DNA from: Takakia lepidozioides
Taxonomy: Eukaryota > Plantae > Bryophyta
DNA length: 64,000 nt
Reading direction: 5' to 3'
NCBI GenBank assembly: GCA_030704615.1
Contig: CM060731.1
Coordinates: 53,134,001 to 53,198,000, forward strand
Shown here: positions 1 to 64,000 of the stretch, one piece after another
Layout: each line of letters begins with the position of its first letter
Numbering within the stretch: the first letter of the stretch is position 1
The notes under the pieces: generated by a model
What the model was told of the DNA's origin: nothing
What the model saw: only the letters and a program-made list of their open reading frames with translations
The model's database searches: none
Position numbers and translations under genes: made by a program

Positions 1-298
1 ACTTCAGAAAACCCAAACTGTACTTAGATCTCCATGTACATTTCCAGAATGATTCTTGAGCAAGTGGCACTTCCCTATTTTTCCCCTCTAGGTTGTTTTG
101 ACCTACAAATTGCGAAAATGTTCAACATAGCGCTAACCCGAGAGCAATACTCTATCGAGGTCTTTCGAGTTTGAAGGGTTTTTGGGTTGCAACTCATTGC
201 ACCAAGATTGCACCTGGGATCTCACTTACATGTACTTATCTATCACCTTGGAGGCACTTCATCATTGACACAACCAGAATGAATGGAGGGCTGTGCAG

Positions 299-3200
299 GT
301 GCAGACATCGGACGGGTTCCTGCTGGGCCTACAGCACATTGCACATGGAGCGAGTGGGCCAGGATCAGTTGGAAGCCGACCCCCTGTCTACCTTCAGCAT
401 GGATTGTTTGGGGTATGTCACATTTAGGCTCAGGTGGATTTATTGACTCACGTGCTTGAACCAGAATCAAGATTGATCTCGAATTCATTGCATATATAAT
501 TAGTATCCATCGATCGGGACCAAAGAGTTTGATCAATAGCTGCGTGTGGCCTGGACTGAAGAAATGTCGAGTGAAGTCAAGACAGAACACGGCGAAAGTA
601 CAGATAGTCCCTTACAAAATGTTGGCTCTTTCTCACCTGAATAGGGAGGACACAACTGGGTAATCAATCCCCCCGAAGAATCTTTGGCGTACATACTGGC
701 AGACCAAGGATTTGATGTGTGGATCGGCAACACGCGTTGCAATCTGTGGAGTAAAGGCCACGTCTCCTTGTCAACCAGCGACACGGTACGTTCTCTAATT
801 TTGCCATGTCCCGGCCTGGTCGACTTCTTCTTGAATCATCCCCACCAATGCGTACAACTTTTAGGAAGCGTATTTTTAAGTACTATAGCTGCATGGATAC
901 TGCAAGTTAGTCAAGTATATGATTCTTGAAATATGCTCTCTTTCTATGGATCATTACGAGCTCTATTTGCTCTCCAACTGCTGCTGATCACTCGGCACTT
1001 TCGTCCGCTGCCTGACATGCAGGAGTATTGGGACTGGACATTTGATGAGCACGCATCAATTGATTTTCCGGCCTTGGTCTCTTATATCTACGGGGCAACT
1101 GGCACCCCCCTGTATTATGTGGGTCACTCTCAGGTACAGATATCGTACATACTGTATTCGTGTAGAGGTTACCGACATGGCATTTTGCAAGCTTCCTAAT
1201 CTAAATGGTGCACGGACTCATGAACGAGGATCAATCGAAATATGTCGTATTCATGAGAGTGATTGGTTGTTCTTGAAATTTAAACAGTACTGTACATACA
1301 AACACAATTTGATTTAACATAGGCTCGGCGCATTGGACTCAGTATAGTAGCGCAATTGACAAGATCTGGATTCGTCATCATGTGGTTGCTCGCAGGGGAC
1401 AATCATGGCCTTAGCGGCTTTCTCCCAGTCACCAGACATAACCCAAATGGTGAAAGCGGCTGTCTTAATGAGCCCAATCGCGTATATGCAGCACATCACG
1501 TCCATACTCTCCCGTGTCGCCGCCGATCTCATGCTTGACAAGGTACTGGTCTTGCAACCTTCAAAAGCTTGTCGTGTATTTTCCGAAAGGTCGTGTATAT
1601 TATCATGTTGCCCAGATGTGAGCACTCGCGCTCTAGTCAGACTATGAGATATCGAGGAAATGACTCCATGGCGGCCAGACTGTTTTAGATCTTTAGAGCC
1701 TATGAATCTATTTGACACGGCATTGTATGGTGCACAATGACGTGCTTGTGGCAGATTTTCAATCTATTTGGAATACAGGAAATCAGTATGCACAAGTAAG
1801 TTTCCAAGTCTCAGCATTTCTCTTACGGATAGTATACACGTGTGATTGCCAAGTGCTCTCTACTGAAGCAAAATTTCTTAATTGCAAGTTGCCATTTTTC
1901 AGGAAGAAAGACGCGTTGCTTAATTAGAGTGCTGCTTGAGTTAAAGCAGCTGCGACTTCCCTATTGTTTCTGAAAGAGCACTAGCACATCGTGAGCACTA
2001 CAGAGCACCACATCGTGCCTAGGCAGGTATACGGGCAGATGTAACTCTACGTTGCTCAATGCATCCTTTCTGATGAACATTCCAACTGTAGAAGCAGTAC
2101 TTGGACCTGTCCATTCTGATGGTGTTTCCATGTATCAAGACATGCAGTAAGGTAGGGAATGAGCTGCTCACCTTAGCGTGCTCGGTTAAAGGTGTCAATT
2201 GCGGTGATCTGCAAACTGCTTTTACAGGTGCTTCATTTTACCTCACGACTCATTGTAATTGAGAGTGTTAGAGAGTTTTACCTGGACAAATATGTATATT
2301 GTACATTCTCTTGAAGTGCACTATCACACCATGTTAGAATTGAGCAAGAACATGAACAAGAACTAAAGTCTTAGACTAAAGCTAAAACTAAAGCTCTCCT
2401 CCCAACCATAGAAGCCACCATCATACTCTTACACTTAGACTTGTGGCTTCACCCCCTAGCTTGTACAAGAAGTCTCTAGGAAGTCCTACTTGGTCACTTC
2501 CACTTCCACTATGGTGACCATTCACCTTCTAGCCATTCACCTTCCAAAGGTGAGTTAAACAAGATAGTCTCTTAGACTTCTAAACCCTTGGCCTTCAAGA
2601 CTCTTAGTCTTCTAGATATGTTTAATTACTTCCAACACACCAATCCAGGCGGAGGTGTATGTTAATGCGGTTATCATATCATGGAATGCCACACTTTTCA
2701 AGCCCTCTGTTCTAACTTCTCAAGCATAAAACATGCTGAGACAATGCTCTTGGGCTTGATCTTTGCCCAGATAGATTGTCCCTTCATGTCCATCTATTTT
2801 TTCCCTTTCAGAAGGAAGGTGGATGTCATCCTGGAGAAAGAAAGAGGTGACCAACTGTACTCATGGGAGACTCATGTCCAGCATCTCCAAGAACGACGAT
2901 ATCGTTGATATCAATCTATCCGAAACATGTTTATCTTTGCTCGTACATGCTATATACGAAGTATGTATCGATCGGGGCTCTACCACTTAGAGTTGCTGTA
3001 CTATGATTTGAAATATTTATCTCGGCCAGGGTGTTCGAATCTGGGTCTCCCTGTTTAACACATGAATATGTTTGCCACAGGCCAAAACTGCTGTTACAAC
3101 ACTTCCCGCGCAGCTTACTACAATGAATGGGGCCCCGAATCCTCTTCAACGAAGAACTTGCAACATCTTGCACAGAGTAATCTTACCACCTATATCTCGA

Positions 3201-3729
3201 ACTAAAATTGTTGGAAGCGGTCATTGACGAACCCGCTTGAGCACATGCTTTAAAAACCTTTCCCTCAGGACTATCTCCATAAATGTGTAACTAGAGTGTA
3301 ACTTGTACACTAATTAAGAAGAACTCACATCTCTGTCAGGTGCTCATTTCTTTATATGTACCTAGAGCAACATGGTGGGTCCTATTCTCTGATTCACATG
3401 TGTTATCGATGCTCTGCACAGTGATCCGGCATGGCGACTTCACAATGTACGACTTTGGGGAGGCTGAAAACCGTGTACACTACAATCAAGCAACCCCTCC
3501 TACATATCAATTGGCCAACATACCGCAAGCATTTCCCATTATGTTGGCCTATGGAGGAAATGATGCCTTGGCAGATCCACAAGATGTGCAACTCTTGATG
3601 GATGCTCTCAAGGCCCAGGTAGAGCCACTCTACCTGGCCAACTATGCGCACTCTGATTTCACTGCAAGCTATCGAGCCAACGTCGATGTGTACACCGCCG
3701 CCATTGCCTTCTTCCAAGCCCACACTTGA
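299..3729 (+). CDS. Acid triacylglycerol lipase (gastric/lysosomal acid lipase family, plant LIP1/LIP2-like); 5' exon(s) lie upstream of the window
   Basis: GT-AG exons read by hand: 299-412 (VQTSDGFLLGLQHI..PVYLQHGLFG), 645-785 (SLAYILADQGFDVWIGNTR), 1023-1133 (YWDWTFDEHASID..YYVGHSQ), 1396-1542 (GTIMALAA..), 1755-1795, 2148-2227, 3081-3176, 3422-3729 (GGNDALAD..YAHSDF, stop). Catalytic triad Ser (GHSQG), Asp and His all present; exon phases are consistent. Confidence 0.93.
2266..2637. mobile_element. Possible solo LTR inside a lipase intron
   Basis: About 370 bp bounded by TGTTAGA...TCCAACA (imperfect inverted TG..CA ends). No matching TSD found. Confidence 0.3.
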
Positions 3730-6700
3730 TTCAAATCTGACTTCCGCATTCATATCAGATCAAGCACATGCCTTCGATCAATCCATTCAAGCGTCCAAAC
3801 TGGAAAACACTTGTACATTAAAGTCCATGCAACCCATTTTTTACATGTTATTTGACCAATTTGCTCACACTGTAGTTTCAATGTTCTGAACTTGATACCC
3901 GACAACCCAACCAAGTTACAACCATCATCCATTCTGGTGCTTGAGGACAACCACCAAGAAGATAATCCGTGCATACAATACCTGGATTTGAATGTGGTCA
4001 TATATTTACAGCCCATTTGGCAAGCCGACTTGGCGGAGCAGCTAGATCATCTAGTATATGAAAGAGGGGTTAATGGCAGTAATGTATTGAAGTCATGAAA
4101 ATGTTGTAGCAAATTTTTGAGGTAAAAATATCAATCAGGCAGTATCAAATAAGGATTATACTTGATGAAATGAGAGGGAGCCCAGGATAAACATCTGATA
4201 AGTATTTGAACGGGGGAGGACTTCTGATCTGGCCTTTCATCTGGATGACCTGGTGGCATGAACAGATATGTGACCGCCTGACAGTGAGGGGCCGTATTCG
4301 TCATTCTCTTGAGAGATCGTGGAGCGGCGGATATGTGTGCTGGATACTATATCGGGGAGAGCAGCAGGGAGTTAAGTTGCATGACGGCTCAGAGCGGCTC
4401 TTGAATTTATGGAGACAAGGCATGATGGGGGCGGTTGCTGAGAATGGTGAAACCTATTGCTATGGTGAAATCAAGGGGATGGGGATGATTGGCTGGCATA
4501 TGCAGGAAACGAGTGTTACCATCATGAATGGAGTATTTGCAGAGCAAGAGGGCGGCAAAAATAGCATCTCTCATAATATGTAGGAGTAAGAAAGGAAGTT
4601 GCAGGGCCAGTGGGCAGCTCGCAGATCGAGGGGCCGAGTTAATAGCCTCAGCTGAGATAGACTAGAGAATTAGATAGAGATCTGTTGGCTGGTATGTGGG
4701 CAGAAGATGTGCCTGGTCACCAGGGAAGGAATTGATCATGAAATAGATAAAGGTGGCAGCAATGGTATCTGCAGGGGTAGGGCGGCGCCGCTGAGGAGAA
4801 ATATCTGAAGGAAAGGGGTGAAAGAAGGCTACTGTGTAGAGAAAAGAGCTGGAGTAGGAGAAAATGGTTGATTTTTCCTTAGCACCTGTCTTAGGACCTT
4901 CCGTTTGAGGAAGCATGATATAAATCGAAGTGGGGAGCTTGCAACCAGCAAAGAGTATGAGTGTGAGGATTACGTATAAGAATCTGCTTTGAGTAGTTGT
5001 CAGCAATGAGAGAGTATCTTTGAATTGCTGCGAGTGAGAACAAGTAGATTTTCATGACAAATCACCCAAGGGGCATGCGAAGATCATCTCTTGGAAACGC
5101 TGAAAAGGGCACTGTGCATTGTTTTACAATTTGCAGTCAGAAAAAGAGGTTGGCAGGGGTGGGATCACATGAAACAGTGTCACCTGCTAGCTAGATGATA
5201 TGACTTAAAGGGTTCACTGTGGATGTCTGAACAGTGAAGAGGTACCTCCAATACTAGTAAATGTGTATCCTACATGTGCAACGCTGTACTCACGTGGGAT
5301 GGATTTGTGCAAAGATACATGTAGGCATATGCAATGTCCTCTTCTTGAACTGAGTTTCTTTTATTGCAAGCAATGACTATATAGGGTTTTCTTTCTTCTG
5401 CTGCAGCTTTGTATGGTTAGCCAGTCCTAGATCTCTGACATGATTGAAGATACAAGCCCACTTAGCAAGGGCTCCTTTTTCACGCTACAATGTCACCATT
5501 TTGCAAATGAATGAATTGACATTTGTTAGCACAACCTGGCTACCATAACCGAGTATGAGGATGACATTGAGTATCAGGATGACACTGATATGACTACCAT
5601 AAGAGCTAAGTACGTCATCGAAGAAAATGAATTCACCATAGGTCATAAGGGATAATATGATGTTTTGTGTTCCATGACAAAGAACCAATAGCCCCACTTG
5701 AGGAGTCTCGATAAATTATCCATTGGACGTGACAACCTTTAAGGTCTCTGGGACTCTGAGCACCCTTTTCTCAAGTCTATCATGGAAAGGGCCTAGTATA
5801 GTGTGAGGAAATCCCACGCCTATAGGGTAACATGTTTATCATGTATAGGGGTTACTTGTTTTTTAAGTGTTGCTGTGAGGGCCTATGTAAGCAGTTAAAA
5901 ATAGTTTCGCAAATTTTTTAGTTTATCAATTTTCGTTTCACTGAAGAATATTCGGAAGGCATCTTAGGAATATGCGGTATATTCGCTTGTGCTCGCGTGC
6001 CCAACCTCACTACAACGATAACCTTGAACTCCTTGTGTGCGCCCTAATCACTACAACTGGCCCGCCTTTGAGCACAAACCGCGCCAACCATTGAAGAATA
6101 AAGAAAAACACACTACACCAATTTTGTGTTTTAATGACTAAGTTATGTAGTCATAACTGCCACATTTGACTGCTTTACAACTCTCTGAGAAGCAGGTGGC
6201 TGAAGGTGAACAACATATGACCCACAAAGGTGCAGAACTTATAAGAAACCTCCGCTACCTTGTGAAGAAAATTTCTAGTATTGATGTTAACCGCATGATT
6301 TATAAACTTGCAGACAATTTGCATACTAAATTGCAATGCAGGACTCAATCTGTAGCTTGCTGCACCATCCAACATATATTAACTGCACCACATATTTCTA
6401 CTATGGTGCCAAATGCCACTTGGAACTTAAGGTATGTAAGAACAGATGCGCGCAACTGCAATAGGTGGGTTGTATGGGTAGGGAGAATCAGCAATGTCAC
6501 ATAAATGGGCATAGCCAAACTACATATATATTGCAAGTGCCCGATGAACACCACCCTCTCTCTGCCCCAAACAACAAAGTTCTAAAAGCCCTGTGTTCCA
6601 GGTCCTCCTGCATTTGTGTACACCTCATTTCGTAGAGCTCTTTCCATTAAGCACTAAACAAAATTCACTCATGAGGGTGCAAACTTCAAGGGCTTCCAAA

Positions 6701-8092
6701 GGGGAAAGGGGGTCAATCAATGAGGCTGACGTATTTTCTTTGGAGTCTTTAACTATTAACCAAACCAAATGCTCTCTCATAGTTCGCTCATCCATGCTGT
6801 CAGACTTGTCAAAAGTCAGCAATCCCAGTCTCCTTTTCAAATTTACACGTCCTTCTAATTCAAGTTGTCTTTGTCCAGTCCCAGCACGATCTCACACTTG
6901 ATGACCACCACCCTTTCAGCCAAAGCTCCGTACTTGATGCCTCATGCTTCCACTGTTGGGACGCTGGTAGACTTCGAAAAACACATTGTCCCATTACACA
7001 CTATCAAACGCTTGGTAGCCATGCTTCACCTACATGAACTGCACTCTTATCCAATGGAACCCCTTCAAAAAATCCAGGGGATTCAAACAGTTTCGGCATC
7101 TTCAGGAATGGTTGCAGATTGACCCCAAACTACCACACTCCCCACTGTTCAAGATACACTGGAGTTGCCATGCAACAATGACGTTTTCCAAACAGCTACA
7201 TAATGCACATGCTCCAGCTTGACCTGTTCAGCTATCCAGGCAACAGAACGCTACCTTAGTGCCCAGTCGTAGATGGAATGGTACAAAAAGGATAATTGAC
7301 AAAACAATGAACAGTCTTCTCTTTTCTCTATCTCTCCACCCCACTCCAACAGCAGCTGTCCTGAATAGAATGGAAGGCTGATTTTGCTATCTTCATTCGC
7401 CCATGTTACCACTATCTGAGTAGATAAAACACCAACTCTGGTTGACATTACAAACTGCATGAAGGGCTGCAAGGAAGTCAAGGGCAAGGTCCTGGATCAA
7501 AGCCATAGCAATAAGGGCAGGAAGTTGTAGAATCCCTCGGAATTTGCACCATAATAGTTTTCATCACAGCTATGCTTCTCATCGATTAGATCTGAGGTAG
7601 TTATCTGGAACTCAAGTTTTACTGATGTTGCAAAGTTTTTCACAACTCCCATCCCATCATCTGAGGTTCAACTAGCTTCTTCAGTGGAAGTTCCAATTGA
7701 AGCCCAACAACAACAATGACATCAAGTTAGTTATATGTATTCATTGCCTCCATTGAAGCAATGTGAACCAACTATAAGCATCCAGTAATCACTGCCTGGC
7801 AGTTAACCAAGCCACATTACAGACACTTCAGAAATATCTTTGGATGACAATTAATTAGAAGTTACTAAGTAATCCATGCAAGCAGGGAAACAAAGGTAGG
7901 CCCCTCGGCTGGGGCTTGCCATGCCAAACACTACCGACGCATTGATCTGCTGATACTTTATGCACAATAGACTAATCCATAAACCAACCAGGCAGACTTA
8001 CAAGATCCTGCACAGTACTGCTGGCATTCATGAAAACAGCTGCCAAAACCATGTCCCCACAAAATGGAGCACAGCATACAGAAAAAAAAAAT

Positions 8093-8945
8093 GTACTCAC
8101 AAGACGTTGTTTGTAGTAGCCTTGTGGCCATAGACCCTGCGCCCAGTTTGGGCGGAACAAAAGGGACCAGAAACTATCATTGTGAGGGGCTCACTCCGGT
8201 AGTCTGAGTTGCCTTGGTTTAAACAGTTAGTTCGAGATTTCCAGATATCCTCAAGAAAGCCTTCACACAAGCATCAATCTGCTGTGTGTGAGCAGACCAA
8301 AAGGTAGACCCCAACAGGACTTAAAGGCTCAGCCTCAACCTCAAGATTTGGAAGTTGGTGGACAGAGGTGCTGGGACATATTCTTGATCGTCCTGAAGAG
8401 GGTCGACTCTCTAATGGACATTGTCTTCAGGTTGCCCACACATCCTCCCTTCATCTGTTTCTTGTTCAAAGGTAGGCTTCCAGCCCTGAATATAAATTTC
8501 AGTCTAGTGCCAAGGGTAGGTAGGCCCTTGAGATCATCATCGCCCATGTCATAGACTGGAAACAAGTTCAGGGAAGTTTTACGCCTAACTTCATTTTCAT
8601 CGGATAGTCTTTGAGCATCAGACATGGCTTCGGACACAACCCCTCCAAGTCAGCTTCATCCAGTGGGTCAATTCTTCTGGACTGATATTCAAATACTTGA
8701 AAATCTCTTTTACCCTTCTCCGCCAAAACTTAGCCTGTTTAAGAGGATAGTCTTGCTTCCAAGAAATAGCGTCGATCATCTTAGGGTGTCTGGTATTAGG
8801 CATGAGATTCAACTGACCCCACCATCTGACATTGATATAAAGGCTTTCCAGATTTCATCTAGAATCTGCTGTGTGTGAGCTGTCCAGCAATTAGACCCCA
8901 ACAGGGCCAGGGCTTTAGGCTCAGCCGCGAGATTTTGAAAGACCA
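8093..8945 (-). mobile_element. 5'-truncated RTE-like LINE (3' end of ORF2 plus tail)
   Basis: Collinear with 57362-58170 (PTLGTRLKF.(F/L)RAGSLPLN; DAISWKQD) and carries the same 3' terminal motif GGCCACAAGGCTAC..CAAACAACGTCTT.TGAGTACA. Confidence 0.8.
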
Positions 8946-9363
8946 CAGCATATAGAGTGACAGTTTTTGTCCCAAATCTAAGGTTAAGTCAGTGGCGAAC
9001 AAATGATGAGCACTACAACACTATGTACTTCCGCAAGGTCCAAGCAAAAACCCTAGCAGTGGTGAAAACAGCCGTGTGCCAGCATAAAGGCGAAATCTCG
9101 CCTGCAAGACTGGATCGTGATAAAACTACAGTCATATCTGTGCTACCCAGATCACTACAAACAGCCTTTTCTGGTTCAGGGTGGCATCTTCAGGCAGAGT
9201 TTTATTTCCCAGTGGCATAAACCCCATGACTGGTTCTGAGCAGGTTAGTATCCCATGAGGACTTCAAGGGAAGTATGTCCCAACTCTTTTACAATAGCCT
9301 CAAATAAATGGAGAGTCTTTTTTACATTGCCTTCATATTACTCACCTTGAAAATTCAAATATG

Positions 9364-11902
9364 TCAAGCCCAGTGCTTTTGGCTTCTGTGGCGCTCCTTG
9401 TGGGGGGACCCTTCCTCATCACGGTGCCTTTTCTTATGTCTCTCCTTTCCATCTTTGTGACTGTGTCGATGTTCCTTTCTCCTTCGACGCCGTTCACTTT
9501 TCTCCTCCCTCCGCCTGTTCTTCTCTTCCTTCAGCTTTGCAATCACAGCCAATGCCTCTTCAACCGTTGTTACCTTATCAGGCAAATCTGCCCGTTCTTT
9601 TTCATTTGCAATTGATGTGACTGGCACTGGACCCCCTACACCAATGCCATGCTTCATCCATGCGGGTTGTACCATAGCTCGCCCTCTCCCCACGGACCCC
9701 GTAGCCAGCATTTGACTGGAAATGCCAGCCGGAAATCTTGCAGGTTGACTAGACAGTGGAGCCTCCTTTTGAAAGGGCCCTTTGTCTTTAGCGGTATTAG
9801 ACATTTTCTTGTCAAAATCTTCCTCCTCTGGCAGCAACTCGTAGGTCTTTTCACCAGTAGAATAGCATTCTTTTTTCAGATGGCCGTAGCCACCACATCG
9901 TGTGCATTGTACATTGTATACAGCCTCCAGCTTAAGCTGCCCCACATGTGACCCAATAACTCAACACAATGAGTGTCACCCTCCCCACAATGATGCTCAT
10001 TTCTCCAAGAATATTTCCAAAAAACTTTGGAGCTCAAAATCTAAACCTCATCACCTTTGTTTCCTCCCATTTCCCGTTCTGTCTTTCCCTCCCTCCCACG
10101 TCATAACCCTCATCCGCAGCACATTACCCTCTCCTTACCTCAAGAGCTGAGTGCAAGAAACCACAATGATCCTGCAGGCTTATGACAGTGCACAACTGCT
10201 TTCTGCCAAAATGGGAGTAGCAGAGGTTAATAGAATGGGAAGGAGATTTACCTTCTGAGGTTCCTGCCGTAGAGGCCGTGACTGTTGCTGTTCCAGCTGC
10301 ACATTGTTGGGGTCCAGATCTCGACCATCCCCCTGACTCACATACTTTAACGAGCATGCAACTTTGGTACTGCCATCCTCCTCCTGCTTCACTGAGATCA
10401 CTTTAACCCATACCTGATCCCCTTCTCCAGCTATTGAGGCAAGTGCCTGCACTTTGGCTTCGTCAGAATCATCTCTCTTAGTAACCTGCAACCAAGTGAG
10501 ATTTGGTATTTCAGGACTCATAAAGGCAGATATACCAAGGAGGAGCCAAACTAGGGGAAACAATCAATCTATATAAAACATGAGGTGAAAAAAAGACTCC
10601 TCAGAAAGTGAAAACAAACAAACTTCAAAGAAGTGTAGGATAACGACTGGAGGAGACAGATAGAATGACACACGGGGACAACCACATTTGCATGTGTTTC
10701 TGTCTGCCTACCTGCCTCCATTAGCAACAGGAGGCCTAAGACTAGCCACTCACAACTGCAGTTGTTGTGTGTATTGCAGCAAAACCCGCCACCATCATAC
10801 ACATGACCCTTGCCCAGGAATTCTCTCGAATTTCTGGGAATAACGCAGGCAACTTCAACTAACAACTCGGAACACAAAAGACGACTGAAAGAATAAAGGT
10901 ATAAACCTCGTGATCGCTGACTTGAGATATGTGAACAAGCCCATGGTTCCGGAAACCATCCAGGCGCACAAATATGCCGAAGTGCCGAACAGAATGCACT
11001 GTCGCCTTGTGTATGCTGTAGAGTGGTGGTGGAACAGGCGAATCTTGGCCTCCTCGTTCTCTAACCCTGTCCAATGGCCTCCTCCTGTCAATATCACCAT
11101 CTCTTGCCTTCCAGGTGTCGAGAGTTTCTTCGTCATCTTCATACCTAGCACGGTCTCGGCCAGTTTGACCTCGCAAATTGACATCTCTTTCAAATCTCTG
11201 AGATCCTCCATTTCTCTCTGTGTCCCCGCCTCTGTAGGGGCCGCGCATTGTATCCCCACCACCCCTCCTTTCCTGTCCTTTGTCGTCATTCTTAGACCTA
11301 ATGTGATCATGATCCCTTCGATTGTATGGGTCCACCACCCTTGGACCATCATCTCTGTCCCTATACCTGTCTCTCGGCTGCAGGCCGCCATCTCTGTGTC
11401 TTTCCGAATCCCTCTGAGGACCTCTTTCAAAACCCCTTCCCCTTGCAGGCACGACTCCATCCTTGTCTCTATCCCAGGCGACTCTACCATCTTTTTCTGT
11501 GTCCCTATCTCTTTCCCTGAACGTACTTTTATCGAGGTCAGGTTCTCTTGAGATCCGGGTACCAGTGATTCTGTCCCCGGTGATCCGGACATCTTGGGCA
11601 TTGGTTCTAAAATTATCAAACTTCTTCTCAAGAGGCCTATCCACACTCTTCTCAAGATCTACACCCAAACCAGCCTTCACTCCATTTCCATCATTTATCC
11701 CCACGTACTCATCAACGATCCGCGAGAACTTTTCTCTTGGGGGAGATGGGACAGTCGCTGAAGGGCTACGTGAAGAATCGGAGTCAGACTGAGCTCGAAC
11801 AATAGTAGACCGCAAAACTGGTGCACTACGGGTGCTGTACAGTCTGTCATCATTGCCAGGACTGTTAGTGTCACTGGGTGAAACCCTAGGAGACGTCGAC
11901 AT
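9364..11902 (-). CDS. S1 RNA-binding domain + CCHC zinc-knuckle protein (ZCCHC17/pNO40-like), about 600 aa
   Basis: Exons 11902-10907 (ATG MSTSPR; R/D-rich region; S1 start LYSIHKATVHSVRHFGIFVRLDGFRNHGLVHISQVS), 10485-10252 (GDQVWVKVISV..ACSLKYVSQGDGRDLDP) and 9936-9364 (CTRCGGYGHLKKEC; K/R/H-rich tail). GT-AG phase-0 introns. Confidence 0.88.
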
Positions 11903-13324
11903 GTCTGAAGCTTTGATACTAAGCAGTGTTGAGCTTCCAACTAGCACAAAGCACTCTTCGGTATACAGACTCGCACCACCTAGCTTACCACGCGGTCATT
12001 ATCTGTTGCTTCAACAACGTAAACTCCAAGAGGGAGGTGAAAAGTCCGTGAAAGAGCCCACGGAGAGCAAAACAAGGTCGGAGGATACGAAGCAAACAGA
12101 GGACTTGAAAAATAAAACTCTCTAAACTAATTCGAATCACTCTTTTCTGATATAAGTGCAGACCTTCATGAAAGAAACAGGGCGCCAGTGTAGGCAACAG
12201 AGCATTGATGGGTTGTTGGGCGTGCACCGAGAGGAAACACCAATAAGAAATCTCTTCTGGACAGCACCGGCTCTCAATCTCAATCGAGAGAGACGGCAAA
12301 ACAGTGTCAATGCAGCAAAAGAGGTTTGGGGGTGTCTAAAGAAAATATCAAAGATTACTGAGAGACGGAACATAAAGATCTTGCATCAGCTCTCACGACG
12401 GAAACGAATGACCTTCAAAGAGAAGATCTGTGTTGCCAGGTTCTAGATTCTGAAAGGTGCAGACCGTGGGATCCATGGGGGCGGAAGAGCAACACACATA
12501 CCCACACCAGTACTTAGAGAGAGCGAGAGAGATAGAAGAAGCTTTGAAGTTCCTCTTCCCTTGCCCTTTACGCAGCCTTCTCATCTTTCTTCACGGACGG
12601 GCCACATTCGCCCGATCCTGAGATCCGACGGTCAGGATGTGGAAAAGATTTACTCTAGGGCCCTGAGGAGCTCGGGAGAGTTGTATACGAGCCAAACGGT
12701 GCTATTGGAGCCACTCCCTCTCTCGAACCTTTCCTTACGTGTCGAAAAATTTACCGTTGGATGTGTGCATTCAATGAATCGTAACCGTCTACACCGAAAG
12801 AGCGACCCTGTGTAGAACCGGGGACCTTCCCGCTCGGTTAGGGTATAGGCATGACGCACGATGGCTGCCTCTTCTCCCTGCCAAGCGCAGATAGTCCCAG
12901 CGATGGTGAAGGGCGGCAGGGGAGCGAAGAAGGACGAGGAGTTCCTTGTACGTTACAAAGATGGGAGAGATAGCAAAAGTTTAATCTCGTTTCTGTTCTA
13001 GGGAAGGTAGTCGGTGTATGCACGGAAGAAGATTGTAAATATGTAACGTTTCCCTATTTCCTAGCATTGTTACACTGTGCAGAAGGTCGAAGATGGAGCA
13101 TGGATTCTGCTGTTGACGAATCTGGGAAGATATTGTCCATAGGATGGGTGGGTTTTGGGTTTTGGGTTTAAGGTAGTGAAGATGATACATTCGCTTTGTC
13201 AACCTGGAGGTCGCATATCTACATTCCTAGCATAGCAGGTTTTAATGAACGCAATTCATCATGTTTTCATTGAAGGCTCTGCCCTGCTAGTTGAAGATGA
13301 TGGGAAGCTTTGGTCGTTAAAGCT

Positions 13325-15107
13325 ATGGCTGCTCAGCAGCCCACTTGGGGTTTTCACAGAAAAATCCAAGATACCCAGACTTCAGACATAAGCGCACAAA
13401 GGAGGCCCTTTGGTTTGACAGGTTGGTTGAACCCATCTTGGGTGAAAGCACCGTTAGCTGCAATGGTACAAGTTGGAGCACTGTCTGGTGATGGTTCTAA
13501 TGTACATTTGCAACGTGGAGCTCCAGGCCAAGAATACAATGGGTATATGACTGCAGTAGTTTTGTAACCCATCAATATGTACCAAAAACGCTGACCATGA
13601 GGGAGACTTTTGTTTAAAGTATGTGGGAACTTCAACATGTACTGTTTGTGTTTCAACTGGAAGTTTGTAACTAAAAGGTTTGAGTGACAGGTTGGCGGGA
13701 TCGAAAAAGGCACGATTGTATGATGGACAAAAAAACGATGGTGGGAGCAACACCTTCCCCTTCACTGAAAGAGGATCGAGAGAGGGAATGAACAAGAACG
13801 CTTCTGGCACTCGTGAGGATGTGCGGATGCTATGTAAGGCAGGACGACTAAACGATGTGCTGCATATGTTAAAGCAAGTAGACATTCAGGTAGACTATTA
13901 TACTTATATTTGTCTCTTGCGGGCATGCATCAACATGAAAGACCTAGCAAAGGGGAAGCAGGTGCACACCCACATTGTAGAAAGTGGATTCAAGCCAAAC
14001 ATCGTTCTACTGAACACCCTTGTCAACATGTACACCAAGTGCGGGAGCATGGTGGATGCACGGCTAGTGTTTGATAAAATGCCTGAACGGGATATGTTTA
14101 CTTGGACTATAATGATGGCAGGATATGCTAACCATGGGCATGCTAAGGAGGCTTTCCAGATCTATGAGAGAATGCAAGGGGAAGGGGTGACACCCGACAG
14201 GGTCACATTCATTTGTGTTCTCAATGCATGTGCCAACCTAGGATCTGTCGAAAAGGGCAAAGAGGTCCATGCTGACATTATCAAAGCTGGAATTGCATCA
14301 TACATTAATCTGGAGACAGCCCTTGTTGGCATGTATGCAAAATGTGGGAGTATTAAGGATGCACGCCAAGTGTTTGACAATATGGCTAGACAAGATGTGG
14401 TCTCATGGAGTGCAATGATCGCAGGTTATGCTCAACAACGGTGTAGTAAGGAGGCTTTGGACATCTACAAGCAAATGCAACAGGAAGGGGTGACACCCGA
14501 CAGGGTCACGTTCATTTCTGTTCTCAATGCATGTGCCAACCTAGGAGCCCTGGAAAAAGGCAAAGAGGTCCACGCAGACATTATTAAAGCTGGGATTGCA
14601 TCATATGTTAATTTGCAGAATAGCCTACTTGACATGTATTGCAAATGTGGGAGTATCATGGGTGCTCGTGAAGTGTTCAATAAAATGGCTAAACGAGATG
14701 TGATCTCATGGAGTGCGATGATTACTGGATGTGCCCAGCAAGGGCATGGTAGGGAGGCCCTGGAGTTATTTGAGAACATGCAACAGGAAGGCTTGAAGCC
14801 AAACAGTATCACCTTTCTATCTGTTCTCTCTGCATGTAGCCATGTAGGCCTAGTGGATGAAGGCTGCAAATACTTTGATTCCATGAGTCGAGATCATGGC
14901 CTCACACCTACAGTGCAGCATTTTGGCTGCATGATAGACCTTCTCGGGCGAGCAGGGCGATTGGATGAAGCAGAGGACGTCATTATGAAAATGCCCATGA
15001 AACCAGATGCTTCAGTGTGGGGTGCCTTGCTTGGTGCCTGCAGAATTCATGGCTACGTGCGTCTAGCAGAACGTGCTGCAAAAGGTATTCTGGAGTGTGA
15101 TTCATAG
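13325..15107 (+). CDS. PLS-class pentatricopeptide repeat protein (organellar RNA-editing-factor type), truncated in the E domain
   Basis: ORF 13680-15107 has P-L-S triplets (NTLVNMYTKCGS..ARLVFDKM..DMFTWTIMMAGY..) and ends with HFGCMIDLLGRAGRLDEA..SVWGALLGACRIHG. A putative first exon 13325-13542 joins in phase (GG|G) to the acceptor at 13691; this join is less certain than the PPR tract. Confidence 0.88.
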
Positions 15108-15590
15108 GAACCTTGCAGATTATATTCTGCTATTGAGCATTTATGCTGCGGCTGGTAGGTGCGATGCCAAAGCAAAGGTGGAGAAAAATGATGAAGGACA
15201 GGTGTCAGGAAAGAAGCAGGGCGCAGCTGCATTCAGTGCCAGGTGCATATTTTTTTGTGTAGGAACAGCCTACACCTGCAAATTGTGAAGCTGAGGAGAC
15301 TGTCTCCATTGATGAAGGATACCGAATATGTGTTCCCAACACAGTCAAGTAGTGCATGATTTGTAGGAGCACAAGGAACTTTCTCCTTCCCATGACATTG
15401 AGAAGTTGGTCATTTGTTTTCGGGTCATCAGCAAGTCCCCTGGGTTTCCTATCTCCCTTATCAAGAACCTTCAGGTGTGTGGTGACTACTACAACATATC
15501 CACCAAGTTCCCCTGAAAGCTCATCAGCGAGCAACTGTAGTTTGTGACGCCAAGCGCCTTCACCATTTGCAAGATGGGGTTTGTTTGTTT
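15105..15590 (+). pseudogene. Decayed E2/E+/DYW deaminase tail of the PPR gene
   Basis: Read across frameshifts and stops: DYILLLSIYAAAGRCD..; VHDL*EHKE..HDIEKLVICFRVISKSPGFPISLIKNLQVCGDYYNISTKF..VCDAKRLHHLQDGVC. This matches the DYW consensus HSEKLAIAFGLISTPPG.PIRIIKNLRVCGDCH..RDANRFHHFKDG.CSC. Confidence 0.85.
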
Positions 15591-16223
15591 GCACTGTCAC
15601 ATTCTACGTGCACAAAAGTATGATCAGCCATCCAATGATACTAAGGAGTGGAAGAGAACTTAGCAAGCCTGCAACTGACGCACTTCTTCAAACGTCTGCC
15701 AAAGCCTCAGAACTACGTCAAGCTGGCTTTCCATCTTCCAAACATTGTAATGTGAATCACATTGTCAAAGACCTGCAATCTGTTGAGTTCCTGCAGTGCT
15801 GGTTAAATTCCAGACCTCATTTGTACACTTGCTGGAAGTACTATCTGCGAGTTATCATCATGCTGTGGTTTGTGACCACATCATTTTGTATTTAATTTTT
15901 TAATCATCATTTTAATTTTGAAGCTCAAGGAAATAGATATGGTGGGAGCCTCCCAACCAATAGCGAGGTAGGAACAGATGCAGTATAGAAGATTGGAAGA
16001 CACGTGTCTTGGCGTCAAATGTGGGGCGGTGGACATGGTGATATGGCGCTGACCAGCCTTCAGCGTTGCCTAATAGGGAGGCCTGAGCCGGTATATAAAG
16101 GAGGGGAGGCAACTCCAACTTACTATTTAAGTGCTCATATAGGACGACTCCTCCAGAAGTGTAAATTATGGTGTCTCATGACCCCAAAGAACTATTGCCT
16201 TCCTGCGGGAAGGTGGACACCTT

Positions 16224-17067
16224 TGTGACACCAATCACTTCCGAGGTGGTATTCGCCCATTAACATTGTCAGCTACAACTTGGTTGTATTTAGGTGCAAA
16301 CTTAGGTGCATCACTTAGGGCCACCAATAAAAACAATGGAAGTATCCGATCGAACAGGTATCATCAATAAAATGTATAATTTTTTATCTCTCGATTGAAG
16401 GTAGAAAGGCTTGGGGGCTGATATACAATCCCAGCCTTGACATACATATTCACCAAGGTTGTCGCGCACCTCACTTCGGTAAGCTCCCTTTAAAGTCATA
16501 GTTACTCGCTTTGATGCGCGCGCCTAATTCCCTAACTGGCCGCCGGGCCAACTCGGAGCTTCGGCTGCTCACTGGGCCCCCTTTACTCCTCCACAAGACC
16601 CTATCCCAATTTGGGCCTGGTGGAAATTCCCTTTGGTCGATGGCAGTCCGGAATAGCTCCCCACACCTTGGTCGCTTTCCGGCTCGCACGCTTATTCACT
16701 AGTTTTTGGTCACCAACGGGCTTGCACCGTTCTCGGGGTTACTACTCCCTATATATACTTCTGTGACTGTCCGCGGGGGTTTCACAAACAACCATGCCAT
16801 TTTATGGCGAACCACCACGAAAACCCTCGATTCCCGGTCATGAGTCGCGGTGAGTCTTGGCCCACCCACCACGGTCCTATTGGACCGTGATGAGTCCCAA
16901 GACTCCCCACGACTCCCACCACAAGGTCTCCGTCCCCATGGTGAGTCCTATGTCACCCCCACTAAGTCCCACTAAGCTAACACCACCCCTCGTGGAACCA
17001 CCCCCACCGCAATTCGGTATGCGGGGCTCCACCTAGTGAGCGTCTCCGCCTCCTTGAGTGCCTTGGG
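16224..17067 (-). mobile_element. Probable distal part of the chromovirus 3' LTR, split off by the DNMT element
   Basis: Rejoins 27323 onward across the TGGG TSD to restore an 11-bp-arm palindrome. The candidate LTR end TGTGACACC at 16224 is a guess. Confidence 0.4.
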
Positions 17068-17257
17068 TGTCGTGCGCATACATATCGCTACACAACTACA
17101 TCGCTGTCCAAAACCACACAACACATGTGCACGCCGCACACTAGTATATCACTAGTCCACCACTAGTCCAGCCACTAGTCCTACCACTAGGCTACAACTA
17201 GTCAGTCACTAAGCTGCCACTATGCTGCCCACTATGGCAGTCACTAGTCCACACAAT
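17068..17257 (-). repeat. Terminal repeat B2 (190 bp)
   Basis: Direct repeat of 17587-17776, same length, about 8 substitutions by eye; rich in CACTAGT units. Confidence 0.95.
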
Positions 17258-17261
17258 AGAT

Positions 17262-17584
17262 AAAGAAGAAGAACACAAGCACAAGCTCATGCGAGCTCAC
17301 AAAACTGAAGCATAAACTCAAGCATATATAAACTCATCACTCAAATACAAGTCAAGCCAAGTGCACCCCACGCCATGGGGAATCCACACTACGGCGCCAT
17401 AGCTAGGCGCGGTGAGGCTCAACTTGAGAAAGATGAGCCTCCCGCGCTTGCCGTGAAGATAACCACTCCAGGGCCTAAATCTGCCTTGACCCCTGGATTG
17501 ACACTTGGGCCAATCCCAAATGTCAATATGTAAAAGCTAGCTATTTCCTAGCTAGTTTCACACTAGTGGTAAAATAACTTGACA
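17262..17584 (-). repeat. Terminal repeat A2 (about 323 bp)
   Basis: Near-identical direct repeat of 26999-27322; begins TGTCAAG on the minus strand; contains a TATATA box and hairpins. Confidence 0.95.
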
Positions 17585-17586
17585 GC

Positions 17587-17776
17587 TGTCGTGCGCATAC
17601 ATATCGCTACACAACTACATTGCTGTCCAAAACCACACAACACATGTGCACGCCACACACTAGTATATCACTAGTCCACCACTAGTCCAACCACTAGTCC
17701 AACCACTAGGCTACAACTAGTTAGTCATTAGGTTGCCACTATGCTGCCCACTATGGCAGTCACTAGTCCACACAAT
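17587..17776 (-). repeat. Internal repeat B1 (190 bp), preceded by a polypurine-tract-like TAGGGGGGCG (17786-17777)
   Basis: Direct repeat of 17068-17257; joined to A2 through GACA-GC-TGTC at 17581-17590. Confidence 0.93.
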
Positions 17777-18034
17777 CGCCCCCCTAGCTGGTGCTTAGGT
17801 CCCTCTAAGTCCAGGTAGCCACAAGATGTGATAGTGACCATAGCCTCACTAAGTCCTCCACCACTGTCCCTACTACACTCAAACTCGATAGATCAAGAGG
17901 CCGGGTGCAAGAGTTGCCCCATGGTTAGTCGCCGTCTTGCAACCTGTGAACTTGAGCCTGGGGTCTCCTGTATTGACTCCTATGAGCTTGGCCTCCCATG
18001 TCTTGTTAACTGCCTCTAGTCATGTCCACTGTCA

Positions 18035-19730
18035 CTATCCCAAGCAGTGTGGATATAACCAATCTCCATCAGGAACCCTCTCAAGAGGTGGTGTCAAGCA
18101 TCCCATATGCCAACCTCTTGAGCATCGATCACACACCAGCATGGTGGCTGCCCCTTTGGTAGACCCACAGAGCATGCACCTCAAACCTGCAGGTACCACT
18201 GTCAAGTTTGGGTCAACTCTGCCATCAACATTGGGAAGGTGGCATGGCGCACAATTACGCACATGGTCTTTCCAAGTCATGCCATCCCGACCCTCCAAGA
18301 TCAGGACTCCTGAGGGCAACACCTCTCGAACCCTCAGAATAACACGCCCTGCAGTAACATCCAGAGTCGTAGGAGCAGTCTGCTGCAAATAAACATAGTC
18401 ACCAGGGCTAAACCTCCGAACCCCAGGATGATATCCTCCACCACGTATAGTGGCATACCTCAACGTATCACGGTGTTGTGCAATGGCAAGGTTCTCAAAA
18501 CCCATGGGCATGACTTTCTTGAACAACTCTGCACGCTGATCACATGCACGTACTCACACGTCCGGATCGTCAAGGTTAAGGACTTGAGCAGTGTCCCTAC
18601 AAATGGCTGCAGGCAATATCCGGCTCTCGGCCAAAGAGAAGGAAATATGGTGAGAAGGAGGCAAATGATGCTTGTTTGTTGAACCTGTAGCCCATGGCTA
18701 ACCAAAGAACCTGAAGATCCCAATCTCATAGGTGTCCCTTCTGCAAGCCATACTTGCGCAAACCCCTCTTCACCGTCTGAACAACTCTATCTGCCAAGCC
18801 ATCGGCCTCAGGATGATCCCGAGAAGTGGTGCGGTGGTCTATCAAGGCTTTATCACACAAAGCCTGAAACTCCCCCAAGAACTCTCTCCCTTGGTCCGTG
18901 AGTACCTCAGCTGAGCACCAAATCGGCTAAGCCCACGATCCAAGAATGCATACGCAGCCCCTTCACTAGCCTTGTCAGGCAATGGAACCAACTCAATCCA
19001 CTTGGAGAAGTGCTCCACCATCACCAACACATATCTGTGGTGGCGCATAGTCAGTGACAACGGTCCTGCGAAGTCAAGACTCCACCTGTAGCCCAATCCC
19101 ATGATTGGTACAGGATGCAATTGTGGTGTAGGGGCGTTGAATGAAGCACGCACCCTGTCACACACCATGCACCTAGCCACGAACTGTTGCAACTCTGTAT
19201 GCATACCACGCCACCAATACTGCCCCTGCAGTAAACTGTGAGTGCGTCGCACTCCAAAATGCCCCAACTCCTCATGGGCATGCCGCACTAACCGTTGCTC
19301 GCTGTGTGGGGTGAGGCACAATCCTCACCCGACCATCCTCCCACACTTGAAGCAGGTGTATCCCCTCCCACTTGAACCTCTTGGCTCGTTGTAGGATCCG
19401 ATCCCTCTCCTTGGCAGTCACACTAGCTGCCGTGTCTCCAGTGCGGAGGTAGTCCAACACAACCAAATCCTCATGTATATCTCTGGCACCACCTGGCTCA
19501 TCACTAGCCTCAGGGTCCTCAGACACTCCGTCTGCAGTCATCCCTGCTGTAGGTCCAACCTGATCTCCTGATGCCAAGATACACAAAAAGGCAGATGCAT
19601 GTCATCCCGGCACCATCTCCTCGTCCGTCTCACCATGCCTTTGAGCTCCAATGTCATCCTACTGGCTCGTGCATGGATTGCGACTCAATCCATCCGCATC
19701 CCTATTGACCAAACCCGGTCGATACACAAC
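18035..19730 (-). pseudogene. RNase H tail, DDE integrase (HHCC + rve core) and C-terminal PHD finger
   Basis: VVYRPGLVNRDADGLSRNP; HEELGHFGVRRT..YWWRGM..CMVC; WSLDFAGP, VLTDQGREF, DHPEADGLAxRVVQTVKRGL; PHD CMLC..MLVCDRCSRGWHMGCLTPPLERVPDGDWLYPHC. Several frameshifts. Confidence 0.9.
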
Positions 19731-20219
19731 CTGAACATGTCTCTCATGCTCCTCCACCGTAGCACGAGAGACAAAGCAATTCCTGTAAGCCTCAGAAACC
19801 GCCGTATACGTCGTCTCTCTCCTCCAGTGAATGGGTCCAATATCAGGCTCCCAATTGTCCTCCGTAACTGCAACCTTCAGTCCAGTAGACTTAGAGGTAG
19901 AGGACGCGTCCCGTGGTTGATATGCCGCAACCTCATGAGCAGTACTCCGTGCCTGCTCAGTCAATGACAAAGCCTCATCCTGCCCCATCATCTCATCCTT
20001 GAGGACCTCCTCAACCCAAGAAAAATCCCCAACCTCATCCATCACAGCCGCCTTGGCTGCCAACTCCCTCTGAACCTCAAGCACCTCCCACATGTGCCAT
20101 GGATGTCTACACCCCGTGGTCTTCACCGGCTCGCCCCCACTCACTGCCTGTACCGTCTTGGTAGGCAGAGAGACCGTCAAGGGAAGTGCACTCTGCATTC
20201 TACGTTGCTCAGCCATAGC

Positions 20220-21170
20220 CAAGCTGATAATCCAGGTCAAGCAATTTAGATCCATTGCTCGCCCCAAAACCTGACGACGTGATGCCTCAGAAAGAGAAGG
20301 CACCGCTGTGGTCCCAGTTGAAAAACCCATAGCCCGCTCTCGCTCGTCGGCATTAGGCTCCACTAACTGCTGCAACTAAGCATCCCACAGGAGGCCAGGT
20401 CCGCTATCCCGGAAAGCATGCGATCCTTGGAAGCTGAGCAGTGTAGGTAGTGCTGCTCGTGGTCGACCCACCTTGTTGACCACTGCCAAAGACGAACGGT
20501 CATCGTGTCTCACACGCTGAGACTGCCTCCCTGTGTCCAAAATGCTATCCACTGTGAGGTGTGCTGGCCGCTGCACCCCATCAAATGCACGCTTAAGCAG
20601 TGCAGGTGACATCAAGTTAGTCCACCATAACCGTGGACGATGAGCCCTTGACCCCACTGCAGCTGCATCCAGCAACACTGCTGACCCAAGCCATGACCGG
20701 ACTTGATGCACACTGGCCATCACCCTGGCCCGAGAATTGCCCATCAGTGGCACATTCTCCAAGATGTATGCTGGAGATACAGCTTGATGAAGCTGTAAGT
20801 GGCGCAAAACCCGCACCATCTCCCAAAACAGACCCGACCTCAAGTCTCGCAATCCATTGCCATGCCCGGCTGATGAATGCCCTTGGCAGGGCCAACCTGC
20901 CACTACCAAATCAATGGAGCCAACCCGCTCCAAATCCTGCGCCCCTAGCAACGAAATGTCTACTGGCAAGGCCTGCTGATATCCACGAACTGCAGACACC
21001 GGCAACAACTCAGGGTACCGCTGCACCAACTGAGCAACATGGCAAAGTGAAACGCGTCGTGCAGTCTCATCCCTCTCCACATACAAGTAACGCCGAACTC
21101 GTACACCTGCCTGTAACACAGCAGCCAATCCGGTGCTGATCCCGCCAAACAAGTCCAGAAGACAAATGCC
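20220..21170 (-). pseudogene. DNMT3-like C5 cytosine methyltransferase domain embedded in pol
   Basis: Motifs in canonical order: I LLDLFGGISTG, II YLYVERD, IV IDLVVAGWPCQGHS, V RSGLFWEMVRVL, VI YILENV, VIII RAHRPRLWWTN, IX ADERERAMGF, X RRQVLGRAMD. One in-frame TAG at 20376-20378. Confidence 0.92.
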
Positions 21171-21539
21171 TTCATCCGGATACTGCCGCACAATAGGTGT
21201 GGTATCCAATAGAAACAACTGAGGTGGTCTTGGTGTAATCCCCATACTCTCTTCCTCTCCTGACGGTACAAAAGCCTCCACCCAGGCTTGTTGCACCCAT
21301 CGATCAGCATCTCGCTGCAAATCTTTGCTCGTGCCCCACAATGGAGTCTGAGCAACCATGGTAGGCAACTCCGCCATACCATATATGTCATCCTGCTCTC
21401 CCGGAGGTGTCACATCCTCTGAATGAGCGTTGCCCTCAAGCAACTCTCCAGACCAATTCACTGCCGCTGTGAATGCTGCTAGTGTCGGCATCTTGCCTCG
21501 CTGGGCAACCGCAACTCCTCCTATGAACGTCACATGGAG

Positions 21540-21980
21540 CTACACATGCCGGCCCTCCCCTGACTGCCATCCAGGCCTATAGGAAGCTGACTCCTCCCAA
21601 AAATCCAGGGTGAAGCCCATGAGGTACAATACTGCCCTACCAACCAGGACATCGTACGAGACCGCGTCTGTCACAATGGTCTTGGCTCGCATCATTGAGC
21701 CATTTGTAGGGTGATCCGGCCGTAGTCTGATAGCCCACTCGTGCCCTGTCATGCCCCGAGCCTGCTCCGATCCTCCCAGAGACGTCTGTATCTGGAAATG
21801 ACAAGGCTCCATATCCGCCTCCGTGAGGCCCAAGCCTGCAATAGCAGCTCTGCCCAGCATCAATGGTTGAGCTCCCGAGTCCAACAAGACCCGCAGTGGC
21901 CGGTACCTCTTGCCTGCCGGTCCACTCAAACAGAAAATGTCATCCTGGTTGTCTACCATGACAACTCCAGGTGTCACCAT
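21540..21980 (-). pseudogene. Retroviral-type aspartic protease
   Basis: VLLDSGAQPLMLG catalytic motif and YDVLVG flap-end motif; in frame with the DNMT across one TAG. Confidence 0.85.
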
Positions 21981-22020
21981 GGCGCGCTCAATGGCTGGCC
22001 TAGCTGGCAGCTGCAGCTTG

Positions 22021-23955
22021 CTATGGCACCGCCGTGGTAGTCTTGACCCTCAAATCTGAGGATCCCTCCGGCACTACACCAGCCACTATCTCCGCAGAAG
22101 ATGAAATAACCTCCCCACTCTCACAGAGTGTAGCTGCCAGCCTGAACACCTCAGCTGGTCTTACCCTCGGCGTCGCAATCATGGTAGCCGAGAACAATGG
22201 AGCCTGACACACAGATGTGGCCGCTCCTAGCAGCACACTAGCTGCCGTAGCCTTGGCAACACTAGGTAGTGATGTTATCCGTGTAGCTCTCCCCAATGAC
22301 GTAGTAACCTCCGCCTTGGTAACAGTCGGGCGAGAACTAGGTGCCATGGATGGCGTCGATACTGTCTCCGCCAATGTAAATGACTGAGGAAGCCTAGCCT
22401 GACGGCTTGCCTCCCCATGCTGTGGATCCAACTCCACCTCTGCACCTCGTGGCTCAAGAACTCGTGCTGCTCCTCGAGTCACGGCTGCAGCAGACTCCGG
22501 CTGCAGCAGACTCCAGCTGCACTAGTGGTAGTGCTGCTCCGCACATGAATCCCATGCCTCCCATATCTCCTCCCTCAGGAGCAGGAGGTGGACCATCCAG
22601 CCTCGGAGCCGGTACCACCTGAGCTGTAGCCATGGCAGCGAGCCTCTGCTCTAGCTGCTGAAGCCGGTTGGCCATGCCTTGGTCAACACCCTGACCTCCG
22701 CGTCCTTGGCCATGTTGAGCTTGCCCTTGGCATACACCCCGTGCCTGGCCACCTCATCCTCTTTGGGCTGCTCCCCCTCGCCCCCGGCCACCATTGTTCC
22801 CTTGGAACTGGCCTGGGCGCAACTCGAGATGCAAACCATAACACTGGGCCTCTCCATGCCCGTGCTTGCCACAATGCCCACACTGCAACTGTGCAGGCTG
22901 TGCATGTGCCGGCCCTTTGCCTCCCTCTAGACAATCCTTCTCGACATGGGGTCCTCCACATGTCCAACACACCACATCCGCCCGTTGTTGGCCTGCAAAT
23001 GAAGGGAGAGACCCCTACATCTGAGGTCCTCTTTGCCCTTCCCTGAGCTTCACCTGAGCCCCCTTATTGCCTTGAGCACGTTGAGGTAGTGGTTGGCTAG
23101 GAGCACCACTACCCCGTGGTGTCTCCTTAGTAAATCCCACCATGATCACTCGTTCCTCCACCATATTGAGCTCTATTCGCTCTGCTAGCAAAAACACATT
23201 TGCTAAGGTGGGTTGGGCCGCTTGTAGGAGAGTTGCATCCCGCACCCTTCTTCTCAGCTCCTTGTCCAATATCCCATACCAGAATTGGACTGCCTGAGCT
23301 TCCGTAACCCCTTGGGTTACATTTATCAAGCGCCTCATGCGAGTGAAAGCCTCCCTCAAGCTCTCAGTAGGCTTCCGTTGGAACTCTTGCAAGCTCCGCA
23401 ACTTCTCTGTCCTCACCCCTTGGTAGTTCCCTCTCAACTTTTCGAAGAACTCCACAACAGGGTTGAAGGCAGGCACGGATATTGGTGCTAGTGTGGTAGT
23501 GGCTTGGGTGGACGTCGTAGCTATGGTACCACCAATCCTACTAGTCCCACTGCTGCTTGCTGAAGCTGCCGGTGCAGCGGCAGGTGTAGCCACTGCCCTC
23601 GTGACTCTAGTGCCCCTAGTGATGGAGACATAGTCGGGTGACCAGTACATCCTCCACTCCTCGATCTCAACCTCATGCCCCCGCCTGAACTCATGGTAAT
23701 CATCCATAGGCGGCCCCTCAAGGTGTTGAAACAGCCCCTTCCATGCCATGAAAGACGTAAATAGTTGTGGATTGCGCATTTGCTGCAAATCACACCAGCT
23801 ATCAAACTCTTGGATAAAATCATCCAACTCGATGGTGCCCACCGCCCCAGAGTACCTTCATGGCCCCTTGGTAGCTCCATACATCTCCTCCATTGTGTCC
23901 CACAACAATGGCAAGGAAACAACTTGCACCGCCGGTATGAGTCATCCTGATTCAC
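22021..23955 (-). pseudogene. gag with two zinc knuckles
   Basis: ELDDFIQEFDSWC..LFQHLEGPPMDDY..LQEFQRKPTESLREAFTRM (retrotrans_gag-like); CWTCGGPHVEKDC and CGHCGKHGHGEAQC; in-frame TAG at 23015 and frameshifts. Confidence 0.82.
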
Positions 23956-24769
23956 AATCCTTCCGTAGAAGATACAAGAGGTGAAGGTGGCCTAAACCGC
24001 ACACCTCGTCTCGTGTATCCACTAGTATCGTTAGTGCTCGAACCAGCACTATCCCCAGCAACTAGTGGCACCTCCGTGTTGACACTCAACCGGTCATAAA
24101 CATGTCCTAACCCCCTCTCCAAAAGGTAACCGGGTAGAGAACCTGTTGCGGCTTATGGTTTGGAATACTAAGTTCCTAACATAGCCTACAACATGTACCT
24201 GCATCCATCGCAAGCACTCCTATGGTTGGCTGGTCATCACCTCCAACCTCACCACAGGAGAAACAATGATGGTCTGGCTGGTCATCACCCTAGCCTCACC
24301 ATCGACAACATGCTCTAGGACTGGCCGGTGATCAAATCCGGACCAATCACCTATAAAAACAAGCGCCCATACAAAACTAGCATGGCACACAGTCAAGCAT
24401 GCAGGTATGGAGGGGATCCAAACACAAGAAATCAGAACAACAACTCCCCCACACCAAAAACAACTCCACGGTGTTGCTCCTGCAAGGACACCCCAGCCCA
24501 AACCTGGACTGACTCTTGCCTCCACCTACGGAAAGGGTCTTGGCCTAATGAGAGGGTGGAAACTACGAGGAAGAGAAGCTAAAGCAATGCCTAACCCCAA
24601 CATGCCCTCATCCCAACACTCTTCATCTCCTCTCTTCCCTCACTTGCATGACCATGGGAATATCATGAAGATACTCCTCCACGAGCTTCAAAATTCGGCC
24701 TTCAAGACCACATGCCAGTCCTTAGGCAGTCCACCAGTGCCTCCACGAGTCAGCATAGGCCGTCCATAG

Positions 24770-25450
24770 GTCAACACAGGCCACCACAGACCAGCACAGG
24801 CCCACACAGCTCACTGGTCACAGCCGTCACAGCCCCACACATGCCACAGCCCTACACATATCACAGGGTCACAGCCCCACAGGCCGCAGCCTGTCACAGC
24901 CCATCACAACCCCAAAGGCCACAGGCACAGCCTGTCACAGCCCTACAAAAGTCACAGGGTCACAGCCCCAAAGGCCACAGCCTGTCACAGCCCCTCATAG
25001 CCCATCACAGCCCCACAGGCCACAGGGCACAGCCTGTCACAGCCCGCCACAACCTGTCACAGCCCCTCACAGCCCGTCACAGCCCCACAGGCCACTGGGC
25101 ACAGCCCGTCACAGCCCCACAGGCCACAGGCCACAGGCCACAGCCTGTCACAGCCCACCACGGCCTGTCACAGTCCCTCACAGCCCGTCACAGCCCCACA
25201 GGCCATAGGGCACAGCCTGTCACAGCCCGCCACAGCCCGTCACAGCCCTACACAGTTCAGAGGGGTCACAGCCCCAAAGGCCACAACCTTTCATAGCCCG
25301 TCACAGCCTGTCACAACCCTACACAGGTCACAGGGGTCACAGCCACAGCCTGTCACACGTCAGAGGGGTCACAGGGCACAGGGCACAGCCTGTCACAACC
25401 CGTCACAGCCCCAAAGGCCACAGGCCACAGGCTGTCACAGCCCCCCACAG
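24770..25450. repeat. Degenerate minisatellite (GTCACAGCC / CCACAGG units) in the element's 5' leader
   Basis: Dozens of CACAGCC-type units visible directly. Confidence 0.9.
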
Positions 25451-25959
25451 CCCATCCATGGCCACTCATGGCAGTTTAGCCATTTCTCCAAGGGGTTTAG
25501 CCACGCCACGCTAGGGTTTGTGTCTCTTGGACTCTAGGCTTCTTTGCACCGAGCTATGGCGGCTGTGAAGAAAACAGCAAGGTATTCTTGCTCTTTCGGC
25601 TCCCACACATCACCAATAGTAGCCCTAAGCCATGAGGAAGATGGTTGCCACAAACCAAGCCTTCTTTCTCACTTAGACTCCCCAAACATGCCACTAAACT
25701 CAATGGCAAACAACCAAGCCTTGCTGGTTTCCAGCCCTTGTGAGCACTCATTCAAGCGTTTCCCTTGGCCATAGCATCTATTTTAGAGCCTATTCCAGCC
25801 CCCTACACCTGCCATTTCAAGAGCCATGCTCTATCTAGGCTTGAGGTTGAAACCCCAACTCAGAACACGCTCTACAAGTGTCGGACTGTCACATAAGAGC
25901 AGATCAGCCCATTACCTTCTCTTCTAGTTCTCTAAAGCTTGAGAACAAAAGCCCAATGG

Positions 25960-26310
25960 ACTGAAGGCATGCTCCACACATGCCCCACTCTCACCACAAG
26001 AGAATCAGCCCCTTTGCTTCATTTCTTGCACCCACCAACCTGAAAATACAAGCTTCAGCGGGCTGGAAGCATGCTCCACACATGCCCAACATGGAAACCA
26101 GCCCCTTCCTTCCTTTCTTGCACTCCTAAACTTGAAAGTACAAGCCTTCAACAAGCCGAAAGCATGCTCCACACATGCATTGCCCTCACATAAGGGAAGT
26201 CAGCCCTTCCCTCTTCCTTGCTTGCCCTCCAAGCTTGAAGATGGAAGCTTCAATGAGCTGAATACATGCTCCACACATGCAACCTCTTCACACAAGAGGT
26301 ATCAGCCCCC
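25960..26310. repeat. About 4 x 100-bp tandem units with a CATGCTCCACACATGC core in the element's leader
   Basis: Core recurs near 25968, 26070, 26163 and 26266. Confidence 0.8.
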
Positions 26311-26998
26311 TATCTTGGCTCCTTGGCTCCTTGATGGCTCTCTAAGACAAGACTAAGCACTCCACAACCTTTGCCAAGCTCTTGAAACCCTAAGGCTTAC
26401 ATTTCCAGCCATAAGACACTCCTCTTGTGGTGCAAGAGCTCTTCTTCCAAGCTCTGAAACCCTAGGTGCACATTCCATGGCCTTGTCGCACCTCTTAGCT
26501 CCTGTTCCAGCCCTGCTCTTGCCATGACAAGAGCCCTCTCAATGCTGAAGCTCGAGATTGAAACCCACTCTCAACATACTCCAAAAAGCACTGATTTGCC
26601 CCAAGCCAAATCAGCCCTTTCGCTTGGTCTTGCAATCCTTCACACAATGAAAGCTCGCATTCCCAAGTCCAGTTCTCAGCTTTGCCACCAAAGCCACTAT
26701 AACCTGCTCTTGACTGGTCCTCTTCCCAATCATGCTTGCTCATGCATGTACACAATCTGAAACCATCAAGGTGCTCTGGAATTACCTGCAGCATGGTGCT
26801 TTCATCTCTGAAGCCGAAGATCGAATGCCAAAGTCTACCACCTCGCAACCCACATCGCCTCCGCTTCTAACAACCAAGAGCTCCACGGTGCTCCTTGCAT
26901 AACAACCTGGTTTTTCTCATTCTCAAGCAAAAACCATAAGTGCTACAACTAACTCGTATCTGGCACTCACAGATACAAGCTGATCTTTCTCGAGTGAA

Positions 26999-27322
26999 AA
27001 AGAAAAAGAATACAAGCACAAGCTCATGCGAGCTCACAAAGCTGAAGCATAAACTCATGCATATATAAACTCATCACTCAAATACAAGTCAAGCCAAGTG
27101 CACCCCACGCCATGGGGAATCCACACTACGGCGCCATAGCTAGGCGCGGTGAGGCTCAACTCGAGAAAGATGAGCCTCCCGCGCTGGCCACGAAGATAAC
27201 CACTCCAGGGCCTAAATCTGCCTTGACCCCTGGATTGACACTTGGGCCAATCCCAAATGTCAATATGTAAAAGCTAGTTATTTCCTAGCTAGTTTCACAC
27301 TAGTGGTAAAAAAAACTTGACA
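26999..27322 (-). repeat. Terminal repeat A1 (5' end of the DNMT element)
   Basis: Direct repeat of 17262-17584. Not followed by B or by a recognisable TGG-type tRNA primer-binding site. Confidence 0.95.
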
Positions 27323-30092
27323 TGGGCACTCAAGGGTGCTTCAGCCCCCGCATCTAGTGTCGCCACTGCCCCCACCACAGGGGCAGCCCCTCTCGTGTCC
27401 CGACCCCCTGCCCTCAAGGCAAAGGGCCGCGACACACACCCCTACCAACAGGTAGTCGATGTCCTCATCGACTTGTCTATTTTGTAGAAACGAACATCCA
27501 AGTTGTGGCGTCCCACATCAAGGAATTTGTTTCCACACCATGGCGTCCCATGGCTAAGAACCAAACCCCCACTTGACTCTACTCTCCACTAGCTAGTTCG
27601 GCCGACTTCCTCCAAGTCCCGGCCAAGGGTGGGGCCTCTCAAGCTCCTCCCAGTGCACTCTTCTTGACCCACTTCAGGGCCAAGGAACGATCCTCCCCGA
27701 GGATCGAATCGCCTTACTGCAACAACGTTTGTTTGCGACCGCTCGTGATGTCGCTTCTTGGCATCACCTTGAGCAAGGGTTTGCCTTGAACCCTATTTTA
27801 CTAGGAAGATAACCTTGAACCAACCATGCGCCCCAATCACTACAATTGGGTCCGCCTTGGAATGTTGGCCTGAGGTACGGGAACACGCCGAAGCCGCACT
27901 ACGACTTCGTCCCGAGGCTTCACGATTATAGTACGTGAACGGAAGTACGTAGCTTCCGCGTTAGTCTGCATTACAAGACAACCCCCTCGGTAGCGCAGTT
28001 ATAGTACGCGCACGCGCCAGGTGTGTACTAGCACGTGAACTCCCAACGAAGGTGCAAGTTTCCTTGCCCCTTGGGTGGGAGTCACCCGATTTCGGCACTA
28101 CACAAACACACGATTAATCCAATTTACCTCTCTCACTTTGTAAGCTTAGCATGCATTCTACACACTAGCCAACCATACCATGCATCACCATTCCAAACAA
28201 AATAAGACGCACAACATTTGGAAACCATTTCATTTATAACAAAATTTGTACAATACAAGTTTTTGCAATCGGATTCCTGAGCTAGCTAAGCCGGGCTAAG
28301 CATGCATTTCCTCCCCCACGCTCCAAGGTTGATGTCCCCATCAACGCTTCTTCCGCTTTTGAGGTCGCCCTTCGAAAGTTGCAACCGCCTCGGATGCGTT
28401 TCCCATTTCTGAGGCACGCACCCAAGATGCCTCCACATGATATAGCCCTTCCATGTCACGAGATACTCCGTTTCTCGATTCTTGAACCTCCTCGACTTAA
28501 GCACTGCTTCCACCTCGTACTCAGGTTCATTTTCATGATCCAACAGCATAGGTGGCGGACGCAACACCTGAGGCCGATTCGGACGCGCTTTATCTTTGAA
28601 GTAAGGCTTCAAAAAGGAGACGTGGAATACCGGATGCACCTTGCTGTTTGCCGGCAGCTCCAGTTCATACACATCCTCATTCATAACCTTCCGGATGCGA
28701 AAAGGTCCCGCATACGGAGGTACGAACTTCGGACTCACTTCCGGAGGTAGTCGAAAATTCTTGATGTTCAACCAGACCTCCGTGCCTGCCTCAAACTTAA
28801 CCTCCTTCCGCTTCTGATTCACTTGCCGTTCATACCGTTTCCTAGCTTTGGCAATGATGTACTTTGCGAGCTTCAACAAACGCTCGCGTTCTTGTAGCAC
28901 TGCCGTTGCTGCCGATTCCTCAACGTCTTGGGTGGCCCAACTTGTCGGCATCAGAGGTGTTTTTCCATAAACCAATACGAAGGGGGAAACTCCCGTTGCG
29001 GAATGTTTTGTGTTATTATAACAGAACTCTGTCGCATCCAAGTGCTCCACCCAGTCCGATTGGTCTGCCGACACATAATTCCGCAAGATCTGCTTCACCA
29101 CGGAATTCACCCTTTCTGTTTGGCCGTCCGTCGTAGGTCGGAAGGCGGTGCTCATTTTGAGCCTCGTCCCCATTTTCTTCCAAAGTGCCCTCCAAAACTT
29201 ACTTGTAAACTTTGGATCGCGGTCCGAGACAATATCCTTCGGGAGTCCATGATGCTTGAAGACGTGGGCGAAGTAAAGTCGCCCCGCCTCCTGCGCCGTT
29301 GCCATCTCCTTGGTGGGGATGAAATGGCCCATTTTACTGAACCTATCCACCACCACCATGATTGCATCGAATCCTTTTGACAGCGGCATAGCAGTCATGA
29401 AATCCATCGAGACACTTTCCCAAGACCCCTCTGGAATCGGCAAGGGTTGTAACAGCCCCGCTTACTTTTTGTACTCGCTCCGGTTTTGTTGGCATGTGGT
29501 GCATGTCTTGACATACTCCTCGGCCTCCTCCCTCAGTTTGGGCCAGAAATACTCTTTCTTCAAGAGTGCCGCGGTGCGCTTGGCTCCGCCGTGGTCCGCA
29601 AGCGGGCCATCATGGCATTCTCTCAAGAGACTATCTCTGATCCCTCCCTTTGGCACGTAGAGACATTTTTGCTTGTACCGGAGTAGTCCATTTTGCAAGT
29701 GGAACTGCAATTTAACCCCCATCCTCAAGTCCCGCATCACGGACTTCGTCATCTCATCCTTCCGGTAAGCCTTCCGGATCTTCCTCTGGAGCGCCGTCTC
29801 GCCCTTGTACACTAGCATGAGCTGCTGCTTTCTACTTAAAGCATCGGCCACCACATTGTCCCGTCCCGGTTTGTACTGGATATCCACGTCGAACACCGCC
29901 AAAGTGTCTTGCCACCTAAGTTGTTTTGGGGACAACTTAGGTTGCGTGGCAAAATATTTCACCGTGACATTGTCCGTGAACACCTTCACCGGGTTGGAAC
30001 CAACATAGTGGCACCAAAGCTCAAGGCAATGCACCACCGCTTTCATCTCTTTCTCATGCGTTGGCCACCGTCGCTCCACTTCATTTAGTTTT
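27323..30092 (-). mobile_element. 5'-truncated chromovirus Ty3/Gypsy: RNase H, integrase, chromodomain, PPT and start of 3' LTR
   Basis: ERRWPTHEKEMKAVVHCL (RH); ECHDGPLADHGG..CTTCQ; SVSMDFMT, IVSDRDPKFTSKFW, TDGQTERVN; YAGPF; chromodomain EYEVEAVLKSRR..EYLVTWKGY; PPT GGGGGAGGAAA just before TG at about 28306. Confidence 0.92.
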
Positions 30093-30097
30093 TAGCC

Positions 30098-30520
30098 CTG
30101 CCAGCCTCAAATTTGACAAAGATGTATTCCAGGGGAATGTTCATAATAACATCTGGTACAATTCTAGCTTTGATAATGTCACCATGAACCTCATTGCCCC
30201 TTCCCAGGGCTGCTAGGCTTGCATATGCATATTATAAACACAAATGAACATGGTTTGGCTTCATTCCTATCCACATCATTTGCTCTTAGGTTTCCAAAGC
30301 CTTAATGGATCCCATACCCATGCCGCACATACCTTGCAATCATGGCACTCCAAAACACCACATCTCGGTCAGCCATATTGTCGAACTCTTCTTTCACATC
30401 AGGCTTGCTGCACCCACATTTGACATACATGTCCACCAGGGCACAGTTCAGAATAACAACTGGTACAATTTCAGCTTTAACGATGGCACCATGGCCGAGA
30501 GATAGTGATCCCAATTTTTT
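30098..30520 (-). pseudogene. Degenerate PLS PPR fragment
   Basis: HGAIVKAEIVPVVILNCALVDMYVKCG..FDNMADRDVVFWSAMIARYVRHGYG, continuing with stops and frameshifts (..GNEVHGDIIKA..). Confidence 0.8.
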
Positions 30521-30764
30521 GCTACCAATGAGTTCAATGCATGAACATTTCCCAATTCCTTTCAGTGACAGAATGACAATTGTTGCTATTGCTGTTGCCC
30601 TCCCTTGGCTTCCTCGGCATAAGCAAGGGGAAGGAGACAGAAGAACTACTGCTCTCTCCCAACGCCTATATTGGCGGTCGGTTGAAGTTTATTAACAAAA
30701 ATAGCAACGGCCACCAAATGGCGGTCGCTTTATTTAAGAATACAAATTCAAATATTCGACCGCT

Positions 30765-31125
30765 GGGCTTTGTAGGGTGGATTCCTTTAGCAAAGGTGCC
30801 CTTGGCTTGACTTAGTTTATGTGATTGAGTGGATTCATGAGTGGAGTGTTTCCATTGTGTTCACTTTCATTATCACTACAAGAAGATGACCTTATGTTTG
30901 TGAGTGCGGAGTGTAAGGATTAGCTTAGCACTTGTGTTGGTGTACACCAAGGAGTAAGAGAGCTAGGAAAAGCTCAAGTATCTCAGGGTGTTTCAAGGTG
31001 TTGCAAGAAAATGTGCTTGGTGAAGTTGCATGCACCAAGGAATTGGAGAGCTAGTAGAATTTAGCTCTTGTTTCGCAAGGCTTGCAAGGCTTGCAAGGAA
31101 AGGTACTTGTGGTGTTACACCAATA
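30765..31125 (+). mobile_element. Fragment of an A-repeat/leader of the DNMT-element family
   Basis: Near-identical to 45074 onward (GGGCTTTGTAGGGTGGATTCC..GGTGCCCTTGGCTTGACTTAG) and similar to repeat A (GTAGTGTGGATTCCCC..GGGTGCACTTGGCTTGACTTG). Confidence 0.65.
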
Positions 31126-31130
31126 GCATC

Positions 31131-34100
31131 TGATCTATGCCCCTAATATTCCAAGACCTAAGTTAAAGGACATCAAAGTGGGGGTGAGGGCCCGAGAGAA
31201 CCTCTCGAAATGATGGCCCAGGAGAAGAGTGGATAGTGGTAGGTCCCCTATCACGGGGAGAGGAGGAGAGGATCCAACAGATTCCATTGGGGGGAGGTGC
31301 GGTTGAGAGAGATACGCTGGTCTGGTGAGCTTTATTGTTACGTAACCAAGCATGCAAGGGAAATAATATTTTGCGACTAAGCAAAAAAAAAAGACAGATC
31401 TGAGAAGGATGTAGATTATCTTTCTGTAGGCAAGGAAGAAAACCGTGTGGCTTAGCCAGAGCAGATTTAAAAGAGGGGGCTGGTGGGGGTTTGCCCAGAG
31501 GGAGCCACAACTTGAAACATGCCACCTACAAGGTATGAGCAGGCGGAGTGATGGAGTGATGGGGAGGCTTGCAAAGTAAACAAGGCTTACCCGAGAAGGG
31601 AGACCGTGATGGTTGTGGGCGAGGGAGCAGAGGGGGATCCGAGAGGAGCCTTCTTTCCCGCGCTAGCGTATGGCTGAAAGCCAACTTCCTTGGACTTGCG
31701 AGTAGCTGGTGATGATGCAGGCAACGCCCCAGAGCCAAATATGGCGTTGACAAGGGTGAAGCCTGCTCGCAGGACCTTGACGCTTCTGGCAAAACCTCCT
31801 GCTGACGGGAAGACCCCAGAGGGAGCATCGTTGCTATTGGGGTGGGATCCCCCGGGTCCCTCTTCTAGAGACTGAAGCGTAGCCCATGAATAGCGCTTGC
31901 ATTTAGGCCTTGTCAGTGACAATGTCCTCCCATTGAGGGCTAGCATAGTGTGCACCATGGAGGCAAAGTCGAACTCATCTGTGTTCTCCCAGAAGGCACC
32001 AAAGTGCATAGTAGTCTCGTTTGACGGATGGAATTGGAAAGGCTCCTCGGTGAAAATAGTTCCCACCAATTTGAGAGAAAGCTCAACAGCCTTGTTGTCT
32101 TTGCAATAAGTGGCATGGTGGGTGGTTACCCAAGATCCTGCCAGTCCTTCAGAGCCACTGGTCAGCATAATGGATGGGGGCTGATTGGGACCATCCAGAA
32201 GAGCGTAGATAATAGGAGGTGACCTTAATGACCGCAGATCAATTCCTTCTTACTGCATTTTTGGGAGACCAATCATAGAGCTTTAGATTATCAAAAGATC
32301 TGAGTTCAAGGCATCTAGTGGCTAGATTGATGTACGGGTCCTCAAGAGAGCAGGAGTAGGGACAAAAGTCAAAAGTTGCAGGGGGGTGATGAGTGGGAGG
32401 GCTTCCCTGAGCCAAAGCCGGCAGAATGATGCGTGGACGAGGGGGTGGGGATGAGACCGAGGGCGAGCCCGTCCGTTTTCGTTTTGCAAGACGTCCTTCC
32501 GAGAACATTGGGAGTGATGCTGCATCTGCACTGGCATCACGTGAGCGTGAAGGGGATGACACGGTTCCGGTGCACTTTGCGCTTTGGCATAAAGGTGTGG
32601 AGGTGGGCCGCTCAAGGTCCTTTGGTCGGAGATTTCCTTGCGCGGGTAGTCTGCAACAACATGCCCTTCCCCGTTGCATCCGAAGCATGTGATGCTTAGC
32701 TGCTTCTCTCTGATCTATACTGAGATGAAAGAGCTGTCAAGAGTAGGAAGTTTGATTGCATTCCCAATTTTTGCACTTTCCGGCATCATTACCACGATCT
32801 TTGGGACCCCCGAATCTTTGTTGGAGTCGAATAGGGAGGGCTCCTGATCAACGCTTAGCACTGCATCGTCAATGGGGTTGAATACATTTAAACTGCCAAT
32901 GTATGAGCCAAAGTGAGCTCCGATCTCCGGTAGGGAAGCCAGGTAGTTATTCGGAAGAAATGGCAGGGCGATTATCCGGGGCTTGTAGCTCCATCCTTGT
33001 GGCCCCATGCCGGCGACTAGGGGAAGATTTCACCTTGAATCTCGATTTGCGCATGTTGAACGCAAGCGCACGGTCTGCATCCTCATTTGTGCCAAATTTG
33101 ACAGAAAAAAACCCATGCCCATTGGGTGACAGTGGTGGTGCGTCAAACCACCTTCGGACCCCAGATGCTCGACAATCCACTTATGAGCCGAATCCGTATC
33201 CTTGGGCTTACGTGGGAAATACACCAAAAGTCCGTGCTGCATCATCTTTTGTGGAATGAGCTCTCAGGCATTCAAGGTCCAAAGAGATAACTTCCTGTGA
33301 ATCAGAGTTGGGAGCAACTGATTCTACCCAAGGGGCTATCTCCTGACTGGGTGAAGGTCCAAGGGCCACAGGGCCTTTTCCTAGAATAGAAGGGGCCTGG
33401 GCAGAGGAAGATGATCGAGGCACCCAGAAGCCTTTCCCTCGGGAGCTCAAGCCGGAGCCTGATCTTTTCTTGCAGGGGGCACCTCTGGAAGACATGAGGA
33501 AATAGCAGAAAAGAGGCATACTGAGAAAGCACTACACTTGAAAAAATAAACAGACAAGCAGCAGCAGTAGGGACTACAGGGAGCGATGAAGGAGAGGAGA
33601 AAGGAGCGGAAAGCGATGGAGCGATTGCACCTTATAAGGAATTAAGGGCAGCCAGCAGCGGAGGCCAATCTCAATATTGCCAGTGAAGCAAGGGCCCAAG
33701 GCGGCCAAAGAGGCTTGGAGCGACGATAAACCAAGAGATCCAAAATCAATGTGGAGTGAAGGGTTGAGCGGCGCAGTAAGGGGCGCAGATACCCAAGAAG
33801 AGCTTCGAGAGAAGGCCAGGTGAGATTGCAATCAAGGGGAACTCTGACAGAGGCCGAGGGGGGGAGACAACAAAGGGAGTTTAGCTGGGGGGGAAGTTTC
33901 AGCATGCCAGGTCGAAGACGGCGGAGTGAAAGTGAGGTGGTGGGGCTGACAGGGCGCCAAGAGGAGGTCTAGACATGCACGCGGGAGATCTTCACAGCAA
34001 CGGCAGAGCGATTAGAAGGGAGTGTGGCGTTGAGAAAAGGTGGCAGGACTGCAGTCCTGGAGGGCGACGTAGAATAATGAGCCGCCAAGAGTTGGAGCGG

Positions 34101-34277
34101 GGAGGGGGGAGGGACGGGGATCAAGCATGCACATTTAATTAGGATATGCATGCAGAGGGCCAGCAAAGCGTGGTTAGGCCGCTTGATGATTACTTAGAAA
34201 GCACAATGGCATGATTAAGACTTAGGTTAGGGGAGGTAGGGTTAGAGAGCCCGGAGTTCGCTCAGACCTAGCCTCCA
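31131..34277 (-). mobile_element. L1-like LINE, 5' part only (UTR, decayed ORF1, first codons of the ORF2 endonuclease)
   Basis: ORF1-like AHKWIVEHLG..HPMGMGFFSVKFGTNEDADRAL..NYLASLPEIGAHFG. APE endonuclease start SWNIRG at about 31157-31140, then abrupt truncation. Confidence 0.6.
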
Positions 34278-35199
34278 ATGAAATGTGGTACAATTGTTTT
34301 ACCTTGTCATTCTCTCCTCGGTAGGATTCCACTCAAGACTTCAGACCATCTCAAGTGTTCCTCTGAGATTCCACCCAGGTATTCCATTTCCCTGAGTTTC
34401 CCAGGTCATTTGAGGTGGACGGACTTGATTTTTCTCTTTCCAAGTCTAATTTTAAACTCAGTCATGACATCAGACCAGAGCACCTTTTGTAGGTGAAAAT
34501 TCATCAAAGTGATCCTTGGCCTTGGAATCCAAAAATGGTTGGTATCTGCAATTGGAGCGTTGGGCCTGGTTCAGAGGCCATTTGCATGAGACTTATTCAG
34601 CACATCGGCTGGGAAAAGAGATAGGCAACACTCCGGCTGGAGAGGAGATGTTGTGGATAGGAGATGTTGTGTGAGGAAGAAGTCCATTCTTGTCGCCATT
34701 CTTGCCAGCGATTTTTTGTCCATCCATTATTATAAGGAATAAAACCAAGGGGGGAATTCTGGTCCCACATGTCCCTTTTTTATTTTTTGTATTTTCTAAA
34801 ATATATTCTATACAATAAACAAGCCTCAAACAGCAATCGGCTCTCTTGCTTTGCTTTGGCACAACATAAGAGGAAGGTCAGACTAGGGAGCATGACTCAG
34901 CACAACACACCAATCAGCGCCTTGACATGGTGTAAGGTACTTTGACCACATTTTCTCCATTGACTTGCATGTCTCCGCAATGTCTCTCTCTACAAGAGAG
35001 CCAATAAATAAGGGTCCCAATTTGTGGCAGGTTTTCTTGCCAAGAAAACAAATCGCACACTTCGTGCATTCCAAGCAAACCTTGACGAAATAAAACCCCT
35101 AAGAGCCCTATGAACATCCATGTACTTTTGGATAATAGCCATCCATCCCCATCCATTTATCTTTACTAGGCTAGGTTCAAGCTGGGAGTGAGAGCTAAC

Positions 35200-35593
35200 G
35201 ACTGTTGGACTAGTACAAAACGTATCACAAAACTTTCATACCAGTCTGGTCTATATAATGGTGGATGTATTTTTCTCTAGATCCTAGTATGAGTATGAGT
35301 ATCGATGACCACAATACCAGCTGGTATGAGAGATCAACTCTGGTATCATTCCAAAGCCATCTTGATTTTCAAATAGCAAATGAATTGAAAACAAACAAAT
35401 ACACATAAAAAATAAGCATACATAAATACAAGTATGTAGACAATGTAAACATAAATTAATATAGTAAAAATTAAACAGGACACATACCAGAGTAAATGAG
35501 GAAGCCCGGGGGAATACTGGTATTGTTGCTGGTATGAAATAACTGATACCAGCCTTGGTCTGGTATGACTGTGCATATACCAGTCCAACACTG
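35200..35593. mobile_element. MITE-like element (hAT-type TIR) upstream of the SET gene
   Basis: TGTTGGACTAGTA ... TACCAGTCCAACA inverted ends; many internal ATACCAG/CTGGTAT subterminal motifs; AT-rich core. Confidence 0.5.
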
Positions 35594-35811
35594 GAGCGAA
35601 CCCTGAAAGCTCCGTGAACCCTACCTAGCTCAGCCCTAACCCTTATCTTACCAACGATCGTCCTCATAGAACTATCTGTAACATGAACTGATCTTTCTTC
35701 TCGGAATATGCACTTGTGTCTAAATGTCTGTTGAATTATAAATTTTGAAGCTCCTTGCTCCAACCTAGGCTTGTGTGCAATCTGTCTGTCAGCTTACGAG
35801 CAGAGCTGGTT

Positions 35812-38800
35812 ATGGAAGTTTCTGCATCACGGCTGGAAACGTTCCTCGCAGAGAATGGCCTCACTGTCTCGCTTTCACCTTCCAAGGGTCGGTGCTTGCT
35901 TGCGTCCAGACGCTTTCAACGTGGTCAGCACATATCCACACTCTTTATCTGTTCATAAATTCTTCTCCCTTCAGTTCTTTGTGGTGTGTGCACCATTTCG
36001 TTTGACAGGCAAACTGGATATTGCCCGTGTTGCCAAAACTTACATACTACTCTGAAAACGGCAGGCCATGATGACTTCTTACAGGAGCGGAACTGCTCGA
36101 GCAGGAGCCCTACGTTACAGTTTTGGATGCCAGCTCCCAGGAACAAAGATGTGACGGGTGCTACAGACTATCAGGCAATTTGAAGCGATGCTCTGCTTGC
36201 AAGAGTGTCTGGTATTGCTGCACTGCCTGCCAGGTAGATGCCACTTGCGTAGTCGACGGAAATTTTCGAATGCCACTTCTGTCTGATGATTTTGCATTCT
36301 TCCATTTTCTATGTATAGCATGAGCTTGGGAATGTATGAAATTGGTGGTAACTTGCATGCTGCATACCTGTCTTACCTACATGTTTGGAATCGCCAGAGA
36401 AAGGAGTGGAGATTGCACCAGGATGAGTGCAAAGCACTCGTTAGGATTTTCAAGGAAAAGCAGCGCACCCCAACCTCCTCCTTGCGGATGATGCTTCGGC
36501 TTTTGATCAAACGAAAACTGCAATCTGATGGGGTGCGGAGAATGGAAATCTTTCCTAGCTGTTATGCTTCTGTCTGTCTGTGCCTACAGCTGTTCTCCCT
36601 GATATTTGATTGCAAATTTTGCGATTTGTGCCACTCACACGTCGATGACTTGGGTGCCCACTCAATGCAAAGCAAGTTGTTTGGAGATTGGCACTGTTAT
36701 TTACTGATGATCTTGCTCTCAAAACCTTTGCAGGTTGTTTCCAGGACAGCAGTTGACTGCTATGAGCTTGTGGAGGCCCTGCCAACCCGTATCCTCTTTG
36801 AAGCTAGGCACGACATTAGGGAAGTGTAGAGTGTTGCGAGTTTCCTTAATCCCAGACCCTTTAGAATGTCTTTCCTAAGTTGAAAGTGTGACACCAACAG
36901 CATCTGTTGAAGAGTTTACCCTGCTGTCTTGGAGTGTGCTATTTAAGGAGCTTGCAATGATAAAGAGGTCCTACAACTTCTCTGGTTGCTGGTTTCACTT
37001 GTTTGACTCCATTCACCTCAGTTACTTTGCACGCAAATGGTGAGGAGAAGCAGCAGAATTGACCCTCTTGCAAATTTGCTGTTGCTGAACAAAGTTTCAA
37101 AGGTCTTCTTGACAACATCCAGACATGGCAGAGATGGGTGAAGAGCGCCTGGTGTTGTATGCACAGATGGCAAACTTGGTGGGAGTAATGGTGGCTTCAG
37201 ATGAGGTTGAAGTGAAAGATATCACAGAAAACTTTTGCAGGGTGAGCTTCTCTCTCTCTCTCTCTCTCTCGCTAAAAGGCTACGGCAAACAACGTCTTAT
37301 GAGTACAATCTCTCTCTCGCTAAACCCTTGTAGTGCGTATTCCCTATGTTTCTGTCCAAACTGGGCCTGGGGTCCATGGCCACAAGGCTACGGCAACCAA
37401 AGTCTTATGAGTACATTTTAAACCCTGCTGGGTGTCAACCCCACAAAAGACTCCAGAAGGGTGATATGTGTGATATCCGTACCGTGTTATATGTGGAGAA
37501 CACTACCGAAACAGAACTGACCTTTCTTTAGACATGTGGGGAACTTTGCGGGGCTTTTTCTCCAATTTGTGTGTGGAAAAGTCATGCACTGCTTCTCAAA
37601 GCTGGTACACTGGTAAAAATGTTTATGCAGTCCTACTTTATTTGGTGCAAATGAAGTCATAATTTGATTCCTGATTTGTTGTTTCCTATGTGGCGGCAGT
37701 TTGCATGCAATGCCCACACAATTTGCGATGAGGAGCTGAGGCCAGTGGGCACAGGCCTCTATCCAGTCATTTCTATTATTAATCACAGGTGGGTCACTGC
37801 CACCTTTACCTGTTTGAGGCCAATATTTCTTTCTAACTAGTTGTGTGTGTTGCAGAGATGTTATTGACATGGCACATGTATTGATGATATCTGGGACATC
37901 TGTGAATTTTGGGGTTTTTCTTATGCAGCTGTACACCAAATGCTGTGCTTCATTTTGACAACAAACATGCAGTCGTCCGGGCTTTGGAAGATATTGAAGA
38001 AGGGACAGAGGTAGGCTTGCACCTGTTTGTTTGTTACGCCCATGAGATCTACTTGTTAAACTTAGCTTGCCGCTTCCTTGTGGCGTAGACTGATGGTACA
38101 GTACAGATCACAAAGTGGGGAGGGCAAAATTGGGTGATACAACTGCCACCAAAGTCCTACATATTTAGTGTTGATTCTACCCTTTTGATTACCTCAAAGG
38201 CTCTTCACCAGAGCAGCATTCTCTCTTGTTTTTCATAGGAGAGGTAGAGAGGCTGCAATCTTGATATGAAAAGTTCTCTAGAACCTGGAATGTTTCTAGC
38301 TGAATTCCAGGGTGGCTGCAAGGGCAGGTGACAATCAGCTATGTGGAGTTAGCAGCAAGCACTGATGCTCGTCGCAAGGCTCTCAAGGATCAGTACTACT
38401 TTGATTGTGGATGTGACCGGTGCTGTCGTTTGGTAGCTTCTCCTCTTCACTTCCTTTTCTTAGTCATTTTGTCTTTATTTGAAGGAACACAGTTCATGCA
38501 TGCCTATGAGCACTTTGCACATGCTTGCTGTTCAAGAATGGCACTTTTTGACTTACGTGCAGAAGCTACAGGTAAGGGTAATGTTGGTAACCACAATGAT
38601 AATTTGGCATCGATTGGACATGGCCCTGGGTTGGTGCGAAAAGCTGTTCAGGGACTGAAAACATGGATGTCTGATTCTCTCACTTAGAACAAGCATTAGA
38701 GCACTCAACAAACATGTCATTCAATCCCAGGGTCTTGAGCCACCTGATCTTAGCCACTCCACCGGGAAGGACACTGAGAGTAAGAAATGCATAATCTTAG

Positions 38801-41800
38801 AGCAGAGGTTGGAAGGCTGTGGAAGGGCTTATAGGTGCTTAGGAGCCCAAAGCCCGCAGCCTTGAAGACTGCAAGGCAGAAACAAGCAAGACAACTTTTT
38901 CAAAAGCCTTGAGAAGCACCACTATGGGATCTGATGCTTTATAATCCTGATCAATTGCCTGTCCTTGCTCCAAACTACAGGCTCTCATTATGATATGACT
39001 TTTTCCAATGTTTTGCATTGATTTCATTATGCAGGGGACACTTGAGGGGTCGAGGGAAGATGCATTTCTTGAGGGTTTCAGATGTTTTAATCCCATTTGC
39101 AGAGGTGCCTTGCTACCAGATCCAGGTAATTTAAAAATGTGTGTGGGTTGGAAATCTTAGTTCACTGCAGTTGAAACTAGGTCATTTTCCCATAAGTTGT
39201 GGTTATAAGAATGGCGTCATTGGGAGGTCAGACTTACCTTGACATCTGCTGGAGACTGTTTTGGTAAATATCGAATTGTGAATTGGTGGACTCAAAGTGG
39301 GTCACCGACTGCCACAATATGTGACCCATATTGGGTTGACTGGCAACTAGGAACTGATATATGTCTCCTGGTTCATAACACATGTGGACAGTAGATGTTG
39401 ATGTGATTATTCATGAAGCGTCATTTTTCCTGGTCAGGAAACAGAAGGACGCTGATTTGTGAGTCATGTGGTGGCACACTGAATGAGACAAAACTGAAGC
39501 TGCTGGCAGAGGAAGCAGACAAGTCAATCCAAGAGGCCTCTCACTTTAGCTCCTCTGGCAGTATCCTTATGCAATGCAGCTCTTATTCTTAAACCTTCTA
39601 TTGTTAGTGGAGTACTAGAGGTGGTTGTGTAATATAGCGATACATTGTTTGCTGACGTAACTTGTCTTAGAGAGGTGGCACAGATGGTCTAGATATGTAT
39701 GTAGATATGGGCATTGCAAACAAAATGGTTACATCAGAAGTTGTGATCAAAGACAGTAGAAGATTTATGCCAGCTGAACCCAGTGTAACTTTTAGGTCCC
39801 ACTTGGACCATCAGGGCTACTGCTTTTACTGGGAGAAGGGCACTTGGTAACCACAACTTACAGTGCATCAAGAGAGTATTGTAAAAGATCATTGCCTAGT
39901 CAATTTGAGGTGGGACTGCCCTGTCTACTGTTCACTGTAGTTCTCCAGCCATTGGGCTATCTTTCCACAGTACTGCATTGAGACTGTAAGCTACCCACTG
40001 GGCATGGATAATCTCTTTGGAGGATTAACAGGAACAGAACGAACGAATATTTATTCTCAGTCAGGCGCTAATACGCGGTAAAGTTCCGTGTCTGAAGTCC
40101 TAAGAATGTTGAGCACTCCATTGGTACTTTAAAAAGTTCCAAACATGGTGAGGAGCAGGTGCCTTATGTTTGCTTTGAAGACTTTCTGATCAAGAGTCCT
40201 ACATGTTAGTGGAAGTCTTGTGGACACTCAAGAAGCAAACTTTTGTGAACCTCAAATTGATTGGGATCATTTACAAGGAAAGACATGGATGGTGCACGGA
40301 GTATGTTGGAGCTTGCTCGAGAGTTGCAGGAGACTGTATGGCATCCATATTCAGTAGACCTGATGAGGACTTATGACAGTCTATTGAAGGTGACCCTCAT
40401 CACTCTCTCACTCTTCCCTGTATGAGCATGGATCTTCAACTTCCGCAAACTATGGCTCCTGAATGAAGGTGAACATTTTCTCCAAATACCCCATGTTGTA
40501 TTGGGGCACTAACTGCGTTCTCCATTCCCTTGAGGTGCCCAGTGTAGTAAGATGTTGCAGTTGGTGAGTGTGTATATTACGTTTTAGTCAAGAATTTATG
40601 AAGGGTTTTACCAATTTAAGGTGGTGGGAAAGGCATCTTGATTCCAGCTTTTGATGTTTCTTAGTCATCAATATTGAAGGGCGCACCAGTGCGATCATGG
40701 ATGCAGATCTACATGGAACTGGGTGACTGGACTTCTGCACTGCGTTATTGTCGTAAAACTGTACCTGCATATGAACGTAAGCCTTGTTAATGCTTGTATT
40801 ATTCCTCCAGGCCTATAGAATGTACCATAAGACATTGTTTGCCTTAGCCTTGTGGCCATTGACCCCGTGCACTGTTTGAGCGGCCTATAGAAAATCAGTT
40901 TTGAAGTCACAATGGTGAGCATGTTTTGCATGGCTTTTTGACCTGGATGTGGCTTGAGCGTGTGCCAATTCACCAACTGCTTCAGATCTGAACAGTTCCT
41001 TTGTGGAGGGAAGGCCCTTGCAAGTTTTCACCTTGTTCAGTCGTGCATTGGCCCATGCCTTTTCGGGTGGGTGACAGGGGCATATTCGCCATTCTCTCCA
41101 TTACTTGGGCTTCAATTCTACATGCTTGGGAAGCTAGAATGGTTTGTATTTGCAACCTACTTTTTTCATTCAATGAACGTATGCTTACAACCATGTTAGG
41201 TCATGAAGACTGCTCCAGCACAATGAGAGTCAAATTTTGCCAGAATGAATCCACAGTGTTTGTCTGGTTTTCTTAAGAGCCTCCTTAAATTAGGTGTTAC
41301 GTTTTCTGCATGTCAATGTCAAGTCATGAGCCAAGTAATTGATGGGGGGTTCTTGCTTTTTATTCTGACCTCCTTTCACGTATCATCTTTCATAGGTCCA
41401 CCTCCTCAGCTCATGGACTTTTCTTAATCCCTTGAAAATTGTTCCCAAGGCCATAGTCCTTTATGTACACAAGGCCTCCATACAATGCAATGAAAGTGTA
41501 GTCCCTTTAACAGGCCTTATATGAGCTAGTTGTGTCAAATTGTGTCACCAAGCTCATTCTGACTCACCTTGAAGGTGCCTGCACTCTTACTTGTTATGTC
41601 AACACTTAGCGTAACATGTACTTATAAACACAAAAAGAATGTTGTGTGGTCTTTGCAGTTATTGTGTTTAGTCCTCAGATATTGACTCATTATGCATTCT
41701 ACAATCCATTACCCAGTGCATTTTAGTGAAGTCAAAGCCCACTGACTGTTAGCCAAGGCCACTCTATACCTGGAGCTACTCAACAAGCTTCTCACCCAAG

Positions 41801-42167
41801 TCTGCCTTTTATGTAGGCACTTTCTACTAGGGGATTACCAAATCGGAAATGATTATCAGAGTGATTCTATATTTGTTTTCTCTCAACATCCAAGTCTTTC
41901 TTTCACACCTCTGGTGTTGATTAGTTGGTCGTTCTGCCTCCAAAGTTGATCATGTACGCTTCTCTTAGCTTGCGTAACCAAAGCCCCTTACATTTGATCT
42001 GGGATGGTTGCAGGCTGATGGAGAACACAATGGGAGCTATTGAGGCATTGAAAAGGGCTTTAGCAATTCTGACAGTGACACACGGACCCCAATCTAACCT
42101 AGTACAAAGCCTCTCATCTACTTTGCAGGAGGCGCATGCTGAAGCTGCTCACTTGCACCTGATTTAA
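35812..42167 (+). CDS. ASHR1: SET-MYND (SMYD-type) protein lysine methyltransferase, ASHR1/SDG37-like
   Basis: Exons give KGRCLLASRRFQRG; MYND CDGC..LKRCSACKSVWYCCTACQRKEWRLHQDEC; SET FACNAHTICDEELRPVGTGLYPVISIINHSCTPN; VTISYVE..RRKALKDQYYFDCGCDRC (post-SET); TPR-like C-terminus ..ALAILTVTHG..; stop at 42165-42167. About 14 exons; some internal boundaries are approximate. Confidence 0.88.
37273..37420 (+). mobile_element. Two tiny LINE 3'-end copies in a SET-gene intron
   Basis: AAGGCTACGGCAAACAACGTCTTATGAGTACA (about 37276) and GGCCACAAGGCTACGGCAACCAAAGTCTTATGAGTACA (about 37378) match the LINE tail at 57362. Confidence 0.75.
40821..40885 (-). mobile_element. LINE 3'-end fragment in a SET-gene intron
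   Basis: TGTACCATAAGACATTGTTTGCCTTAGCCTTGTGGCCATTGACCCCG matches 57363-57411. Confidence 0.75.
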
Positions 42168-43068
42168 TTCCCAACCCTTTCAGACGCCATGAATGTTGAA
42201 ACTTTAAGCTGAAGAGGAGTCTATGCTAATGATGTCAGTCATTTATAAGTGGTATCATCTTAATCAACACTTGAGCCCCAAATATAACTTTCAAAGGTAA
42301 TTGAAATTAATTTTTACTGATAGGTTTATGTGCCACCTTACCACGAGAGTTGGATCTTTTCATGGCACACTGTCAATCCAGTAAGGGTTTGAATGATAGG
42401 GTTTGAAGAGTGCACCTAGGTTTCACTAAGGTAGAAGTCCTACCGACAGTACATTTTATGTTAATTCCTTGTGGAGTTTTGCTTGCTTTCACTTGCCTGT
42501 TTGGTTGCAGGCTTCTCTGGTTCCTTTCACCTCTCCTGATGTGTTTGGCTGATGGCACTGATATGGGCTTGATCTATGCCGTCATTCATGCTTCACCGTC
42601 AATTCACAAAAACTGACAGGTGATGAATATCCATAAACATCAAAGTGTATGCTACCATGTATGGATTGTGTGGTTAGTGCGGAAAGGTAGTTTTGTCAGC
42701 CATTTAGGGTAGGGACTGCCCATCTACTTGACCAAATGGTCCTTAACTATATCATGGGTTGTTCCCATGAAACTTGTTGGGAGTATATAGTTTGTGTTTT
42801 TGGGAAATTACTTCATCAACTCCACAGAATATTGTACAAATATGAATATGAATCACTTCATGTCAACTTGGGTTGCCCCATAAAATTTCTTGAGTGCATC
42901 TGGGTTTCTTAATCCATAAGGGACGAGCACCTTGTTGGTGGGCCTGCCCCAAATGAGTATATAGCCTCATTCATGAGATCATATCCTCAATCATCCAGGG
43001 AAATGAACTTTACAAATCCATCCCTATCTATTTCATCCACAATGTACCAAAATCTGAGGACATGGAAC

Positions 43069-44819
43069 CAGCGTTTTTTTTTTGGTGAATTTTAGCCATT
43101 TGGCGAGCTCAGATTTGGCTCTTCTACTTGCCCATATAAAAAATAAGGGCAAAAATGTGGTGTCATCGCCAGCCCACCCACCAAGGGATAGCCTACGCCA
43201 AAGTCCTTCCCATTATTGCCACCTCACCGCCAAGCCGTCAAATTGAGTCATCATATCAGTCGTCAATGCAAGGAAAAATCGTGTGGAGATGTTACCGGCA
43301 CTTTTTCTCTCTAGCCAACGATTGCTCTTTAATATGTTAGATGCGTGTAGATCTGCTCAATGTCTTGGCATCGGTGGATTGCTGAAGCTCTTCAATGTTT
43401 TTGCAGTGTAATATAGATCTATTCAAAACTGTGTCGTTATGGGAAGAATTTGTATCGATGTCTTCAGCAAGGAGTCCTTTTGATTGCTAGGCAAGGTGGA
43501 GGTCCATGGCAGATCAGATAAATTCAAGATGAAGTATATTTCAGTTTAAAGTGTGCTCAGGTTCTCAAGTGGTATGCTCAATTTGTGCAGCTATGGCTCC
43601 ATATTCCACCAGCAAATTTCAAATACAAACTGATCTTTGTGTCATAGCCCTATCGCATGTAGCATATTCTAGCAACAGTAATTCTATTGTGACTATCCCT
43701 GAGAGTACTCCAACAAAAACAACACCTGTGACAGATGAGACAGAGAAAAAAAAAAAAAAAAAAAAAAAAGTACGAGGCACATAGGACATTCAAGATATTT
43801 GGGCTGCGAAGCTGCCATGGGCCGAGAGTGTAGTGGGCCCTACTGGCAAGATCTCTCAAGTCAGATGTAAAGTTTGCACCCATGTTGAGGGGAGGGAAAA
43901 ATTGTTGGTGCCAAAGCTTGATGGTCTATACAAACATGTTGGCCGCAAGAGAGCCGGTGACTCCACGCCTGGTCACAGCAAGGGGTCTCTGTACTACGAT
44001 CCTACTAACCAACACCAGAAGAACGAGAGAATTTTTGCAGTACATGCCTCAGGGAATGTGTTGCATCAGTTGATACTAGGTCAAGCAGTTGGAGAGGACA
44101 GGAAAAAAAGAGTTCAGTTTTGTTCTATTTGTTGCATGAAGGTCTTCCTATGACAGAATACGAGACTTTGAAAGAACTATTTGGATTCTTGAAAGTGAAA
44201 CATACCCCAAGGAAGCATTGGAGTGACAATGCAGGTTGGGACATGACAAAGTGCCTCCATAGTATAGTACCACAGAGGACCAAGGAGGTTGTCAGAGCAA
44301 CAAAGTTTATTTCAATATCAGCAGATGAGGTTATATGTCTGGACAATTCTTCATGGATTTCTATCCATGCTTATGTAGTTGATAACTCCAGAAGAACCCC
44401 AATTCTACTTACCCTTGAATGTGTATTTGGAGGTGCAACGACAGATAACATCACTCAGATCTTGTTAAGAGCAGTCATGGTTTTTGGAGGTCTCAATGAA
44501 GAGGCAGTGGGTCAGAAGTTGGTTTCCTTTGGCACAGATGGAGGTAGTATTTTTGCAGGGATCCGTACAGGCGTCACCATACAGGTGAAGTAAAAAATTG
44601 CTCCGTTCAATGTGCCCATCCACTGCGTCGCCCACCGAACTGACCTAGCAGTGACGTCCATCAGTTCATTTTGTCTTGTTACTAGGATAGAAGGTCTCTT
44701 GCAGACACGGTATTCTTACTTTGCTTGGTTACCCAAGACGGCACTTGAGTTGCAGAAACTAGCCTCTCACTTGGATCAGAAAGGGTTGAAGATTGTGCGA
44801 AATGTCAAAACGAGATGGT
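43069..44819 (+). mobile_element. hAT transposon (ZNF862/C17orf113-like transposase), decayed and interrupted
   Basis: End CAGCGTTTTTT..GGTGAATTTTAGCCA; VRCKVC..LYKH zinc finger; FISISADEV; LVSFGTDGGSIF; IHCVAHRTDLA; frameshifts and a stop; cut at VKTRWL. Confidence 0.85.
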
Positions 44820-46400
44820 TGTCATGGTTTTAGTCATGGTTATCTAGAATTACCTACTTCTAGTTAATTAGTACATTTTAGATATTTATATTTATATTTT
44901 GTGTGTTGGGACTTCATTGGGTCTCACATGCCAAGTGAGGTGTCGAACCTCACTTGGGACATGGGGATAGGTTTTCCCCTTATGAGGATGGAGGAGGCTC
45001 ATCTTCTTGTAGTTGAGCCTCCATGAGCCTCTCTCACCTCCATAGTTCTAGGTATTGAGAGGGAGTGTGTTGAGGGCTTTGTAGGGTGGATTCCCTTAGC
45101 AAGGGTGCCCTTGGCTTGACTTAGTTTATGTGATAGAGTGGATTTCACTTGGAAGGACTAGGGCTTGTTCTTAGTGCAATTGCTTCATGCTTTGAGAGCT
45201 TTCATTGTCTTCCACTTCTCTCATTTCTCATCTCTTATAACTACATGAAGATCACCTTATGCTTGTGAGTGCGGAGTGTAAGGATTAGTTTTGCACTTGT
45301 ATGTTAAAGAGGTTGAGAGCTAGGAGAATTTAGCTCTTGTATCACAAGGCTTGCAAGGGGTTGCAAGGAAAGGTGCTCGAGTGTTGCATGCACCAAGGAG
45401 TTGGAGAGCTTGAGAAGAAAGCTCTGAGTCACAAGATTTTGCAAGGATTGCAAGGAGGAAGTCTCTTGTGTGTGGAAGCATGGATTCTAGGGTTTGAGAA
45501 TCCTTTGTATGCATTATGGAGTCAATGATGTGCGCCATGGCTTATGGAGAGTGACTAAAGGCTTGTTAGTGCTCATTTCACTATCAAGCTAGGGTTAAGC
45601 AAGTTCAAAGTGTGGATGTTGTGGAAAAGAAGCCAAAGAGCTACATAGGCTTGGGCTTGAAGACAACAAGGGCAAGTACTTGGAGAGCACTAAGTAGCTC
45701 AAGATGTTTTGAAAGCGAGCATGTGAAGAAATCTTCCAATCATGGTGATGTGGAGCCAAGCTTAGGGCGCCATCGGAAGGGCTTGGAGAACATATGGTGG
45801 GAAATCCTTGAAGAGAAATCATCATTCAATGTATGCATAGCTTCACCCTAACTATGTAATGTGACAAGAGGGGGAGGCAATACTTGGCTATTCATGATCT
45901 TGGTAGTGCGAGCTTTGTGGTGGATAGTTGACCAAGCAAGTGGTGCATGTGTGGAGCATGCTCTCTTGAGTTTGTAAGTTCAAGTTTGAGAAGGGGATCT
46001 CTTGAACTAGCAAGAGGTGAAGGCCTTGAGATCCATTTGCGTGTGAAGTGGAGAGGTGTTGATTCATGTTATGATGAAGGAGAGCAACACATAGGCCAAG
46101 AGGTCATGGAACATGCATTCAAATGACCAAGGGGAGCACATGGATGATGGATTGGTGCAAGACCCCAAATGAGGCATATGGCATGAGAGTGGGATCCAAG
46201 GCGGATTGCTTGGGAGCATTATTGTAAGTGACAAGCATTGCTCCTACACATTGAGATAATTTGTGTTGATTTGGAGCAATTGTCAAGTGATGAGGAGACA
46301 AATGCATGATTGCTCGGCAATGGAGATATGACAGTTTGCAATCAAATCCCAAGGACTAGAAGGGGGATTGATTTGTTGGACAATGACTTACAAGTTGAGT
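44820..46400 (+). mobile_element. 5' end (A repeat + leader) of a third, diverged member of the DNMT-element family, inserted in the hAT
   Basis: Begins TGTC where the hAT ORF breaks. Shares the GGAGGCTCATCT..AGTTGAGCCTC hairpin and the TGGATTCC..GGTGC.CTTGGCTTGACTT block with repeat A, and GCATGTGTGGAGCATGCT (about 45945) with the leader repeat. Right boundary approximate. Confidence 0.6.
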
Positions 46401-46551
46401 TGGACCACTCTTGGTTGTACATTGGGGTGGAAGAGAATAAGAAGATGTCTTTTATGACCACCTACAGACCATATTTTTGCTTGAGTAGAAGCATAGAAGT
46501 CAAAGACTTGCATTCTAGCTCTTCATTACAAACCCTAGTAGTGTATGCTCA

Positions 46552-46720
46552 GACTATACCTCTGTTAGTATACCAAACATGAGCTTGTCCCTTTGGCTAT
46601 ATCTCTGTTGAGGTATCACCATATATGAACCCTAATGTGAGACTATACCTCTGTTAGTATACCAAATATGAGCTTGTCCATTTTATTATACCTCTATTGA
46701 GGTATCACCATATGTGAACC
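46552..46720. repeat. About 89-bp tandem repeat running into the assembly gap
   Basis: GACTATACCTCTGTTAGTATACCAAA..GAGGTATCACCATAT.TGAACC occurs twice immediately before the Ns. Confidence 0.8.
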
Positions 46721-47220
46721 NNNNNNNNNNNNNNNNNNNNNNNNNNNNNNNNNNNNNNNNNNNNNNNNNNNNNNNNNNNNNNNNNNNNNNNNNNNNNNNN
46801 NNNNNNNNNNNNNNNNNNNNNNNNNNNNNNNNNNNNNNNNNNNNNNNNNNNNNNNNNNNNNNNNNNNNNNNNNNNNNNNNNNNNNNNNNNNNNNNNNNNN
46901 NNNNNNNNNNNNNNNNNNNNNNNNNNNNNNNNNNNNNNNNNNNNNNNNNNNNNNNNNNNNNNNNNNNNNNNNNNNNNNNNNNNNNNNNNNNNNNNNNNNN
47001 NNNNNNNNNNNNNNNNNNNNNNNNNNNNNNNNNNNNNNNNNNNNNNNNNNNNNNNNNNNNNNNNNNNNNNNNNNNNNNNNNNNNNNNNNNNNNNNNNNNN
47101 NNNNNNNNNNNNNNNNNNNNNNNNNNNNNNNNNNNNNNNNNNNNNNNNNNNNNNNNNNNNNNNNNNNNNNNNNNNNNNNNNNNNNNNNNNNNNNNNNNNN
47201 NNNNNNNNNNNNNNNNNNNN
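46721..47220. other. Assembly gap (500 N)
   Basis: Run of n. Confidence 1.
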
Positions 47221-47999
47221 TCTCCTCTTTTCCATTCTTCCTTTTCCCTGTGTTCTCCACACACACGCCTCGTACATTGTCTCTCTTGCGGTCTGCGTCG
47301 CTCTCCTAAGTGAAGTAAAATAAAGAGACTTTTCTGTTCTTCTTCTCCTTTCGTATTCTAGAAGGAACCCTCTCCAGCTGACTACCACTCTCCCTCTAAG
47401 CGCAAAAAGTAGAAAAACGCAGTGACTCTCGATTTTCTTGCGGGATTGTGCCTGTGTTCTTGCGTGTCTCTAGAAGCATCGGATTCCCTCCCGCGTGACC
47501 GTTACACATAGTCGTTTCGTTCTTAGTGCACATGCCAGCAATTGTTGTACAAGCTGTTCGTATTCAGTTATGGATGTCTGACGTGTGCCGCCCAAAACAC
47601 AACTGCGTGTTCTAAATTAATAATTGGTTCATATTTAAAAGAACAGCGAATCCCAGAAAATTGATTCGCAGTCTTAAACAAATAAATATAAATGAACGAG
47701 AGTTTGATGACAAATTTTGAATATCAACAAAATACACGGTCATCCTTGTTATCCAAACCCCCACATTCGTTGCACATTTGGAACTTTCCAGGCGCATGAT
47801 CATTGGTAGTAGTATATAGATACATTTACCTTAATCTGCAATCCCATTCTCGGATCCTGTGGCATGCTTCCAGGAAGTCGGCTTTGTTATTGGGTTTATT
47901 GATGAGGTTCTGATTAACTGATTAAACGTGTTTAACAGTTGCCGACACTGCCCCTATGGATGGATTCTCTGACCACTGGGCCCAACAAGAAAAGTAATT

Positions 48000-50900
48000 A
48001 AAATGGACGGCTGCATATCTGGAATGAATAACAGAATATGCACAGTCGTTATCTGAGCTTTCCTCCGCCATATGCTCTGCTCATTCTTCAACTGTGTTCT
48101 GGAGACGCAGTAAACCGATTTACACTAGATCTGCGATAGCAAGGTACAAACATACTCGAGGAGGAAGATGGCTTCCTCTGAAGCGGAGTTCTTTTCAGAC
48201 GACAAACCAGTGCCGTTCTCCCAGGAAGTCCTTGACAATGGATTTGCAATTGTTCTGGAACAGTCTTGGCTACCCGTTTCAGCTTGCAGAATGGCTCCAT
48301 CTTTTTGGAGAAAGAGGTTTACGATCTGAAAGGGAAGTTGGTGAAATATTCTTTCCAAAACCGTGATGAGACGGCTCATATCAGCCAGTGGAGAGTGCGT
48401 CCTGGTCGATACAGAGTACTTGGAGAGCCTCGGCGAAGTCCCTTGGGTCATATATGACGCCGCCCGGACGGCTGCTTTTTTTCGCGTTGAAGACAAGAGG
48501 GTGGTGTTGAAAAAAGAACAGACTCCTCCACTCCACTCGTTGAGCTTTCGGATTCTTCCGATGATGACATAAGTGAAATTCCAAATCCAGTCCTTCCTAC
48601 TGTGTTTGCAGAAGCTATGAAGAAGAGATTTGTAGTGTCATTCCAAAATTGCGGGCGATGGGAGGATGGCTGGATTCAAAAGTGAGTTGCGGGGAATTGA
48701 TTGGAATCTTTGAAGCAGGTGCCTGTGAAGTTCTTGCCGGAGACTTTTGATGGCGATCCTCCTATCGAGCTGCCTCCTCCTCCGCGAGTTGGAGGTTAAC
48801 AATCATGATGCATGGAATGGACAAGAAACACGACGGGCACCCGTGGTGCAGAACAAAACATCCAATATTCAGAATGATGACAAGCTTGTTTTCAGGAGGA
48901 CAGTTTGCAATGGACACCTTAGGTGTGATAATTTGAATTGCAGACACTTTCTTCAGTCTGGAGTTCATAATCAAAGCGAATGGGAGGGTCTGGCGAGAAT
49001 CCATTTCAGCCTGGGACTGCCCCTCCACCGGCAAACACTTTCGTCTGCAAATTCTGCAAACTTGTGCCATCCTGCTTGGCGCTCTGCGGAGCAGAATGTA
49101 CTATGTTGTCCACCGTTGAAACAATGACGAGAGCTTGTGTGCATTTTGGATTCCATAACCATCCTGTCTCGAAGGGGGATTACAGGGAGAGTGTTGAGAC
49201 AGTATCGAGGTTGATCAAACAGGAGTTCGGGAGAACCCATCCGCAACAACATCATCTGCAATTGCTCTTGGCGAAACAAGTCCTTCTTGGAAAGCCATAT
49301 TTTGAGTGAAGGAGATTCTGTGGGGACTAAACTTGACGGTGCAGCATTGGACCTGGTCATGGATCATTTCTCCACTTTAAGTTCACCTAACATTCGGCAT
49401 CAGATCAATGCATTGAGAATGGGCTCTGGGATCAGAGGCTACATAGACAATATTTTGGAATTGAAACGACTGAGCAAGTACGATTACATCCAGGACAATG
49501 TATTCCCAGGTCAAGGTGCCATCAAAGTTTTTCTTTTCAAAATATCGACTGTTGGGGAGGGCAGTGGGGTTAGCCTCGTGAAGCGGATGCAAAGACTGGG
49601 GACTTGCAGAACTGTTTTCTTATGTTTGATCATGTGAAACGAGTGAAGGATTGGACGACAATGGCTTGTCATGTCTATGATCCACTGTACCAACGAGTTA
49701 TGAGGATACGGAATCCCAGAAGCTCATGTGGAATTCCCTGATACGTGTCATGGGCTGCCATGGGCTGCCATCTCCAAATTTCGCAGGTTTCATGGCGGAT
49801 AGTGCTCAAGCAAATTTCAATGCTATTCGTATTGTCTTCGGATCGGGCGACCCAAAAGTGCCTATGCCAGGAAGAGAGCGTACATGTCTATTCCATTGGA
49901 CACAATCTCTGGAAAACATACAAAGTCGGACATCAAACCAGAGATGCAGACTCAGCACCGTAAATTGTGCAAAGAGTACAAAGATGCTAGAACAATGAAG
50001 GAGGCGGACACTTTGTTCCAGACAATTCGTGCCTGGTGGTTCTCTTCTGGAGCTCATCACTTGAGAGTATGAGAGCATTGGAAGATTGGCTGGCGTTTTG
50101 GCACTTCCGGTATAGACAGTGGGGAGCAGCCATGACAATGGTACGAGGCTTCTATTTCATGCTTTATTCATACATTTGCTTTCCATATTTTTTGACTCAT
50201 TGCTTTCTTTATGTTGTTTCCTGTGCACTATTCTGAAGTGTGGTTATCCTCTTTGCAGAACATGTCCATTGAGGAAATGGCAGACATGCCATCTTGCAAT
50301 TTGGCAGAAACTGTGCACAATGCATGGTTGCAGCAGTCTGGGAAACGAGGTCGGGATTTGTATGTGGCAACAACAGATGATTTGATACGTGCCTTGCAAC
50401 AACAAACCCGATACCGTGATTTCTTACGAGGTGGGGTTGGTGGCAAGGGTCCGGACAAATCGGAGTTGATGTTGCGTGCTGCAAACAGATCTGGGGATCC
50501 AATCAAGATAGCACGGGCGGTGAGCATGTATGCCCAGGGAACGCCACTTGTTTCTAGAGTTCCACATCTTGAAGGGGAGGAGAGATTCGGCTCCTGTAAG
50601 AGGAAATTGAACACTCCACCTGGTTCGGATTCAGATTCCCACAGGGCAGACCGTGATAACTTCTCGAAGCCTCGTGTTCCCCTGCATGACAGCTCCGTGT
50701 CCGGAACCTCCATTGTGGAGGAACCTCCAACACGACGGCAAGCTCCAGCATCAAACCGTGCCACTGAAATGGTGCAGGAGAGAAACAACCCCCTTGATGT
50801 GCTTGAGTCCGCATGCCCCGACCACGTTTGGCACATAGAACGCACAAGTGTCGGGTCTCGTGTGAAATGTACAGCGATCAGGGCAACTAATTTCGAGAAG

Positions 50901-51648
50901 TGCACTTCATCTATATCCAGAGGTGGTGCCCGAACTCCTGCTCCGACTTTCACGGGCTTGATGCGTCCATACGGTCAACCAGAAGCCAAGAACCACAAGT
51001 TCTGGTTCTGCGCAGATGATTGTGCCAGATGTGTGCATGGAACTGTGCATCCTTCCGTAGTGATGAAGCCATCTCCTCCAACCGTTTGGCCCGTGAAGGT
51101 GGGAACACATCTCAGCTTTCAGGAGATTGAAATGCTGGAGGAGGCAGGTTTTTCCCTTGCGAGACAACCCCAACTCCATGCATGTGCTACTACTCTCTCG
51201 CTCCTCCCGGGTCCCCCCCCCGGCAAATCCTGACTTGTGGCCAACCAAACGAGATGGAAAGCTCGTTCGGCGTTTCCCTCCAACCGCTGAACACTTTGGC
51301 AAAGTGGAGTCCGCAAGAATGCTCCAAGCTCGTGTCGGAAGCACCACGGAAGTACCCGATCCAGGATATGGTCGGGTATTCACAATCATCACTTCCACAT
51401 CTGCTGTTCATGACAGGACCTACGACATCACGGTTTCCAATTTCCCCAATTGCACATGTCCTGATTTTGTGAATATGCTATCAACCAGTTTGGGCAAGAG
51501 AGGTAAATTCATACCCTGCAAACATTTGTATTTCATATTTTTGAGGAGGATGGTTTGCGATCCCAAACGTGACAACTTCATTCACCAGGCCACTATGAGT
51601 TTCAACGAGGTCGATACTCTTTTGCAGCGGGATACAACACATGGGTAG
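48000..51648 (+). mobile_element. Decayed Mutator-like (MULE) transposase with a Cys-rich N-terminus and a C-terminal SWIM finger
   Basis: RTVCNGHLRCDNLNC..FVCKFCK..C; FMFDHVKRV..ACHVYD; FAGFMADSAQAN; RERTCLFHW; SCNLAETVHNAW; SWIM YDITVSNFPNCTCPDF..PCKHLYFIF. Intron 50141-50259; many frameshifts. Confidence 0.7.
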
Positions 51649-52099
51649 CATGAACTATGTAATGTGGTATGTGGATGACCATGATTTGAAATGTGTAATT
51701 CACATCAATTCGTCGGCTGTGCAATGATATGGCCTCCAACTATACGGAGTGAGGTCTGAGTGACAACTTTTAGGTAGTGCACATTTGTCATTGCACCGTT
51801 CGAAGTCTACATGTCTTGCTGTCGCTATGCACTACAATCATCTTTTGAAGATGATCATAACTCTCATTGTTATTTGAGGAGGGAGGAAGTCTTCTCGTGG
51901 CAGCCTTTATGGCGCACACTTTGTGAGGATATTTTGTCGTCTTCGTAATTGTAAAAGTGAAACAAACATTTGTAATTGCACAATGTTGGATGCTGCAATT
52001 GTAGGCCTCAACGCTCGTCTTGATTCTATTTAGGCAAGATTCCCTGCATTAATTCCACGGTCATAGGACCATCCACGGTTATAGGCGGCGCATGTTAAT

Positions 52100-52290
52100 G
52101 CTGACGTGGCAGTTGACGGACAGTGCCACGTCATCATTTACCGCCACATCAGCATGCTGACATGACGCTCACGCCACGTCAGCATGTTGCAGGCTCACGC
52201 CACGTCAGCTGGCGTGAGCGTACGCTCACGCCACGTCAGTCTCTCCTGCGTGAGCGTACGCTCGCGCGCTCACGTGCAACGCTCACGCCT
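52100..52290. repeat. GCCACGTCA / GTGAGCGTACGCTCAC repeat cluster, probably the subterminal region of the MULE-like element
   Basis: Repeated CTCACGCCACGTCAG units and a perfect 24-bp palindrome at 52210-52233. Confidence 0.7.
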
Positions 52291-52329
52291 TGCTTCCGTT
52301 GCCTTCGAGGAGCTGTGGTGGACAATGTT

Positions 52330-55300
52330 GAAGAGCTCTTGAAGAATTGATTGAGGGATATTTGAAGGATACTTGCCATGGCCATACAAACGAGTGGATA
52401 GAGTCAGGAGGGAGAGTGATGGGATGAGAGCATTCTGGGGTTAGGAATTGCTTTAGTTTCTCTTCCCCATAGTCTTTCACATTCTTTGTAGGCCAAAACC
52501 TCTCCGTAGGTGGATGCAATAGTCAATCCGGGTTTGGGCTGGGGTGTCCTTGCAGGAGCGACACTGTGGAGTGTTTTTGGTATGGGGGAGTTGTTGTCTT
52601 GATTTTCTTGTGTTTGGATCCCCTCCACACCTGCATGCTTGATTGTGCGCCATGTTAGCTTTGTGTGGGCGCTTGTTTTCATAGGAGGTTGGTCCGGATT
52701 TGATCACCGGCCCATCCTAGAGTATGCTGTCGGTGGTGAAGCTGGAGTGATGACCAGCAAGACCACCAGTGTTTCTTCTATGGTGAGGCTGGGTTGATGA
52801 CCAGATAAGAGTGCTTGCGGTGGATGCAGGTGCACGTACAGCTCTACGTTAGAAACCTATTATTCTTGCTTGAACCACAAGCCGCAACAGGTTCTCTACT
52901 CGGTTACCTTGTGGAAAGTGGGGATTAGAGACAGGTTCATTCCCAGGCCAACAACAGTCGGGTGTGACTTGTTGGGATTGTGGAGGACCCCATGTCAAGA
53001 AGGATTGCCCGGAGAGAGGCAAAGGGCCGGCACAGGCACAACCTACACAACTACAGTGTGGGCATTATGGAAAGTATGGGCATGAGGAGGCCCATTGTTA
53101 TGGCTTGCATCCTGAGCTACGGCTAGGCCAGTTCCAAGGGAACAATGGTGGCCAAGGACAAGGCAATGTAGTCCAGAGAGGCAGAGGAGGCAGAGGTCGG
53201 GGTGGAGGTCGTAACCAAAACCAAGGAGCACAGGGTCAGGGTCAAGGTCAAGGTCATGACCAAGACATGGTGGATAGACTTGCCCAGCTAGAGCAACGTC
53301 TTGCTGCCATGGCCACTACTCATGTTGCGCCAGCTCCAAGGTCTGAGATTCAAGCCCCACCTGCACAACCTCTTATGCCTAGGGAAGATCAGATTGGTAT
53401 GGGCTTCATGTGTGGAGCCATACTTGCAGGGCCATTGCATGTATTGGACTCTGCTGCTGCTATCACTTGAGCAGCAACGCGTGCTCCTGAGCCAAGAGGA
53501 GCGGATGTGGATTTTGATCCACAAAGGGGGGAAACAAGTCGTCAGACAAAGCTTCCATAGTCCTTTACATTGGCTGAGACAATGCCACCTACGCCATCAA
53601 TGGCACTCGCTCGTCCAAGTGTGTCGGAGGTAGAGCCACGAGTGTCATTGGGGAGAGTTGGTGTGGCTCGGGAAATGCCAGTGGGTGGTGCTGCAAAGCA
53701 AGGTGCAGCCAGTACATTGTTGGGGGCGGCTACGGCGGTTTGCCAAGCTCCACTATTTTCTGCAATGACCATTGCAATGTCGGGGATTCGGCCAACTGTT
53801 GTGTTCAGACTAGCAGCTAGACTCTGTGAGAGTGGTGATACATCGGCACTATCTGCGGAGATAGCAGATAAGGTGCCGTCTATGGATGCTTTGGATTCGA
53901 GGGTGAAGTCAGCCACAGCTTCGCCATGGCAAGCGGCAGCTGCAAGGTTGCAGGAGTAGTCAGCTAGGCCAGCCATTGAGCGCAGCATGGTGACTCCTGG
54001 GATAGTCCTGGTGGACAATCAGGATGGAGTGTTTCAATTGGGTGGCCCAACCGGGAGGAGGTATAGGGAATGCCTCTTGTTGGACTCGGGAGCACAGCCA
54101 TTGATATTGGGGAGAACAACAATTGCAGGCTTGGGCCTTATAGAGGCAAATTTGGAGCCTTGTCATTTCCAAATTCAAACATCTTTGGGCTGCTCAGAGA
54201 AGGCACGAGGGATTACACGCCATGAGCTCTTCATTCGATTGCAGCCAAATCATCCTATAGATGGCTCTGTCATGAGAGCTAAAGCCATTGTTACGGACGC
54301 GATGTCTTATGATGTGCTTGTTGGTGGGGTTGTGTTATACCCGATGGGCTTTACTTTGGACTTTTGGTAGGAAACGGCATACTACAGGCCGGAATGGCAG
54401 TCAGGGGATGGTCAACGTGCACTGCTCCCAGTGCGGTTTATTGGGAATATAGCGGTGGATCATAAGAACATGATGCCCACATTGGCTGCATTCTCAGGGG
54501 TGGTGAGCTCTTGGAGGGCAATAGCCATGCAGATGATAGGCCACCACCTGATGAGGACAAACAATTGGCATACAAGGCTGATTTGCTTTCTCATGTGCCT
54601 GTTCATATTCCACTGTGGGGTACAGTTGGGAATTTGCATCGAGTAGCAGACGAGTGTGTGTACCAAGCATGGCAGGAGGCCTATCCATTCGTGAGTGAGG
54701 GGAGTTCAGTGACATCACCCGGACCTCCTCAGTTAGTTCCTTTGGACACAATGCCCATTACCTGGCAACCACCTGACTCAGGGATTTGTTTGCTAGACAT
54801 GTTTGGAGGCATGAGCACTGGGCTTGTAGGAGTGTTGCAAGCATGGATTAAAGTATGCAAGTACTTGTATGTGGAGAAGGATGAGTCTGCTCGGCGTATT
54901 TCTATGTGCCACATCGCCTTATTCATACACCAGTATCCTGAGTTGTTGCCTCTCTCAGCAATCCAAGGTTACCAAAAGGCCTTGCCAGCAGACATTACCT
55001 TGCTGGGAGCGGATGATTTGGGCCGACATGGTACAATTGACTTGGTGATAGCTGGATGGCCTTGCCAAGGACACTCTCCCGCAGGTCATGGGAATGGCTT
55101 GCATGATGCAAGGTCGCATTTGTTTTGGGAGATGTTACGAGTATTGCGTGACTTGCAGTTGAGGCAAGTACAACCTCCGGCTTACATCATGGAAAATGTT
55201 CTTCTCATGGGGGATTCTCGGGCTAGGGTTATGGTTAGTGTGCATCAGGTGCGGTCTTGGATTGGACCGGCTGTATTATTGGAGGCAACTGCAGTGGGTT

Positions 55301-56312
55301 CACGGGCACATAGGCCTAAGTTGTGGTGGACCAATCTTGCACCACCAGAGTTGCTCAAGAGAGCCTATGATTCCATTCAACGGCCACCCAACCTCATGGT
55401 TGAGGGCATTTTGGACCAAGGGAGACAACCACAGAGAGTGTGACATGATGACCGTTCACCTTTGGCGGTGGTCAATCGAGTGGGGCAACCACGTGCGGCC
55501 TTGCCTACACTCATGAGTTTTTCCTCGTCTCATTCTTTTCGAGACAATGGTCCAGGGTTGATTTGGGACAATGCGCTACAACAATTGGTGGAGCCTAGTG
55601 CGGATGAACGAGAGCGGGCAATGGGGTTTGCCACGGGCACTACAGCTGTGCCAGCTCTGTCAGAGACATCACGACGCCAGGTGTTGGGTCAGGCAATGGA
55701 TCTCAATTGCTTGACATGGGTCATTGACTTGTGCATGGCTGAGCAACGGAGATTGCAAGCATTGGTGGCTACTTCTGTACTTCCATTGGATATTGTACCC
55801 TCTCTGCCAACCGGGACGGTGGAGGCAGTGAGTGGGGGCGAGCACATGATCATGGAATGCAAACACCCATGGCAGATGTGGGATGAGATGCAGAAAGAGA
55901 GAGTCATTGGATCTCTCAAGGAGCAAATATATGAAGAGTGGGGAGAGCCATACACGGAGGATCAGTTGGAGGCCAAGGTGGCCAAGGCTCTTGAAGAGGT
56001 TGAGGATGTTTCTTTTGCGGAGGATGTTCTCAAGGTGGCTATGGCGGAGCAAGTGGAGGCTATGCCACAGTCAGGGTGGGCGGACAAGGCCCAAGAAGTT
56101 GCTATCTAGCAATCAAAGGATTCGTCTCCTACCTCCAAGCCTACTGTACACAAGGTTGCAGTCACTGAGGACAATTGGGAACCAAATGTTGGACCTACAG
56201 TCACCGGAGGAGAGAGACGGAGGATCCGGCGATTTCTAAGGGCTTATAGAAAATGCTTTGCCTTCGGTTTGAAGGATTTGGGGAGTTTGAAGGGCCAGGA
56301 GATTCGTATTGA
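52330..56312 (+). mobile_element. Second, diverged copy of the DNMT-encoding Gypsy-like element (leader, zinc knuckles, protease, DNMT, start of RT region); truncated at both ends, gag core deleted
   Basis: Leader matches 24100-24700 in reverse. CWDCGGPHVKKDC; LLLDSGAQPL; DNMT LLDMFGGMSTG, AGWPCQGHS, YIMENV, RAHRPKLWWTN, RRQVLGQAMD (54781-55730); ends at CFAFGLKDLGSLKGQEIRIDL. Confidence 0.9.
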
Positions 56313-57361
56313 TTTGGCCCAAGTTTGGGCACCTCCTTGTACCCAAGCTCCTTGGGGTCCTCCATTGGACCCACTTGGAATCCATGACCACATGTTCATC
56401 GTTTGTGGAGGGGCCATGGGCTGCTGCCAGGTAGGTGCTCCTTGCTGTAGCCACGTTTGCCCACCTCTGGATTGCACCCATGGGCCATTCGGGCCTTGTT
56501 GCACCCATGTCGTAGGTGGACCAGTAGCATTCGCCACAGCCTCAGTCCCCACTTCCTTTGCGCGCTTTGATGCAGCCTAACACAAGCCCCTCCACCCCAC
56601 AAAGTTAGCAATGATGGAAAATAAGGCCAACCGGGTAACGAGCAAGGTCGGCAGTTCGTGAACGCATACAAACCTTGGCCCAACGTGCCAAGAAAAGTTT
56701 GGCATCCAATGGCGTGAATGCATGGAATGTCATGCTCTGGCGCCCTAGCAATGTCCCACATCCATTCAGTATTAAAACCCTAACACATGTTCTAACCCTT
56801 TGAAATTGCAGTCAAGCCATACACAGTCCAACTCGTAAGCCATTCATCTTTCTAACAAAAGTTTCCAGGTCATTCACATCTAGGAAAGAACCAAGGTTTG
56901 ATATATAACATTTACCACCATATATGTAGATTGTAAACTCATCACAAAAGCTGATTGCAGGTCTGGAGATAAATCTCCGGAACCAGGCTCAAAGCATATC
57001 AGGTTCGAAATGAAACAATCAACCACTCATGCCTTACGTTCACAAGCCAATCATAGTAGTAATAAGCTTGGTTATATAAACCAATCACTATCTCAGTCAC
57101 TGTAAGCGTTTACATTTCATGAGCCATTCTCCAGCCTCTCCCTCACTCTCAGTCTAGCCCCACACACTCCCTTCTCCATCAGTTCATCACTCCAAAGATC
57201 ATTCCTCCGCCATACACCCCAACCTCTTACTCACTTAGATTTACCCTAAACCTTGCTCGGTTTTGCCTCTACCTCTGCTTTACACAAAACCCTACCCTAA
57301 ACCCTACACATCATGAAAATGCTCAATTGCTTCCACAATCTGAGAGGAACTAAGGGTGAGA

Positions 57362-58885
57362 TTGTACTCATAAGACGTTGTTTGCCGTAGCCTTGTGGCC
57401 ATTGACCCCGCGCCCAGTTTGAGCGGGAACAAAAGGAACAGAACCTACCTGTGTCAGGGGCTGACATTGGTAGTAAGACTTACCTTCATATAAAGAATTA
57501 ATCCGGGTTTTCTAGATATCCTCTAGAAATCCCTTCACACAAGCATCAATTTGCTGTGTGTGATTTGCCCAAAAACTAGGCCTCAGGAGGGTCTGGGCTT
57601 TTGGCTCAGCCTCGAGACTTTCAAAGCTAGTAAACAGGGGTACAGGCACAATTCCCTTGATAGGATTGAAGATAGTGTCTCTTTGGTGAGAGAACCCCGG
57701 ACAGTGTATCAGAAAATGAATATTGTCTTCAGATTGCCCACACAACGGACAATTGCACTGTCCCTTTCCTCTCTGCTTCTATTAGCTGTTCAAAGGTAGG
57801 CTTCCTGCCCTGAGTTTAAATTTCAGTCTAGTGCCGAGAGTGGGTAGACCCTTGAGGTCATCCAAGATGTCGTCCCCCATGTTACTGACTAGAAACAAGT
57901 TCAGGGAAGTTTTCTGCATAACTTCATTTTCATCAGACAATCTCATGGCAACAGACATGGCTTTGGACACTATAGCCTCTAAGTCAGATTTATCTAGCAG
58001 GGTCAAGACTTGGGGATCCAGGTCCAGGTCCTTGAGAATCTCTTCTACTCTCTTCTAAAAGGACTTAGCCTGTTTGACAGGGCGGTCCTGTTTCCAAGAT
58101 ATAGAGTCGATTAACTTAGGATATCTGGTCTTGGGCATATGTTGCAGCTGACCCCACCATCTGACCTTGAATTCATGTCATCGGGAGCTGAAGGACGGAA
58201 TGCCAAACTCACCCCAAACAGCCACATTGGTTGTTTTGGAGCATGCTGACATACACTCCTTAAGCACCCCCACTTGAATGGATTCTACAGACTTAGTCTG
58301 GTTGGAGTTATCAACCCATATAGTAGATTCGTACTTCCATGCAGGTCTAATAACGCGACAAAGCATGGTTTTCTAAACCTCAGAGTTGACCCCTATGCAG
58401 TGGAAAAATTTAGTGAGCCCCAAACCTTTGCCTTTGCCAGTTTGAAGAACTTTCCGGATATGTGCATCCCAATTACAATTGGAGGAAAACTGAACGCCCA
58501 AGTAAGTGTAGGGTTTAGGGTGGACCGGGATCTCTTGGGTATCCCACTGCCACTTAAGATCACTTCCTCCCTCTCCTCTGTTGTTGAATGCTACCACTGC
58601 ACATTTGCTGACATTAGCCTCTAGCCCCCAAAGATCAAAGTATCTCTTCGCGCAATCAATCAACTCCTGGAGATTGGTTGGAGTCTCTCCTATGCCTGCG
58701 AACATAAGGGCTGGTATGGTGGTATCACCCACCCTTAACCCTAAATCCCTCACTTTCCACATCCTCGAGGAGTTGATTGATGAAAACATTGAAGAGCAGA
58801 GGGGAGAGAGTACATCCTTGAGCTACACCTCGGTCTATGTCAAAGAAGTTGGACTTCTGTCCGTTAACAGTGACACAGCTATGTG
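57362..58885 (-). mobile_element. 5'-truncated RTE-like LINE (RT C-terminal half, C-terminal Cys/His region, 3' tail)
   Basis: RGVAQGCTLSPLLFNVFI; ALMFA(DD deleted)GIG; GLEANVSKC; YTYLGVQF; GTRLKFKLRAGSLPLN; C..CGQSEDNIHFLIHCP. Confidence 0.85.
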
Positions 58886-60208
58886 AACTAAAGGTGAGAG
58901 AGGGAGAGAGATAGAGACAGAGACAGAAGGGGTCTTAGGGATCCCACCGCCAGCTTGTTACCCTCCTTGGTTGGGGTGGATGTCCTTAAGGGCCGCTTGG
59001 AAGGAGTCATGCGAACGACGATCTTATCAGCACTCTGGTCTTCCTCCTCGTCCGTGCTCTCGCTCTCTGTTGAGCACTGGGAGTCGCTCCACTATCCTCC
59101 CCCGGGTTGGTCTCCAAGTCGCTGGACTCCTTCTCCGCCACCCCCATGTGAACATGACTCCTCTCCCTCAAACGAGTACTCCTTCGCACTGGGCCGTTCC
59201 ACACATAGCGGGCAATACGCGGGGGTCTCTCTTTCTCTCTACTCTCCCACAATCGTCCGGGTCACTCACAACAAAACGCCCTCACAAGCCCAAGAAGCTC
59301 AAAAAGCGAAGCACACACACTTAGTACGCTCGCGTGAGAGACATGAGGTTGTCCAAGTGCCGCGTAGCATCCGACGGTCCACGTCCATCCAATGGCGGAG
59401 ATGGGATGTGGACACGTCGTTTTTTTTTAAAAAACAAATTAGGGTACATATTAACCACTACACTAGTGTCCATAACCACTACATCCTGCTGACATGGCAG
59501 TCTTCTACGGGCTCTTGGGACCTCAACTACCTTTCATGAAACAAACGTAAGTCTGTCGTGGAAGCAACGCAGGGGAGGCCATCTCTCGGCTCAGGTGTTA
59601 CGATCGCATTGCAAGTGCAGGGAAAGAGGGAACAATGCAATGAAGGAGGGAAAGAATCATCGCATGAATAGTATTCGAGCAGAGAGACGACTTCGACTTA
59701 CAGTGCAGTGCCCTTGGAGCTCCAATCCAACAACCAAGCTTTGTTTTCAGCTACCCTAATAGCACGATACCGTTCATATTCCACCATCCCTTCGCATTCT
59801 CTTGGGGTAAGTGACTCCTCTTCTCCTCCGCTTTCGCTCTCTGCTGAACTAGGTGCTCTTGCCAAATCGCCTCCAGTGCCATCGTCGTTCAAATGTTTTG
59901 GGCTGCGTTCACTCTTTGCCATAGAAACTGCACTCTCCTTCAGCAAAATTGAAAAGAGACTGAGCCTAACTAAACCCTACAAGTGCACATTCAGATTGAG
60001 CGATGGAGGAGGCTGTAGATATAAGCACATGACAACAGACGGACTAACGGCTTCGTGCTAACAACAAATGCATATGATGGGCTGGGCTACTGCTCATAAC
60101 CTTCAAGACAACCTATCTTAAAGCACTATAGCTTATACCTAGAAGTAGGGTCTGCTAGGTCACCACGTAGTGATTCAATCCACTCTGAATATTACTAAGG
60201 ATCAACGT

Positions 60209-60615
60209 GCACTGTCCTCGTCCACGTGGAATATTATATTTATGAATTAAAATATATTTCCAAATCATAAATCACAAATAAAATTTGAATTATTACACGT
60301 GGAGTAGCAAGTGGTTTCAACCACTTTCCATCACTGAGGTGTCTATAACCACTCACAATTTACCACTGCACTTGTCCACGTCGAATATTATATTTATTAA
60401 TTAAAATGTATTACCAAATAAATAATAATAAATAAAAACAAATTATTACATGTGGACTACTGAGTGGTTGAAACCACTTCCAACCACTATCTGTGATGCC
60501 ACCGTGGCATTTCATTGGGATTAACCACTGGCAAGTGGTTACTAGTGGTTTATAGAGTGGAAAAAGACAGTAGTGGTTAAAGGGCCAGTGGTTATTCCGC
60601 GTTTTTCTTCTAGTG
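60209..60615. mobile_element. One end of a CACTA (En/Spm) element
   Basis: Terminus CCGCGTTTTTCTTCTAGTG (reverse complement CACTAGAAGAAAAACGCGG); clustered ACCACT/AGTGGT subterminal repeats and an approximately 150-bp internal duplication. The opposite TIR was not found. Confidence 0.6.
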
Positions 60616-60670
60616 AAGTGTGTTTCTCCTTTGCACTCTACCCCTCTTATTTCTACTGTAGCTGAGCCAG

Positions 60671-61048
60671 TTGATCTTGAGACCTTTGTTGAGGATCTTC
60701 ATGCTCGGCATGCGGTGTCCATCCAAGATGCCAAGACAAACATTGGTAAGGCTCAGCTCACCCCAAGCCCGTAATTTTAACAAGCGTGTCAAGTATTCTA
60801 ACCTTTTCCAGGTGGGACAGACCGTGTGCATTCGGCGGCAACATGATAAGCATGCATGCAAATCTAAGCTTAAGATCGACGGTCCATACTTGATCTATGA
60901 GCTTTTACATGGGCGACGTGCTCTCCTTCTTCCACAGGGGTTTAATGTCCACACACACGATGAACCTGTTTCTCTCACGGATCTGATGCATTCCGAGCTG
61001 GTCTTTGATCTTACATGCATCAATGTGGAAGGACGTACGGTGGGATGA
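60671..61048 (+). pseudogene. Integrase C-terminal (GPY/F) fragment, Gypsy- or Ginger-like
   Basis: AKTNIGKAQ..QARNFNKR..FQVGQTVCIR..KLKIDGPYLI. Confidence 0.55.
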
Positions 61049-64000
61049 TGTCTTGCTCTTCTTCAGCTTGGCTTCTTCGGCGGATTAGTGTTAGCTTGCG
61101 GATTTGGCACTTTACGGCTTTTCTGGCCTTTTGTCCTAGTTCTTGATACATTTGTAGACCTATGATTTGTCACCACGTGTACTCCCTGCACGGTTTTCCT
61201 AGACAAAGATTTTGTCCTAGGCCCAATTTGCAGGTGCCAGGTTTTCCTTTGGTAGGTTTTTCACCCAGCAGTGGAGGGTGATTTTATCCCACACATTTGT
61301 TTATTATTTCTTATATTGTACTTCGCGGAGCTCAGGATTTTTCGTGGGGGTAGGCTTCACAGATGTGATGCCCCAAACTTTCCTCATGACAGATTTACCT
61401 TATTCATCCAAAGCGGCAATACTCAGTCGTAGTATAATTTTTTGGCTTAAAATACCGTTGAACCGTTACAAAGATATCATAGCCAGGGTTAGTTATGGCT
61501 GGTGGCTGCATCATGGCCGTTCAAAAGATCTAGGGTTTTGATATGGCGCCGCTGGCTCAGCCTGACACGCCTCGCCACGCGTCAGGAAGGCATGCAGCTA
61601 GGGTTTGTATAAAGTGGCGGCATGACCTTGTGTCAGACAGCTGATGTACTCTGGTGTATGTAGATGTGGAAAACTGTCTGAATGCGATACGTGTGTATGA
61701 TTTTTTGTCAAATCGCTCGTGGAGATCATCTTCTCGCGTGCATGCACGCTCCTCTTGTTCTCCACCGTTGTTTTGAAGAGCACTTGAGAGGATAGGCATA
61801 TATTCGCCCTGCTTCTTTTAAGGCTTCACAAGGTGCAAACCCCAAATGAACAAGTTAACCCTTAAGTTTCAAAGCTTTTTTTTGACTTTTTACCAATTTT
61901 GGGTACCCAGCTGCGGTAAATTGCCCCTAGAAACCTACCAAAAATCATCTAGAGATTCCAGCCTTATAGTAGTGGGCGCAGCTCATTTATGCATGACATA
62001 CCAAAAAATGAGCCAAGATCCACTGTGGAAATTGTGAGATTATAGCGTTGGCCCAGACCTCAAATATCAGGTCCCAAAGAAAAAGTGAGAAAGAAATTGG
62101 TTTGACCAAATCAAAACCTAGCTTTATCCAATTTTGCTTGCCCCAAGACCCACTATTTCCAAATCAATAGTGGAGTGGCTATGACCCCACTAAATTGCAG
62201 GTCCAACTGATTTTTTCACCTATGCTTGCTATGCATGCAATTACATGGGGGTTGAAATCTCAAAATTGACAAGAGAAAATGTGCCTCCAAATGAAGTACT
62301 TTTTTTTCTACAAATTTTTTGAAAGCCAATGGTGGATGTGTGTATGTAATGCTCACACACTAGATGGTGAAGTGCATAGCTGCTACCTGCTATCTAGTCA
62401 ATAGAATGTTTATTTTCTATAAAGCCCCACATGACCTAACTCTTTAACATGGCCTTTGGAGTGCAATCTGTTTTGGGCTTGTTTTACTGCCACGTCAGCG
62501 GTCAACAAGCCCTTTTCAGGCCCAATACGTAAAAATGAGATCTAAGATATTTTTTGTAGGTCGCAGCTTTTGTTTTTTTTTAGTTTTGTTTTTTGCATCA
62601 TACTCAAGACAAATCCCTTGTCATTAAAGCTTCAGGAGTGGGCCCCATCAGATTAGATCTGCAAAAATTAGGTCGAACCTCAAATTCAAAGTGACCCGAT
62701 TCAGGTCGCTTGGGAACTTAAGGGTTAACGAGAAGCTCAGGTTATAGAGTCATAGCAACAATTCATCGCATCATAAGAAATGTAACCAATAAAACAAAAT
62801 CGGATCGTGACATTGTGTACATAATTTCAAGTTTTGCGGCATCTACTACGTAGATAGCTGTCCCACAACTTCGAGAACTTAACTTGACGATTGCTCTAGA
62901 AATCTCACTGTGAGTGCCTGATCCGATTAAGCTTGTTATAAACACTTAAAAAAAATGTTTCCCAACTCGAGCCTTCTTGGCTTGCCTTGCAGTTTTCATC
63001 ACAGTGTCACCATCGACTTGCAGCTTCAGTTCAGTAAGCATCGACGCTCTAGAAGGTTATTGTAACCTCACATCCTTATTTCAAGTAAGGAGATGTTTAT
63101 GCAGAATCTCGCTCTGCTGGACTACACTCATGTCTTGTTTAAACTCGGGGTTTTTGTGGGTTGACTAGTGGTTGATTTCCTTACAGAGATGATTTCTAGA
63201 TTCTTAGCCCTTGCAGAAGCACTCTGTGATGGAAAGGTAGGTGGTCTCTGGCTAATCGAACTTGGCTGCTGGGATGGTTGTGGGGAGGTTTGCAGGCGGT
63301 TGGCAATGCGGTAGAATCGGCAAGTAGGGAGGGCCTGATGCGCCGGGTATTGTCATGCCCGAGACAGGTGCTTGTGAGCGTATTGCGCTCTGTGGAATCA
63401 CGGAATTCAGGTTGCCCTGTCTCCCGCCTTTCTGCTGCCTCCAATTTGTGCATAGGTCTATGGCTAGAAGGTGATGGCAAGCAGTGTTGGTAAGTACACC
63501 TCTCTGGCTCTGTGCGGGTCACAGCATTCATCAGTGTTTCGATCGTTTTAAGCAATCTGACACAGATCCCCCTTGCAGGTGACACACGCGTATTTGATTG
63601 CACCGGCAGTCACACCATGCTTAAGAGAGAGAGAGATAGGGCTTGTCTTGTCATGACATGTAAGGATCTGTCAAGACTTGACCAGGTCAGAAAGTTTTTT
63701 TTAAAAAACCAAAGACAAAAACAGCCTTGAACTGCAAGGCACCATCACCCTTCTCCTAAACCACAGGCTTGCTCCTGATTTGTTTCACACTTCTGGGTGA
63801 TCGGGGTGGGTGGTGGGGTTTGTTAGAAACCCTTCAAAACCCCCCCACCTTTCTTCATAGTGACAGACATCATACTGAAATTTGTATTCACTGTACTGTC
63901 ACACTGGGATTTCCAGGAAGCCGAAATTCGTGCTTTTTAGCATGTCATAATTCGGTTTCATCGAAGTAGCGCCAAAACGAATACTTCTCTGAAAATCACA

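Follow-up and report, generated by a model that had tools for sequence, protein, structure and literature searches.

A dead Ty3/gypsy retrotransposon copy from a seed-free land plant carries a DNMT3-like methyltransferase and split direct repeats

In the 64-kb stretch of DNA that we analysed (the window), we found a 10.3-kb Ty3/gypsy retrotransposon (copy 1) whose host is a seed-free land plant. Copy 1 is a dead, RT-deleted member of an old green-plant Ty3/gypsy lineage in which Gag, protease and a DNMT3-like cytosine methyltransferase (DNMT) form the first frame. Its identity as a Gypsy-DNMT3 retrotransposon is practically certain. We give a probability of roughly 0.6 to the whole proposal, which is that copy 1 is dead, that the RT-RNase H-integrase-PHD part of the family would be made by amber readthrough, that the element would insert from a circle and that the DNMT would methylate this circle. 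The kind is already known, as retrotransposon DNMT3s have been described in Klebsormidium and in dinoflagellates (de Mendoza 2018, PMC5890265). In the literature searched, we did not find the conserved stop, the self-priming or the permuted LTR of such elements. Evidence on further copies was drawn from host sequencing runs and metagenome loci; the same insertion has been assembled repeatedly among many of the 79 loci, so locus counts overstate independence. The body of copy 1 has the following features, with the spans of protease, Gag and integrase derived from alignments.

17068–27322, minus strand: whole element copy 1, Ty3/gypsy, with split direct repeats and TG...CA ends
27323–27326, no strand: 4-bp target-site duplication flanking the element on its 5' side, identical to bases 17064–17067
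17064–17067, no strand: 4-bp target-site duplication flanking the element on its 3' side; loose ends past 17067 run into sequence from 27327 on
24775–26308, minus strand: extended 5' untranslated region, in which two arrays of tandem repeats lie
22622–23893, minus strand: gag, encoding two zinc knuckles and interrupted by stops (Retrotrans_gag E=7e-4; 63% to Marchantia P0003 Gag)
21549–21974, minus strand: aspartic protease (Asp_protease_2 E=0.008, which falls under the curated cut-off; 55% to the protease of P0008)
20223–21170, minus strand: DNMT3-like C5-methyltransferase domain, motifs I–X in canonical order, premature stop at 20378–20376
19920–19922, minus strand: position at which the family carries its conserved ORF1-terminating stop; copy 1 has a sense codon here, followed by a CAR-YYA context
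19736–19765, minus strand: RT remnant of 10 codons between two deletions
19677–19735, minus strand: C-terminal tail of RNase H
18621–19309, minus strand: DDE integrase (H2C2 finger and core), frameshifted (Integrase_H2C2 E=9.8e-16, rve 3e-5)
18044–18187, minus strand: PHD finger at the integrase C-terminus (PF00628 E=2.1e-9)

The empty-site joint (17063 to 27323) is present in 25 contigs of host run X1, and 120,445 contigs of the same run align to the element, showing that the family is abundant in the host. Target duplications of 4 bp, exact at 7/9 loci and with a single mismatch at 2/9, indicate a DDE integrase. The nearest solved structures to the PHD finger are those of CHD4, KDM5A/B PHD1, ATXR5 and PHF21A. 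Rfam gave no matches across the 64-kb window. The initial description of copy 1 omitted the split repeats, the self-priming site and the C-terminal PHD finger. The window also holds a second copy, which breaks off immediately ahead of RT.

52368–56319, plus strand: copy 2, a diverged and truncated subfamily member with 5' UTR, partial gag and RT lead-in
53996–54427, plus strand: copy 2 protease
54781–55725, plus strand: copy 2 DNMT, with a stop inside at 55441
56107–56109, plus strand: copy 2 amber stop in CAA-TCA context

The C5-methyltransferase motif set that the original prediction had read in copy 1 is real: when we ran the PF00145 check on the translated region, the profile matched the ORF at 20376–21536 with E=1.6e-12 and copy 2 with 1e-12, and all 12 of the 12 scored motif residues are kept in copy 1. 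We located the codons of motif I Phe/Gly at 21149/21143, motif IV Pro-Cys at 20891/20888, motif VI Glu-Asn at 20759/20756, motif VIII Arg-x-Arg at 20639/20633 and motif X Gly at 20264. The proposed resemblance to DNMT3 also holds up, since DNMT3A (E 6e-9) and DNMT3B are its nearest solved relatives in sequence, followed by DRM (5e-5) and M.HhaI (2e-3). A DNMT model of a natural stop-free relative, P0038 (pLDDT 92), had DNMT3A/B as its best Foldseek matches (E 1e-18; TM 0.83 by target length). DRM identity is ruled out because the permuted motif order is absent. The catalytic Cys is retained in 31/31 type A and 63/63 type B rows that have a residue at the site. Purifying selection acts on the DNMT: dN/dS is 0.09 between copies 1 and 2, has a median of about 0.10 against 34 loci (the protease is similar) and is 0.12 for L048/L049, values limited in the deep comparisons by synonymous sites near saturation. 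In close pairs dN/dS is 0.6–0.7, as expected of decay after insertion.

The original prediction had placed the DNMT between protease and RT. The first half of this placement stands, as the protease (21974–21549) precedes the DNMT in the same frame; the second half does not apply to copy 1, in which RT is deleted. None of 26 ORFs scanned gave an RVT match, and nothing in copy 1 matches the RT portion of P0008. Loose ends at 19765 continue to a YIDD motif in 22 X1 and 2 X5 contigs, and loose ends at 19735 (X1, X5, X6, X8) continue into RNase H sequence. A reading of the 36-nt stretch at the RT gap as filler from a hairpin was rejected, because the RT remnant lies within it, flanked by two deletions. 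Other host copies in the sequencing runs do carry RT, and RT was found downstream of the DNMT in 42/51 loci. The description of the DNMT as an ordinary, in-frame part of pol has to be given up: the protease-DNMT frame of copy 1 has stops at 21542–21540 and 20378–20376, there are frameshifts near 19790–19830, and in the family a stop precedes RT.

This stop lies at one shared site, in frame, in 42/43 loci (29 amber and 13 ochre; the remaining locus has a deletion), while any other codon is a stop in at most 31% of loci. The site is amber in nearly all other copies of the host runs; base 19920 differs in about 99% of X1 depth and in all depth in X5, X6, X7 and X12. CAR directly follows the stop in 42/42 loci; the complete CAR-YYA is found at only 5/42 stops and 36/42 have CAA-CCC. 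In L048, a 1369-codon ORF is followed by a single stop and then by a 1047-codon ORF with the frame unchanged. Single-sequence folds predict an RNA stem 3' of the stop (z –0.3 to –4.8; 4/12 below –2), and RNAalifold consensus folding found no common register for it. From the position of this stop, the DNMT is the last domain of ORF1 (Gag-PR-DNMT), and RT-RNase H-integrase-PHD would probably be made by readthrough. In the algal relatives P0022, P0128, P0171 and P0019, the DNMT runs into RT without a stop, so Gag-level DNMT is not universal. We did not accept proteins of the P0008/P0014 type as proof of a continuous DNMT-RT frame, because P0008, P0009, P0013 and P0023 omit the linker.

The ends of copy 1 are built from two repeats, each present twice.

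27159–27170, minus strand: predicted self-primer (RNA 5' end), complementary at 12/12 positions to the site after A1
26996–27322, minus strand: repeat A1, 327 nt, 96% to A2 (11 mismatches, 1 gap)
26984–26995, minus strand: primer-binding site (PBS), adjoining A1, without the initial TGG expected for a tRNA site
17777–17792, minus strand: polypurine tract (PPT), immediately before B1, conserved among related loci
17587–17776, minus strand: repeat B1, 190 nt, 96% to B2
17581–17590, no strand: palindromic B1-A2 junction GACA-GC-TGTC, element ends joined over a 2-bp spacer (17585–17586)
17259–17584, minus strand: repeat A2
17068–17257, minus strand: repeat B2; at the A2|B2 joint, the end set by the PBS meets the start set by the PPT

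The self-primer pairs at 12/12 positions in the window and at 10/12 or more in 20/26 loci, as compared to 5/1040 control 12-mers, and 5/12 pairs have changed on both sides between the window and moss-type copies. The A...B-A-B layout of the window is complete in L040, L041, L042 and L053, and its 3' part is present in L057 and L061. The same or nearly the same B1-A2 junction is found in these six loci and in L048 and L052, where the palindrome and the PPT are retained despite 49% DNMT identity. Repeat A1 would correspond to the end of U3 plus R-U5 of a permuted LTR, and B1 to the start of U3; the TG...CA ends with their 4-bp duplication meet at the internal palindrome. The split repeats thus appear to resolve into a permuted LTR, which points to insertion by a DDE integrase from a circle, and we consider it probable that the integrase cuts the internal junction. 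A retroviral (foamy-virus) integrase can cut a palindromic LTR-LTR junction (PMC1180852). Eight loci end in A...B without A2-B2, as compared to six with B1-A2. We rejected these A...B-only copies as proof of integration of a one-LTR circle: L029 (A...B) and L057 (B-A-B) have the same right flank, which makes recombination between B1 and B2, or a collapsed assembly, a sufficient explanation.

We found relatives in Marchantia, Calypogeia, Sphagnum, Closterium, Klebsormidium and Mesostigma, and a sister layout in chlorophytes, in which a DNMT that may belong to the same clade is located between RNase H and integrase. The DNMT trees are quick trees with SH-aLRT support, built from rows of these green-lineage elements. 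In the quick tree, K. nitens GAQ93235.1 falls on the same side as the present family in the split from chlorophyte-type rows (96 SH-aLRT). In this protein a protease precedes the DNMT, the domain has 36% identity to the Marchantia reference domain, and the sequence, in an entry labelled partial, stops 19 residues past motif X. A search of viral contigs with P0026 for the ends of chlorophyte-type elements gave no match, and neither DNMT nor methyltransferase occurs in the liverwort genome paper PMC12885004.

Among known systems, KnitGypsy-Dnmt3 of K. nitens, as described in the available part of PMC5890265, resembles the present element in its Gypsy domains (Gag, PR, RT, RH, INT; RT here from other host copies), in a non-permuted, intronless Dnmt3-related domain with key residues and Ka/Ks below 0.2, and in DIRS-like split direct repeats of the form A...B-A-B. 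It differs in having DNMT and RT in one ORF, where we find a conserved stop between them (42/43 loci), and the present host is a land plant; self-priming, PPT, target duplication and PHD finger are not given in that part of the paper. In yeast, KnitGypsy-Dnmt3 gave no methylation, a result its authors deem inconclusive, whereas de novo CG methylation was demonstrated for SymbioDIRS-Dnmt3, which also combines a Dnmt3-type domain with A...B-A-B repeats (PMC5890265). Self-priming is described for Tf1/Sushi and plant Tcn1 Ty3/gypsy elements (PMC7175516, PMC6317226), where the RNA 5' end likewise complements the site that follows the 5' repeat (over 11 nt in Tf1, over at least 12 predicted here); as described there, those elements have paired LTRs and a chromodomain, in contrast to the permuted repeats, PHD finger and DNMT found here. 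Type I readthrough, as in tobamovirus and MuLV gag-pol, uses UAG-CAA-UYA with a CAR-YYA stimulator (PMC3159437), and shares with our element an in-frame amber and CAR between structural and replicative parts; here the stop follows protease and DNMT, not gag, and its context is mostly CAA-CCC, one base off CAR-YYA. The foamy-virus system (PMC1180852) likewise has a DDE enzyme and a palindromic two-end junction with a short spacer. Here, in contrast to foamy virus and IS911, the junction is encoded within the element's U3 and not formed from cDNA ends. IS3 and IS911 transpose by way of a circle junction.

DIRS elements have a tyrosine recombinase, and the split repeats might have a DIRS/PAT-type origin, with B2 templated from RNA and the B1-A2 junction serving as circularisation template; or the integrase might cut the junction on linear DNA, with host repair forming the A2|B2 joint after strand transfer. 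The layout is indeed the DIRS split-repeat layout (PMC5890265). Both routes would fit the high uniformity of the A2|B2 joint across loci and the missing mirror layout A-B-A...B (0/23 5' ends), which a symmetric two-LTR circle should also yield. In contrast to DIRS and SymbioDIRS, the present element has a protease, a DDE integrase and 4-bp duplications, a profile search found no tyrosine recombinase in its ORFs, and its self-priming site and PPT coincide with the end of A and the start of B, the positions that standard LTR replication requires. We consider these routes improbable and prefer integration through the internal junction. In Ogre elements a stop is removed by splicing. Splicing out of the stop, or reinitiation at a nearby ATG, could express RT-RNase H-integrase from the same element, and the annotated Marchantia and Sphagnum proteins P0008, P0009, P0013 and P0023 do fuse the DNMT to RT with the linker skipped. 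The four gene models drop different stretches, however, which looks like a prediction artefact, and there is one stop and not a stop-rich intron. An ATG lies two codons 3' of the stop in most moss-type copies, but it is missing from the window copies and from L048/L049/L052, which yet keep stop and CAR, and the frame is the same on both sides in 31/42 loci, with subfamily gaps 3' of the stop of 18 and 3 nt. We regard splicing or reinitiation as quite unlikely, and readthrough as the better account.

The two copies in the window and the majority of loci are no longer intact, and only 6/39 full-length DNMT copies are stop-free, as might be expected if a host DNMT3 had been captured recently and incidentally and were now drifting. 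This is largely refuted and very improbable: the family is high-copy, where the original prediction had allowed for two copies with neutral dN/dS, dN/dS is instead about 0.1, and the PR-DNMT order is shared by Klebsormidium, Mesostigma, Closterium, liverworts and Sphagnum, with separate clades for Marchantia and Sphagnum copies. Host plant DNMT3s (PpDNMT3a/b) share the non-permuted DNMT3-type catalytic domain but have a C-terminal DUF3444 (PMC6453930), which is missing from the window ORFs and from all of the close relatives scanned (0/66). The domain is retrotransposon-borne and not a host gene, and it is of the kind reported by de Mendoza 2018, as had been proposed; as far as the two refuting conditions of that proposal could be applied, both failed. 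We think it unlikely that the DNMT serves another purpose than to mark cDNA, such as silencing the inserted copy, methylating host targets in trans or binding nucleic acid in the particle without catalysis, though Gag-level expression would exceed the enzyme need of one cDNA, an RT-less form, probably multi-copy, retains the DNMT region, and host benefit is among the options in de Mendoza 2018 (PMC5890265). Against it, the enzyme is inside the polyprotein in every layout observed, and the near-invariance of the catalytic residues in both layouts argues against a non-catalytic role.

Returning to the preferred reading, we propose that the RNA would start within A1 and prime itself in the manner of Tf1, and that ordinary LTR reverse transcription would yield linear DNA with LTRs of the form B-spacer-A. 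The linear ends would be joined, giving the A2|B2 joint, and integrase would open the palindrome within U3, so that the inserted copy would be a permutation of a two-LTR circle. Because it precedes the stop, the DNMT would be produced and enter particles in amounts matching Gag, far outnumbering RT and integrase, and would methylate the new DNA in the particle or the nucleus, so that the copy would arrive pre-marked. The protease might release the DNMT, as the original prediction had suggested. That cDNA is the substrate is an assignment that we favour slightly. A broader and more tentative suggestion, which we hold at less than even odds, is that these elements form a green-lineage Ty3/gypsy clade predating land plants, with self-priming, a normal LTR and integration through the U3 palindrome of circular or end-joined DNA, in which a Gag-level DNMT3 methylates DNA before insertion, the PHD finger targets chromatin with unmethylated H3K4, and the DNMT has moved once within the polyprotein. 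If true, U3-palindrome integration would be a replication route undescribed for LTR retrotransposons.

The end anatomy suggests how a gypsy element could come to have DIRS-like repeats, through DDE integration at a junction within the element, and paired-LTR finders would probably miss or misread such permuted ends. The conserved stop makes a prediction about dosage, in which the methyltransferase would be a Gag-level component of the particle. A number of bryophyte genes annotated as "DNMT" are in fact ORFs of transposons. The presence of the lineage in Marchantia and other bryophytes places a DNMT3 retrotransposon within a genetic model, and this high-copy family may bring non-host de novo methylation into bryophyte genomes.

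We found that the window carries two copies of a Ty3/gypsy retrotransposon with a cytosine methyltransferase (DNMT) domain; copy 1, the element proper, lies at 17068-27322 on the minus strand.

21170-20223, minus strand: C5-methyltransferase domain of copy 1 (PF00145, E=1.6e-12)
52368-56319, plus strand: copy 2, a diverged second DNMT-carrying copy

The complete C5-methyltransferase motif set read by eye in the original prediction is present in copy 1, with 12/12 scored residues in canonical order. Its proposed likeness to DNMT3 also held: in a sequence search the closest solved structures are DNMT3A and DNMT3B, followed by DRM and M.HhaI, and a structure model (pLDDT 92) of P0038, a natural relative at 70% identity, has its best structural matches in DNMT3A/B (E 1e-18, TM 0.83 by target length). 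The DNMT of each copy is interrupted by a stop codon, so both copies are dead.

The DNMT had been placed ahead of the reverse transcriptase (RT), but copy 1 has no RT: there was no RT domain match among the 26 window ORFs scanned, and the RT part of the Marchantia protein P0008 has no match anywhere in the element. A 2173-nt contig from the public sequencing run X12 aligns to 19373-19735 and to 19772-20294, and 1284 nt of additional sequence separate the two segments. Contig loose ends at 19765 continue into a YIDD motif (22 contigs in run X1, 2 in X5) and those at 19735 continue into RNase H (X1, X5 and X8, the last being a second organism); thus, the RT of copy 1 was lost by two deletions that left a 10-codon remnant. 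The RT-less form is probably present in multiple copies, because X7 contigs span the deleted joints and position 19771 is listed for 29 X1 contigs. RT is also missing from L069, L071, L010, P0087 and P0012, where the DNMT is kept with integrase or a PHD finger. Derivatives without RT thus occur repeatedly, across several hosts. The family is highly abundant: 120,445 X1 contigs align to the element.

Protein searches returned 36 longer relatives and 65 of similar length, with named sources in Marchantia polymorpha, Calypogeia fissa, Riccia, three Sphagnum species and Closterium; 79 related metagenome loci were found, and a full HMMER scan gave 186 clusters at E<=1e-30. Among the best 150 of these 186 clusters, the DNMT lies behind Gag/protease in 14 (type A, with Klebsormidium nitens GAQ93235.1, Mesostigma and Closterium among those named) and behind RT/RNase H in 58 (type B, with Scenedesmus and Hariotina as the named members); in 16 it precedes integrase or PHD without a visible RT, and 62 show the DNMT only. 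In quick trees with SH-aLRT support, whose rows were relatives of the element, types A and B separate (99 and 96) and the two window DNMTs are sisters (96); this pair shares a 26-row clade (100) with Calypogeia and with one clade each from Marchantia and Sphagnum. DUF3444, described as a companion domain in host plant DNMT3 (PMC6453930), is absent from 66/66 scanned relatives. Of the 62 DNMT-only proteins, 54 were among those scanned and the remaining 8 are fragments of 116-258 aa. In the chlorophyte sister layout RT-RNase H-DNMT-integrase-PHD (P0124, P0260, P0029, P0302 and about 60 more proteins; named sources Scenedesmus and Hariotina), many proteins are long ORFs without stops. The catalytic Cys, Glu-Asn and both Arg are invariant in 63/63 DNMTs of this layout, and the residue before the catalytic Cys is often Glu instead of Pro. 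The integrase C-terminus carries a PHD finger closest to those of CHD4, KDM5 PHD1, ATXR5 and PHF21A, which are readers of unmodified H3 tails.

Neutral dN/dS was not observed in the DNMT. Between copies 1 and 2, the difference amounts to 69% at synonymous and 15.5% at non-synonymous sites (dN/dS 0.09; protease 0.10); the median against 34 loci is approximately 0.10, and L048 versus L049 gives 0.12. Close pairs reach 0.6-0.7, as expected because copies decay after insertion, and only 6/39 full-length DNMT copies (one alignment segment covering 90%) are free of stops.

The predicted reading of the DNMT as in frame within pol was not sustained. Of the 51 loci with enough sequence downstream, 42 have an RT behind the DNMT, and 31 of these keep both in one frame. 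A single codon position between the two anchors is a stop in 42 of the 43 loci having both (29 amber, 13 ochre); every other codon of Gag, protease, DNMT, RT and RNase H is a stop in at most 31% of loci. L048 has 1369 codons, a single stop and 1047 codons more in the same frame, and the stop-to-RT distance in L052 equals that in L048. Calypogeia and several Marchantia proteins have their C-terminus 86-92 residues past motif X, and in four annotated DNMT-RT fusion proteins the stretch of linker left out differs from one protein to the next. ORF1 terminates after the DNMT at this conserved stop, whose window counterparts are:

56107-56109, plus strand: amber stop of copy 2, at the site of the conserved stop
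19922-19920, minus strand: stop site of copy 1, a sense codon in the window

At 19922-19920, the variant giving amber makes up ~99% of X1 depth and all depth in X5, X6, X7 and X12.

We infer that the stop is read through. CAR follows it directly in 42/42 loci (CAA-CCC in 36, full CAR-YYA in 5), and the Type I readthrough signal is given as UAG-CAA-UYA (PMC3159437). Against readthrough, the majority of moss-type copies are one base off this motif, most have an ATG close to the stop, and four algal-branch proteins lack the stop. A 3' stem behind the stop appears in single-sequence folds, and consensus folding (RNAalifold) finds no common register. If the ORF1 stop is leaky, as its context suggests, the DNMT would be produced at the level of Gag.

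From 27322 to 17068, the element reads A1, internal region, B1, 2 bp, A2, B2, where A and B are split direct repeats; it starts with TG, ends with CA and has a 4-bp duplication on both flanks, and the empty site is present in 25 X1 contigs. The full layout recurs in L040, L041, L042 and L053 (L040 and L053 being one and the same insertion) and its 3' part in L057 and L061; 4-bp target duplications are exact in 7/9 loci and have one mismatch in 2/9. A1 and A2 differ at 11/326 bases and B1 and B2 at 8/190, so the insertion of copy 1 is not recent. In copy 1, the 12 bases past A1 are complementary at 12/12 to A positions 153-164. Such self-complementarity (at least 10/12) occurs in 20/26 loci versus 5/1040 control 12-mers; the paired A segment lies mostly ~31 nt behind a TATA-like box, and 5/12 pairs are changed on both sides between window and moss-type copies. 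Self-priming in Tf1 is described with this arrangement (PMC7175516), a likeness at the sequence level. Because the self-priming site follows A1 and the polypurine tract adjoins B1, not A2, the ends read as a permuted LTR, and the reverse-transcribed LTR would be B-spacer-A. The A2|B2 joint would then be the right LTR end fused to the left.

The integration ends lie inside the LTR, at the palindrome GACA-GC-TGTC, which together with the polypurine tract is preserved in L048 and L052 despite 49% DNMT identity. The inserted form could arise from a two-LTR circle opened at this internal palindrome; the circle junctions of the IS3 family offer a parallel. Foamy-virus integrase is reported to cleave palindromic LTR-LTR junctions (PMC1180852), a parallel for the proposed cut. 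A simple symmetric circle as the substrate is disfavored, as the mirror layout appears in 0/23 5' ends and 8 loci terminate in B alone; speculatively, the asymmetry of the layout from a circle opened at the palindrome could arise if the 5' LTR duplex is completed earlier. At L023:13195-13483 and L026:5531-5819, a partial A and primer-binding site are fused to B without a polypurine tract, flanked in L023 by a 4-bp duplication; this rearranged copy may have arisen by autointegration or by recombination.

The element sits within another high-copy repeat, where its flanks (17050-17067 and 27323-27337) form a short inverted repeat with the insertion in the loop. The empty form of the site is common in X1, and the surrounding repeat may correspond to the 3' part of the adjacent chromovirus. 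That separate chromovirus-type gypsy fragment (28286-30091, minus; RNase H, integrase, SH3, chromodomain) has a CpG observed/expected of 0.91, versus 0.50 in the DNMT element. Two genes lie nearby:

9532-11542, minus strand: S1 RNA-binding and zinc-knuckle host gene, at least 3 exons
13671-15107, plus strand: PPR gene, single ORF with an internal duplication of 303 nt

The best named matches of the former are in Sphagnum, Marchantia, Diphasiastrum, Calypogeia and Ceratodon, which puts the host among land plants without seeds, likely the bryophytes; the latter is probably of the RNA-editing type. Further dispersed repeat pairs (30765-30935 with 45074-45300; 8088-8835, 37340-37424 and 57354-58170) probably represent termini or pieces of other elements. 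The ORFs at 44009-44593 and 50196-51233 (both plus) have no Pfam match and by eye resemble DNA-transposon fragments. An assembly gap of 500 N lies at 46721-47220 within an AT-rich repeat region, and several ORFs listed there are artefacts.

KnitGypsy-Dnmt3 is described as having gypsy domains, repeats of DIRS-like layout and a Ka/Ks under 0.2, as in the window family, and showed no activity in its authors' yeast test (De Mendoza et al., 2018, PMC5890265). Passages of PMC12344493 and bioRxiv 10.64898/2026.05.21.726589 mention such elements only as 'streptophyte'. Within the non-subscription literature, with most matches judged by listing, we found no publication on a land-plant family, the conserved stop or the permuted LTR. 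Odd ends may have been described in the REM1 paper for a gypsy element of Chlamydomonas.

Taken together, these data indicate that the DNMT element is real and that its presence extends the 2018 finding to land plants. More surprising are the probably leaky stop that would set the enzyme at the level of Gag and the end anatomy, which suggests that the integrase acts at an internal junction. Both were deduced from sequence and could be put to the test in Marchantia.
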